The notes under the pieces are model-generated. The model made no database searches and was not told the DNA's origin. It was given only the letters and a program-made list of their open reading frames with translations. A stretch of 44,446 nt of DNA from a virus. Made by a program: the position numbers and the translations under genes. Shown here piece after piece: positions 1-44,446 of the stretch (its first letter is position 1; each line of letters starts with the position of its first letter). The stretch lies in IMG/VR virus record IMGVR_UViG_3300040801_002133, positions 1-44,446 of that record; one strand, written 5' to 3'.

Positions 1-117
1 CATAGTTGCTCTTGTTGTGAGAGGCTATGACCGTCTTGTTTAGTTCTGCGTAAGGAATCGGCAAAGACATTGTAGCATTTACTTTGTGCAAATGCTCTTC
101 ATAGTCTTCTTGAAATC
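1..117. repeat. Terminal direct repeat, copy A (identical to 44330-44446). This is the overlap signature of a circular, circularly permuted or terminally redundant genome.
   Basis: Direct base-by-base comparison of 1-117 with 44330-44446. A minus-strand ORF stays in frame across the implied junction. Confidence 0.9.
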
Positions 118-856
118 TAGCTTTCAAATATCCTGCGCAATTGAACAAATAATGATTTCTGCCTCCTTGGTCTGGTCCTCCTGACAGATATATCGTCTGC
201 AAGCAAGGCGGCCCTTTTGAAAATGGAGCGTTTTCAATTGCAGAGATGAATTGTTTGTAAGGCTGTCGTACGCCTTTTATCATTATTATCGCATCTTTAA
301 GATTCATAGGATTGGCTTCTGAATCGTAAGCGTAGCGAGTGGTGTCTTGAAAATTGAAGTAAGGCAAGTTTATCCAATTGCCAGTCTTTCCTTTCTCAAG
401 CATAGTCTGCTTTGGAAACACTTCTACTGACTTGGGCAAGCCAAGCATTCCTACTAGAATCATCAAGCTTGGACGAATCCTTGACGCTTCTGGTTCGTCA
501 GAAAAGAACAAAAAGATGTGCAATCCTCCGCTTTTGCTTCTAAAGCAGATTGCTGGCACTCCTGCTCTACTAAGAATGTCTATGTACTTTTGAGGTTGTG
601 CAGGATAAACATCAACATCTATCACTGCGAAGTTCACTTTGTTCTTATGGTCGATAGGAACGATGCCTAATCCTTGCTTTCCGTGCAAGTGCTTTGTTAC
701 TGTCTCTTCTGTGACAGGCTCATGAACTACCAAGCTCTTTCCTTCGACCTTTTTACCTTCTTCTGTCGCAGATCCTGGAATGTGCACTCCGTGAGACTCT
801 TGGTTGCCTTTAAACAAGGTCAAGAAGTCTGCTACGTAAGGCTTGGCTGACATCAT
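1..856 (-). CDS. AEP-family DNA primase-polymerase (prim-pol), N-terminal part. It continues at 44329 down to 43599 after circularisation, for about 528 aa in total.
   Basis: Hand translation of the minus strand from ATG 856 (TGATG overlap with the upstream stop) to base 1 shows no stop codon. Motifs seen: NFAVIDVDVY (DxD), RSKSGGLHIFLFF (sGG-H), EVFPKQ..GNWINLPYF, then a PriCT-like PPCLQ..GGRNHYLFNCAGYLK. The frame is continuous with ORF 43599-44420 ((853-118) is divisible by 3). Confidence 0.8.
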   Translation of the reverse strand, partial: MMSAKPYVADFLTLFKGNQESHGVHIPGSATEEGKKVEGKSLVVHEPVTEETVTKHLHGKQGLGIVPIDHKNKVNFAVIDVDVYPAQPQKYIDILSRAGVPAICFRSKSGGLHIFLFFSDEPEASRIRPSLMILVGMLGLPKSVEVFPKQTMLEKGKTGNWINLPYFNFQDTTRYAYDSEANPMNLKDAIIMIKGVRQPYKQFISAIENAPFSKGPPCLQTIYLSGGPDQGGRNHYLFNCAGYLKARFQEDYEEHLHKVNATMSLPIPYAELNKTVIASHNKSNY

Positions 857-1506
857 CACTTTCTCCTGTTTTTGGAGTATGTCATTTCATAGTCGTGAAA
901 CAGGTTTTCTTCTTCTAGCCAGTCGTGAAAATCTGATATCCCTCTAAGAATCTCTTTTCCTTGCGCTTCAGGATCTTCAACAAAGTAATCTATGTCGTAC
1001 ACCTCTTTTATTTGCATGCTAGGATACTCTTCGAACAACACTACGAGATAAGTAAAGTCTTGTATTCCAGAGCAAAAAGTGTATAGGACATGTTGCCAAT
1101 TGTTTAAGTACTTGTCTGCTCCTCTATAATTCTCCGTTGTCTTTATGTCGAGCAACTTTTCAGGAAACACTGCGTCGATCTTTCCATAAAGAATTATCTC
1201 TCTGTCTTTCGGTCCAGCAATGCTTCTTTTTATTACTTTTTGAAACTTGCCTCCTCTGCATCTTTCTGCTACAGCTCTGAAGTGTTCTGACCCTTCGTTA
1301 TTTCTGCCGTTAGCTTTAGCAAAAACTAAGTCCTCAAACTTGTTTCCCCTATCTGCTGTCTTGTGAGGCTTATAAGGCTCTCTTCTTACAGTAGATACAA
1401 TAGAAGAAAACGCTCTGTCTCTCCAGCTTGGAGGACATTCGTTAAACCAGTTGAAAGAGTCTAATATAGACGACGTTATTAAGTAAGTATGTCTCTTATT
1501 CGGCAT
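856..1506 (-). CDS. PD-(D/E)XK nuclease, RecB/Cas4-like.
   Basis: GKIDAVFPEKLLDIKT (D...DxK core) followed by WQHVLY (QxxxY). There is an SD-like AAAGGAAAAAGAG upstream of the ATG. Confidence 0.55.
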   Translation of the reverse strand: MPNKRHTYLITSSILDSFNWFNECPPSWRDRAFSSIVSTVRREPYKPHKTADRGNKFEDLVFAKANGRNNEGSEHFRAVAERCRGGKFQKVIKRSIAGPKDREIILYGKIDAVFPEKLLDIKTTENYRGADKYLNNWQHVLYTFCSGIQDFTYLVVLFEEYPSMQIKEVYDIDYFVEDPEAQGKEILRGISDFHDWLEEENLFHDYEMTYSKNRRK

Positions 1507-1883
1507 ATCTCTTTTTCCTTTCCAATGAAAGCGATTTTATTGTCTTTGCAAACCGAAATGGCGTAATTGACGCCAGAAGTGAAACTCCTAACGGCAAACG
1601 CCAATTGTCCAAACTGCCATTCTAAATCATCTTCGATAATCGACAAGCCCTTTTTCTTGAGCCGCTTTGCCTCTATCAACAAGTAGATTTCTCTCTTCAA
1701 CAGGAGAATGTCAGGAAAGCCTATCTGATTGACAGTATCAACCCTGACATATCTGTAGCCTTTGTCTTCAAAATTTTTCTTGATGAAGATATACGAGTCT
1801 TTTTCCTTAGTAAAAGAAGACTTGGTACAATAAGTTTCGCACACCAAGTCTTCTCCTAGAAGGTTATAATTAGTAAGGAACAT
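1479..1883 (-). CDS. VRR-NUC domain nuclease.
   Basis: GFPDILLLKREIYLLIEAKR matches the VRR-NUC PD..(E)xK core. The start was moved to the internal Met (MFLTNY) just past the stop of the upstream gene. The track ORF start at 2006 lies inside the neighbouring gene. Confidence 0.55.
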   Translation of the reverse strand: MFLTNYNLLGEDLVCETYCTKSSFTKEKDSYIFIKKNFEDKGYRYVRVDTVNQIGFPDILLLKREIYLLIEAKRLKKKGLSIIEDDLEWQFGQLAFAVRSFTSGVNYAISVCKDNKIAFIGKEKEICRIRDILT

Positions 1884-2619
1884 TTTCAGAAGAAGAGCCT
1901 TCTGAAGTATCTTCGGGCAACAACGCGTAGTCAACGTTGCGATTAGGAATTTGCTCTCTTTCCTTGGAAACGGCTTCGAGCATCGGCTTTGTGACAAAAC
2001 TATCAAACTTGAAGTGAATGCCTTTCCATTCGCCTTCGTCGTTCGCCATATCTACGGTCGACACTTCCCAAACCATGAAGTAAGGAAGTGCTCTCTTGTT
2101 AGAGCCGGGCAGCATGGTGTGCATCAAGTTTCGGTTGAGTTTCTTCGCTTCTTTAATATTAGTAGAAGTACAAGAAATTATGAAAACCCCTTCTTCAAGG
2201 TCGTCTGCATTTATACAGTAGTAACTGTAACAATCTTGAAAGGTGTGTTTTGTGTTTGGATCCATGAGCTGGTTCTTTTCATTGCGAACCAAATCCCCGC
2301 GAAGCTCGACACTTTCAGGCGAGTGTACGCCCATGAGCTTGCCTCTAGTGGTTCCCCACTCAAGAAATGTGCGTTGAAATTTACCAATTATTACTCGAAT
2401 AGGAGAAGGAAACAGCTTGCCAGATACAGTATTGACAAACATCCCTTCTTCTGCATCAGGATTGTATTCAGGCTTGCTCTTCTTCATCTGCGGAGACAGT
2501 TCTTGAATAATCCTTACAAAAGGAATTGCCATGGTGTCAAGACCAACTTCTTCGAAGCCTTGAGAATCCATCGACGCTGCGAGTTCTTCAAAATTTAAAG
2601 ATTCTTTTGCCTTTGCCAT
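1870..2619 (-). CDS. Putative ssDNA-binding or recombination-associated protein with an acidic, aromatic-terminated C-terminal tail.
   Basis: Strong SD (GAGGAGG). It sits between nucleases and the Gp157-like gene. The C-terminus LLPEDTSEGSSSENVPY resembles the acidic tails of phage SSBs. No diagnostic motif was recognised. Confidence 0.3.
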   Translation of the reverse strand: MAKAKESLNFEELAASMDSQGFEEVGLDTMAIPFVRIIQELSPQMKKSKPEYNPDAEEGMFVNTVSGKLFPSPIRVIIGKFQRTFLEWGTTRGKLMGVHSPESVELRGDLVRNEKNQLMDPNTKHTFQDCYSYYCINADDLEEGVFIISCTSTNIKEAKKLNRNLMHTMLPGSNKRALPYFMVWEVSTVDMANDEGEWKGIHFKFDSFVTKPMLEAVSKEREQIPNRNVDYALLPEDTSEGSSSENVPY

Positions 2620-2633
2620 TTTACTATCCTCCT

Positions 2634-3200
2634 CTACTTGTTTTTAACACTTACTTTGTAGTAAGTGTACGTTGAAATCATCTCATCGTCTATAGCGGCC
2701 AAGGGAACCTCTGCATTGTTCTCTGTGCCGACCGCGCAAAGCCGCTTGAAATACGCTTTGAGAGTCGATGGATGAATATACAGCTTGGGCGCTCCGTCAA
2801 GATCGTACGTTTCTTTTAGATCTCTTAAAACGTTATTCAGAATGTTTTGCGGAAGCTTGCCAACTTCGATTGACGTTTTCATTAGCGCATCGTCGCCGCG
2901 CTGCTCAAGAAAGTCGTAAAGCTTTTCGTAGTTCTTTACAGAACAAGAAAGCTCTTCCTTTACAGCAATCTTCTTTCCGCTACTAAGCTCGAACGAAGCC
3001 ATGCCTAGAGATATCATAGCTTCCGGCAAGAGTTCTTGCTCTAGCTTATTTACTTCTGCTTTCTTCTCTTTTACAAGCGCTTCAAGTTCCTCAAGCTCTT
3101 CGCGCTTTACGACCAACGCTTCAGCATAAGCTGTCAAGGCCTCTAAAGTTGTTTCTGAAACTTCTTCTGATTCGTGCTCTATCAAGTGTTCTAGTGACAT
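2634..3200 (-). CDS. Coiled-coil protein, Siphovirus Gp157-like.
   Basis: Start set at MSLEHL behind AAGGAGGG. An N-terminal acidic coiled coil is followed by LGMASFELSSGKKIAVKEE, the pattern I associate with the Gp157 family. Its own promoter lies upstream. Confidence 0.35.
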   Translation of the reverse strand: MSLEHLIEHESEEVSETTLEALTAYAEALVVKREELEELEALVKEKKAEVNKLEQELLPEAMISLGMASFELSSGKKIAVKEELSCSVKNYEKLYDFLEQRGDDALMKTSIEVGKLPQNILNNVLRDLKETYDLDGAPKLYIHPSTLKAYFKRLCAVGTENNAEVPLAAIDDEMISTYTYYKVSVKNK

Positions 3201-3225
3201 AATTCCCTCCTTGGGTTGAGACTTC

Positions 3226-3254
3226 ATTTTGACAAATTTTTTCAAAAAAGTCAA
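3226..3254 (-). promoter_or_regulatory. Sigma70-type promoter: TTGACT-N17-CAAAAT.
   Basis: Minus strand reads agcTTGACT tttttgaaaaaatttgt CAAAAT. It lies between the SNF2 stop (3260) and the start of the Gp157-like gene. The layout matches the promoters at 9312-9340 and 10779-10807. Confidence 0.55.
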
Positions 3255-3259
3255 GCTTT

Positions 3260-4876
3260 TTATTCTATCTTAAAAAGGTCGTTTAGACTGGCACTCACCA
3301 ATCGGCTGTTTATGTCTGCGCCTTCTCTAAGCACGTCTAGCACGTTCTTTTCGAAAACACTGTTGTACACCAGGTCTTTGTATATAGGAGACCTTACCGT
3401 TCCAATCCTGTGCGATCGGTCTTCAGCTTGTAAACGGGATTCAGTTCTGTACGAGCGGCTATACCAGTATTGCAGCCCTGCGTTTTGCAAGTTGAGTCCG
3501 TACCCTCCAACCTCTGGATGGGCTACAAGTATTCTTGCTTCGCCAGTCTTGAATCTTTCAATGTTGGCTGCTCGAATTTGCTTAGGAGTGTCGCCAGACA
3601 TCGCTACAACAGAGTGTTTCTTTCCTAGCTCAAAGTGTAGCAGGTCTATCTCTGCTCTAAAGCACGCCCAAACAATACACTGTTGTTGCGTCTCTTCTAA
3701 GTCGCTTAGAATATAATCAAGCTTTGCGTTCTTGCCTTTAATTGGTACTGTGCTGTACTCTCCTTCTTTCTCTGTGTGTACTGCAAGATTTCCTCCACAA
3801 ATCTGCAACACTCTTAAGCCTAGCAAAGCTTTGGTAGATATGGTTAGCGTATCTCCTTCGTAAACAGTAGCAGAATATTGCGCAAGCTGCTTTATTTGCT
3901 TCTTCTGCTCTGAATTCATTTCTAGCTCTATCACTTGATAGATTTTCTCTGGAAGTTCTAGACAATCTTCTTTTGACACAGAGAAAGTGTCTGGCGCAAT
4001 TCTAGCTTGAAGCTTGTCAAGGTTCTTGTAACGAACAAAGTTGTCGTTGTGAAGAATCATGTTGTAGTCTTCTTCTGTAAGTCCGTACTTCTTTTTTATA
4101 TACTCCTTGTTTTGTGTTGTCTTTGAATTGTTGTTAATCCAACTTCTTATCTTCATGAACGCCTGTCCATCTAGCGTTGTGCGTATAGTTGTTAATCGGT
4201 CTTTTATCTTAAGTTTTCTATCGAATTGCACTTCATGAAAGTGTTTAAATGCCATGTAAGAGCAACCCATGTAGTTCGCCTTAAGAAAATCGAAAATGCT
4301 CCAAGTGTCGACAGGCGACTTAGCTGAAGGAGTTCCTGTAAGAACAATCCTTACTCCGCCATGGTAGGCGTCTCTAAGCTTCTTTATCCACCTTACGCTT
4401 TTCGCTTCTGGATTCTTTATTCTTGAAGCTTCGTCAACTACAATCGCCAATGGCAGCTTTGAAGTCTGTGCAAAGCGCATTGCCAAATCATATCCCTTGC
4501 CTCTTACGAAGGCTTCAAAATTAATAATAAATACTTGCAAGTCGTCGTTCATCTTGCAATCAGCAAAGAACTTAGCTTGCGCTGTTTTAAGTTTCGCTGT
4601 GTTCCCTGATCTGTAGACATGAGACTGGTAAGGTGCAGAACAATGCGTAGGCAGTTGCTCGTTATGCCATTGCGGGCCTACAGCTACTGGTGCTATTACT
4701 AATACTCTGTTAAGAGTCCCTCTGTAATAGTTGTAGTTTAGAATATCGATTGTCATTTTGCTTTTGCCTGTCCCCATCTCAGCAAAAATTGCAAAGCACT
4801 GTTGGTCTTTAAACTTGTCAAAACACTCTTGCTGGTGCGGGTACGGCATTGTCTTAAACACATTTGCAATGTTCAT
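3260..4876 (-). CDS. SNF2/Rad54-family helicase (SF2 ATPase).
   Basis: AEMGTGKSKM (Walker A), VVDEASRIKN (DEAS box), LTGTP, and a C-terminal helicase lobe with GGYGLNLQNA and QAEDRSHRIGT. Confidence 0.9.
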   Translation of the reverse strand: MNIANVFKTMPYPHQQECFDKFKDQQCFAIFAEMGTGKSKMTIDILNYNYYRGTLNRVLVIAPVAVGPQWHNEQLPTHCSAPYQSHVYRSGNTAKLKTAQAKFFADCKMNDDLQVFIINFEAFVRGKGYDLAMRFAQTSKLPLAIVVDEASRIKNPEAKSVRWIKKLRDAYHGGVRIVLTGTPSAKSPVDTWSIFDFLKANYMGCSYMAFKHFHEVQFDRKLKIKDRLTTIRTTLDGQAFMKIRSWINNNSKTTQNKEYIKKKYGLTEEDYNMILHNDNFVRYKNLDKLQARIAPDTFSVSKEDCLELPEKIYQVIELEMNSEQKKQIKQLAQYSATVYEGDTLTISTKALLGLRVLQICGGNLAVHTEKEGEYSTVPIKGKNAKLDYILSDLEETQQQCIVWACFRAEIDLLHFELGKKHSVVAMSGDTPKQIRAANIERFKTGEARILVAHPEVGGYGLNLQNAGLQYWYSRSYRTESRLQAEDRSHRIGTVRSPIYKDLVYNSVFEKNVLDVLREGADINSRLVSASLNDLFKIE

Positions 4877-4880
4877 TGCG

Positions 4881-5111
4881 TTAGTCCTTGTTTTTTAGTT
4901 TCTTAGCGTTCTTTAAGACGTCTTGCAAATCTTCCAGCTTGAATACATCGGACTCATCAAATGCGCCTTTGAAGTTGGCCCTAAGACGGTACTTTATTGC
5001 ATTGCCAAGCAAATAGCCTTCATATTGCTCTGGCGTCAGCTTGGCGCGGATAACGTCAAGCACTTGTATGCCGCCTTTATCGTAATACGGATTCTTTATT
5101 TTTGTCTGCAT
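4881..5111 (-). CDS. DUF3310-family protein.
   Basis: NPYYDKGGIQVLDVI...GYLLGNAIKYRLRANFKG matches the DUF3310 pattern. The start was chosen at MQTKIK behind AGGAGG. Confidence 0.6.
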   Translation of the reverse strand: MQTKIKNPYYDKGGIQVLDVIRAKLTPEQYEGYLLGNAIKYRLRANFKGAFDESDVFKLEDLQDVLKNAKKLKNKD

Positions 5112-5134
5112 TCTAACCTCCTGATCTCCTGCCA

Positions 5135-6322
5135 TTAGAATTTTCCTCCAAAATCAACTTCTTCCATTATGCAATCTTCTGGACTCTTGTCTTGTCTGAA
5201 TTCCCAAGACGCTACTGTGGCGTGCATCAATCGTCTATTGCGAGTTGAGAATTCCTGACCGTCTATCTCTAGTACTTTAAAATACGCATCTTTTGCGAGA
5301 ACAGGAAGACCTTTTTCTATCTCTGTCAGCTTGTAACGCATGTAGTCTGGCATATTGCTGACAATAGCGATGGGTTGTTGTTCTCCGTCAATCATTACGC
5401 TAAGCTCTACGCCTCCAATAAGATCGTTAAAGCTGTGTACTTCAGTCCTCACGAAACCTGTAATGAAAGCATCAATAGTGTCGCCAATCAACCCGCTGGC
5501 ACTCTTCTTTACTTTTATTGCATGCGTTCTCTTTCGGCCGCCAGAATCATATTCTGCCGATACGTTCTTAAGAATGACGCCTTCTCCACCTTCTTTCCAA
5601 ATACGATTCAAGAATCGCTTCTTAGTCGTAGCGTGGTACTTGGCTGCCTCAATAGGCAATCCTTCAAAGTCTAACGTCGAGAGAAGCTTCTTCCTTGCTG
5701 ACAAGGTTTTTTCTTCTGGCTGCCACACATCGAAGCAGATGAACTTGACTATAGCCTCTTTTTGAATCTCTACAGCCAATTCTGCTCCTGAGCCTAGTAT
5801 CGCTGCAACAGCTTCTCTAGTATTGGTGGTTGGGAATCCTTCTTGTGTTAATACCTGATCTTCACATATCGCCTCACAATCTAGCACAAACGAATTTCTA
5901 ACGTCTAATTTCATCGCCGGCAAATGATACGTGTAATCTACAGGCAAAAACTCCGTAGTGCTCAGATTGCCACCAAACACATGCAATCTGTCGCCGGGAA
6001 TGTGCGTCAACAACATACGCCAGCCGTCTTCTTTTTTCTCTGCGATCCATCCATTGTTATCGTCGAACAATCGCTCTTGCTCGTGAGACTTCAAGTTGTT
6101 AAACCTGTATGCTTTCATGGGCTGAAATCTACGCCGTAGCCTCATGTGCCTAGCGTCTTCTGCAGAAAACTTGTTACCTTCCTCAAACTTTTCCTTGTAG
6201 AAATAGTCTCCTATTGCTCTTTGTAGATCGTCGTTCGTCACTCGACCACCTCTTCCAGTTCCTCTCATCGGTGCGGCAATTTTGTAGAACCGCATGATGT
6301 CTTGCAGTTTTTCTTTCTTCAT
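5135..6322 (-). CDS. ATP-dependent DNA ligase.
   Basis: Motif I AEKKEDGWR (KxDG), motif III FVLDCEAI, motif IIIa FICFDVW, motif IV EGVILKN, motif V HAIKVKK. Confidence 0.9.
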   Translation of the reverse strand: MKKEKLQDIMRFYKIAAPMRGTGRGGRVTNDDLQRAIGDYFYKEKFEEGNKFSAEDARHMRLRRRFQPMKAYRFNNLKSHEQERLFDDNNGWIAEKKEDGWRMLLTHIPGDRLHVFGGNLSTTEFLPVDYTYHLPAMKLDVRNSFVLDCEAICEDQVLTQEGFPTTNTREAVAAILGSGAELAVEIQKEAIVKFICFDVWQPEEKTLSARKKLLSTLDFEGLPIEAAKYHATTKKRFLNRIWKEGGEGVILKNVSAEYDSGGRKRTHAIKVKKSASGLIGDTIDAFITGFVRTEVHSFNDLIGGVELSVMIDGEQQPIAIVSNMPDYMRYKLTEIEKGLPVLAKDAYFKVLEIDGQEFSTRNRRLMHATVASWEFRQDKSPEDCIMEEVDFGGKF

Positions 6323-6400
6323 TTCTATCTCCTATTTCCTCGTCGGCTGGTAGTCGGCCACAACAACGGGTATTGTAAAATCAATGCCGTTTTTGCCATA

Positions 6401-6652
6401 TCACTCCCCCTCTGACGCTTCTGCACCATACTCGCCAATCAGCCTCATCACCGCACGGGCAGATGGTGACATTTTCGGACTGTCAGTAACGGCTTGTAGC
6501 TGGCTCGGCAAGCCTCCATCCCACTCAGCCGAAAGATAAGCGATATAATGAAAAAACAGTGCTTGTTGATCTGCACCGAAGTGACAAAAACACTCGGCAA
6601 GCTCTTTTGGTGTTGGCGTAACATCAACTGTAGTGACTCGTTTAATCGGCAT
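6401..6652 (-). CDS. Hypothetical protein in a GC-richer island.
   Basis: ORF with GGAGG 7 nt upstream of MPIKRV. No motif was recognised. Confidence 0.45.
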   Translation of the reverse strand: MPIKRVTTVDVTPTPKELAECFCHFGADQQALFFHYIAYLSAEWDGGLPSQLQAVTDSPKMSPSARAVMRLIGEYGAEASEGE

Positions 6653-6784
6653 GCTCACACCTCCTCTGGCGGGGCTGGCAGTGGCATCCATCCAGTGTGC
6701 TGGTTGTCCATAAACCCTCCATTTGCTCTCTGCGCTATTTTTGCGCGAATTGTTCTCTACTACCTACGTGTGCCATGCTAACCG

Positions 6785-7108
6785 TTAAACCTTGGTGCCG
6801 TTTTGGGACGATTCAGCCGTAACCTGACAATCGAACCACATCAAAAAAAGAAGACAACAGACAGCGTGTGACAGGTGATGCTTGCCAGACTCAGGGTCGA
6901 ATATCTCCCCACTCATCCACGCTGAGATATGGCGCATAGCCGCTGATCCATATCTATCTTGCGGGTCAGGCACCCGCTGCCAGTTGTATTCCTCGTATTT
7001 TTTTGCGCCAAAGGTCAGCACATCAACAACCTGTTCGACCTGCTGCCACGGCAGTAATGACCACCTGGGCTTGCCGCTATCATGTTTTTTGCCGATAGTG
7101 TCGCTCAT
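6785..7108 (-). CDS. Protein with a dATP/dGTP pyrophosphohydrolase-type domain (dGTP_diPhyd_N-like).
   Basis: KHDSGKPRWSLLP...VLTFGAKKYEEYNWQR...AAMRHISAW..GEIFDPESGKHHLSHAVCCLLFL matches the conserved pattern of this small phage domain. GGAGG SD and an ATGA overlap with the upstream HD gene. Confidence 0.6.
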   Translation of the reverse strand: MSDTIGKKHDSGKPRWSLLPWQQVEQVVDVLTFGAKKYEEYNWQRVPDPQDRYGSAAMRHISAWMSGEIFDPESGKHHLSHAVCCLLFLMWFDCQVTAESSQNGTKV

Positions 7109-7698
7109 CTCAACGCCTCCAAAAGAGCTTGCACTTTCGTTATCAACTCTATCCTAATGTCATGATAAGAATCGAATAAGATTTCAATGTCGTACGGCTC
7201 CCATCCTGGCAAAGGGTCTTCGTGTTCTGGAAAAAAGAACAGGATTTCTGTCAACGCTAGTCGAGTGTCTATCTCTTTGACGACGTGTTGAAACCTTGGC
7301 AATTGCCAATCTAACGCTTGCCCTTTGCTCAACATCGCATTGAAAAGCTTTCTCGTTATCCGCTCTTCCGCCTCTAGGTAAGCATTTGTGCTAAAACGCT
7401 TAAGCGGCCTAATAAGGTCTTGAAGATACGCCTCTGCCGCATCATGCAACAAGAACATCAACTGCGCATGAGGCTTGTCGTAACCGTACTTGTATTTCGC
7501 TATTTCGGCAACCAACAAACTGTGATGTGCTACTGAATACGGGAACGAGGTGTGGCCATTGTAACGATTGATAATCGGCAAGCTCATTAGCACTTCCATT
7601 ATTTGCGGCTCAAAGTCCTCGTCAAATGGATCTGCTATTCTTGTTGGCAATATAATGCCGTCTGTTGTTGGCGAATCGTACAGTTTATTTGGTGTCAT
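7105..7698 (-). CDS. HD-domain phosphohydrolase, YfbR-like 5'-deoxynucleotidase type.
   Basis: SVAHHSLLVA ... LLHDAAEAYLQDLIRPLK gives the H..HD..D metal-binding signature. SD is GAGGAGAAA. Confidence 0.7.
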   Translation of the reverse strand: MTPNKLYDSPTTDGIILPTRIADPFDEDFEPQIMEVLMSLPIINRYNGHTSFPYSVAHHSLLVAEIAKYKYGYDKPHAQLMFLLHDAAEAYLQDLIRPLKRFSTNAYLEAEERITRKLFNAMLSKGQALDWQLPRFQHVVKEIDTRLALTEILFFFPEHEDPLPGWEPYDIEILFDSYHDIRIELITKVQALLEALR

Positions 7699-7876
7699 TG
7701 TTTTTCTCCTCTATAAACATGTCTCTCATTGTGATGTACACTATCACAGGCCACAGAAACAAACAGATAAACAACGCAACGTCAAGCGGAGTTGCAACGG
7801 TGTCGTCTGCAAACAGAATAAAGCAGATCACTCCGATCAACAAATAGCAAGCAAGCAAAATTAAGGCCGTGTTCAT
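7685..7876 (-). CDS. Small membrane protein with two predicted TM segments.
   Basis: Hydrophobic stretches LILLACYLLIGVICFILF and ALFICLFLWPVIVYI. GGAGG SD. Overlaps its neighbours. Confidence 0.5.
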   Translation of the reverse strand: MNTALILLACYLLIGVICFILFADDTVATPLDVALFICLFLWPVIVYITMRDMFIEEKNNDTK

Positions 7877-8082
7877 TTATTCCTCCAGTCGTTAAGCAAA
7901 TCTTCAAAGTTCTCAAACGCCGATTGCAGCGCTTCCATAACCTCTTGCCCAAAGGCAAAATGCAACAACTTACACAATTCCCATGTGATATCAATAATCA
8001 AAAGTCCGGTATACCACACAGCTTTGCATAAGAAGTAAGCCGCTGCGACGCAAGCCGTTATCCCCCAATCAATATTGTTCAT
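7873..8082 (-). CDS. Small membrane protein.
   Basis: ORF with an N-terminal hydrophobic segment. ATGA overlap with the downstream gene. Confidence 0.4.
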   Translation of the reverse strand: MNNIDWGITACVAAAYFLCKAVWYTGLLIIDITWELCKLLHFAFGQEVMEALQSAFENFEDLLNDWRNK

Positions 8083-8455
8083 TGTTCTTCAGTAAGTTAA
8101 GGATTGACAGTTGTTTTTTGACTTTGGGATTCCTATACTGATCGCTGTGTTTCTGGTACGTCAGCTGGCCCTCTTCTCGCATGTTGATAAGCTTGTACGT
8201 TACCAAGTCAGAATCAACGTCAGGACAGTGTCTTTTCATAACTGATCGGATAGAATCCCCTGACATAGGTTTGGCAGTTATGATCAGGATTTTTTCTTCA
8301 ATTGTTATCCCTTTTTTAATGTCTTCCATGAATTTCTCAAGCGCGATGCTTGCTGCTTCCTGACTGCCGATCGGCTTGAAGCCAGTTCCGTTACAACATT
8401 GACACACTCTCTGGTTCTGCTTAAGGTCGTAAAGGTCTCTTTGTTGTTTATTCAT
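8069..8455 (-). CDS. Hypothetical protein.
   Basis: ORF with start placed at MNKQQRD, directly after the upstream stop (TAAGATG). Contains CQCCNGTG. Confidence 0.4.
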   Translation of the reverse strand: MNKQQRDLYDLKQNQRVCQCCNGTGFKPIGSQEAASIALEKFMEDIKKGITIEEKILIITAKPMSGDSIRSVMKRHCPDVDSDLVTYKLINMREEGQLTYQKHSDQYRNPKVKKQLSILNLLKNNEQY

Positions 8456-8456
8456 C

Positions 8457-8639
8457 TTAATCTGTCTCCCTAGGCTCAAAGCATGCGCAATGTGTAGTTA
8501 AAGGTCTCTGAATTTTTAAGTCGTATTCAGTGCACCACCTACTTCCAGCAGAATATATAAGGTTCTTGCAATTAGCACATACCTTGTCGTCTTCTTCCGT
8601 CTCGAAAAAGTCTGAAAAGTCTTCGTCATATCGTCTCAT
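8457..8639 (-). CDS. Small acidic Cys-rich protein, possibly a zinc ribbon.
   Basis: GAGGAG SD 7 nt before MRRYDEDF. Contains CANC...C...CAC. Confidence 0.4.
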   Translation of the reverse strand: MRRYDEDFSDFFETEEDDKVCANCKNLIYSAGSRWCTEYDLKIQRPLTTHCACFEPRETD

Positions 8640-8844
8640 CTTTAATCTCCTCGTCATGCAAGATGACTGCTGATTGATTCCCAGAAGGATCAGTTTCGTA
8701 TCGCGTGATCAATACCCTGTAGACGTCTTGCGATTTAAAACCGGGATACAACTCTCTCAACGTGTCGAGCGCCGACTGCCAAGTGTCGTGCTCCCACTCT
8801 TCAACAAAATGCTGTGAGTGCAGCCTCAGTACGAACGTCTTCAT
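8626..8844 (-). CDS. Hypothetical protein.
   Basis: ORF with an AAGGAAA SD. No motif was recognised. Confidence 0.4.
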   Translation of the reverse strand: MKTFVLRLHSQHFVEEWEHDTWQSALDTLRELYPGFKSQDVYRVLITRYETDPSGNQSAVILHDEEIKDETI

Positions 8845-9253
8845 GGCTTTTCCTTTGATTGATTGTTGGCGCAGGACAATACAACCTAACGCCCTTGTCG
8901 TCCAGATTGCTCAAGCACTCTTCAAGATAAGCTGGATTGTGCTCAGGATAGTTGAGGAATATTCGCCGATCGCCGTTCGGCAGTTTCTTAGCGTCCACGT
9001 ACCCAATTCCCCGACCGCGCCAGGTCTTGAAGGTCCACTTAACATCGCAACATACGCTATGTTGCAATTCTAGGTACCGCATAACTTCCATGTGGTACTG
9101 ATAAAGCATTTCGTAGTGGTGGTTGAATACGTAATCGACCGTTGCGTGAGGCTTGCCCCAGCCTAACCCGCGCAAAGCGCAACATTCTCTATGTTGCCCT
9201 TGTAGCCATTGCTTGGGCAATTGAGGCAATAATTGGTAGTGCCATAGTCTCAT
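8801..9253 (-). CDS. Pyrimidine-dimer DNA glycosylase family protein (DenV/TIGR02328-like).
   Basis: MRLWHYQLLPQLPKQWLQGQHRECCALRGLGWGKPHATVDYVF is the characteristic N-terminus of this family. AGGAGAA SD. The track ORF start at 9373 is upstream in non-coding repeats. Confidence 0.65.
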   Translation of the reverse strand: MRLWHYQLLPQLPKQWLQGQHRECCALRGLGWGKPHATVDYVFNHHYEMLYQYHMEVMRYLELQHSVCCDVKWTFKTWRGRGIGYVDAKKLPNGDRRIFLNYPEHNPAYLEECLSNLDDKGVRLYCPAPTINQRKSHEDVRTEAALTAFC

Positions 9254-9311
9254 GTCAGTAGTTCTCCTGTATTGATGATTGATGGTTGTGTGCTTCCCTA
9301 CTTCTAAATAA

Positions 9312-9340
9312 ATTTTGATCATTTTGGAACGAAAAGTCAA
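9312..9340 (-). promoter_or_regulatory. Sigma70-type promoter: TTGACT-N17-CAAAAT.
   Basis: Minus strand reads cgcTTGACT tttcgttccaaaatgat CAAAAT, about 60 nt upstream of the glycosylase start. Confidence 0.55.
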
Positions 9341-9367
9341 GCGATTTTTTCGCGCGGACGCGACTTC

Positions 9368-9403
9368 GCGCAAATCCTACGCTGGCTAGGGTTTGCGGGC
9401 GAC
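9368..9403. repeat. 36-bp direct repeat copy 1, containing TCCTA-N7-TAGGG.
   Basis: gcgcaaatcctacgctggctagggtttgcgggcgac. It matches copy 2 at 34 of 36 positions. Confidence 0.85.
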
Positions 9404-9451
9404 GGGCGTAAGTCCTAGGAATTATAGGATTTTGTAAATCGCTTAAAAGCG

Positions 9452-9794
9452 CACGACGCTTGGCGCAATCCCTACGCTGGCTAGGGTTTGCGGGCGACTG
9501 GATTTTGAGTGATTCCGAGGGTTTACGCTGGATTCGGATTTCCACGACGTCTACACGACGCCTGCACGACGTTACAAAAAGGTAATAAAAACGAGTGAAA
9601 ACAGGCGGTTGCCGATTTCCACGACGCGCACGACGCCTAAAATGAGATTGATTCGTTTTTGTATTTTTAAAGAAAAATCGACTTTTTACGCGTCGTGTCC
9701 GTCGTGGACTTTCACCGATCGGCGACTGGCTAGCGTTTAAGGTGTGTTTTGTAACGTCGTGCAGGCGTCGTGTTGGCGTAGTGCTCACGTCGTG
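9452..9794. repeat. Iteron field and putative replication origin. It has 11 CACGACG heptamers, 6 forward and 5 reverse, around an AT-rich core.
   Basis: Forward copies start at 9452, 9543, 9554, 9565, 9620 and 9629. Reverse (CGTCGTG) copies start at 9691, 9700, 9755, 9766 and 9788. There is a perfect 22-bp inverted repeat, 9554-9575 with 9751-9772. The AT-rich centre is about 9640-9690. Confidence 0.6.
9463..9498. repeat. 36-bp direct repeat copy 2, containing CCCTA-N7-TAGGG.
   Basis: gcgcaatccctacgctggctagggtttgcgggcgac, 95 bp downstream of copy 1. Confidence 0.85.
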
Positions 9795-9923
9795 GATTTT
9801 AGAGACAGTTTCTCTTAAACAACACAGCTTATAAGCTTTTAATATTGTCTATTAAAAACCTATAAGCTATTGTTTTAAAGGGGTGCTTTTAAGGGGAGAC
9901 TGTCGGTAGGCGAGTAAACAGTA

Positions 9924-10124
9924 TTAGTAACTAATGCCAGTCTTCTCTTGACAGTCGATGTCAGTATCGCAATCCACGTATCTTCCAGTTTCCAGGTCGA
10001 GCAGTTGACTGCCGATCGCATATCGGTGGTAGTTGGCCACCAGTAGAGAATTCTTAGGCGTAGCAACCAGAGTTAAGCAAGCACTCAGGCAAGCGGCGAT
10101 TACTAATAAGCAGATAGCTTTCAT
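9924..10124 (-). CDS. Small secreted lipoprotein.
   Basis: Signal peptide MKAICLLVIAACLSAC with lipobox L-S-A-C. AGGAGA SD. Confidence 0.6.
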   Translation of the reverse strand: MKAICLLVIAACLSACLTLVATPKNSLLVANYHRYAIGSQLLDLETGRYVDCDTDIDCQEKTGISY

Positions 10125-10196
10125 GTCAGTAGGTCTCCTGTGTTGATTGCGACCCTGCTATGGTAGCCAGGGTCGTTGGTGGTTGGCAGATGGCCG

Positions 10197-10703
10197 TTAG
10201 TCGATCGGATTACCCATCCATCCTTTGGGCTGCTTCTTACCAGTGCCGATCAGCGTCCAGGCTTCGTTTTCCTCGTCAAGCTCAACCCAGAACCGATCTT
10301 TGGCATCAGCGTTCTTGAGATTCTCGCGAATCTTGGCACGAATCTCTCCACGCCCCATCTTCAATGCTTTGAAGAGATCAAGCTCAGATACTTGATCGCC
10401 AACGTCTTTGAGGCTCGCCTTCAACGTTTCCATGAAGACGTTCTTGCGTGCACCGCCACCTCCACCGCCTGATCGTTTAACAGCCAGGCTCTTGATCGCG
10501 CCTTGTACGTCGCTTGGAAGAGTATCGAACATCGCATCTTCGATGAACAGCCCCAGAGTGCCAACTGCTGCTTTCTTCTCTCTTTCGATCCTCTTGGCAC
10601 GAATCATCGCCCATTGCTCTTTCTCTGGTTTGTCTTCAAAACCAGCAGCAGGAGTGTAGTCGATTGCGGAACAGGCTTCTTGGATAGTCATAGTCTCTTG
10701 CAT
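10197..10703 (-). CDS. Hypothetical early protein, the first gene of the leftward operon.
   Basis: AAGGAGGA SD before MQETMT. Gly-rich linker SGGGGGGA. No motif was recognised. Confidence 0.5.
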   Translation of the reverse strand: MQETMTIQEACSAIDYTPAAGFEDKPEKEQWAMIRAKRIEREKKAAVGTLGLFIEDAMFDTLPSDVQGAIKSLAVKRSGGGGGGARKNVFMETLKASLKDVGDQVSELDLFKALKMGRGEIRAKIRENLKNADAKDRFWVELDEENEAWTLIGTGKKQPKGWMGNPID

Positions 10704-10778
10704 GGTGTCCTCCTTGGACAGTAGACCAGGATTGGTCTTGGTTAAATTCGGTTGGCTCATCCAACCTTGTTAAGAAAA

Positions 10779-10807
10779 ATTTTGATTCATCTCGCATCGA
10801 ATGTCAA
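10779..10807 (-). promoter_or_regulatory. Leftward early promoter: TTGACA-N17-CAAAAT with an A/T-rich UP-like tract.
   Basis: Minus strand reads cgcTTGACA ttcgatgcgagatgaat CAAAAT, preceded by aaaataaaaatcattaaaaacgaaaaaaag. Confidence 0.6.
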
Positions 10808-10891
10808 GCGGAAAAACAACTTTTTTTCGTTTTTAATGATTTTTATTTTGCGCTCCGCAAACGATAGCAAACAAAGGGATAGCGGCGAGCA

Positions 10892-10916
10892 GCAAACCCT
10901 ATAGGCGCTAGGGATT
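10892..10916. repeat. Inverted third copy of the core of the 36-bp repeat (CCCTA-N7-TAGGG).
   Basis: gcaaaccctataggcgctagggatt compared with the reverse complement of aatccctacgctggctagggtttgc. Confidence 0.7.
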
Positions 10917-11094
10917 CGGGGTATGGTGGGGGATGATCCGATCGTCGCCGCGCGGCACTTGTCCACCCGTCACCCGACAATCCTCCACCTAACAAAACAT
11001 AACCTGAAAATTAACCCCAACCACCGCCACCACAAAACAAGCCTTAAAAACAAAACAAACCTTAAACGCTACACTCACTAGGCCAAAATATCCC

Positions 11095-11123
11095 TTGACT
11101 TTCATCAAGAAACATGCAATAAT
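11095..11123 (+). promoter_or_regulatory. Rightward promoter for the packaging and structural arm: TTGACT-N17-AATAAT.
   Basis: TTGACT ttcatcaagaaacatgc AATAAT, about 80 nt upstream of the first plus-strand gene. Confidence 0.45.
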
Positions 11124-11200
11124 TTCCTCAAGAAAAAATAAAAGAGCCGTTCGACAACCTACTATCGACAACAACGGCACCAGCAATCGACGGTAGTACA

Positions 11201-11722
11201 ATGAAAGAATCAGATTTAAAGAGCATACGCACCAACTACGACAAGATTGTGCATTTGTTAGAAGAAGCGAAACTGCCTCGTAGTGAAGTGGTAGAACAAG
11301 CAAAAAGCATGTTCCCGGACTTCAGCGATCAGAACTTCTATGACAAAGTCATTGGTCCATATGAGATTGAAGTGTATATGGATTCAAGAGGCAAAGGTCT
11401 GTCTGTAGAAGAGAGTGCACACAATGCTGAAATTTCTAACTTCGTGCTCAACCAAGCATTGCAAGGACAAGGATTGTCGCTTGAAAGGTTTGTCGCGCTA
11501 GTCAAAGCAGAGCTGTTCGCCAAGTCTAAACTAATAATAAACCTTCTCAACGTTATTGAAAAAGCAGAAAGCAACACAGAAGTGAACGCAGCAACTATAT
11601 TGCTAGAAAAGATTGCTCCTGAGCGCTACGGGAAGGCAGTTTCTGCGGTAAGCGACAAAACGGCGATTGAAAATACGCCTGTCTCGATAAGCTTTACTGT
11701 AAGAGAAGAAGATGAACATTGA
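11201..11722 (+). CDS. Putative terminase small subunit.
   Basis: Lies immediately upstream of, and overlapping, the large terminase. ATILLEKIAPERYGK resembles the conserved C-terminal motif of several TerS families. Confidence 0.5.
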   Translation: MKESDLKSIRTNYDKIVHLLEEAKLPRSEVVEQAKSMFPDFSDQNFYDKVIGPYEIEVYMDSRGKGLSVEESAHNAEISNFVLNQALQGQGLSLERFVALVKAELFAKSKLIINLLNVIEKAESNTEVNAATILLEKIAPERYGKAVSAVSDKTAIENTPVSISFTVREEDEH

Positions 11723-13040
11723 GCTTTCAGCTCCGCAAGCTGAGGCATATATGTCTACCGCCAAGCAAACTGCGGTTGTTTCAGGTTTTGGTGCAGGAAA
11801 GACTGAATTTGCAATGTTTAGATTGATAAGCACCGCTTTAAAGTTTCCTGAAGCAGACTTTTTATATTGTGCGCCTACAATCCCACTAATTAGAGACATT
11901 TTGTGGGCGAAGTTGGACGATTTTCTTCCAAAAATAGGCTTAAAGCATTCGTTAAACAAATCAGAATCCATAGTGTACCTGAAAGGTTTTGGAAAGATAT
12001 TCTGCAGGTCTATGGACAACCCTGAAAGATTGGTAGGCTTTGAAGTGTTAGACGCTTTCCTGGATGAGATGGACATATTGTCAACAGAAAAGGCAATTTC
12101 TATGTTCATGAAGGTCAAAGCCAGGTGTCGACAGAAGGTTGTCGATCGGGAAAAGTCCAATGGGAAGCTTGTTTACAAGAAGAATCAGATATTCGTCACT
12201 ACGACACCTGAAGGTTTTCGTGGGACGTATGAAATTTTCAAAAGAAGCCCGGCTCCAGACACCAAGCTCGTTCAGATGAGTACTTACTCTAACAGAAAAA
12301 ATCTTCCTGCTGACTACATTGATGATTTGAAGTCCTCCTATCCTCCTCAACTGATCTCTGCATATCTAGAAGGAGAGTTCGTCAATCTGAATAGTCTTGG
12401 TGTCTGGGCTTCTTTTGATGTTGAACACAACCACATGTCGACTGAAATTCGACCTGGCGAAACTTTACATACTGGACAGGACTTTAACGTAGGCAGAGGG
12501 TGTGCAGTGACTTGGGTTGAGCGTATTTTGCAGCCAGAGCACGAAAAGAACCCCACAAGCCAGCCGCTTAAGGTGTTTGTGGCAGCTCATGAAGTGATCG
12601 ACACTTTTGACACTCCTGATACGATTCGTGCGCTTAACGACCGTTTTCCTAAAGAGAAATTCGACGATCGTGTTTTGTATCCTGACAATACAGGAGACAA
12701 CAGAAAGAGTGTGAATGCTACGATTACTGACATTTCTATAATGAAGAGAGAAGGTTGGAGAGTGGTGCAGAGAGCGCATAATCCGCCTATCAAAGATCGA
12801 ATAACTTCCGCTAACGCAGCTTTTTGTACGGCAGATGGAGTAAGACGAGCGTTTGTAGATACGGAGAAGTGTCCAGTATTCACTGACTCTTTAGTCAAAC
12901 AGGCGTACGATAGGAATGGATTGCCTGAAAAAGGAGCAACGAAAGGAGATGATGTTACGGACGCGGGAACTTATCCTTTAGAGCACCATTTTCCTGTTAG
13001 GCCTAACAAAATGTTCGTTACTTCTGTAGGCGGACTATGA
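11712..13040 (+). CDS. terL: Terminase large subunit.
   Basis: Walker A SGFGAGKT, Walker B VLDAFLDEMD, coupling motif TTTPEG, and nuclease-domain acidic residues (GQDFNVG, DDVTDAG). Confidence 0.9.
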   Translation: MNIELSAPQAEAYMSTAKQTAVVSGFGAGKTEFAMFRLISTALKFPEADFLYCAPTIPLIRDILWAKLDDFLPKIGLKHSLNKSESIVYLKGFGKIFCRSMDNPERLVGFEVLDAFLDEMDILSTEKAISMFMKVKARCRQKVVDREKSNGKLVYKKNQIFVTTTPEGFRGTYEIFKRSPAPDTKLVQMSTYSNRKNLPADYIDDLKSSYPPQLISAYLEGEFVNLNSLGVWASFDVEHNHMSTEIRPGETLHTGQDFNVGRGCAVTWVERILQPEHEKNPTSQPLKVFVAAHEVIDTFDTPDTIRALNDRFPKEKFDDRVLYPDNTGDNRKSVNATITDISIMKREGWRVVQRAHNPPIKDRITSANAAFCTADGVRRAFVDTEKCPVFTDSLVKQAYDRNGLPEKGATKGDDVTDAGTYPLEHHFPVRPNKMFVTSVGGL

Positions 13041-13216
13041 TTGCCAAGACCACAAAACTTGTGTCTTCAGAAGACGTTTTGGAAAAACTTAGAGAAGTCA
13101 TTGTTCTTCCTGAAAAAATAAAATCAGTAACGATCGCTTTAAATATAGACGAGCCTGTAATCATAGACTCTACTTTTTACGCTTTGCCAATAAAAGAGGA
13201 AGAAGATGTCGAATAA
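13037..13216 (+). CDS. Small hypothetical ORF (59 aa) between the terminase and portal genes.
   Basis: Hand-translated as MIAKTTKLVSSEDVLEKLREV...KEEEDVE. ATGA overlap with the terL stop, and it overlaps the portal start. It falls below the ORF-track size cutoff. Confidence 0.35.
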   Translation: MIAKTTKLVSSEDVLEKLREVIVLPEKIKSVTIALNIDEPVIIDSTFYALPIKEEEDVE

Positions 13217-14705
13217 TGTAGATTACCAGCACGCCGAATATCGTGCAATGCTTCCTAGTTGGCAAAAGATGCACGACGCTTGTATTTCTGAGACTCATGT
13301 TCATTCCCTAGGAGAAGAGTATCTGCCTAGGCTGGACGAAATGGACGACGCTCAGTATAAAGCGTACACCAAAAGAGCCGAATTTCCTATGTTCGCTAGA
13401 CATGCTCTGGAAACTTTTCAGGGAATGACAATGCGAAAGCCCATAATCATAGAAGGGCTTGATAGAAATCATGAATTTCTGCAGAATATCGACAGCAAAG
13501 GTTCGACGATTGACGTATATGTTTCTAATTTGGTAGAGACGTTCTTAAGGTACAGACGAGCCGGAACATTAGTAGAATATCCTCCTTCAGATCCTAATCA
13601 GTCCAAAGCAGACGCAGAAAAGAACAATGTTCGCCCAAGGTTGGCCTTCTACGATCATTCGTCTATTATAAATTGGAAGACAGAAACAAAGAACAACCTT
13701 ACTGTGCTTAGTCTTGTTGTACTAAAAGAAGCGGAAGACGTCTCTAACGACGAGTTTACGCACGAGTATAAGAATCGTTACAGAGTACTTAAGTTAGAAA
13801 ACGGCGCCTACTTGCAAGAGGTCTACAATCACAACAAAGAGCTTGTAGAAATTAAGACTCCGTTAAAAAACAACAAACCGCTGAATTACATTCCTTTTGA
13901 AATTCATGGAGGAATTAAAGTGAAATCTCCGGCTGCTCTTCCATTAGTAGAGCAGAACTTTCATTGGTACATGAAAGATGCAGATTATCAGCACGGACTT
14001 CACTATACCGCATTGCCTACTCCTTGGGTGGTAGGAGTAGATCCTAAAGATCCAAACGCGCCTAAGACTATTGGTCCTCAAAAGCTTTGGATGCTCCCAA
14101 TAGGAGCTACTTGTGGAATGTTGGAATTCACAGGCAAAGGACTTGGGCAAGTTGCAGCTTCTATGCAAGACACTTTTGCTAATATTGTTCTTCTTGCTTC
14201 TCAAATTCTAGTGCCTAAGAGCGCTTACGACGAATCGGCTACTTCTTCTAGTATCAGAAGCGTATCTGAAACCGCAAGCCTTTCTGCAATGGTCAAAGGC
14301 TTAAGCGAAGAAATGACCAGAGTAATCAATTGGGCTTGCGAATGGGCAGGATATACAGAAGATAAAGTCCTTTTAGAAATAAATTCAGACTTCATGCCGA
14401 TGACGCTAAGCGGAGCAGATGTTTCTGCTTATGTGTCTGCTGTGATTAAGGAAGGCTTCAGCAAGCGAACTTTGTTTGAACTTCTTAAGAAAGGCGAGAT
14501 CATTGATGGCGACAGACAGCTTGAAGACGAGCTTGCTGACATAGAGAAAGAAGCCAAAGACAGGATGGACAAAGAGGTGGAGCTTGCTGACAGATTAGCT
14601 GAAAGTTCAGCTAAGTATACGACTAAATTTACGGAAAACCCTGACTCTAAGCAAAATGAAGGACAAGACGCAGCGACGCCAGCGCAAGTAGAAGGAAGAA
14701 GATAA
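13206..14705 (+). CDS. Portal protein.
   Basis: Position after terL and size of 499 aa. The N-terminal pattern YRAMLPSWQKM...EEYLPRL..M.DAQYKAYTKRAEFPMFARHALETFQGM resembles DUF4055-type portals. Confidence 0.75.
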   Translation: MSNNVDYQHAEYRAMLPSWQKMHDACISETHVHSLGEEYLPRLDEMDDAQYKAYTKRAEFPMFARHALETFQGMTMRKPIIIEGLDRNHEFLQNIDSKGSTIDVYVSNLVETFLRYRRAGTLVEYPPSDPNQSKADAEKNNVRPRLAFYDHSSIINWKTETKNNLTVLSLVVLKEAEDVSNDEFTHEYKNRYRVLKLENGAYLQEVYNHNKELVEIKTPLKNNKPLNYIPFEIHGGIKVKSPAALPLVEQNFHWYMKDADYQHGLHYTALPTPWVVGVDPKDPNAPKTIGPQKLWMLPIGATCGMLEFTGKGLGQVAASMQDTFANIVLLASQILVPKSAYDESATSSSIRSVSETASLSAMVKGLSEEMTRVINWACEWAGYTEDKVLLEINSDFMPMTLSGADVSAYVSAVIKEGFSKRTLFELLKKGEIIDGDRQLEDELADIEKEAKDRMDKEVELADRLAESSAKYTTKFTENPDSKQNEGQDAATPAQVEGRR

Positions 14706-14729
14706 ACCACCACACCACAGGAGAAGGAA

Positions 14730-15377
14730 ATGTCAGAAATTGATGAGGCAGTCAAAGCTGCAACAGAAGGACTTCTAGCTAAGAACAAAGAGCTTCTTAG
14801 GGAAGTCAAAACCGCGCAAGAAAAGCTTTCTAAGTTTTCTGATGTAGATCTTGAAGCACTGAACGCTGCTTCCGAAGAGCTTTCCAAGCTTAAGAACGAA
14901 AAGCTTGAAAAAGACGGTGAATACAAGAAAATGTACGAGACACAGAAGGAGCAGAGCGCTAAAGTGATCAAAGATTTAGAAAGCAAAAATCATGAGTTAG
15001 TCTCTGCACTGAAGACCACCAAAAAGAAAAATGCGCTTACAACGTCTTTGGCAGAAAGCGGAGTAATCCCTGAACTAATGGACGTTGCTGTAAATACTCT
15101 ACTAAGCGAAGTTTCAATTACAGACGACGATTCTGTCATGGCAGGTGAAAATCCAGTGTCAGATTTTGTCAAGAGTTGGACAGCTTCTGACGTAGGAAAG
15201 CACTTTGTGAATAGCGGAAATTCTGGCGGAGGAGGCAACGGCTCAGCAGAAGGAAGAGTTGATGCCGCTGAGAAGTTCTTCGACAAGAAGAGCGAGAGTT
15301 ACAACTTGACGGAACAAGGCAAGATCGCTAAAGGTGATCCAGAGCGTTTTAATAGATTGAAAGAAAAGTATAGTTAA
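14730..15377 (+). CDS. Scaffolding protein.
   Basis: Lies between portal and major capsid. Lys/Glu-rich coiled coil with a Gly-rich segment. Strong SD. Confidence 0.6.
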   Translation: MSEIDEAVKAATEGLLAKNKELLREVKTAQEKLSKFSDVDLEALNAASEELSKLKNEKLEKDGEYKKMYETQKEQSAKVIKDLESKNHELVSALKTTKKKNALTTSLAESGVIPELMDVAVNTLLSEVSITDDDSVMAGENPVSDFVKSWTASDVGKHFVNSGNSGGGGNGSAEGRVDAAEKFFDKKSESYNLTEQGKIAKGDPERFNRLKEKYS

Positions 15378-15470
15378 GCGGCTTTTAGATAGCGTCTAAA
15401 AGTAGCGCGAGATAAGTTTTGTAGGCAGAGCCTGCAAGACGTTCTGCTAGGGGCAGTATCTCTCTTAAAA

Positions 15471-15494
15471 AGGGGTACTTGCCCCTATTTTATT
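15471..15494 (+). terminator. Stem-loop with a T tract, terminator- or attenuator-like, between scaffold and capsid.
   Basis: aaaaAGGGGtacttgCCCCTattttatt. An additional 8-bp hairpin, CTTTTAGA/TCTAAAAG, lies at about 15383-15403. Confidence 0.4.
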
Positions 15495-15514
15495 GTCACT
15501 AAAGGAGAACTCAA

Positions 15515-16519
15515 ATGGCTGAAACAAGAATAACTGACGTATACGAGCCGCTTACATTTAATGGGGCGGTACAAGAAGCACAGACGGAGCTTAATCGCTT
15601 CATTCAAAGCGGAATCCTCGTAGAAGATCCAGCGCTGACTGAGATGGCGCAAACTGGAGGACGAACGGGTGAAATGCCGTTCTTCGCTCCTCTTGACACT
15701 TCTGCTGATCCTAATATCATGTCGGACAATCCGGCAAACCTTGCAACTCCTGGCAAGATTTCTGCTAAGAAGCAGATTTGGTATTCTGCCAATCTTCACA
15801 GGTCTTGGTCCACGATGAATCTTGCTCGGGATCTATCGCTTCAAGATCCTATGGCAGCGATTGTGAACAGGGTAGCTGCTTATTGGGCGACTGTCAATGA
15901 GAAGCGGCTTATCGCGGCGTGTAACGGTATTCTGGCGGACAACGACGCTAACGACTCCGATGACATGTTCGTAAGTATTTATTCTGACGTTGCGTCTCCT
16001 GCTTCTACAAACTACATTAGCGCGGAGGCGGTGCTGGACGCCAAGCAAACCATGGGCGATCATGCAGAAGCGCTGACTACTCTTGGAGTCCATTCTGTTA
16101 CTTACACCACGTTGCAAAAGCAGAATCTCGTCGACTATATCCCGGACGCAAGAGGAGAAGTAACTATTCCTACTTATCTTGGATATCGTCTCGTTGTTGA
16201 CGATTCTCTGACTGTTACTGCAGGAAGCAATACTCCTCAGTATACAACCATGCTGTTCTCTCCAGGCGCTTTTTCTCTTGGTTATGGACGCCTGTCTGTT
16301 CCTTCAGAAGTTGAGCGCGTAGAGAGTGCTGGTAATGGTGCTGGACAAGACATTCTCCATACACGTGAGAATATTGTAATTCACCCTTATGGATTTCAGT
16401 GTCTTGACGCAGGAATTGCAGGAAACAGCGCGACGCTAGCAGAATTGGCAGCAGCTGCTTGTTGGGACCGTGTAGTAGATCGTAAGCAAGTTGGTATTGC
16501 TTTTCTGCTGCATAACTAA
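15515..16519 (+). CDS. Major capsid protein.
   Basis: Position, size of 334 aa and a strong AAAGGAG SD. The composition and N-terminal pattern are typical of tailed-phage coat proteins. Confidence 0.75.
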   Translation: MAETRITDVYEPLTFNGAVQEAQTELNRFIQSGILVEDPALTEMAQTGGRTGEMPFFAPLDTSADPNIMSDNPANLATPGKISAKKQIWYSANLHRSWSTMNLARDLSLQDPMAAIVNRVAAYWATVNEKRLIAACNGILADNDANDSDDMFVSIYSDVASPASTNYISAEAVLDAKQTMGDHAEALTTLGVHSVTYTTLQKQNLVDYIPDARGEVTIPTYLGYRLVVDDSLTVTAGSNTPQYTTMLFSPGAFSLGYGRLSVPSEVERVESAGNGAGQDILHTRENIVIHPYGFQCLDAGIAGNSATLAELAAAACWDRVVDRKQVGIAFLLHN

Positions 16520-16530
16520 TAAGGCAGACC

Positions 16531-16686
16531 ATGGCGGAGACTAAGAAAAAGAAGACTGTTAAGAAAGAAATGGCGCTCGATCTTAACAGTCTTAATAAGA
16601 TGGCAAGAGAAGGTTACGAAAGAATCGGCAAGCCTCGTGGCGAAAGATTCAAGCGTAGCTATGTGCGCCAGGAACTGGAGAAGTAA
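16531..16686 (+). CDS. Small basic protein (51 aa), possibly head-associated.
   Basis: Hand-translated as MAETKKKKTVKKEMALDLNSLNKMAREGYERIGKPRGERFKRSYVRQELEK. TAATG coupling to the next gene. Below the ORF-track cutoff. Confidence 0.4.
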   Translation: MAETKKKKTVKKEMALDLNSLNKMAREGYERIGKPRGERFKRSYVRQELEK

Positions 16687-17156
16687 TGAACACTGCTGTG
16701 ATTACGCCTGCAGAGTCTGACAGCTTTCTATCAGACAAGACGTCTTGGCTGGCACTTAGCGAGGCAGAAAAAGAAGGGCACATTGCAAAAGCTAGTGTAT
16801 ACGCGCAAACTCAATGGACGTGTTCTGAAGAAGTTGTCTGGGAAGACGATTCTGCAACAGAAGAAGTAGAAGAAGAAGCAATCCCAGACTTGATTAAAGA
16901 AGCGGTAGCTTGGTATGCTTACGCCTCTTCTAAAAACAATCTTTTTGGCGATCCTGCAAACGACGATCCAGCTAAAGGAAATCTTCGCTTAGAGCGAAAG
17001 AAGCTGGGAGAGCTAGAAAAGTCTGTAGAGTATTACCAAGGAGGAGCTCAAAAAGGAATAGGAACAGCGAGACACACAGGTTATCCTGATGCGTTAATGC
17101 AAGTTTATTGCGAAATGTCGTTTATGGGCGGATCAATCTCATTGGTGAGAACATGA
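16686..17156 (+). CDS. Putative head-tail adaptor or head completion protein.
   Basis: First gene after the capsid, with an acidic central segment. The assignment rests on gene order. Confidence 0.4.
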   Translation: MNTAVITPAESDSFLSDKTSWLALSEAEKEGHIAKASVYAQTQWTCSEEVVWEDDSATEEVEEEAIPDLIKEAVAWYAYASSKNNLFGDPANDDPAKGNLRLERKKLGELEKSVEYYQGGAQKGIGTARHTGYPDALMQVYCEMSFMGGSISLVRT

Positions 17157-17527
17157 GCTTAGCTGATGAATTTAAAGAAGCTGCAAAAGAGCTTATAGAT
17201 GAATTCTACTCTGGAGAATACACCTATTTGTTTCCTTCTTCTGAAAGCTATGACCCTAATGACGGCAGCGTGACAAGTCCAGAAACCCCTAAAACGATTC
17301 CTGCGGCCAGATACAATATCTCAACAGAGAAAAAGGCGACAATGTCATACTCTGAAGACACTTGTATCGTAGTAATGGCAGGAATTGATCTTGAAGAAGT
17401 AGTGCCAGAAGCTGGAGGAGCGGTTGTTTTTCCAGAAGGAACTAGGCACAGAATAGTGTTAGTCGAGCCGGATCAATACGGCGCGGCGTACTTTTTGCAC
17501 GTAACGAGAACTCCCGATGGCGCTTAG
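17153..17527 (+). CDS. Putative head-tail connector protein.
   Basis: ATGA coupling to the previous gene. The assignment rests on gene order. Confidence 0.35.
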   Translation: MSLADEFKEAAKELIDEFYSGEYTYLFPSSESYDPNDGSVTSPETPKTIPAARYNISTEKKATMSYSEDTCIVVMAGIDLEEVVPEAGGAVVFPEGTRHRIVLVEPDQYGAAYFLHVTRTPDGA

Positions 17528-17912
17528 TTTTTCAAGACAAGTAGACCAGGAGTTTAAGAAGTTTGGAGCCCTGGCCAGTAGAGAGATTACTGCGTCAGCG
17601 AAAGGCGCTTGGAAGACCGCGGTTGCTGCTAACGATTCTCACGTAACTACTGGAGCTATGCGGTTCAACTGGAAGCTTTCTACAGATAGAAGAAGCTCTT
17701 ATGTTCCTAAGCGCTTAAATAGGCCTAGGCCTAATGTGCCAAAGTTCAATTTTAGAATCCGTTACGACAAAAGAATTTATCTTTACAACAATATGCCGTA
17801 CGCATCATTGGCGGAAGACTTGTCTCCAGGAAACATGCTCGCAAAAGCCACCGTGTTTTTCGAGAATGACCTAGAAGCAAGATTAAGAAAACTGAACAGG
17901 ACTAAGTTATGA
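17517..17912 (+). CDS. Putative neck or tail-completion protein, HK97 gp10-like.
   Basis: Gene order plus a TGAMRFNWKL segment resembling the gp10-family TGxLR motif. Confidence 0.35.
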   Translation: MALSFSRQVDQEFKKFGALASREITASAKGAWKTAVAANDSHVTTGAMRFNWKLSTDRRSSYVPKRLNRPRPNVPKFNFRIRYDKRIYLYNNMPYASLAEDLSPGNMLAKATVFFENDLEARLRKLNRTKL

Positions 17913-18319
17913 TTGATTATACTGAATTGAGAAGAACGATAGAAGTGTTTATATCAAGCAACTTTAGCGATGTTCCTGTGCGGTTTGAAAACACTTTCTT
18001 AACAAAAGAAGATGAAGAGCACATTTCAATTCTGGATTCAGGAGACTTAACTTCTGAACCTCTTGAAATGGGTATGGGAGCGCCAAGCTTAATGTCTGGC
18101 CTATTGACTATAGAGATCTTTACTTACGTAGGAAAAGGCACACAGAAAGCTCGGCAAATTGCATCTTCGTTAGATACTATTTTTAATGACAGTATCGACG
18201 GCATCACTTTTGATGAGAGAGAACTAAGATCCGTTGGCGTTGAAAATGATGCCCCATTTTACAAGCACGTTTTAAATGTTCCGTACAAGTATTTTTACGG
18301 ACAAAATGATTCCAATTAG
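17909..18319 (+). CDS. Putative tail terminator protein, DUF4128-like.
   Basis: VPVRFENTFL...GLLTIEIFTYVGKGT...ITF...YKHVLNVPY fits the tail-terminator pattern. It lies immediately before the major tail gene. Confidence 0.45.
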   Translation: MIDYTELRRTIEVFISSNFSDVPVRFENTFLTKEDEEHISILDSGDLTSEPLEMGMGAPSLMSGLLTIEIFTYVGKGTQKARQIASSLDTIFNDSIDGITFDERELRSVGVENDAPFYKHVLNVPYKYFYGQNDSN

Positions 18320-18328
18320 GAGGAAAGC

Positions 18329-19114
18329 ATGGCTTTAAAGACTAACCCGGTAAACTTTGTGCTCGCACAAAACGCCGCTGTCGTGCTTCATGCTCGCAAA
18401 TCCAATGAGAAAACGATTCGAGGACTGCAAGGAATGGGTCTTTGTCTCGGATTCACAATGGAGACGCAGACAGTAGCAGAAATGGGCCGGAGAATCGCTC
18501 TAGTAGTTCCCTCTGGTGGAACCTACGAAGAGACTTCGGTAAACTATAATTTTATTCCAGGAGATTCGTCTCTGGAAGAGTTCAGAGACGCAGCGATAAA
18601 CTCTACCAAGCTTGCAGATGTAAGGCTCTATGTAAAGCAAGGTTGTGACTTTTCTGCTCCTGACTTGATTTCAGACCCGGCCTCTGGCCTCTATGTAGGA
18701 TCTATGTCTGATCCTCAAGTAGACAGTCCTAATGGGCTCTTTACTGGTTCCTTGAGCTACATGCCTGGCGGAGCGTTTGTATTATTTATTGCTCACACAG
18801 GCAACACTAATGGAACTAATCTTTCGTACACTGTCGCAACAAGAACGTTCACTTTAGCAGGAGGTGGTTCATTCATCGAAATGGGATTCGAAGTTGGCGA
18901 CACTTTGATTCTCGACAATGCCGCTGGAGCTGATCCTTATTATCTCAAAGCGGAAGCTGTAAATGCAACTACTTTGGTAGTGGAAGAGGACGTAGGGAAC
19001 GAGGCTACTCTTGAAGCGGCTGGAGATCTTGCGGCTGGAATTGCTTCTACTGAGCTTCATGGCGCTACTCCTCTAGTAGTTTCTGGCTATACAGGACTAG
19101 AGTCGTGTGATTAA
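18329..19114 (+). CDS. Major tail (tube) protein with a C-terminal extension domain.
   Basis: Strong AGGAGG SD. It lies upstream of the chaperone pair and tape measure, and a large hairpin follows it. Confidence 0.65.
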   Translation: MALKTNPVNFVLAQNAAVVLHARKSNEKTIRGLQGMGLCLGFTMETQTVAEMGRRIALVVPSGGTYEETSVNYNFIPGDSSLEEFRDAAINSTKLADVRLYVKQGCDFSAPDLISDPASGLYVGSMSDPQVDSPNGLFTGSLSYMPGGAFVLFIAHTGNTNGTNLSYTVATRTFTLAGGGSFIEMGFEVGDTLILDNAAGADPYYLKAEAVNATTLVVEEDVGNEATLEAAGDLAAGIASTELHGATPLVVSGYTGLESCD

Positions 19115-19122
19115 TTAACAAC

Positions 19123-19179
19123 TTGTCCCCGACCCCAACTGCCTTCCTGTGGTGGTTGGCACTTCGGGGAAGGGGACAA
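19123..19179 (+). promoter_or_regulatory. Large RNA or DNA hairpin after the major tail gene.
   Basis: TTGTCCCCgaCCCC ... GGGGaaGGGGACAA gives 12 paired positions and a loop of about 29 nt. No T tract follows the stem. Confidence 0.45.
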
Positions 19180-19202
19180 TTCAACCACCACAAGGATACG
19201 AT

Positions 19203-19598
19203 ATGAGACTTTCTCTTGAAAAGACAAAACAATGTTACGTACCAAACGACCCAGACGGGGCGTTTGTGACAATAAAGCTTCTTACTTTAGACGAGCTTTC
19301 TCAGTGCGAAGCGGCTTCTACTGAAATGTCTGTTAACGATGTGACTGGAGCAGCAATGGCATTAGACAGCCACAAGAGAGAAAATGAAGTAGCAAGACGT
19401 TGCATTAAGAATTGGAGCGGGTTTTATCTTGCAAACGGAGAGGCTATTGAATACAGCAAATCGAATCTTGCTAAGATGAAAGACTTTGCAATAAACACCG
19501 AAGAAGGAAGCGTGCGTTTCAATGCTTGGGTAGACAGAGAACACGCAAAGTTTGCTGAAGAAGTAGAAAAGGAAAGCAAGGACGCCGCAAAAAACTAG
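19203..19598 (+). CDS. Tail assembly chaperone (gpG-like).
   Basis: Lies between major tail and tape measure. It ends at a TAG immediately after the slippery heptamer. Start is at MRLSLEK. Confidence 0.7.
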   Translation: MRLSLEKTKQCYVPNDPDGAFVTIKLLTLDELSQCEAASTEMSVNDVTGAAMALDSHKRENEVARRCIKNWSGFYLANGEAIEYSKSNLAKMKDFAINTEEGSVRFNAWVDREHAKFAEEVEKESKDAAKN

Positions 19599-19912
19599 AA
19601 AAGCTGGCACGTTGGTACGCCACTGCTGATTGTGAGACTTGTGTTGAAACTTTCGGCAGTGAAGACCTTACGCCTTGTGAAATGTGTCGGCCAGGAGTTC
19701 ATGATTATAACAAGGCGATCCTTGTTCTGTACAATGTTTGCAAAGATCAGCTGATAATGGGAGCCAATGGTCCTATATCAATATCAGATGCAGCAATTGG
19801 ACATGCAATGAAAGAGTATTTTGACGTAGAAAAGAAAGACAAGCTTTCTTTGTCTTTGTCTGTTAGAAATTTCAGCAGAAAAGTAATAAAGAAGCAGCTG
19901 GAGAAAAAGTAA
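19203..19912 (+). CDS. Tail assembly chaperone frameshift product (gpGT-like), made by a -1 shift at 19589-19595.
   Basis: The -1 frame is open from 19559 to 19912 by hand check. The total length is consistent with 237 codons when one base is read twice. It ends with TAATG coupling to the tape measure. Confidence 0.65.
19589..19595 (+). promoter_or_regulatory. Programmed -1 ribosomal frameshift slippery site, A_AAA_AAC.
   Basis: The zero-frame codons are gcA AAA AAC TAG. This is a canonical X_XXY_YYZ heptamer one codon before the stop. Confidence 0.7.
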
Positions 19913-22479
19913 TGGCAGAATTGATTCTTGACGTTAGAAGCAATGCACACACGGAGCTTCCTAAAATCAAAAGGAAACTCAATTCTGTTTCTAAAGACGC
20001 GGAAAAGCTCAAGACTACGTTCAAGACTATTGACTTTAAAAAAGTCTCTGCTGGCGCTTTTCAACAGCTTTCTAACGCACTTGCCAATGTCTCTAGATTT
20101 GCTGCTTCTGCTACTGTAGGGTTTTCTGCAATAAACAGCGAGCTTGAACAGCTTCAAGTAATGTTGGATACCGCTGCTGGAAGCTCAGAAGCTGGAGCAG
20201 ATGCTTTTGAAAAAATAATCAAGTTCACCGAAAGAGCGCCTTTCTCCATTGATGCGCTTACAGACTCGTTTATTAAATTAAAAACGTCAGGACTACACGA
20301 TGTTTCTGGCATGATGGACACGCTATCTGACGCTGTAGCTGCTTTTGGTGGAGGTTCGCAAAATCTGAAGTTGGTCACTGTGGCGGTTCAGCAGATGGTT
20401 GGTAAAGGCGTCATCTCCATGGAGGAACTAAGAAGGCAGATGGGGGAACAAATTCCTACTGCTATGAGAGCCATGGCTCAAGGGCTTGGAATGACCATGG
20501 GCGAGATGATCGGCATAATTGAAGTTGGAGGACTAGAAGCAAAGAAAGGGCTTTCTGCCTTACAAGAAACGCTTGAGAAGTGGCATTCTGGAGCAGCACA
20601 AAGAAGAATGGACACTATGCAAGGAGCCTTGACAAGAGTCACTAATCAGTGGAAGCTTTTGGTAAAATCCGTAGGGGACGACAGAGGAGCATTTGCCTCT
20701 ATGCGCCAAGCAGTGGAGTCTGTGGCGATTGGACTAAAGAAACTTCGAGAGTCTACAGAAGGACAAAAACTCCTTGAAAGCGTCTCAGAATCGATCGCTC
20801 AGACTGCCAAAAGCCTGTCTAATCCAGAAGTTCTTCAGTCGTATTTTTTCAATATTGCAGAAGGAATTTCTTTAGTAGGGCGAGCAGCAAGAGGCGTAGG
20901 AGGTTGGTTAGGGTATTGGCAAGACTTAGTTGACACGTTCAAAGGCGACATTAGCAAACTTGCTATAGACGAGTTGGGTTTTGATATTCCAGACATTGGC
21001 TCTGAAACGTACAACGACCATTATTTAAAAATCAGAGATGACTTGTTGAAAGTTTCTGATGCTTTTAAAAGCATGGGAAGCATTAGCGCAGAAGACTTGG
21101 AAACGCCTTTTTCAAAGTTGCGACAAAAGTTCAGTGAAGAAGAGATAGAAGTGATCCAACAAGTTGCTGATTTGAGAGCAAAGGTAGAAAAAGAATTTGG
21201 CAAAGAGTTTGAAGTAGGCGATATAGTGTTCGACACGCCTCAAGCGTTGGCAGCTGCTAAAGTATTGGCACAAGAGATCAATCAAGAGCTCAGAGACTCT
21301 ATAGACGCAATAGACGTGGACGTAAGAGAACTGACGCAAGGCTTCAGTTTACAAGACTCTTTAGACATGCTTGATCAAAGAGCTAAGGAGTTTGCAGCAA
21401 GTTTTGATGCAAATTTTGCAGCAGCTACAAAATCTATAAAAGAAAACATAAAAGGGATCGAACAGCAAATAGCGGACGCTAGAGCAAGTTTGCTAAGCAC
21501 CGAACTGGACCTTGCAGAAGAGATTAGCAGACTTTCTCCTGGAGCACCCGCAGAAGGGTCTAAAGAAGCCTGGCATCAGCAGTTGGCGCTTATCGAGTCT
21601 TATAAAGAGAAGGCGGCAGTCTTGTGGGACGCCGGAAAAATAGAGCAGTATCAAGAGTACGTTAGAAGAATAAAAGCTCTCGTAGAAGGACTGCCAGAAG
21701 GCGGAATAAAGCAAGAAGCAGACGAAGGCGCTTTGAAACGAAGAGAGACTTATCTCAAGAAGATGATAAAGCATTGGGCCGAAATAAGAGATAAACAAGG
21801 TTCAACGCAAGGAAGGTACACTTACAACAAAAAAGTAAAAGAGACGAAGGAAGAGCTTAGGAAACTTCGACAAGAGCAAAAAGACGGAGGAAAAGAGATT
21901 GTTTCAGCGGAAGAGATGAGAGCTAAGAAGTTGGAGCAAATCAAATCGATCTACGAATTAATTATCCAAGCTGAGCAAAAAAGAATATCGACGCATCAAC
22001 AAGCAATTAAAGATCAAGAAGAGCAATTGTCTCGATGGAACGAAGAAGATGAAGCAATAACCGCAATTATGAACACCTTAGATTATCTTCAAGACAAGAG
22101 AGACGAAATAACTGCAAGAGAATTGGTCAACTTAAGCAATTTGATAGACAAGGCAGAAGAGCTTAGAAAGAAAAGACAAGAAGCCGCTAACGCACTAAAT
22201 TCTTCTGGAGGCTCAGGCGGCTCCGATTCTGGCAGAGCACAGCCTAACTTTTTAGGCGGTCCAGTTTCTGCAGGAAGCAAGTATTTGGTAGGAGAACGAG
22301 GACCAGAGTTGTTTGTTCCCAATACTGACGGCAAAATTGTTCCAAACGACAAAATAGGAGGCAGTTTTGTGACCGTAGATTTGAGAACAAATAGCGGAGA
22401 CTTTTCTCTTCAGGCAACCATGGAAAGCGTTGCAGGACTAGTTAGAAAACAAGAAAGAATGGCAAGGAGAGCGTCCTAA
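19912..22479 (+). CDS. Tail tape measure protein.
   Basis: 855 aa and alpha-helical. The core reads FTERAPFSIDALTDSFIKLKTSGL...QQMVGKGVISMEELRRQMGEQIPTAMRAMAQGLGMTMGEM. The C-terminus is LVGERGPELFVPNTDGKIVPND. Confidence 0.85.
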   Translation: MAELILDVRSNAHTELPKIKRKLNSVSKDAEKLKTTFKTIDFKKVSAGAFQQLSNALANVSRFAASATVGFSAINSELEQLQVMLDTAAGSSEAGADAFEKIIKFTERAPFSIDALTDSFIKLKTSGLHDVSGMMDTLSDAVAAFGGGSQNLKLVTVAVQQMVGKGVISMEELRRQMGEQIPTAMRAMAQGLGMTMGEMIGIIEVGGLEAKKGLSALQETLEKWHSGAAQRRMDTMQGALTRVTNQWKLLVKSVGDDRGAFASMRQAVESVAIGLKKLRESTEGQKLLESVSESIAQTAKSLSNPEVLQSYFFNIAEGISLVGRAARGVGGWLGYWQDLVDTFKGDISKLAIDELGFDIPDIGSETYNDHYLKIRDDLLKVSDAFKSMGSISAEDLETPFSKLRQKFSEEEIEVIQQVADLRAKVEKEFGKEFEVGDIVFDTPQALAAAKVLAQEINQELRDSIDAIDVDVRELTQGFSLQDSLDMLDQRAKEFAASFDANFAAATKSIKENIKGIEQQIADARASLLSTELDLAEEISRLSPGAPAEGSKEAWHQQLALIESYKEKAAVLWDAGKIEQYQEYVRRIKALVEGLPEGGIKQEADEGALKRRETYLKKMIKHWAEIRDKQGSTQGRYTYNKKVKETKEELRKLRQEQKDGGKEIVSAEEMRAKKLEQIKSIYELIIQAEQKRISTHQQAIKDQEEQLSRWNEEDEAITAIMNTLDYLQDKRDEITARELVNLSNLIDKAEELRKKRQEAANALNSSGGSGGSDSGRAQPNFLGGPVSAGSKYLVGERGPELFVPNTDGKIVPNDKIGGSFVTVDLRTNSGDFSLQATMESVAGLVRKQERMARRAS

Positions 22480-22853
22480 TGGCTGTAACTTTAAACGGAG
22501 TTCCTCTGAATGACAATTTGATTCTTCGGGGACACGAAGAGAGACCGCTCGCTATGATTAATGTCGCGCCTACTTTGGGGGGCGCTGACGTTATTCAAGG
22601 TCTTCAACTCAACGCTTCTGTTCCTATGGAACTGGTGGCCTTGGGAGGCGCAAAAAAGCAGGGCTGGTTTTGTTCTTTTCAAATTGAACTTATAAACGCC
22701 ATGATGTCCAGCATTTCTCCTGTTGTTCTTAATTATCATGGCGTAGATTACGAAGTAATAGTTACTGACAGACAACTGGAAGAGTGGCACACGTGGGAGC
22801 CACCTAACGATAATAAAAGATTTTCTGGATCAATTTTTCTGCGAGGTGTGTAA
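22479..22853 (+). CDS. Putative minor or distal tail protein.
   Basis: First gene after the tape measure, with TAATG coupling. Positional assignment only. Confidence 0.35.
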   Translation: MAVTLNGVPLNDNLILRGHEERPLAMINVAPTLGGADVIQGLQLNASVPMELVALGGAKKQGWFCSFQIELINAMMSSISPVVLNYHGVDYEVIVTDRQLEEWHTWEPPNDNKRFSGSIFLRGV

Positions 22854-23863
22854 TGATAGATACAGACTTGAAAGTTTATTTGCCAAAAGAAGTTAGTGAC
22901 GCAGGCACGAACGGAGGCAGAATGTCAGCCGTCCAAGTCATAAGTGGAGTAGTTAATAATGTTTGGCCGCATGTTACTAAAGCTGAGAGAGTGTCAGGAT
23001 CTAAAAAGCATCGCAAAGTATTTTGCAAGGCAGCAGACGATTCTGATGGTACTCTTATTTCTCCTCAGTATTGGATTGATGACGTTACTCCTGGCGATGA
23101 TTGGTTTGTATTTTTTGCTGGGACACTAACAAACACTCAAGCCGATATTACAGGTTCTGAACGCAAGTACGGCGTTGCCAGTCTCAAAACTGACGCACTT
23201 GCAGGAAGCAACACTCTGGTAGTCGAAGTTGAGGACGAAAGTCTCGCCAATGCTGACATCATCTTTGTTACCGGAGACACCATCAGACCAACCACCAAAG
23301 TCAATCCAGACGACATTTCAGGCAACGAAGAGTTCCATGAAATCGACTCTGTTTCGGTATCTGGAACGGAGGTCACGATTACTATTGTCGGCACTCTGGC
23401 AAGCGATTACACAGTGGCTGAAAATGCCAGGGCGAGTTCAGTGTACGAACCTGGAGATGTTGCATGTAGTTTTGATGCCCCTGTAGTTACAACTGCTGGA
23501 GATGGCGATGTTGACGCAAGCACGTATGCGCCTACTTTAGACAACATTGGGACGATTGAGCAAATTATCACGCTCACCTTCAGCGACGCCACGAATTTTG
23601 TAGCAACGAGCAATGTTGCAGGAGTTACGCTTACTTCTGGTCAAAAAGGAACGGAGTGGAGCCCGACTAATTCAGAATTTAGCAAGCCTTACATAACGCT
23701 ACACGCCAACTTTTTTACTGGTACTTGGGCAAGCGGAGATACTTGTGTGATCCATGTTTATCCTGCGGCGATCGCTTTGTGGGAAACCCGAACAGTTCCG
23801 ATTGCGGCATCTCCACAATCAAATAACAAGATTACTCTAGTGACTGCGGGCGAGGCTGCTTAA
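22853..23863 (+). CDS. Putative tail-tip or baseplate structural protein.
   Basis: Translationally coupled within the tail block. Positional assignment only. Confidence 0.3.
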   Translation: MIDTDLKVYLPKEVSDAGTNGGRMSAVQVISGVVNNVWPHVTKAERVSGSKKHRKVFCKAADDSDGTLISPQYWIDDVTPGDDWFVFFAGTLTNTQADITGSERKYGVASLKTDALAGSNTLVVEVEDESLANADIIFVTGDTIRPTTKVNPDDISGNEEFHEIDSVSVSGTEVTITIVGTLASDYTVAENARASSVYEPGDVACSFDAPVVTTAGDGDVDASTYAPTLDNIGTIEQIITLTFSDATNFVATSNVAGVTLTSGQKGTEWSPTNSEFSKPYITLHANFFTGTWASGDTCVIHVYPAAIALWETRTVPIAASPQSNNKITLVTAGEAA

Positions 23864-24891
23864 TGGCCGACGAAAAGAAATACGCCGAACTTGTCATAAC
23901 GTTTGTTTCTCGATACGACAAAGACGGCACCAAGTTGGCAGATGATAAAGGCAATCCCCTGCCTGATTCAGAAACTGACAAGTCTTCTGGTGGCGCGGTA
24001 ACTGCGGAAGATCGTGGAAATACTTCAGACAACTCTGGAGGCAGATTGTACGACGAAGAAGGCAACTTAAACAAGTGGCTAACTTTGTCAGAACGCCCTC
24101 CGTCATTTAACAATGAGACGCAAACTTTTGAACAGTTCTATGCTGCGAAGGGGTATAGCCTAGTCGACACTGACCCTATTGATATTCAAGGGCGCTACGC
24201 TGAGTATATGTCGCAATGTGACGGCACTGGAACCTATACCACTGAAATTGTTGTCAGACATTCTCCAGGCCTTGAGTACAATATAATCACTTCTCACGGA
24301 AGTCTAGGACATCGTAGCGTCGAGAACGAAGACACGACCACGTTGTACGATCTGAATGGCGAAAGCAGTATCGACACTGCAATTGATTTGGAAAGCGCAA
24401 GCGCGCCTAGGCTTGAATGGCAAGGCGATGTTTATGATGAGAACGGGAATCAGATTCAAGCGCCTACTACAGGGAGCATTGACGGTTCTTTTTTAGATTT
24501 TGATAGCGGCGTAGTTGGCACAGTTTCTGTAGAAACCAAAATATATCAAGACGTATTTACGCTCACTTTGGCTCCTGGACAAGTTCCTGCAGATTCGAAA
24601 GCAGCGGCTACAGTAAGGGCTTTTTATCCAGGAGGAATAGCTACTTTGCAAATAAGCATGCCGAACCTCAGTGGCAACTGTACTGGCTTTGGGGACTTGA
24701 CTGTAACTAACGGAAAAGACAAGAAGAAAGAAGCCGGAGAAAACGGAGAAGACGAGGGCGTAGAGGAGATTTGTTACGAAGTAATAGTAACTTTAGACGG
24801 CTGCAATAAAAAAGAGCTAAATAGAGAAGAGCTAGAATTAGCTTGTAAAGCTGATGAAGACAAAAAAGAAGATAGTCAAGACGACGATTAA
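23863..24891 (+). CDS. Putative tail structural protein with an acidic C-terminus.
   Basis: Coupled ORF ending in KADEDKKEDSQDDD. Confidence 0.3.
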   Translation: MADEKKYAELVITFVSRYDKDGTKLADDKGNPLPDSETDKSSGGAVTAEDRGNTSDNSGGRLYDEEGNLNKWLTLSERPPSFNNETQTFEQFYAAKGYSLVDTDPIDIQGRYAEYMSQCDGTGTYTTEIVVRHSPGLEYNIITSHGSLGHRSVENEDTTTLYDLNGESSIDTAIDLESASAPRLEWQGDVYDENGNQIQAPTTGSIDGSFLDFDSGVVGTVSVETKIYQDVFTLTLAPGQVPADSKAAATVRAFYPGGIATLQISMPNLSGNCTGFGDLTVTNGKDKKKEAGENGEDEGVEEICYEVIVTLDGCNKKELNREELELACKADEDKKEDSQDDD

Positions 24892-26029
24892 GTACAAATA
24901 TCCTGACAAGCCTTATAAAACGGCTGATCAGATGGAGGATATTTGTTGCGAAGAAAAGCCAGAGCTAAATTGTAGTGAAGTATACGAAGGCGTCTGGCAC
25001 GGGTACTCTAAAGAAGAATTGATTGAGAGTTTAGGAATATCCGTAGACGAAAATGATGTATTCACAGATAAAGACGGCAAACGAAAAAGATTAATAATCA
25101 AGGTTAAGCCAAGGAAGAATCCCTGCGGCAAAATTTATACTGAGTATGACACGACCCCCAATGCCTGTTGTGAGTTTGCCACTGACATAGTTTGGCCAGA
25201 TGAGGTCAACACTGAAGTCATCAGCGCAGGGAACGCAGCGTCTTTTATGGTCACTGGTGGCCGGGCTACGAAGACCTGGAAGACCACCAACAGCGGAACA
25301 TATTGGAAAAAGAACGGCAGTCGCACCATCACCACCTCAGACTCCGTGGTGACACTGCAAACTACGGAAAACTTCTGCGGCGCAACAATGATCTCTGTAA
25401 GCGATGGTTGCAGCAGTGTTACCGAGGGAGTGAGGTCTAATGTTGGTCGTTGGGAGCTTCAGACGGCAGAATACCCAGCGAGGGGCAACCCCTCTTCGAC
25501 CGTTGAGACATATAAAACCAGGATACCGCCAGAGTTTTGGGGCATGAGTGGCGATTCTTCAGGCGGCGGTGTGACTATCGTCAGAGGTCGTGATAAGGTG
25601 TCTGAGGGGCATGATTGGTATGGACCGAGCTTTGGAGCTGAGCTTGAGTTGGCAGCCTCCCCAGACAACCCTCAAACGGCATTTCCTTGCAGCGTGCCAA
25701 ACAGCGGAGATAAGCCATCTGGTTGTGTGCCTGACATGGAGGCCTATGCGGAGGTTGGTTGCACTTGTCTCTCTGGAGGCTCTGCAAGCCTTTGCCACCT
25801 GGCTTTTGAAATGCCAGATATGGCTGACCGCAACGCTCCAGCGGCAGAATGTCCACTGTTTGATGAGTGGAACGCCACCTTCCCAGACTCCTGGGTGGAG
25901 CGACAGAACTATATTTCCTCCGCTCGATACTGTACAGGCGGTCATCGAGTATCTCACAGGGTGCTCTGGTATCGCTGCCATTCGGGGTGGGAATACGTCA
26001 CAGGATCGCATTGGAGGTGGGTGTGCTAA
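24854..26029 (+). CDS. Cys/Trp-rich putative tail protein. The start is uncertain.
   Basis: Long ORF in the GC-richer segment. Neither candidate ATG (24854 or 24932) has an SD. It overlaps the previous gene by 38 nt. Confidence 0.35.
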   Translation: MKTKKKIVKTTIKYKYPDKPYKTADQMEDICCEEKPELNCSEVYEGVWHGYSKEELIESLGISVDENDVFTDKDGKRKRLIIKVKPRKNPCGKIYTEYDTTPNACCEFATDIVWPDEVNTEVISAGNAASFMVTGGRATKTWKTTNSGTYWKKNGSRTITTSDSVVTLQTTENFCGATMISVSDGCSSVTEGVRSNVGRWELQTAEYPARGNPSSTVETYKTRIPPEFWGMSGDSSGGGVTIVRGRDKVSEGHDWYGPSFGAELELAASPDNPQTAFPCSVPNSGDKPSGCVPDMEAYAEVGCTCLSGGSASLCHLAFEMPDMADRNAPAAECPLFDEWNATFPDSWVERQNYISSARYCTGGHRVSHRVLWYRCHSGWEYVTGSHWRWVC

Positions 26030-26055
26030 ATACCTATACGCTCAAACAAAAACAG

Positions 26056-26355
26056 ATGTTTAAAGACTTGCTCATTGCATATAAGGATTGGCCATTAGAG
26101 GAAGTACTTTTCCAGGTCGAGGATTCGATAAAAGAGGAAATGGCCGAACTAGCACAACGCGAAAAGGAAAGACAGGAGCAAGAACTCAAGAATAAACCTT
26201 ATGAGATGTATGTTGAGCTTGAGCCTGGTGGCGGCAAAACCAACCCAGCCGTCTGTACAAAATGTGGTGGCATGATGAGGGACAGGATGGAAGAACAAAC
26301 AAAAGAAATCGCCAGGGTCTGTCAAAAATGCTGGCATAGCTTTCAGGTGCGCTAA
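26056..26355 (+). CDS. Small coiled-coil and zinc-ribbon protein.
   Basis: MFKDLL..., CTKCGG...CQKC. An alternative GTG start at 26023 lies behind GGAGGTGG. Confidence 0.4.
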   Translation: MFKDLLIAYKDWPLEEVLFQVEDSIKEEMAELAQREKERQEQELKNKPYEMYVELEPGGGKTNPAVCTKCGGMMRDRMEEQTKEIARVCQKCWHSFQVR

Positions 26356-29300
26356 ATGGAATACGATCCCTCCCTCGTCAATAGCGCCAACAAGCGCCGG
26401 TACTCCATCGACCCCGCTGATGCCACCACCAGCGAGACAGGCGTGGCTCTGCCGCTTGAGATCACATATGGTGATTTCCCAGAGTTTTTTGACGAGACTG
26501 CACTCACAGCAGCAAGAGCAAGTGATGATTTTATTGGTGAGGATGGTGATAGCCCGAATGAGTTGTTGTGGGACATCGCCGGATCAACTGCTGCGCAATT
26601 TGGCTTAAATGGCCCTTTACATGAGATTCAGTCTAACTCACTGTATTCCAGTGTTTCGACTTCTAATGTATACAACTTGTTTAGCGTCTACAAACTGTCC
26701 GGGGAATTTGATATACAGGTTGATTTAAGTTTAAGCGCTGCTGCTGGAACAGGTTGCGTAATCTATGTTGCCGTAGATAACGACAGTAGACTATTTGCTG
26801 GAAATGATAATAACTCTTGGGTTTTTAGCGGCAAACTTAACGGCACATGGCAAACTGCGAAAACGATATCACACACTGGCGATACAGGTACGGTAAGGTT
26901 GGTCAGGGACAGCGCAAATGTTGTTTCTGCAACCGCAGATGGGAATGCAGCTTCAGGCACGTTCACCATGGCTGGGGATGTGTATATTTACTTGTCCTCA
27001 AAAGGATCGCCACAAACCTTTGACAACTTCACCATCAACTCAGCAGATGCGATCATAGCCGACCCCCTTTACAAAAAAATCTCAGCCGAACAAGACGGCA
27101 TCCAGATCCCGATAGAGGTCAGCCCGAATGAGTGGGATTACTACGACCCTATCAATGACAACACTGTGTTGCTGATAAACTCAATCAATCAGTCGGATGG
27201 CAACACCACCTTTACTGACCTGTCAGATAGTGGGCATACTGTAACGGCAAATGCTGATGTTCAGCACTCCACAACCGAAAAGGTAAACAGTTCTAGTTCT
27301 ATTTATTTTGACGGCACTGGCGACTATCTTAGCTTACTTGACGATAGTGATTGGGACTTATCCAGTTCCACTGACTTTACCATCCAATTTTGGATGAAGA
27401 CTTCCCACTCTGGCCTGATGGCTATTGTTAGCCACTGGGAGTACAACAGCTCAACTGCCACAGATTGGCCCGACTCTGCTTTTGAGATAACAAAAACAGG
27501 ATCTAACTATTTAAATGCCCGTTTTTCCAACGGATATTCTGGCACCAGCCTAGATTCAACCTCTACGGTAAACTCCGGTGATTGGGTGCATGTAGCCATT
27601 TGTAACGATGGAGGAACACTTAGACTGTTTATAGATGGGGTGCAAGAGGATACCGCTACTGCGCCAACTTTTAACACCTCTGCAAGACCATTGTGGATTG
27701 GGCGGCATAATGACGATGGTACGTACTCCTATTTTAACGGCTACATGCAGAGCATTCAGGTTATTAAAGGCGAAGCCTTGCATACTGCCGCTTTCACTCC
27801 ACCATCAAGACTTACAGCAGAAAGCCGCACCGTCCTCTACCTCCCCGTTGACGTAGACGCTGCAAGCGGCGCAGATATCACGATCAGCGCAGATGGTAGT
27901 CAGGATGATAATAGCACGTATGTAGGCGTAACTGGCTCTACGGTTGCCCAATCCGTCTACGACTCCAACTATGTAGCCGTCTACCACATGGCGCAAGATC
28001 CAAGCGGGGGAGCAGGTTGTATATTAGATAGTACGAGCAATGAGAACCACGGTACTCCTCAAGGCAGCATGACAAGCGGCGATCTTGTTGACGCTGGCGC
28101 TGGCAAAGGGTTGGATTTTGATGGCAGTGGTGAATCTATACAAGCGTCGGCAAGTTCCTCATTAAATAATATTCTAAGTTTATCAATTGATTTATTCCTT
28201 AATCTTGATGCTCAAACTGGTAGTGACCCTGCGGGAACACACTTTATAAACAAGACTAGCTGGTTTATTGCAACCGCTGAGGCAAATACCAAATGGATTT
28301 ACGGGGAAGGATACTATGGCTCCGTAGGAAGGTGGAGTATACCAGAGCAAAGCGAAAATCAAGACGTTTTCTTGTCACTGGCTCATGCAAATAGGAATGA
28401 CACCTCTTCAAATCCGGTGATTTGTGTTAATGGAGTTCCCCAAACGGTCACTGAATACACCACTCCCAATGGAACTAGAATTTCTGATTCTAGTTCTGCC
28501 CTTAGAATAGCTGATGCTGTTAATTACGACAGGTGGCTTGACGGTACAATCTCTGAGGTTCGCATCTCCAACACCGTCCGATCCGCAACCTGGATCAACC
28601 TCACTGCCAAGGCTTTTCTTGGCACACTCTGGACTGTCTCAGAGATAGAAGACGCTCCGGGCGGATCTGTTCCTACTACTAAACTCAAGTATACTATCGA
28701 CTCAGCAGATATTGGGTCTACGCTTACTGATTTTCCAGTTGCGTTGAATCTATCAGAAGGAGCAGTAGGTAAAACTGGCTTTGATTGTAAGCCGCTTTGG
28801 GACGAGTTGGATGGAATAGCAGATAGTTGGAAAAAGCTGAAAATCAATTTCCTAGAGACAATCATTGGATTGGCAAGCCTCCATTTCACGATGGAGAATG
28901 CTAGTGGTTCTACTTTGGTTGACGAGAAGGGCAACACTGATGGAACCATTTACGACATGGTTCTCCAAGTAAACGGTGGGCCGTCAAACATCCCATATCT
29001 TGAAGGGGGAGATATTGATTCAGTGGTCAGAAAGGTTGATATGCCTACTGATCAAAGTTTCAAAAGTTGGGCTAGCTGGATTTATATTGGATCACTCAGC
29101 AAGTATCACACCATCTTCAGGGAGCTGGCCAACGCCAGAGCGTTTGGACGAGTTGCTAGCAATTTTGGGACGCCAAACAGGCTGTATTTTTGGAACGGCT
29201 CATCAGTTGTAACCACAAACTTGACTATAGCTTCAACTGGCTGGCATCATGTCGCTGTTGTTGAAGGCTCATCTCCTAATCACCACTGGGTGTATCTCAA

Positions 29301-31407
29301 TGGGGTTAGGTCTAGTGCTGAATATCTTACGAACATGGCTGGTGTTTGGGGTAGACTTGGCGATAACGCCGCAGTCAGCAACTACAATGTTCCTCATTTT
29401 GCAAATGTTCAAACTTTTGACCTTGTTCTGTCGGATGCCCAGGTAACCGAGCTGTATCAAAAAACTGACGCAAGCGAGCTTACGCAGCTTTACCCGGAGC
29501 AACAGCTCTACTCAGAGGTCGAGGTTTGGGATTCCGTCAACCGCAAGGGTATAATCCATACCAAAGTCCCAACAATAAGCAGCACCAGCGATACCGGTAT
29601 TACGGTTGATTTCACTAACAGCAATACGGATCAATCTGAAAATAGCAGTTCTGATAATAATACTGTCCTGTTTAACGCTCCAACTCATGATACGGGTGCC
29701 AGCTCTGGTGCTTATTCTAGGAGAGTCTTAGTAGCTAGTGGAGTACAGACTGCTGGATCTACTGGGTTTGTTAGGTTAAAGTTTGGGCATCTCGGTACGG
29801 ATTATACAGTATCTGATGTATATATTTGGAAGAAAGCAAGCACTGGCGATCACTGGGATGGCGAGCCCGGTACGGGGGTAAAGGTTGGTACATTCACTAT
29901 TACCGCAGAAAATCCGTACACCGATCCAGTAGAATTTGATGTAGACGGCACAGAAAGTATTATTGTTGCTTTTGTTCAGAACAATTCTCCTGGTGTATAT
30001 GCTGCTGGTCAAATGCCGACAAATTGTGCCTCTTATTGGAAATCTGGGGCTACTTTTGAAAGTAATGTTGGTGATGTCTCTGGATACACCTCTAGCTCAA
30101 GTTTTTTCGCGTTAGATGATATAGAGGAAGTACCAATTGAAGATCTAGGTAAGATAGGACTGACCGGCAGTTTCCCGGCCAGTTTAGTCTGGGATGCCAA
30201 CTTCAAAGCCGTCTACCACATGGCGCAAGATCCTAGCGGGGGAGCAGGTTGCATCCTAGATAGCACCAGCAATACAAACCACGGTACGCCTCAAGGTAGC
30301 ATGAACAGTGGGGATCTTGTTGACGCTGGCATTGGTAAGGGGTTGGATTTTGATGGGAGCGATGATCACATAGATTTTGGCACCTCATCAACGCTCAATC
30401 CTGGGGCCTCCAACTTTACTATTGAGAGTGTTGCCTCTCTAACCAGGCAAACGGCTTATGGAGACTACCGGGATCAACACGCAATAGTTAGTAAGGGGGT
30501 GTCAGGGAACAACCCTCTGTACCAAATGGTGGTCACAGAAGGCTTGGATGCTGTGAGGATTGCTATTGAGGGCACTGGCGATCAATACTCTTATGAGCAA
30601 GCCGCAGCCATATCTGAGCAAACGCAAATCCACTTGGCTGGCGTAATAGATCGAGACAGTGACGAAATAACAGCGTATCTCAATGGGGCAAGCCTTGGTA
30701 CTGAGGATACATCAGGGACAAGTATTGGAAACATAGATCCAACACAATCCATGAAAGTTGGGGAGTATGAAGAGAGCGGAAATTACGCCTACAATGTTGA
30801 CGGAACAATCTCAGAAATCCGCATCTCCTACACCACCCGCTCCGCAGATTGGATAGCAGCAACCAATCTATCTCTCACTGATTCTTTTGCAACAGTTGAG
30901 CAGATTTTTACAGTGGGTGGCGTAGGACTGCGCTCCTATGTTGTGCAGTCCTACGACCTTTCAAATGCGGTCTTGAGGGCTATTTTGAGCCAAGACTACG
31001 CAATGCTATCACGGTTTGTCAATTCCTTAATTCAGGGTTACGGACTAAGACTTGCGGCATCTCTAGTTCAGCATTACGGCAACAATCCTCAAATTAGACA
31101 AGCGCTTTACCAGTTTTTTAGTTCAAGCCCTGCTGTTCGAAAAGCGTTAACGCAAGAGTACGGCATTCCTTTTGAACTAATTTCGAAGAGCATACAAGAG
31201 TATGACAGCAATTCAGGACTGCTTAACAGTTTGTTACAAACTTACACTATTACTGATATAGTTCTGATAAATGCGGTATCTCAACAATACGATATCTTAG
31301 AACACAATCCGCTTAGAAATAAGAACATTCAACAATACATTATTCAAACGGATGCCAGAACAATTCTTAACTCTATCTCATTGACGATCTATGGCTCTTC
31401 AAATTAA
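26356..31407 (+). CDS. Giant tail fibre or host-recognition protein with multiple LamG/concanavalin-like lectin domains.
   Basis: 1683 aa. Repeated LamG_3-type signatures are seen: SIYFDGTGDYLSL..FTIQFWMK..WVHVAI..LRLFIDG; GKGLDFDGSGESIQ...DGTISEVRISNTVRSATWI; GKGLDFDGSDDHIDFG...DGTISEIRISYTTRSADWI. Confidence 0.75.
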   Translation: MEYDPSLVNSANKRRYSIDPADATTSETGVALPLEITYGDFPEFFDETALTAARASDDFIGEDGDSPNELLWDIAGSTAAQFGLNGPLHEIQSNSLYSSVSTSNVYNLFSVYKLSGEFDIQVDLSLSAAAGTGCVIYVAVDNDSRLFAGNDNNSWVFSGKLNGTWQTAKTISHTGDTGTVRLVRDSANVVSATADGNAASGTFTMAGDVYIYLSSKGSPQTFDNFTINSADAIIADPLYKKISAEQDGIQIPIEVSPNEWDYYDPINDNTVLLINSINQSDGNTTFTDLSDSGHTVTANADVQHSTTEKVNSSSSIYFDGTGDYLSLLDDSDWDLSSSTDFTIQFWMKTSHSGLMAIVSHWEYNSSTATDWPDSAFEITKTGSNYLNARFSNGYSGTSLDSTSTVNSGDWVHVAICNDGGTLRLFIDGVQEDTATAPTFNTSARPLWIGRHNDDGTYSYFNGYMQSIQVIKGEALHTAAFTPPSRLTAESRTVLYLPVDVDAASGADITISADGSQDDNSTYVGVTGSTVAQSVYDSNYVAVYHMAQDPSGGAGCILDSTSNENHGTPQGSMTSGDLVDAGAGKGLDFDGSGESIQASASSSLNNILSLSIDLFLNLDAQTGSDPAGTHFINKTSWFIATAEANTKWIYGEGYYGSVGRWSIPEQSENQDVFLSLAHANRNDTSSNPVICVNGVPQTVTEYTTPNGTRISDSSSALRIADAVNYDRWLDGTISEVRISNTVRSATWINLTAKAFLGTLWTVSEIEDAPGGSVPTTKLKYTIDSADIGSTLTDFPVALNLSEGAVGKTGFDCKPLWDELDGIADSWKKLKINFLETIIGLASLHFTMENASGSTLVDEKGNTDGTIYDMVLQVNGGPSNIPYLEGGDIDSVVRKVDMPTDQSFKSWASWIYIGSLSKYHTIFRELANARAFGRVASNFGTPNRLYFWNGSSVVTTNLTIASTGWHHVAVVEGSSPNHHWVYLNGVRSSAEYLTNMAGVWGRLGDNAAVSNYNVPHFANVQTFDLVLSDAQVTELYQKTDASELTQLYPEQQLYSEVEVWDSVNRKGIIHTKVPTISSTSDTGITVDFTNSNTDQSENSSSDNNTVLFNAPTHDTGASSGAYSRRVLVASGVQTAGSTGFVRLKFGHLGTDYTVSDVYIWKKASTGDHWDGEPGTGVKVGTFTITAENPYTDPVEFDVDGTESIIVAFVQNNSPGVYAAGQMPTNCASYWKSGATFESNVGDVSGYTSSSSFFALDDIEEVPIEDLGKIGLTGSFPASLVWDANFKAVYHMAQDPSGGAGCILDSTSNTNHGTPQGSMNSGDLVDAGIGKGLDFDGSDDHIDFGTSSTLNPGASNFTIESVASLTRQTAYGDYRDQHAIVSKGVSGNNPLYQMVVTEGLDAVRIAIEGTGDQYSYEQAAAISEQTQIHLAGVIDRDSDEITAYLNGASLGTEDTSGTSIGNIDPTQSMKVGEYEESGNYAYNVDGTISEIRISYTTRSADWIAATNLSLTDSFATVEQIFTVGGVGLRSYVVQSYDLSNAVLRAILSQDYAMLSRFVNSLIQGYGLRLAASLVQHYGNNPQIRQALYQFFSSSPAVRKALTQEYGIPFELISKSIQEYDSNSGLLNSLLQTYTITDIVLINAVSQQYDILEHNPLRNKNIQQYIIQTDARTILNSISLTIYGSSN

Positions 31408-32434
31408 ATCTCTTGTTTCCTTTTCTGTGGAAGCGAGCTTAGAACAATACTGCATTTTTGGCGATTTTGTCTTAGCCGACTTGTCAGAGTTTCTTCAAGC
31501 AAAGCAATACGACGATGTTGTTTTCACTGTGAATGGTGTACAATATAATTTGATAGTAGAGAACAAACTTAGAGCTAGAAAACCTGCAAATAATCAGTAC
31601 ATTTTAGAATGCGCCTCTAAGCTTATCATGCTTGATGTTCCTCATTCTGCGCCTATCACTAAAGAATTTGAAGCTTCTAGTGCCAAAAGAATAGTAGAAG
31701 AGTTGATTGCTCCTTATGGAATTGCTTTGCAGTGGGACATACTAGATTGGAACATTAAAGCAGAGACTTTGTTTGCCAACGAAGATTCTCGGATCAATGT
31801 AATAAGAAATATCGTCAACTCAGTAGGAGCAAAAGTACAATCGACGCCAGGCGGCAAGATGGTGATTAAGTACAAATACGCAGTAGACACTGATAAGTAC
31901 AACACTGCGAACCTTTCCACTTCCTTGACGGACAGTGCAGACACGTTTCAAGTAAGTGAGAACGTAATCGAAAAGCCAGGATACAACAAATATCTAGTGT
32001 CTGACGAAGCCTCTGTAGAATCTGCCGCTTACCTAGAACAAGAAGATGTTGAAAACGATCCAGATTCCAAGATAATTAAAGGTTACATTGTTCCTTGGCA
32101 CGATCAAAACGCGGCTACACTAGAAACTTCTGGCGGCCATACGGTTAGAATTTCGTATGAAGGCGTGAAGACTGAGCAGATTGAAGAGCAAGTTGAAATT
32201 TTCAAAGGGGCTGGTAACGTATCTAAGCCAGTATATGGACCAATCGAAGTTACTCCGTTATATGACGATGTAGGACAGATTTACGCCGCGGAAGACGGAT
32301 CATTAACGGCAAGCGTAGACGATGAGACGCTTATAAAAATAGTGTACACAACCAAGTATCATAAATGGACCGTGTTCAACAGCAAAGACGAAGACACACA
32401 ATTTATTCTAGAAGTGGACTACCATGACAACTGA
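31391..32434 (+). CDS. Putative tail or baseplate protein.
   Basis: Coupled ORF downstream of the fibre. Positional assignment only. Confidence 0.3.
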   Translation: MALQIKSLVSFSVEASLEQYCIFGDFVLADLSEFLQAKQYDDVVFTVNGVQYNLIVENKLRARKPANNQYILECASKLIMLDVPHSAPITKEFEASSAKRIVEELIAPYGIALQWDILDWNIKAETLFANEDSRINVIRNIVNSVGAKVQSTPGGKMVIKYKYAVDTDKYNTANLSTSLTDSADTFQVSENVIEKPGYNKYLVSDEASVESAAYLEQEDVENDPDSKIIKGYIVPWHDQNAATLETSGGHTVRISYEGVKTEQIEEQVEIFKGAGNVSKPVYGPIEVTPLYDDVGQIYAAEDGSLTASVDDETLIKIVYTTKYHKWTVFNSKDEDTQFILEVDYHDN

Positions 32435-33119
32435 AGCTACTACAGTAACTAGTTTTACTGATGAAAATTCTGTAAATACGCATGTCGTTATTGAGCTAGA
32501 CGACGAGAAAAACTCTGAGGCACTGACCTCCGCCAAAGACAGCGACAAAGTTTATTATCACATCAAAGACCTGATCTCTTACGGCAAATTTAGAACTACT
32601 AAAGAAAAGATAAATGCGGAAGTTGCTTCTTCTAACGCATCTTCGTTCTATCCCGGCGCTAGGGTATACTTTTTACTGCAAGTTAGTCAAGAAATAAAAG
32701 ATCGTGGATACGAAATCAAGCTCACTGATGCGGCATTTAGCACGGGCTTGAGATTGCGACAAGACATAAATAGAAAAGTAACTTTAGTTAAGGAAGAAAT
32801 TTTATTGTTTAAGGAATTGAACGAAGAACAATCTTTAAGATATTTACCGAAGGTGGGCGTTGGACACAAGCAAATAGAATACGCGGACGACGCCAACATT
32901 ACTCAAAGATTAAACAAGGTGCAATTAGAATTTGGCAAACTTACAGCAAAAGCCGTTTCAGGCACTTTTCCAGCTTTTGCTAAAGTGCAAACTACTACTG
33001 AGTTTGACAGATATTATGTTGACACTGCGGGAACGACTTCAAGCACCAATTTGGTTCCTGATTTAAAATACGGCGAAATCTACTCTCTTGGTGTTATTGT
33101 AGAATACGAGGAAGGCTGA
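32424..33119 (+). CDS. Putative tail or baseplate protein.
   Basis: Coupled ORF. Positional assignment only. Confidence 0.3.
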   Translation: MTTEATTVTSFTDENSVNTHVVIELDDEKNSEALTSAKDSDKVYYHIKDLISYGKFRTTKEKINAEVASSNASSFYPGARVYFLLQVSQEIKDRGYEIKLTDAAFSTGLRLRQDINRKVTLVKEEILLFKELNEEQSLRYLPKVGVGHKQIEYADDANITQRLNKVQLEFGKLTAKAVSGTFPAFAKVQTTTEFDRYYVDTAGTTSSTNLVPDLKYGEIYSLGVIVEYEEG

Positions 33120-33430
33120 TGGAACGAATAATTCAACGACATCCGGCAGATGTCGAAGGGCCAGACATTGTAGATCCGTTGCTCACTTCTGAAGAAGCTA
33201 TCATACAGAGAGGAAGGGCAGAGATCAATGAGAATAGCAAGTCTAAAGTTGACGTATCTTGCAACTTAATTCCTGGAGTAGGTTACATTGAGCCAGGAAC
33301 GATAGTGGAAGTTTCTGACATGGAATTAGGAAAAGTGCGAGGCATGGCCACGTCTTATTCTTTTTCTGGAAGCATAAGCAAAGACAGTTTTGATTTTTCT
33401 GTATCTTTTAATTACGAAAAAATATTATGA
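33119..33430 (+). CDS. Hypothetical virion-associated protein.
   Basis: Coupled ORF (TGATG). Confidence 0.3.
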   Translation: MERIIQRHPADVEGPDIVDPLLTSEEAIIQRGRAEINENSKSKVDVSCNLIPGVGYIEPGTIVEVSDMELGKVRGMATSYSFSGSISKDSFDFSVSFNYEKIL

Positions 33431-33648
33431 TCTATCGAAATATCGCAGTCAGAAAAACTGTAAAAGTCGCTAAGATAATAGCTAAATTGTCTTCTACAAG
33501 ATACAAAGTGGAAGATAGAAAAGGCTCGATTTTTCTCTCTAGTTCTACAACTAACTACGCAATAGGAGAAACTGTGCACATTAGAGATGGACTAATAATA
33601 GGCACTGCTAAGAGCTTTAACAAAAAAGCAAACATAATTGAAGTCTGA
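33427..33648 (+). CDS. Hypothetical protein.
   Basis: Coupled ORF (ATGA). Confidence 0.3.
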   Translation: MIYRNIAVRKTVKVAKIIAKLSSTRYKVEDRKGSIFLSSSTTNYAIGETVHIRDGLIIGTAKSFNKKANIIEV

Positions 33649-33652
33649 ACTC

Positions 33653-33982
33653 ATGGATAATTCCCCGAGTACTTTTTGGGAAATCGTGTCTAAGGGCTGG
33701 GCTTATGTTGGGCTGGCGCTTTTAGGTTCCGCAGCCGTAACCGCCGCGAGCGACAAGCCCATAAACTTGAAAATTGTACTAGCTAGCTTTCTAGGGGCGG
33801 CATTTGTAGGCATGATAATGCACTTGTTGCTGTACGACGTAGATTTGCCTGAAAGTTTAAAAGGTGCAGCAGTAGGAATGTCTGGAGCAAGTTCGTATGC
33901 CTGCTTAGAGGTCATGCGTAGATTCCTTCCTGGCATCTTAGAAAAAGTTTTAAACAAAATGGACAAAATAATCAATGGATAG
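33653..33982 (+). CDS. Putative holin, a small multi-TM protein.
   Basis: Three hydrophobic segments and a charged C-terminus. It is the first membrane protein of the late lysis block. The start is uncertain (TTG 33638 or ATG 33653). Confidence 0.45.
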   Translation: MDNSPSTFWEIVSKGWAYVGLALLGSAAVTAASDKPINLKIVLASFLGAAFVGMIMHLLLYDVDLPESLKGAAVGMSGASSYACLEVMRRFLPGILEKVLNKMDKIING

Positions 33983-34484
33983 CGTGAATTGGATGTACAA
34001 TTCTTCGTTGTATTGGCTTAATACCCATTGGAACGACTTTTACGTCTTTTTGGCAGTGTCCGCGGCAGCGGTTCTTTACACTTTAGTTTCAGGAATAAGA
34101 GCCTTTGCTGTTGCTCACATTTTGGACGATTGCATAATGATGGAGATTAGACAGCATCGTAATTGTCATTTAAGAATTTTAGTGTTACTTAGTTTTGTTT
34201 GTGTTTTCACAGGAGTATTAAAAGCAATTTCTTTATGGAAAGTAGTTGCTTTTAGCTGGAGCGTTCAGAATCACGTAATCTCTTATCTGTTCATTGGACA
34301 AAATTATCTTATAGCTATCGCAACTTGGAAAATAGCTTCTCATTTTCAAAAATTAAACACGCATAAACGCAAGAATGACATGTCTCACTTAGTGATATGC
34401 AAAGGAGATTGTCAACGGCCATGGTACAAAGGATGGAGCAAAGTCCGAAATTGCAGATTGAGGAATGACAATGAATTGGGTTAA
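33975..34484 (+). CDS. Integral membrane protein, possibly a holin or antiholin partner.
   Basis: Three to four hydrophobic segments. Overlaps its neighbours. Confidence 0.35.
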   Translation: MDSVNWMYNSSLYWLNTHWNDFYVFLAVSAAAVLYTLVSGIRAFAVAHILDDCIMMEIRQHRNCHLRILVLLSFVCVFTGVLKAISLWKVVAFSWSVQNHVISYLFIGQNYLIAIATWKIASHFQKLNTHKRKNDMSHLVICKGDCQRPWYKGWSKVRNCRLRNDNELG

Positions 34485-35166
34485 GTTTAAAGACCAAACA
34501 GAAGGATTAGAGAAATACGACAGACTGGAATGGTTTGATGAAAGATCAAAAGACTACAGATTGCTAGGCAGTTCTCGTGCGCCTGTTCCGCCAATCAGCC
34601 GAGAATGGTCTTCTCCCAAGATTCTCAACCAAGGTCAAGAAGGCTCTTGTGTAGGAATGGGCTTGACTTACCTTTTGTTGTGTCAACCTATTAATGCAAG
34701 AGGGTTAGACATGGCGTACGGCAAAGAGCGCATATATTACTTGGCTCAACGTCTCGATCCTTGGCCAGGAGGAGCTTACCCAGGTGCTGATCCGCAATAT
34801 TCAGGGACAGCGGTTTTGGCAGGCTTAAAAGCCCTTAAGCAATTAGGATGGATTCAAGGGTATAAGTTCTTATTTTCTTTAGAAGAGATTCTTTTTTCTT
34901 TGTCTTATCATGGGCCAGTTGTATTCGGCTTAAGAATGTACGAAGGAATGAAAACTCCTGACGAAAATGGCTTCATAACGCCGACTGGTAGGCAGCTAGG
35001 CGGACATTGTATGACAGCCAACTTAATAAAAGTGGAAAGTAATTATGTCGAGTTTCTGCAGTCTTGGGGGAAGTTGCACGGCATTAACGGCAAGGTGCGA
35101 ATGACGTTTGAAAATCTGGACAAAGCGAGGAGAAACGGCGGTGAAGCGGCGATCATATATACGTGA
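34471..35166 (+). CDS. Papain-like (C1 family) cysteine peptidase.
   Basis: NQGQEGSCVGMG gives Gln...Cys with papain spacing, GGHCM gives the His, and QSWGKLHGINGKV parallels NSWG..WG.NG. GAGGA SD 6 nt before the second ATG. Confidence 0.6.
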   Translation: MNWVKFKDQTEGLEKYDRLEWFDERSKDYRLLGSSRAPVPPISREWSSPKILNQGQEGSCVGMGLTYLLLCQPINARGLDMAYGKERIYYLAQRLDPWPGGAYPGADPQYSGTAVLAGLKALKQLGWIQGYKFLFSLEEILFSLSYHGPVVFGLRMYEGMKTPDENGFITPTGRQLGGHCMTANLIKVESNYVEFLQSWGKLHGINGKVRMTFENLDKARRNGGEAAIIYT

Positions 35167-35274
35167 TGAAGAAGATACGATTTACGACAATAAGCACGGG
35201 CCTAGAAGCAAGAGCAATGTCGTAGGCGTGATGGTACCTGTAACTTGGATAATAAACTTTTTTAGGAGAAAGAA

Positions 35275-35928
35275 ATGGAAAAGATCCCGGCGATAATCGC
35301 TCTAGGGGTATTAATCACACTAAGTGGTTGTGGCAGAAGTATTGACTTATCTGGAGAACAGCTTGCTGAAATGCAGGAAAATTCATCGAATGCTCAGATA
35401 GAGTGTTATGAATGGCTTGAAGCAGAAGCTCTTGCTGCTGAATCGGCTATTGGCAATCTCACTAAAGAGCAACAATTCATGTTTTTGATTCTTCAAAACA
35501 ATACCAAAATTATTGCAGCAGCTACTGGTAAAGCTGTAAATCCTTGTAATGGAGAAACAAATATCTATGATATGGTAGCAAGAATTGTTGAATCCGACAA
35601 TGAGAAGCAAAAAGAAATAGTTGATGATATATTGACAGGAGCAACTATTGTAGGTGGAATTCTTGCTACTGGAAATCTTCTTGAAAAAATTAAAGGAACT
35701 GAGCTTACCATTAATTCTGGTGGTGACACTGATCTTGAAAACGTAGCGAATAATCCCAGTAATCGACAATATCAAGCTAACAATGGACCGGGAGGAGATA
35801 ACAACTCTACTTGTCCTGATGGTAATTGTGATGACAAAGATCCTGCTTTTGGTGAATGTGGTGAAGATGGATTTATAATCGGTGTTCCTGGATGTAGTTG
35901 TGAGTCAAGAGAAGAAGGCAACTGCTAA
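35275..35928 (+). CDS. Lipoprotein with a Cys-rich C-terminus.
   Basis: Signal and lipobox IIALGVLITLSGC. The C-terminus is STCPDGNCDD..ECGEDG..PGCSCES..GNC. AGGAGAA SD. Confidence 0.6.
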   Translation: MEKIPAIIALGVLITLSGCGRSIDLSGEQLAEMQENSSNAQIECYEWLEAEALAAESAIGNLTKEQQFMFLILQNNTKIIAAATGKAVNPCNGETNIYDMVARIVESDNEKQKEIVDDILTGATIVGGILATGNLLEKIKGTELTINSGGDTDLENVANNPSNRQYQANNGPGGDNNSTCPDGNCDDKDPAFGECGEDGFIIGVPGCSCESREEGNC

Positions 35929-35941
35929 TTAAGGAGAAGAC

Positions 35942-36607
35942 ATGCTTACTAAAATACCTGACATTATCAAAGCATTGAAAGCAGGAGAACAACTCTCAGA
36001 TCCTACTAAGTGGAAAAACGCTACCACGTTGGCAGGAGCGATTACAGTATTAGTTACTCTCGGATTGAAGTATATGGGATTTGAAGAAGCTTTGTCTAAA
36101 GAAACGCAAGAAGCAATTGTTGGAGTACTAGTTTCTGTCTTTGGCCTTTTAGCTACTTTTTCTCATTTCGGAGGAGCTAAGGAGGTTGGTCCACTAACTT
36201 TCATCTCGCCTTATAGCCGACAATCGATTCCTCTTAAGTACGGCAATCCTCTTACTTCAATAGAGATAGACACTGGGAAGCTCTCTTCCATGTGGGGCAA
36301 AGTAACCTTCGCATTGAGTGACTTGTTCAAGGCATTGATACCAATCTTTCTTACTCTGTTGAGCAAAGCCGGCAAGCGAGCTTATGAGGTTGCGACAGAA
36401 GCTTCCAATGCGGCCAAAGACATGAAAGACAATGAAGGCAATCCTCTGCCAGGCACTGAAAAGTTTACTTTTGTGTTCTATGAAGTTGTCAACAAGTTGT
36501 CTAGCGAAGGCCTGTCGCTAGCCGACAGTAAGATCAATGTTGTCATTGAAATTTGCTATCAACTACTGAAAAGCGGCGAAAGGAAGATCAGCGATGTGTC
36601 CGAATGA
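35942..36607 (+). CDS. Membrane protein with an LL-H holin-like C-terminal region.
   Basis: Two to three TM segments. AYEVATEASNAAKD...GTEKFTFVFYEVVNKL..GLSLADSKINVVIEICYQLL resembles the Holin_LLH family pattern. Confidence 0.35.
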   Translation: MLTKIPDIIKALKAGEQLSDPTKWKNATTLAGAITVLVTLGLKYMGFEEALSKETQEAIVGVLVSVFGLLATFSHFGGAKEVGPLTFISPYSRQSIPLKYGNPLTSIEIDTGKLSSMWGKVTFALSDLFKALIPIFLTLLSKAGKRAYEVATEASNAAKDMKDNEGNPLPGTEKFTFVFYEVVNKLSSEGLSLADSKINVVIEICYQLLKSGERKISDVSE

Positions 36608-36836
36608 GAGCGTAATTTGGGACGTACACCCGTTAATTCCTATTTATCGTTGTGAAAAGTGTTCAGTAGCTTGGCCGCAAGTTTATTATCTTGCAGACAT
36701 GGAAATGTGTTACGCTCCAGAAGGCAAGAAGCTGACTTGGAAAAAGAATTGTCCAGACTGCGAAGGAAAAGCAGTGTTAACTACTGTAAGGCACATCAAC
36801 ATCTTGCGAGAGCGAGAGAAAATAAGCAAGGGATAG
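36594..36836 (+). CDS. Small zinc-ribbon protein.
   Basis: CEKC ... CPDC pairs. AGGAAG SD. Confidence 0.4.
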   Translation: MCPNESVIWDVHPLIPIYRCEKCSVAWPQVYYLADMEMCYAPEGKKLTWKKNCPDCEGKAVLTTVRHINILREREKISKG

Positions 36837-36839
36837 AAA

Positions 36840-37178
36840 ATGGAACCTTATGATCCTGGCAAAGACTACTGCTCATTGTCGCCAGACGACATTATAGTAG
36901 TAAGTCTAGATTTCGTAACTGTCTATGACCTGTCTGGCTGATGCTATGCTCACGATGAAGATTATGTTTATCACTACAGGTCAAGAAAAGAATCTGATCT
37001 AGCTTTTAAAAAGTGACTTCATCGAATGGCCCCAGGGTGGGTCGCCGAACTTTATTACCAAGGCGTGAGAAAAGCGGGTTGGGTTCCTTGGTACTGGCGA
37101 GAATTTAAATGGTGGGTGAAAGATGTATTCTTTGGAAAACCTGACGTCAATCAAGCAGAAGCGAATATGGTTGTCTAG
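36840..37178 (+). pseudogene. DUF1353-like ORF interrupted by two in-frame TGA codons (36939-36941 and 37014-37016). It is either a pseudogene or a recoded/readthrough gene.
   Basis: A single frame reads MEPYDPGKDYCSLSPDDIIVVSLDFVTVYDLSG*CYAHDEDYVYHYRSRKESDLAFKK*LHRMAPGWVAELYYQGVRKAGWVPWYWREF...MVV(TAG). HD..Y...R..SD..F....Y..VR..G..W matches my recollection of the DUF1353 pattern. Confidence 0.5.
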
Positions 37179-37455
37179 ACATATTTGCTATATTATCAAT
37201 GCCGCTAACGATTTAGGCTACAATGCTGTTATTGATATGGCAAGACGATGCACTGATTGTAAAATAGGGCGACAATACTCGCTGCACAAGGATGGTCTTG
37301 CGATTGATTTGCTGATTTATGATAGCAATGGAGACTATCTGCCTAAAGGAGAAATTTATTCGAAGCTCCATGATCTTTGGGACGAGTTTGGAGGAGCTAA
37401 ACGAATTAAAGGAGATTTGGGGCACTTCTCAATTGCCCATAGAGGAATGAGATGA
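37123..37455 (+). CDS. Peptidase M15 (VanY/M15_4-like) endolysin.
   Basis: SLHKDGLAIDL (SxHxxGxAxD) and GDLGHFS (D..H) are the zinc-ligand motifs. DLWDEFGG also matches. It lies in the lysis-block context. Confidence 0.7.
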   Translation: MYSLENLTSIKQKRIWLSRHICYIINAANDLGYNAVIDMARRCTDCKIGRQYSLHKDGLAIDLLIYDSNGDYLPKGEIYSKLHDLWDEFGGAKRIKGDLGHFSIAHRGMR

Positions 37456-37607
37456 AGCTTTTATTGATTGTCGGTTTCTTGATAATGACATCAGGAACAA
37501 TATGGTTTGGAATACAAATAGTCAAAGACTATAAAGAGAGTAGAATAGACTACGTTGAGTGGATTGACAATCAAATAGAGAACAGTCCTACTGCTGCAGG
37601 AGAATAA
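37452..37607 (+). CDS. Small N-terminally anchored membrane protein (51 aa), possibly an i-spanin-like or holin-like lysis accessory.
   Basis: Hand-translated as MKLLLIVGFLIMTSGTIWFGIQIVKDYKESRIDYVEWIDNQIENSPTAAGE. ATGA overlap with the endolysin stop. Below the ORF-track cutoff. Confidence 0.45.
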   Translation: MKLLLIVGFLIMTSGTIWFGIQIVKDYKESRIDYVEWIDNQIENSPTAAGE

Positions 37608-37648
37608 AACAACCTGTCTTGCGTTATACAAGACAGGTTGTTGTTTTT
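37606..37648. terminator. Bidirectional rho-independent terminator between the convergent arms.
   Basis: A 14-bp perfect stem, AACAACCTGTCTTG / CAAGACAGGTTGTT, with loop cgttata. An A run lies 5' and a T run 3'. Confidence 0.85.
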
Positions 37649-37817
37649 ATTTAGCTTTTTTCTCTTGTGACGTCATGTGCCATCTGTCGCACATTTCACA
37701 ATGAAATACTCTAATAGGCTTCTTTTCTCCTTTAGCGCCTTTTAGTTGCGAGAAAGACATTGCTGTTCTTGCAAGCTCTGCTGTTGGATAGCCAATCTTT
37801 CCTGTTAAACAACGCAT
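37647..37817 (-). CDS. Small zinc-ribbon protein.
   Basis: GGAGG SD and TAATG coupling to the polymerase stop. MRCLTGKIGY...FHCEMCDRWHMTS. Confidence 0.45.
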   Translation of the reverse strand: MRCLTGKIGYPTAELARTAMSFSQLKGAKGEKKPIRVFHCEMCDRWHMTSQEKKAK

Positions 37818-39649
37818 TAATCTGCCTCCGCCCAATTATTTCCTGTGTGACAATCGACAAGCAACGGCACGTCAAACTCTACTGCTTTTTCCATTGTCTG
37901 CTTCAACTCTTCCATTGCCTCTTTTCCTGCCGGAGTCTTGGCAACAGATACGTCCAACTCATCGTGAACTGTCATGTGCAACTTCAATTCGTCGAACAAT
38001 CCTGCTTTGTGCGCGTCTACAATTGCTTTTTTCATTACGTCAGCGGCTGATCCTTGAATAAGTCGATTGAACATGCTGTGGAGCTTTCTGCTTGGATGAG
38101 TCCTTGCTTTCCTGCCAAGAATTGTAAATACATGGCCTCTGCGAGCCGCCACCTCTGACACGGTATTCCTCAAGCGCTTAACGTATGGTGCGGCTCTATG
38201 GTACCCGGCCATGAATTCCTCTGCTTCGTCCATTGTCCATCCAAAAGTTTCTGAGGCAGTTTTGACTCCCATTCCATACGCGCCTCCAAAGTTGAGTCTT
38301 TTAGCGGTTCGTCTATCAAATCCTGTGCTGTCGCAAATAACTTGGTGCAAATCCGTTTTTGGATCTTCAACATATCTTCTTCTGAGATTTTCTGCTGGGG
38401 AGCCTTCCGCGTAGTGTGCCATGATTCGATATTCAATCTGCGAGTAGTCGAGCTTTGCCCATTCACAGTCTTCTTCTGGAATGAAAAGCTGTCGCAACAC
38501 TTGTCCTTTTGCGTCTTCGTCGTCTCCCTCTTCATCAATAGCTGAGACTTGCTGAAGATTTGGTTTACTTGCTGAAAATCTACCAGCAACTGTTCCGTAA
38601 TCGTCTGACTTAAGAGGGTGGAAAGTTCCATAAAGTCTCCCTTCGACGAGCATTTTCAAGTAAGGATGTAGAAACATAGAAATTATTGTATCTACGTGCC
38701 TGTATTCTAGAATTTTATCGCATACAGGGTACTTACTAGTTAGTTTGTTTAGCGCCAACTTGTCCATTCTAGGATTGCCTTGTTTTCCTTCTCTTTTCAT
38801 TCTGTCAGTTGGCGGTCGTCTCGGATAAGGTATTCCGTCTCTGTCAAACAGCTTTGCAAGCTGAATAGGAGAATTGAGATTGACCTCATACCCTGCCCAT
38901 TCTGAAAGCTCTTTTTGTAGCGCCCAGCGTCGCTCGGTGAACGTACGCACAGCTGTAGAAAATTTTTTCTCGTCGATTTTCACGCCGTTTTTGCGCATTT
39001 TTAAGAGCGAAGGAATCAGCTCAGTCTCCAGCTTGTAAATATCGGTCAAGCCTTCTCGTTCTAGTGCTCTATATTGCTTTTTAAATATCTTAAGAGGAAG
39101 ATCAACGTCTGCCAATGCGTACTCTTCTACGACTTCAGCGGGCATTTTCCAAAGATTGCTGATTGCTTTTCCTTTCCAATTCATCATCGAATTGTAATCT
39201 TCAAGAACGTTAGTCTTCTTTTCTTCTTCTGTATGCTCCTTAGCCAAACTGCTTAATGAGTATGATCTTCTGTACTCATTAAGCAAAGGCTCTGCGTATT
39301 GTACGTCATGAAGCGCGCTCATGTTCACGTTGAAGCCTTCGTGAGTCAGCCATTCTAAGTCGTACACTATGTTTGCGCCAAGCTTTGCAGAAGGACTAGA
39401 CAACACTTCAGCGATTGCTGCTTTGTTTCTTTTTCTAGTACTTTCATCAGTATCCGGGTGACGAACGTCAAGGTAACAAGACACTAATTCTCCTTCTATT
39501 TCTGCTCCTAAGCCTACCCCACAAATATAGCCTTCGCCGCGATGTGTCCCTGGTCCGTAATCAACTAAACCAGGATCTTTTGTTTCTATGTCAACACAAA
39601 CAACTTCTGCCTTGCAAAGTTTGCTAATCGTTTCATCTTCTGCTAGCAT
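37817..39649 (-). CDS. Family A DNA polymerase with a 3'-5' exonuclease domain.
   Basis: Exo I VCVDIETKD, Exo II NIVYDLEWL, Exo III YALADVDL. Pol motif A is LDYSQIEYRIMAH, motif B RRTAKRLNFGGAYGMG, motif C VHDELDV. The start was chosen at MLAEDE behind AAGGAG. Confidence 0.92.
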   Translation of the reverse strand: MLAEDETISKLCKAEVVCVDIETKDPGLVDYGPGTHRGEGYICGVGLGAEIEGELVSCYLDVRHPDTDESTRKRNKAAIAEVLSSPSAKLGANIVYDLEWLTHEGFNVNMSALHDVQYAEPLLNEYRRSYSLSSLAKEHTEEEKKTNVLEDYNSMMNWKGKAISNLWKMPAEVVEEYALADVDLPLKIFKKQYRALEREGLTDIYKLETELIPSLLKMRKNGVKIDEKKFSTAVRTFTERRWALQKELSEWAGYEVNLNSPIQLAKLFDRDGIPYPRRPPTDRMKREGKQGNPRMDKLALNKLTSKYPVCDKILEYRHVDTIISMFLHPYLKMLVEGRLYGTFHPLKSDDYGTVAGRFSASKPNLQQVSAIDEEGDDEDAKGQVLRQLFIPEEDCEWAKLDYSQIEYRIMAHYAEGSPAENLRRRYVEDPKTDLHQVICDSTGFDRRTAKRLNFGGAYGMGVKTASETFGWTMDEAEEFMAGYHRAAPYVKRLRNTVSEVAARRGHVFTILGRKARTHPSRKLHSMFNRLIQGSAADVMKKAIVDAHKAGLFDELKLHMTVHDELDVSVAKTPAGKEAMEELKQTMEKAVEFDVPLLVDCHTGNNWAEAD

Positions 39650-40178
39650 TGTCATCTCCTTCAAATTTCGGCTTTTTGTTTTCACTGAGCCATTTTCTTG
39701 CAGACTTGTTGTGATCTATGACAATTCCTAAGCAATCTTCTGCTGCTACTCTGGCGTAAATTGCCTCTTCTTTTGACTCGTATTCTCCTAAGTAGTATTG
39801 TATTCCGTTGTAATTGAGATTTGCTTTCCAACTTGCTGTCTTCTTCACAAAATTTATTCCTGCTATTCCTTTAACTATCTTCGTATTTTCATAATACGAC
39901 TTCTCAGCAAGATTAGAAAGCATGTTGTTAGTCTTGTCGCCATCTAAGTGCGTCAAGTAGCCTTTTGGCCATTTTCCATAAACCATAAGCCAAATCACTC
40001 TGTGCACTAAGTAAGTGACTCCTTTTACGTTGAGGGCGAGATTTCCGCTCTTTTGCAATGCTCCTACTATTTGTCCTTCTCTCAGCGCCCTGGTATTGAC
40101 TTTGGAATACAACAGCCCTCTTCTTGAATCGTAGTGGAATCGCTTAAGAGCTTCTTCTTGAGTTAACTCTTCTTTCAT
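39633..40178 (-). CDS. HNH homing endonuclease with an AP2-type DNA-binding domain.
   Basis: YLVHRVIWLMVYGKWPKGYLTHLDGDKTNNMLSNL is the HNH_3 signature. GINFVKKTASWKANLNYNGIQYYLGEYESKEEAIYA is AP2-like. Confidence 0.8.
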   Translation of the reverse strand: MKEELTQEEALKRFHYDSRRGLLYSKVNTRALREGQIVGALQKSGNLALNVKGVTYLVHRVIWLMVYGKWPKGYLTHLDGDKTNNMLSNLAEKSYYENTKIVKGIAGINFVKKTASWKANLNYNGIQYYLGEYESKEEAIYARVAAEDCLGIVIDHNKSARKWLSENKKPKFEGDDNASRR

Positions 40179-41413
40179 GACTTTCCAGGCTCCCTGTTAG
40201 AAGGCTTAGAACACTGGTGAACACAAATATTCGGCCAATGCGAATAGTTTGTTTTGTAAGGAATGTCGTACTCTACTTCTCTTACTCCTATCAGATCTAG
40301 CATTTTCAAGCAAGCGTCGCAAGGGCCGTGAGTTACGTACACTTTGACTTTAGAGAAATCAGGAGATATTCCCGCTTTTCTCAACTTATCTAGCGCTCTG
40401 TGCTCCGCGTGTACAGAAGGACAGCCAGTTTCAAACCACCTGTCATTTTCGTCGTCTCTTGCACAAGTTTTGCAAGGTTCTCTGTGCTCCGCCACGTCCC
40501 CATAGCCATATGAAATAATCTCTTCGGCTTTGTTGTCGTGCTTGATTGTCATAACACAACCGACTTTCTTCTTAAGGCAATTAGATTTCTGTGCCTCTTT
40601 CCATGCCCTCTCCATAAAGTCAGGCTTTAATAGACTATTGACGACTGGAATATATTTCATTGCCAGGTCGTAGTAAAAATCTTCTGCCAACTGATGCTGG
40701 TCGATTGTCTGTCCTGAAAGGAGCGCTTTTTCAAGCTCTTCTCTTTTGTACTCGTAGAAGTGCAGAGAGTTTGCGAAATGCGTATAAGTTCCGAGCGACA
40801 AACAAGGATAGTCATGTCTAAGAACTTCGATCAAAGCTCTCTGAACAAAGCAAAAGAAAGGAACGTCGTAAGGCAATCCGTAATAAATGTCGCTAGATCG
40901 CATTACTGCCGTTAGGTGAAGCTTATCTTCGTTGTCGATCCTCGCCTTAAGAAACATTGTACAAGGATTGTCGTTAGATATGTAAGCGTTTTCATTGTTG
41001 TAAATTGTCATTACGGCCTTCTTACTGCCTTTGCTGTTGCGCAAGCAATTTGCAGCGTGCTCGAATTGCGTAACGCCGTGAGTGTTCTTGTCGTGAAAAA
41101 GGAGCTTGCCGTAATTGCTGTTAACTGTCTCTCCATCGTCTGTACAATTCTCCCAGAACTTGCTGCACTTGACGGCATCTGCCAATAAGTTGGATCCTGA
41201 CATATAGAAGTGGAATTCTTCAGAAAGGTAATGCGTCGACATGTCCCTGCATATTGCCATACATCTGCCAGGATCTTTTATTGTGAAAATGGCGTCGTGC
41301 AGTTCAGTAAGCTTCTTGCCTTTTCTAGATACGCTTTCTTCGCCTTTAGAAAACAGCTCGTCAATAAGCTTTTTGTAAACAGAGTTAAAAGAAATATCAA
41401 CTATTGGTTTCAT
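40175..41413 (-). CDS. Fusion of a thymidylate-synthase-family pyrimidine C5 (hydroxy)methylase and a dCMP deaminase.
   Basis: The N-terminal part reads EEFHFYMSG, NSNYG, NPCTMF (catalytic Cys) and MRSSDIYYGLPYD. The C-terminal part reads VHAEHRAL (HAE) and HGPCDACLKM (PCxxC). AGGAG SD. Confidence 0.75.
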   Translation of the reverse strand: MKPIVDISFNSVYKKLIDELFSKGEESVSRKGKKLTELHDAIFTIKDPGRCMAICRDMSTHYLSEEFHFYMSGSNLLADAVKCSKFWENCTDDGETVNSNYGKLLFHDKNTHGVTQFEHAANCLRNSKGSKKAVMTIYNNENAYISNDNPCTMFLKARIDNEDKLHLTAVMRSSDIYYGLPYDVPFFCFVQRALIEVLRHDYPCLSLGTYTHFANSLHFYEYKREELEKALLSGQTIDQHQLAEDFYYDLAMKYIPVVNSLLKPDFMERAWKEAQKSNCLKKKVGCVMTIKHDNKAEEIISYGYGDVAEHREPCKTCARDDENDRWFETGCPSVHAEHRALDKLRKAGISPDFSKVKVYVTHGPCDACLKMLDLIGVREVEYDIPYKTNYSHWPNICVHQCSKPSNREPGKS

Positions 41414-41422
41414 ATCGCGCTC

Positions 41423-42814
41423 CTATAAGATTAAGTACTCTAAAGGACAGTGCCAATCTCTGCTTGGCGCTATCACTGTCAGCTTGTTGCTAGACCTTGT
41501 TACTCCAACAAACAAGCACCTAAGTTCCATGTCTGGATAGATTTCTCTCATGTCCTCTACCTTCTTGGAAGTGTCTGTTGCAATTATTACGTGAGAATTT
41601 TCTGATCCTTTACTGCCGTGAAACGTTTCTAATTCTACTCTTGCTCTTGTGTATCCTCTTGTGTCGATTAGTTTCCTGTAGTAGTTGGTTACGTAAGCGC
41701 TTTCTCTCAACGCTTCATGCCAATCGTGATCCTTGCTAATGAACATGAAGTAACTTTCTTGTCTTTTTGTAAGCGCTTCTATTTCTCCTGCCTTGTACTT
41801 GTTGTATGCTAGAATAGCGTCTAGCAATCGTTGATCTACGCTGTCTTTACCTTTGAACGAGAACCAATATCCTGCTTCTGCCAAAGAATTAGACATTTCC
41901 CTTAAGACGTACTTTGTCCTTGCTAAAACAAGCTCGCCTCCTTCGAGCCTTACGTCTGTAAACTTCTCTTTATAAGACAGTTCTCCTCTTTCTTCTTTAG
42001 GTTCAAGTATCTTTTCTTGTCTTACTTTCAATCCTCTTACTATGTTGCCAGCCAATGCGTGAACAGCAACCGGCATTCTGTAACTTTTGTCTAGAAACAC
42101 AACTTCTTTTGAGAAATTGATAAATCTTTTTACATCCGCTCCTGCCCATTCGTAAACTGCTTGGTCGTCGTCTCCTGCAACAACTACCTTTTCTGCGTTA
42201 GAGAACATTTTCTCTATCACGTCCCATTGTAGTTTTGTAAGGTCTTGCGCCTCGTCTACGTAAGCAATCTTTACAGGAACAGGATCTCCTGTTTCCATAT
42301 AATCGACTAACATGTCAGTAAAGTCAATTAAGTTAAGTTGCTCTTTCATTCTTGCCATTTCTTTCTCGACGAATAAGTACTTGCCTTCGTCAAGATTTAA
42401 GTCTTTTATTATCCTGGCGTGCCTTTCAGGATTTTGTCTCTTCATTTCTATCGCGTGAAGATAAGCGTCGTTTGGCGAAGAGTAGTCTTCTGTGTAATGT
42501 CCGCAAAAGTTTATTCCTACTTTTTCAGAAAACAGCCTATAGTGTTTCTTGCCTATTACGTCGTTTCTGCTTAGCTTAAGCGCTTTAAAACAAAGGGAGT
42601 GTATCGTACCAAAGTACGGAAGGTCGTCCTCTTTAAGAGAGAATCTGTCTATTGCTCTAAACTTGCCTTCATCTACTCCATTGTTAGTAAAAGAAACAAA
42701 AGCAATCTCTTCGGGCGCGTAAGTCTTTAACTCCTCTTCTAGCCTAGAAAGTATGTACGTGGTCTTTCCCGTGCCTGGAGGCCCGTAAATCGTCTGTTTG
42801 CTGAAGGTGCTCAT
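41423..42814 (-). CDS. UvrD/Rep-like SF1 DNA helicase.
   Basis: GPPGTGKTT (Walker A), YVDEAQDL (Walker B), AGDDDQAVYEWAG, KSYRMP, FHGSKGSE, VGVTRSSNKL. The start was chosen at MSTFSK behind AGGAG. Confidence 0.85.
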   Translation of the reverse strand: MSTFSKQTIYGPPGTGKTTYILSRLEEELKTYAPEEIAFVSFTNNGVDEGKFRAIDRFSLKEDDLPYFGTIHSLCFKALKLSRNDVIGKKHYRLFSEKVGINFCGHYTEDYSSPNDAYLHAIEMKRQNPERHARIIKDLNLDEGKYLFVEKEMARMKEQLNLIDFTDMLVDYMETGDPVPVKIAYVDEAQDLTKLQWDVIEKMFSNAEKVVVAGDDDQAVYEWAGADVKRFINFSKEVVFLDKSYRMPVAVHALAGNIVRGLKVRQEKILEPKEERGELSYKEKFTDVRLEGGELVLARTKYVLREMSNSLAEAGYWFSFKGKDSVDQRLLDAILAYNKYKAGEIEALTKRQESYFMFISKDHDWHEALRESAYVTNYYRKLIDTRGYTRARVELETFHGSKGSENSHVIIATDTSKKVEDMREIYPDMELRCLFVGVTRSSNKLTVIAPSRDWHCPLEYLIL

Positions 42815-43370
42815 AAAATCTCCTGTCAACTCCTGCAGAATAAGAGTTTATTTTAGCCGCTCTTCCTTTCCAATCTCTAAGCGACACAGAGCTTGTTTTT
42901 ACTTTCAATAACGCCCTAAGCTTTTCTTGGTGCCATTCAGGAAGAAACAGTTGCATCTCATCAAATTGCTCTAAAAAGTTTACTAACGAAGTTTCTAAGA
43001 ACAAATACCCTGTATTGGTTTCATAAACGCCTCCGCGCCCAATGTCAGCTTGATCTTCTGTCAGTCTTTCTGAGACAAATTGCGCTACTCTCTTAAGCCA
43101 AATCTCTTCAAGAACGTCTTCAGAGTAAGTTTCTGTGTTTGACAATGCTTTATTAACAAGCATAATCCAAGCTTCGTTAGAAATTTTTAACAAAAGTTCT
43201 CCAGTAGCTTCTAGAAACTTGTCGACAAGCTTTCTCTGATTAGACAGGTGTCTAGTTGAGTCAAAGTGCAAAATTGTGCCGTGTTCTACGTTCCAAGAGT
43301 ACTTGGCTTTTCTTCCGTATCTTACTTTAATTTCTCCAAACCAAATATCTGAAACTCTTCTGCCTACCAT
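42744..43370 (-). CDS. Stand-alone paralog of the prim-pol C-terminal domain.
   Basis: AGGAG SD. Hand alignment with the prim-pol C-terminal half shows shared Y.W...G.IL.FD, W..L..A..N, WL.RV.QF..ER.T, G.VY and KGR..I landmarks in the same order. Confidence 0.5.
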   Translation of the reverse strand: MVGRRVSDIWFGEIKVRYGRKAKYSWNVEHGTILHFDSTRHLSNQRKLVDKFLEATGELLLKISNEAWIMLVNKALSNTETYSEDVLEEIWLKRVAQFVSERLTEDQADIGRGGVYETNTGYLFLETSLVNFLEQFDEMQLFLPEWHQEKLRALLKVKTSSVSLRDWKGRAAKINSYSAGVDRRFYEHLQQTDDLRASRHGKDHVHTF

Positions 43371-43371
43371 T

Positions 43372-43599
43372 CTACGCTCCTATTTTTTGTAAAACTAACT
43401 GTCTGCGATACTCTATGTCTTTTTCTGTAATAACAGACTTGTCTAAGACTATTCTGCAATCGTTGCAAACAATCATGCTTTTTCTCCAGTAGATTTTCTT
43501 TTCTTCAGTCTCTTTGCACATTGATGTCTCTATTATCTTCTTGCCGCACTTTTCGCACACAGGCGCAAAGTGATTAGTGTAAGGTTCTCTCTTTTTCAT
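43372..43599 (-). CDS. Small zinc-ribbon protein.
   Basis: CEKCGK ... CNDC. TAATG coupling to the prim-pol stop. Confidence 0.45.
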   Translation of the reverse strand: MKKREPYTNHFAPVCEKCGKKIIETSMCKETEEKKIYWRKSMIVCNDCRIVLDKSVITEKDIEYRRQLVLQKIGA

Positions 43600-44446
43600 T
43601 AGAATTTCTTCCTATGTTCTTCTAAGTATTGAATAGGTTTCTTGCCTTCAGACTGCACTTCCATTAAGAATGCTTTCTTGTCCTTAATGTTCATGAGCAC
43701 GCCTCTACGCTTAAGCTCTGCAATTTTCAGAATAACGACTCTGCCTTTGAAGTGTTTTCTAGTTATATTCTTAAATACTCCTCCTAGAAGGCTTTTAACA
43801 AGCTCGTTGTGTCTTCTAATTGCATAACTAGCAAACGCCTTTGTGTCGTGCAAGTACTCTGCGAGAGACATTGCTTTGAATATTATCTCTGTCTCAGACA
43901 AGTACACTTTTCCTTCTTCTACTTCTGAAAGATTAGGCGTTTGTCTTTCTTTGCAAAACTGCGTAACTCTGTGCAACCAAAGATTGTCGTCAGATATTTC
44001 GTCTCTAGAAGGCTCTTCTACTGCAATATTGTCCATAGCAGTTTTCAAAACCTCTACCCACTTTGCTTCTTTCATCCTATGTTGCGGAAGATGAAGCTCC
44101 TTTAGACAAAGCGTTCTGAATACAGATTGGCTCTCTAACGCTTTTGCGTCGTCAAACCGCAATATCTTTCCATTTATCTCCCATTCGTAGTACGGCTCAG
44201 AAGAGCTGAAGACCGTCAATTGTCCAAAGTTGAGAGAAGTTACGCTGTCGCTAGACACTCCAAATTCTCTTTTGGAGCACATTTCTCTATCGCAAACAGG
44301 CGACAGTACAGGAGACTTGCAATCGTAAGCATAGTTGCTCTTGTTGTGAGAGGCTATGACCGTCTTGTTTAGTTCTGCGTAAGGAATCGGCAAAGACATT
44401 GTAGCATTTACTTTGTGCAAATGCTCTTCATAGTCTTCTTGAAATC
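43599..44446 (-). CDS. Prim-pol, C-terminal part. This is the same gene as 1-856, and the overlap 44330-44446 duplicates 1-117.
   Basis: The track ORF 43599-44420 begins at a TTG that is internal to the junction-spanning ORF. There is no stop between 44446 and 43602. Confidence 0.8.
   Translation of the reverse strand, partial: FQEDYEEHLHKVNATMSLPIPYAELNKTVIASHNKSNYAYDCKSPVLSPVCDREMCSKREFGVSSDSVTSLNFGQLTVFSSSEPYYEWEINGKILRFDDAKALESQSVFRTLCLKELHLPQHRMKEAKWVEVLKTAMDNIAVEEPSRDEISDDNLWLHRVTQFCKERQTPNLSEVEEGKVYLSETEIIFKAMSLAEYLHDTKAFASYAIRRHNELVKSLLGGVFKNITRKHFKGRVVILKIAELKRRGVLMNIKDKKAFLMEVQSEGKKPIQYLEEHRKKF
44330..44446. repeat. Terminal direct repeat, copy B (identical to 1-117).
   Basis: Same comparison as copy A. 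Confidence 0.9.

Follow-up and report, generated by a model that had tools for sequence, protein, structure and literature searches.

The window analysed here, the whole 44,446-nucleotide IMG/VR virus record IMGVR_UViG_3300040801_002133, is a complete circular genome of 44 kb with a 117-bp terminal overlap, a primase gene across the junction and an A+T content of 57%. On the minus strand it encodes a single protein in which a thymidylate synthase (TS) fold is joined to a zinc deaminase. An AGGAG Shine-Dalgarno sequence lies about 8 nt upstream of the ATG start. The features of this locus, and of a second locus discussed below, are as follows.

40175..41413, minus strand: whole fusion ORF, 412 aa plus stop codon, with an ATG start (Pfam, homologues)
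40709..41413, minus strand: N-terminal thymidylate-synthase-fold domain, residues 1-235, predicted dCMP 5-hydroxymethylase (Pfam, PHROG, PDB sequence search, Foldseek, alignments)
41111..41119, minus strand: Ser99-Asn-Tyr101 of NSNYG, identical to the water-holding motif Ser94-x-Tyr96 of T4 dCMP hydroxymethylase (alignment, family conservation)
40961..40972, minus strand: Asp148-Asn-Pro-Cys151, with Cys151 catalytic and Asp at -3 equivalent to E. coli Leu143 and T4 Asp145, the hydroxymethylase signature (alignments; signature from PMC6400193, PMC13326640)
40889..40900, minus strand: Arg172-Ser173-Ser-Asp175, with Asp175 equivalent to E. coli Asp169 and Ser173 to MilA Ala176 (alignment, family conservation)
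40865..40867, minus strand: Asp183 codon, equivalent to E. coli Asn177 and T4 Asp179, the determinant of cytosine versus uracil (alignments; 120 of 120 family members)
40628..40708, minus strand: inter-domain linker, residues 236-262, with a long helix, H237-261, in the AlphaFold2 model
40214..40627, minus strand: C-terminal zinc deaminase domain, residues 263-400 (PF00383; PDB matches to the dCMP deaminases 2hvv and 4p9c)
40499..40501, minus strand: Gly305, at the position of the conserved Asn in 'GYNG' of unfused phage dCMP deaminases (Gly in 118 of 120, Ser in 2, never Asn)
40403..40411, minus strand: His335-Ala-Glu337, catalytic zinc ligand and proton shuttle (120 of 120 members)
40310..40321, minus strand: Cys365-Asp-Ala-Cys368, PCxxC zinc ligands (120 of 120 members)
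41423..42829, minus strand: UvrD-like helicase, conserved upstream neighbour of the fusion (ORF annotation; loci of relatives)
39633..40178, minus strand: HNH homing-endonuclease-like ORF that separates the fusion from PolA, outside the pathway and absent at that position in relatives
37817..39685, minus strand: family A DNA polymerase (PolA), conserved downstream neighbour of the fusion (loci of relatives)
7105..7698, minus strand: putative HD-domain, YfbR-like 5'-deoxynucleotidase (profile match; tracks the fusion)
6785..7108, minus strand: MazZ/MazG-like NTP pyrophosphohydrolase domain protein (PF18909), candidate dCTPase or dTTPase/dUTPase (profile match; placement of the homologue in relative L122)

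Both domains are recognised above the curated Pfam cutoffs. Thymidylat_synt (PF00303) covers residues 12-231 with an E-value of 2.5e-17 (63 bits, cutoff 24), and dCMP_cyt_deam_1 (PF00383) covers residues 265-382 with an E-value of 7e-13 (48.8 bits, cutoff 25); the PHROGs assignment agrees. The AlphaFold2 model has a mean pLDDT of 89. A sequencing frameshift, as had been recognised from the start, or one of assembly could have joined two ordinary neighbouring genes, and related phages do have two separate genes with overlapping stop and start codons, a TS to deaminase pair whose syntenic slot is the one that the fusion occupies. Such an artefact is practically inconceivable, because the identical 412-aa protein is found on seven or eight contigs, the three shown being from separate samples, and more than 120 homologues conserve the fusion. 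In the AlphaFold2 model the linker forms an unbroken helix with high confidence, and a fused homologue is also present in UniProt/BFVD. The recurrence of the fusion has thus already refuted the artefact.

A survey of the distribution of the fusion, as the initial annotation had proposed, returned at least 120 two-domain homologues with identities down to about 42%, all of which keep the catalytic residues. They fall into about 20 clusters at 50% identity, and one cluster at 90% identity holds more than 1,200 sequences. The family is confined to uncultured myoviruses, and no cultured phage carries the fusion. A megablast of 14 kb against GenBank phages, aimed at near-identical phages, gave no match, and among GTDB genomes only two MAG contigs matched.

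The motifs that had been picked out by eye (EEFHFYMSG, NSNYG, NPCTMF, MRSSD, HAE and PCxxC, here PCDAC) are all present, as is GLPYD, and the spacing around the catalytic cysteine, PCTMF-x16-MRSSD here and PCHAF-x15-QRSCD in E. coli, is as it had been described. The central claim, that a ThyA-fold enzyme has Asp in place of Asn177, held up in rigorous alignment. In an alignment of the fusion with E. coli ThyA, T4 gp42 and four dUMP hydroxymethylases of 5hmU-type phages, Asp183 falls in the Asn177/Asp179 column, and the HMMER alignment to MilA concurs. The dUMP hydroxymethylase references SP10, CampHawk, PaTs-2, SKML-39 and Pam3 have Asn in this column. Asp183, Asp148 and Asp175 are each found in 120 of 120 members, as is the whole Asp148-Asn-Pro-Cys151 motif, and Cys151, Arg172, Ser173 and Asp175 are invariant in the family.

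MilA and T4 dCMP hydroxymethylase are the top matches of the TS-fold domain in both the PDB sequence search and Foldseek. The Foldseek E-value is 4e-18 for MilA and 1e-14 for the T4 enzyme (TM-score 0.80 normalised to the target), the latter a level at which many TS structures are also matched. An experimentally derived residue code is available for these enzymes: N177D gives a dC substrate, L143D/E gives a hydroxymethyl product, and retention of D169 means one-carbon transfer (PMC13326640, PMC6400193, PMC8670742). The fusion has Asp148 and Cys90 at the TS Leu143 and Trp83 positions, and Asp175 distinguishes it from the D169N of the 5-hydroxy-dCMP synthases of the RB69 gp48/DLP3 gp80 type. The Ala that is the primary ribose determinant of CMP hydroxymethylases at the Ser167 position is replaced by Ser173, and Lys131 is present at Arg126'; Ser173 at the MilA Ala176 position indicates a deoxyribose substrate. 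A TS-type C-terminal segment is absent, with the linker helix and deaminase in its place. From these positions the TS-fold domain is predicted to be a dCMP hydroxymethylase; they speak against its being a methylase, an enzyme of dUMP or a synthase of 5-hydroxy-C. For the fusion clade the residue codes are correlative, with 23-28% identity to T4 gp42 in local alignments.

Could the protein nevertheless serve ordinary thymidylate supply? The deaminase would then give dUMP, and the TS-fold domain would methylate or hydroxymethylate dUMP despite its Asp, either as a plain dCMP deaminase/ThyA pair or as a deaminase followed by a dUMP hydroxymethylase. The JGI product names ('thymidylate synthase' and 'deoxycytidylate deaminase/thymidylate synthase') are in keeping with this, and the canonical 5hmU pathway does run from DctD to a dUMP hydroxymethylase. 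However, every dUMP-using reference has Asn where all 120 members have Asp; the fusion shares Asp at -3 with the dUMP hydroxymethylase pattern but not Asn177. N177D and D179N swaps are described as reversing specificity in work cited in PMC8670742 and PMC6400193. The NCBIfam ThyA equivalog models score the fusion at 20-52 bits against cutoffs of 108-427, and the fusion has Thr in place of His147, a trait that it shares with cytosine-type enzymes. A route through dUMP is very improbable.

A second alternative is that the N-terminal domain is a dCMP methylase, as in Xp12 and PaMx74, making 5m-dCMP for 5mC DNA while the deaminase converts 5-methyl-dC to dT nucleotides. Position 177 is Asp in this type also, adjacency of TS and deaminase genes is documented in 5mC phages, and when seven deaminase-linked TS homologues were tested five of them produced 5mdCMP, their deaminases preferring 5mC. 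Against this, the Asp148 at the Leu143 position is invariant whereas the 5mC phage PaMx74 has Asn, and in T4 gp42 even D145N abolishes hydroxymethylation (PMC6400193). The fusion has a T4-like NSNYG and no TS-like tail, whereas PaMx74 has KAAYG and retains a tail. All Pamexviruses encode DHFR (frd in PaMx74), which the complete genome lacks, and sister clades carry TAGT, which requires a hydroxyl acceptor. Methylation is improbable on these grounds. The initial annotation had allowed either a 5-methyl- or a 5-hydroxymethyl-dCMP product; the hydroxymethyl half of that proposal is the one now predicted, while the option of 5m-dCMP deaminated to dTMP is disfavoured because of the Asp at the Leu143 position, Ser-x-Tyr, and the lack of a TS tail and of DHFR.

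The zinc domain of the fused deaminase had been judged apparently intact, and HxE and PCxxC are indeed present in 120 of 120 members; the domain is apparently active. It is atypical compared with canonical dCMP deaminases, as judged from the loss of the GYNG Asn in all 120. This loop, which follows strand 2, is retained by the deaminases of PaMx74, AXL3, Xp15, SP10 and Aeromonas phage 31. The ComEB equivalog model gives 34 bits against a cutoff of 219. The domain is fused to an Asp177-type TS homologue, and adjacency to such a gene is the criterion that has been used for methylation- or hydroxymethylation-selective cytidine deaminases (mSCDs). Their preference for modified C is a polyphyletic trait for which no sequence signature is known. 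Reading the substrate from sequence was rejected for this reason, and also since identity to any cultured-phage deaminase is only 32-35%. Human DCTD deaminates 5hm-dCMP (PMC10305735), and phage deaminases adjoining Asp177 TS genes gave 5hmdU in vivo (bioRxiv 10.1101/2024.12.05.627091). The best-studied mSCD, mSCD-B5, acts on triphosphates and not on monophosphates (same preprint), which weighs against a serial order on mononucleotides.

The HD and NTP-pyrophosphohydrolase-like genes that had been noted at 6785-7698 were confirmed by profile matches, with weak similarity of the HD protein to YfbR. The HD gene is found in every fusion-bearing locus with upstream coverage and is absent from close relatives without the fusion. 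In the relative L122 the HD gene lies in a single block with the MazZ-like, TS-like and deaminase genes, the MazZ-like homologue being directly upstream of the TS-like gene, and in the thymidine-hypermodifying relative Pam3 a dUMP hydroxymethylase is paired with an HD 5'-deoxynucleotidase. A Z-genome (PurZ) phage, suggested by the MazZ-like and HD pair, was rejected, as no PurZ-like protein was found among the ORFs scanned and the ORF whose size would fit encodes a DNA ligase. The SPO1-type 'phosphatase' beside the dUMP hydroxymethylase (CampHawk gp140) is not homologous to the HD protein. In agreement with the initial annotation, neither a dNMP kinase nor a glycosyltransferase was found in the complete genome, where several small ORFs are without annotation; a second TS and DHFR were also not found there. 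The window likewise has no 5-HMUDK P-loop kinase and no aGPT-Pplase2.

Sister-clade contigs were traced by clade-specific proteins, and contig 134020 was covered except for 4.1 kb; a terminase-anchored search for the remaining parts of these genomes returned only close relatives of the window. Two sister clades carry TAGT, a glycosyltransferase best known with 5hmC, an association that counts against a serial route to 5hm-dUMP. A PF18723 protein is encoded in three fusion-bearing subclades. This family has so far been seen only in thymidine-hypermodification clusters, and in 91% of a 43.8-kb genome from the clade that bears it no TS homologue other than the fusion occurs. The PF18723 protein was rejected as a true 5-hmdU DNA kinase since it has no Walker A motif, and its homologues PaTs-2 gp65 and Pam3 gp50 (annotated aGPT-Pplase1) adjoin the real P-loop kinase. 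It remains only a marker of hypermodification clusters. No P-loop kinase partner, aGPT-Pplase2 or radical-SAM gene is detectable in the PF18723-bearing contigs; the lack of these usual partner genes, and of the PF18723 protein itself from the window, also weighs against a serial reading.

Which reactions would the fusion protein carry out, and in what order? It probably serves to place 5-hydroxymethyluracil and/or 5-hydroxymethylcytosine in the phage DNA. Tentatively, we read it from its sequence as a bifunctional nucleotide-pool enzyme that would act serially, from dCMP to 5hm-dCMP to 5hm-dUMP. The N-terminal domain is predicted from the published residue codes to convert dCMP to 5-hydroxymethyl-dCMP by means of Cys151, CH2-THF and a water activated by Asp148, and the fused deaminase would convert some or all of this to 5hm-dUMP. 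Host thymidylate and NDP kinases, assuming that their specificity permits it, would raise 5hm-dUMP to 5hm-dUTP, and the phage PolA would incorporate it instead of T; 5hm-dCMP that escapes deamination could also yield some 5hmC. The HD 5'-deoxynucleotidase and MazG-like pyrophosphatase, on their putative substrates, may remove competing dTMP, dTTP and dUTP, or dCTP, and supply dCMP. The advantage of hydroxymethylation before deamination would be that dCMP is committed to a modified pyrimidine; because the serial route skips dUMP, host ThyA would be unable to divert flux to dTMP.

The serial reading is supported by the match of Asp183, Asp148 and Asp175 to the published code and by MilA and T4 dCMP hydroxymethylase as best matches. 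It is also supported by the lack of a phage dNMP kinase candidate in the complete genome: assays of 5hm-dCMP incorporation in E. coli co-express T4 gp1 or the cognate phage kinase (PMC13326640; bioRxiv 10.1101/2024.12.05.627091), whereas the 5hm-dUMP pathway has been reconstituted in E. coli without any phage kinase. The tracking of the fusion by the HD gene, the L122 block, the HD pairing in Pam3 and PF18723 in three subclades point the same way, as do the Asn of the dUMP hydroxymethylase references, the lack of a TS tail and of DHFR, the invariant HxE and PCxxC together with the lost GYNG Asn, the precedents for deamination of 5hm-dCMP, and the slot of an adjacent gene pair that the fusion occupies.

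The two activities could instead be arranged around a branch point. The N-terminal domain would make 5hm-dCMP for 5hmC DNA, the deaminase would in parallel convert dCMP to dUMP, which host ThyA would turn into dTMP, and the fusion would set the ratio as a covalent form of gp42 and Cd, with the MazG-like protein as dCTPase. The residue code speaks for a dCMP hydroxymethylase in this arrangement equally. In T4 the dCTPase gp56, gp42 and the dCMP deaminase are established biochemistry and run in parallel, a precedent against the serial reading in that the fusion could hard-wire such a branch point. Pyrophosphatases of the MazG/PRA-PH type accompany Asp177 TS homologues and deaminases in cytosine-modified viromes; PaMx74, AXL3 and L052 have the gene order NTP-PPase, TS, deaminase. 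TAGT in the two sister clades is a glycosyltransferase associated with 5hmC systems, and the 57% A+T of the genome would make a supply of dUMP useful. However, this arrangement calls for a dNMP kinase for 5hm-dCMP, of which none is detectable in the complete genome, and the GYNG Asn, which was kept in every unfused dCMP deaminase compared, is lost from the fused domain. The T4 scheme has no use for an HD 5'-deoxynucleotidase, although the HD gene tracks the fusion, and PF18723 proteins come so far from thymidine-hypermodification clusters. Gene fusions also more often join consecutive than competing steps. A parallel arrangement is, for these reasons, rather unlikely.

If the serial reading is correct, the protein may be, and we put this slightly more guardedly still, a channelled '5hm-dUMP synthase' that reverses the classical order. 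Thymine would be replaced by 5-hydroxymethyluracil drawn from the dCMP pool, with neither dUMP nor a dNMP kinase of the phage's own, and the TAGT and PF18723 proteins of sister clades would draw on the same enzyme for base-J-like or other hypermodification of 5hmU. If deamination were only partial, a single enzyme could lead to hydroxymethylation of both pyrimidines in the DNA.

Base replacement in phage DNA defeats restriction and CRISPR defences and has yielded tools such as the enzymes used in 5hmC/5mC sequencing. The known routes are dCMP to 5hm- or 5m-dCMP, dUMP to 5hm-dUMP and, in 5mC phages, 5m-dC to dT. A single natural polypeptide that takes dCMP through 5hm-dCMP to 5hm-dUMP would add a fourth logic. 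The tracking of cytosine-type TS homologues by deaminases would then be accounted for even in cases with a hydroxymethyl rather than a methyl product, and an Asp177 TS homologue alone would not be proof of modified cytosine in DNA, an inference now used in virome mining. A fused and possibly 5hmC-selective mononucleotide deaminase could also serve biotechnology. If a T4-like branch point applies instead, the fusion is a neat but ordinary covalent form of a known enzyme partnership. The initial annotation knew of no characterised enzyme with this fusion, and literature searches, whose only matches were engineered Toxoplasma markers without relation to it, found no description of the fused form. 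That Asp177-type TS homologues are associated with mSCDs is already published (NEB MetaGPA; eLife 2021, PMC8670742; bioRxiv 10.1101/2024.12.05.627091); what is new is confined to the fused architecture and the possible route to 5hm-dUMP.

Among known systems, T4 has the same trio of activities (NTP-PPase, hydroxymethylase and deaminase). T4 gp42 shares with the fusion the TS fold, the catalytic Cys, Asp at the Asn177 position and at -3, NSNYG and the lack of a TS C-terminal tail. However, identity is only 23-28%, its phosphate-binding Arg pair (DSRR) is Lys-Lys in the fusion, and the fused deaminase is without the GYNG Asn. The T4 enzymes are separate and encoded far apart, and this genome has no counterpart of the gp1 dNMP kinase, Td and glucosyltransferases of T4.

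In the Xp12, PaMx74 and MetaGPA pairs, the gene of a cytosine-specific TS homologue is directly followed by that of a PF00383/PF14437 deaminase, with PolA and an NTP pyrophosphatase encoded close by. In such Asp177 TS-mSCD pairs the deaminase has been described as converting the modified C nucleotide to the matching U or T nucleotide (bioRxiv 10.1101/2024.12.05.627091; eLife 2021, PMC8670742). These are two separate proteins and not one, five of seven tested TS partners are confirmed methylases (5mC), and DHFR is nearby in Pamexviruses; the signature of the fusion is that of a hydroxymethylase, and its deamination product would be 5hmU and not T.

The canonical 5hmU pathway (SPO1, SP10, phiW-14, M6, ViI, SH-Ab 15599 and Pam3) runs from a dCMP deaminase to a dUMP hydroxymethylase, with dTTPase/dUTPase and dTMPase. 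The set of activities is the same as here: deaminase, TS-fold hydroxymethylase with Asp at -3, NTP pyrophosphatase and nucleotidase. Host kinases suffice for 5hm-dUMP, and the hydroxymethylase of Pam3, a structural relative of the fusion, has an HD 5'-deoxynucleotidase as its partner. The canonical enzymes have Asn177 and act on dUMP after deamination; the specificity residue of the fusion is Asp and not Asn, and therefore the order of reactions would be reversed.

The CMP 5-hydroxymethylases MilA and BcmA are the best PDB matches in sequence and structure, with Asp at 177 and 143 and Lys at Arg126' in common with the fusion. Ala176 of MilA admits ribose, whereas Ser173 of the fusion is equivalent to the dCMP-preferring MilA A176S mutant, and MilA is a bacterial antibiotic-pathway enzyme that is not fused to a deaminase. 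In the bifunctional DHFR-TS of protozoa and plants the partner domain is another one, and the TS is an orthodox enzyme converting dUMP to dTMP, but in joining a TS fold to the enzyme of an adjacent step this protein provides a precedent for a channelling fusion.

A single open reading frame encodes both the thymidylate-synthase (TS)-fold domain and the zinc deaminase:

40175-41413 (-): fusion ORF, 412 aa, ATG start, AGGAG upstream

All of the motifs that the initial annotation quoted for this ORF are present. Both domains lie above the curated Pfam cutoffs (Thymidylat_synt, residues 12-231, E 2.5e-17; dCMP_cyt_deam_1, residues 265-382, E 7e-13) and are matched by PHROGs ('thymidylate synthase', 1.6e-33; 'dCMP deaminase', 2.5e-18). 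An AlphaFold2 model based on an alignment of 22 family members has a mean pLDDT of 89 and joins the two domains by a long helix, residues 237-261. The initial annotation had considered that a frameshift might have fused two ordinary genes. Such an artefact is excluded, its probability being negligible, because the fusion recurs. The exact same 412-aa protein is recorded on 7-8 contigs, at least three of them from different JGI samples. A database search gave 249 homologues, and the best 120 of these all have both domains (42-65% identity, many on 42-47 kb contigs). When representatives at 50% identity were searched exhaustively, approximately 20 full-length fused clusters emerged, and BFVD has one uncharacterised fused homologue, 'Myoviridae sp. 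ctOAa14'. The database names of the protein are simply 'thymidylate synthase' or 'dCMP deaminase'.

The substrate base of the TS-fold domain is expected to depend on residue 177 (E. coli ThyA numbering), which had been read as Asp from an alignment made by hand, with a rigorous alignment proposed as a check. The protein was aligned with E. coli ThyA, T4 gp42 and the dUMP hydroxymethylases of SP10, CampHawk (SPO1-like), PaTs-2 (M6-like), SKML-39 (ViI-like) and Pam3, and the hand alignment proved correct. In the MAFFT alignment this column is Asn in ThyA and all five dUMP hydroxymethylases and Asp in the window protein (Asp183), T4 gp42, Xanthomonas phage Xp15 and Agathobaculum phage AB434P2. 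A HMMER alignment with MilA agrees on the placement of Asp183, which is found in 120/120 family members and in every one of the 138 nearest representatives that could be aligned, fused and unfused alike. The window protein also has Thr instead of His147, and this column is the second position that separates modified-C from canonical contigs in MetaGPA, the published virome selections for modified cytosine (PMC8670742). The AB434P2 gene (OP172633; L008:3838-4500) is annotated 'deoxyuridylate hydroxymethyltransferase'. Its product has Asp both in the Asn177 column and three residues before the catalytic Cys, which predicts a dCMP hydroxymethylase and makes an error in the GenBank annotation probable.

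Either a 5-methyl or a 5-hydroxymethyl product had been envisaged, and the residues speak for hydroxymethyl and against methyl. The ternary complex of T4 dCH defined a hydroxymethylase signature consisting of an acidic residue 3 before the catalytic Cys, Ser94-x-Tyr96 and no C-terminal tail; the acidic residue is Asp145 in T4, where D145N is dead, and Leu in ThyA (PMC6400193). Lee et al. 2026 restated the L143 rule and found that D169N marks 5-hydroxy-dCMP synthases (PMC13326640). The window protein has Asp148-Asn-Pro-Cys151, Ser99-Asn-Tyr101 (NSNYG, the same as T4), Asp175 at position 169 and Cys90 where ThyA has Trp83, all of them invariant in the family, and the alignments contain no TS-type C-terminal tail in the protein or its family. 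PaMx74 reportedly has 5mC in place of all its C, and among the relatives of its TS homologue are dCMP methylases that have been tested (bioRxiv 10.1101/2024.12.05.627091). That homologue has Asn at -3, KAAYG and a TS-like tail, and DHFR is encoded by PaMx74 as by all Pamexviruses, whereas the window protein has none of these features and no DHFR was found in the window. An Xp12-type pair, in which a methylase is followed by a 5mC deaminase, is accordingly improbable. Ordinary dTMP synthesis is more improbable still; the protein falls far under the cutoffs of the NCBIfam ThyA equivalogs, and its best PDB matches by both sequence and fold are MilA and T4 dCH. Ser173, at the MilA Ala176 position, predicts a deoxyribose substrate. 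From these matches, the equivalog failure, Ser173, the residue codes and the lack of tail and DHFR, the N-terminal domain is quite likely a 5hm-dCMP synthase, a call that uses correlative codes in a clade just 23-28% identical to T4 gp42. Lys131-Lys132 (41018-41023, (-)) replaces the cross-donated phosphate-binding Arg126'/Arg127' of the TS dimer (E. coli, motif 'DSRR'); Lys-Lys is found in 119/120 family members, and MilA has Lys-Arg.

The zinc domain had been described as apparently intact, and HxE and PCxxC are indeed invariant across the family; the deaminase is therefore probably active. It is divergent: the dCMP deaminases of cultured phages share 32-35% identity with it. The deaminases of PaMx74, AXL3, Xp15, SP10 and Aeromonas phage 31 keep the Asn of the GYNG loop, but the fusion does not, as 118/120 family members have Gly and 2/120 have Ser. 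Judged by its residues, the TS domain of the fusion is of the cytosine and hydroxymethylase type, and the deaminase joined to it is atypical though catalytically intact. Cytosine-modified viromes show an enrichment of deaminases encoded beside Asp177 TS genes; over 60% of those with activity favour 5mC/5hmC nucleotides, and seven gave rise to 5hmdU when placed in an E. coli 5hmC background (bioRxiv 10.1101/2024.12.05.627091). No sequence signature marks the preference for modified C, which is polyphyletic. Human DCTD converts 5hm-dCMP to 5hm-dUMP, which is then phosphorylated by thymidylate kinase (PMC10305735). We tentatively prefer a reading in which both reactions take place in one polypeptide: the TS-fold domain would convert dCMP to 5hm-dCMP, the fused deaminase would convert this to 5hm-dUMP, and host kinases and then PolA would take up the product. 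The altered deaminase loop is one argument for it.

With an exact terminal overlap of 117 bp (1-117 and 44330-44446), the window represents a whole phage genome, either circular or terminally redundant. The order UvrD helicase, fusion, PolA is kept in every related contig examined. Two further features belong to this region:

43599-44446, continuing 2-856 (-): AEP-TOTE primase, split across the ends; 528 aa in L011
39633-40178 (-): HNH_3/AP2-type homing-endonuclease-like ORF between fusion and PolA, 4-nt overlap with the fusion stop

The HNH ORF looks like a mobile insertion because relatives have no such gene at this place. A 208-aa ORF between primase and UvrD (42744-43370, (-)) resembles the C-terminal region of the primase (27% similarity) and may be a paralogous fragment. 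The early region encodes a Pyr_excise (T4 endonuclease V-like pyrimidine-dimer DNA glycosylase) domain protein (8801-9373, (-)), and the tail region a very large ORF of 1683 aa (26356-31407, (+)).

The fusion is the only TS homologue in the window, and no T4 gp56-like or PaMx74-like pyrophosphatase and no TET-associated glycosyltransferase (TAGT) were found there. In agreement with the initial annotation, the window ORFs scanned gave zero Pfam/PHROG matches to a dNMP kinase or glycosyltransferase, and a survey of Walker A motifs found none beyond helicases, primase, terminase and a tail protein. Assays of 5hm-dCMP co-express T4 gp1 or a cognate kinase (bioRxiv 10.1101/2024.12.05.627091; PMC13326640). 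A 5hm-dUMP pathway has been rebuilt in E. coli with no phage kinase. The missing dNMP kinase thus favours deamination to 5hm-dUMP.

The close relatives L020-L022 (PolA 51-59% identical) have UvrD directly beside PolA and neither fusion nor HD gene, so the modification module is accessory in this phage lineage. The HD gene is present in every fusion-bearing locus with upstream coverage. In the nearest unfused relatives a TS-like gene occupies the same slot, and its stop overlaps the start of a separate deaminase gene behind it; the fusion of adjacent genes in reaction order also argues for the serial reactions. One such relative, L122, has a YfbR-like HD gene, a PF18909 MazZ-like gene, the TS-like gene and the deaminase as one block, the HD and MazZ-like genes flanking UvrD beside the TS-like gene. 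This block supports the earlier proposal that the genes at 6785-7698 are linked to the fusion. In the window (6785-7698, (-)) the PF18909 'dATP/dGTP diphosphohydrolase N-terminal' (MazZ-like) gene abuts the HD gene. These neighbours recall the MazZ/DatZ pair of 2-aminoadenine (Z-genome) phages; there is no PurZ-like protein among the window ORFs scanned. L122 also has a Mom-like (PF25680) gene after its TS-like/deaminase pair (7467-8039), which hints at a second, adenine-directed DNA modification.

Sister clades carry further genes of interest:

L014:219-995; L017:760-2432; L023/L029 ~8480-9270: TAGT/Nmad2 loci, TAGT beside ligase; fusion 43-45% identical
L029:6286-7233; L023:6249-7205; L079:507-1772: PF18723 ('HMUDK_hel', also clade-1 aGPT-Pplase) protein

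Two of these clades carry TAGT (54 bits vs cutoff 27.5) and one also Nmad2; the TAGT clade has a ferritin/rubrerythrin-like gene as well (L014:4552-5058). TAGT is best known together with 5hmC. This favours a branch point as in T4: the deaminase would supply dUMP for host ThyA, and the DNA would carry 5hmC. T4 has the same three activities, namely dCTPase, dCMP hydroxymethylase and dCMP deaminase. On the other side, the HD nucleotidase has no place in the T4 scheme and is present in the thymidine-type phage Pam3, which supports successive action on dCMP and 5hm-dCMP. We consider the branch point, the main alternative, rather unlikely.

The association with PF18723 points to 5hm-dUMP as well. 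The protein occurs in three fusion-bearing subclades, and the fusion is the sole TS homologue in the rebuilt 91% of a 43.8-kb genome from this clade. Pfam names the family '5-hmdU DNA kinase, helical domain'. A kinase role was rejected, as the sister-clade protein has no P-loop and its cultured-phage homologues, PaTs-2 gp65 (positional M6 gp55 equivalent) and Pam3 gp50 (annotated aGPT-Pplase1), each adjoin a true P-loop kinase gene. No P-loop 5-HMUDK partner, aGPT-Pplase2 or radical-SAM gene was detectable in fusion-bearing contigs, and M6 gp55 is dispensable in vitro. PF18723 is therefore only a marker of clusters so far modifying 5hmU and no proof of 5hmU; in the sister clades this protein of thymidine-hypermodification clusters occurs as an orphan.

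A module near PolA that comprises an Asp177 TS homologue, a deaminase and in some cases an NTP pyrophosphatase has already been published (PMC8670742; bioRxiv 10.1101/2024.12.05.627091), as have the residue codes applied here (PMC6400193, PMC13326640, PMC8670742). In the literature we found no description of the fused protein, in line with the initial annotation, and no natural phage route from 5hm-dCMP to 5hm-dUMP. As a candidate for making 5hmU in reversed order, the fusion is well defined, abundant and easy to test. In Xp15 (L002:1375-5311) an Asp177/Asp-3 TS homologue and its adjoining dCMP deaminase have a carbamoyltransferase nearby, an arrangement that fits the carbamoyltransferase systems for 5hmC that MetaGPA described. 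The structural region of a sister-clade contig (IMGVR_UViG_3300045988_134020, 8631-9593; L117:15106-16068) encodes a protein with an ADP-ribosyltransferase exoenzyme domain (PF03496, 2e-20). Several Pam3-derived Pfam families match the window, and Pam3 is a structural relative of the window phage. Pam3 also hypermodifies thymidine in the canonical way, and in its genome an HD 5'-deoxynucleotidase gene comes after that of the Asn177 hydroxymethylase.
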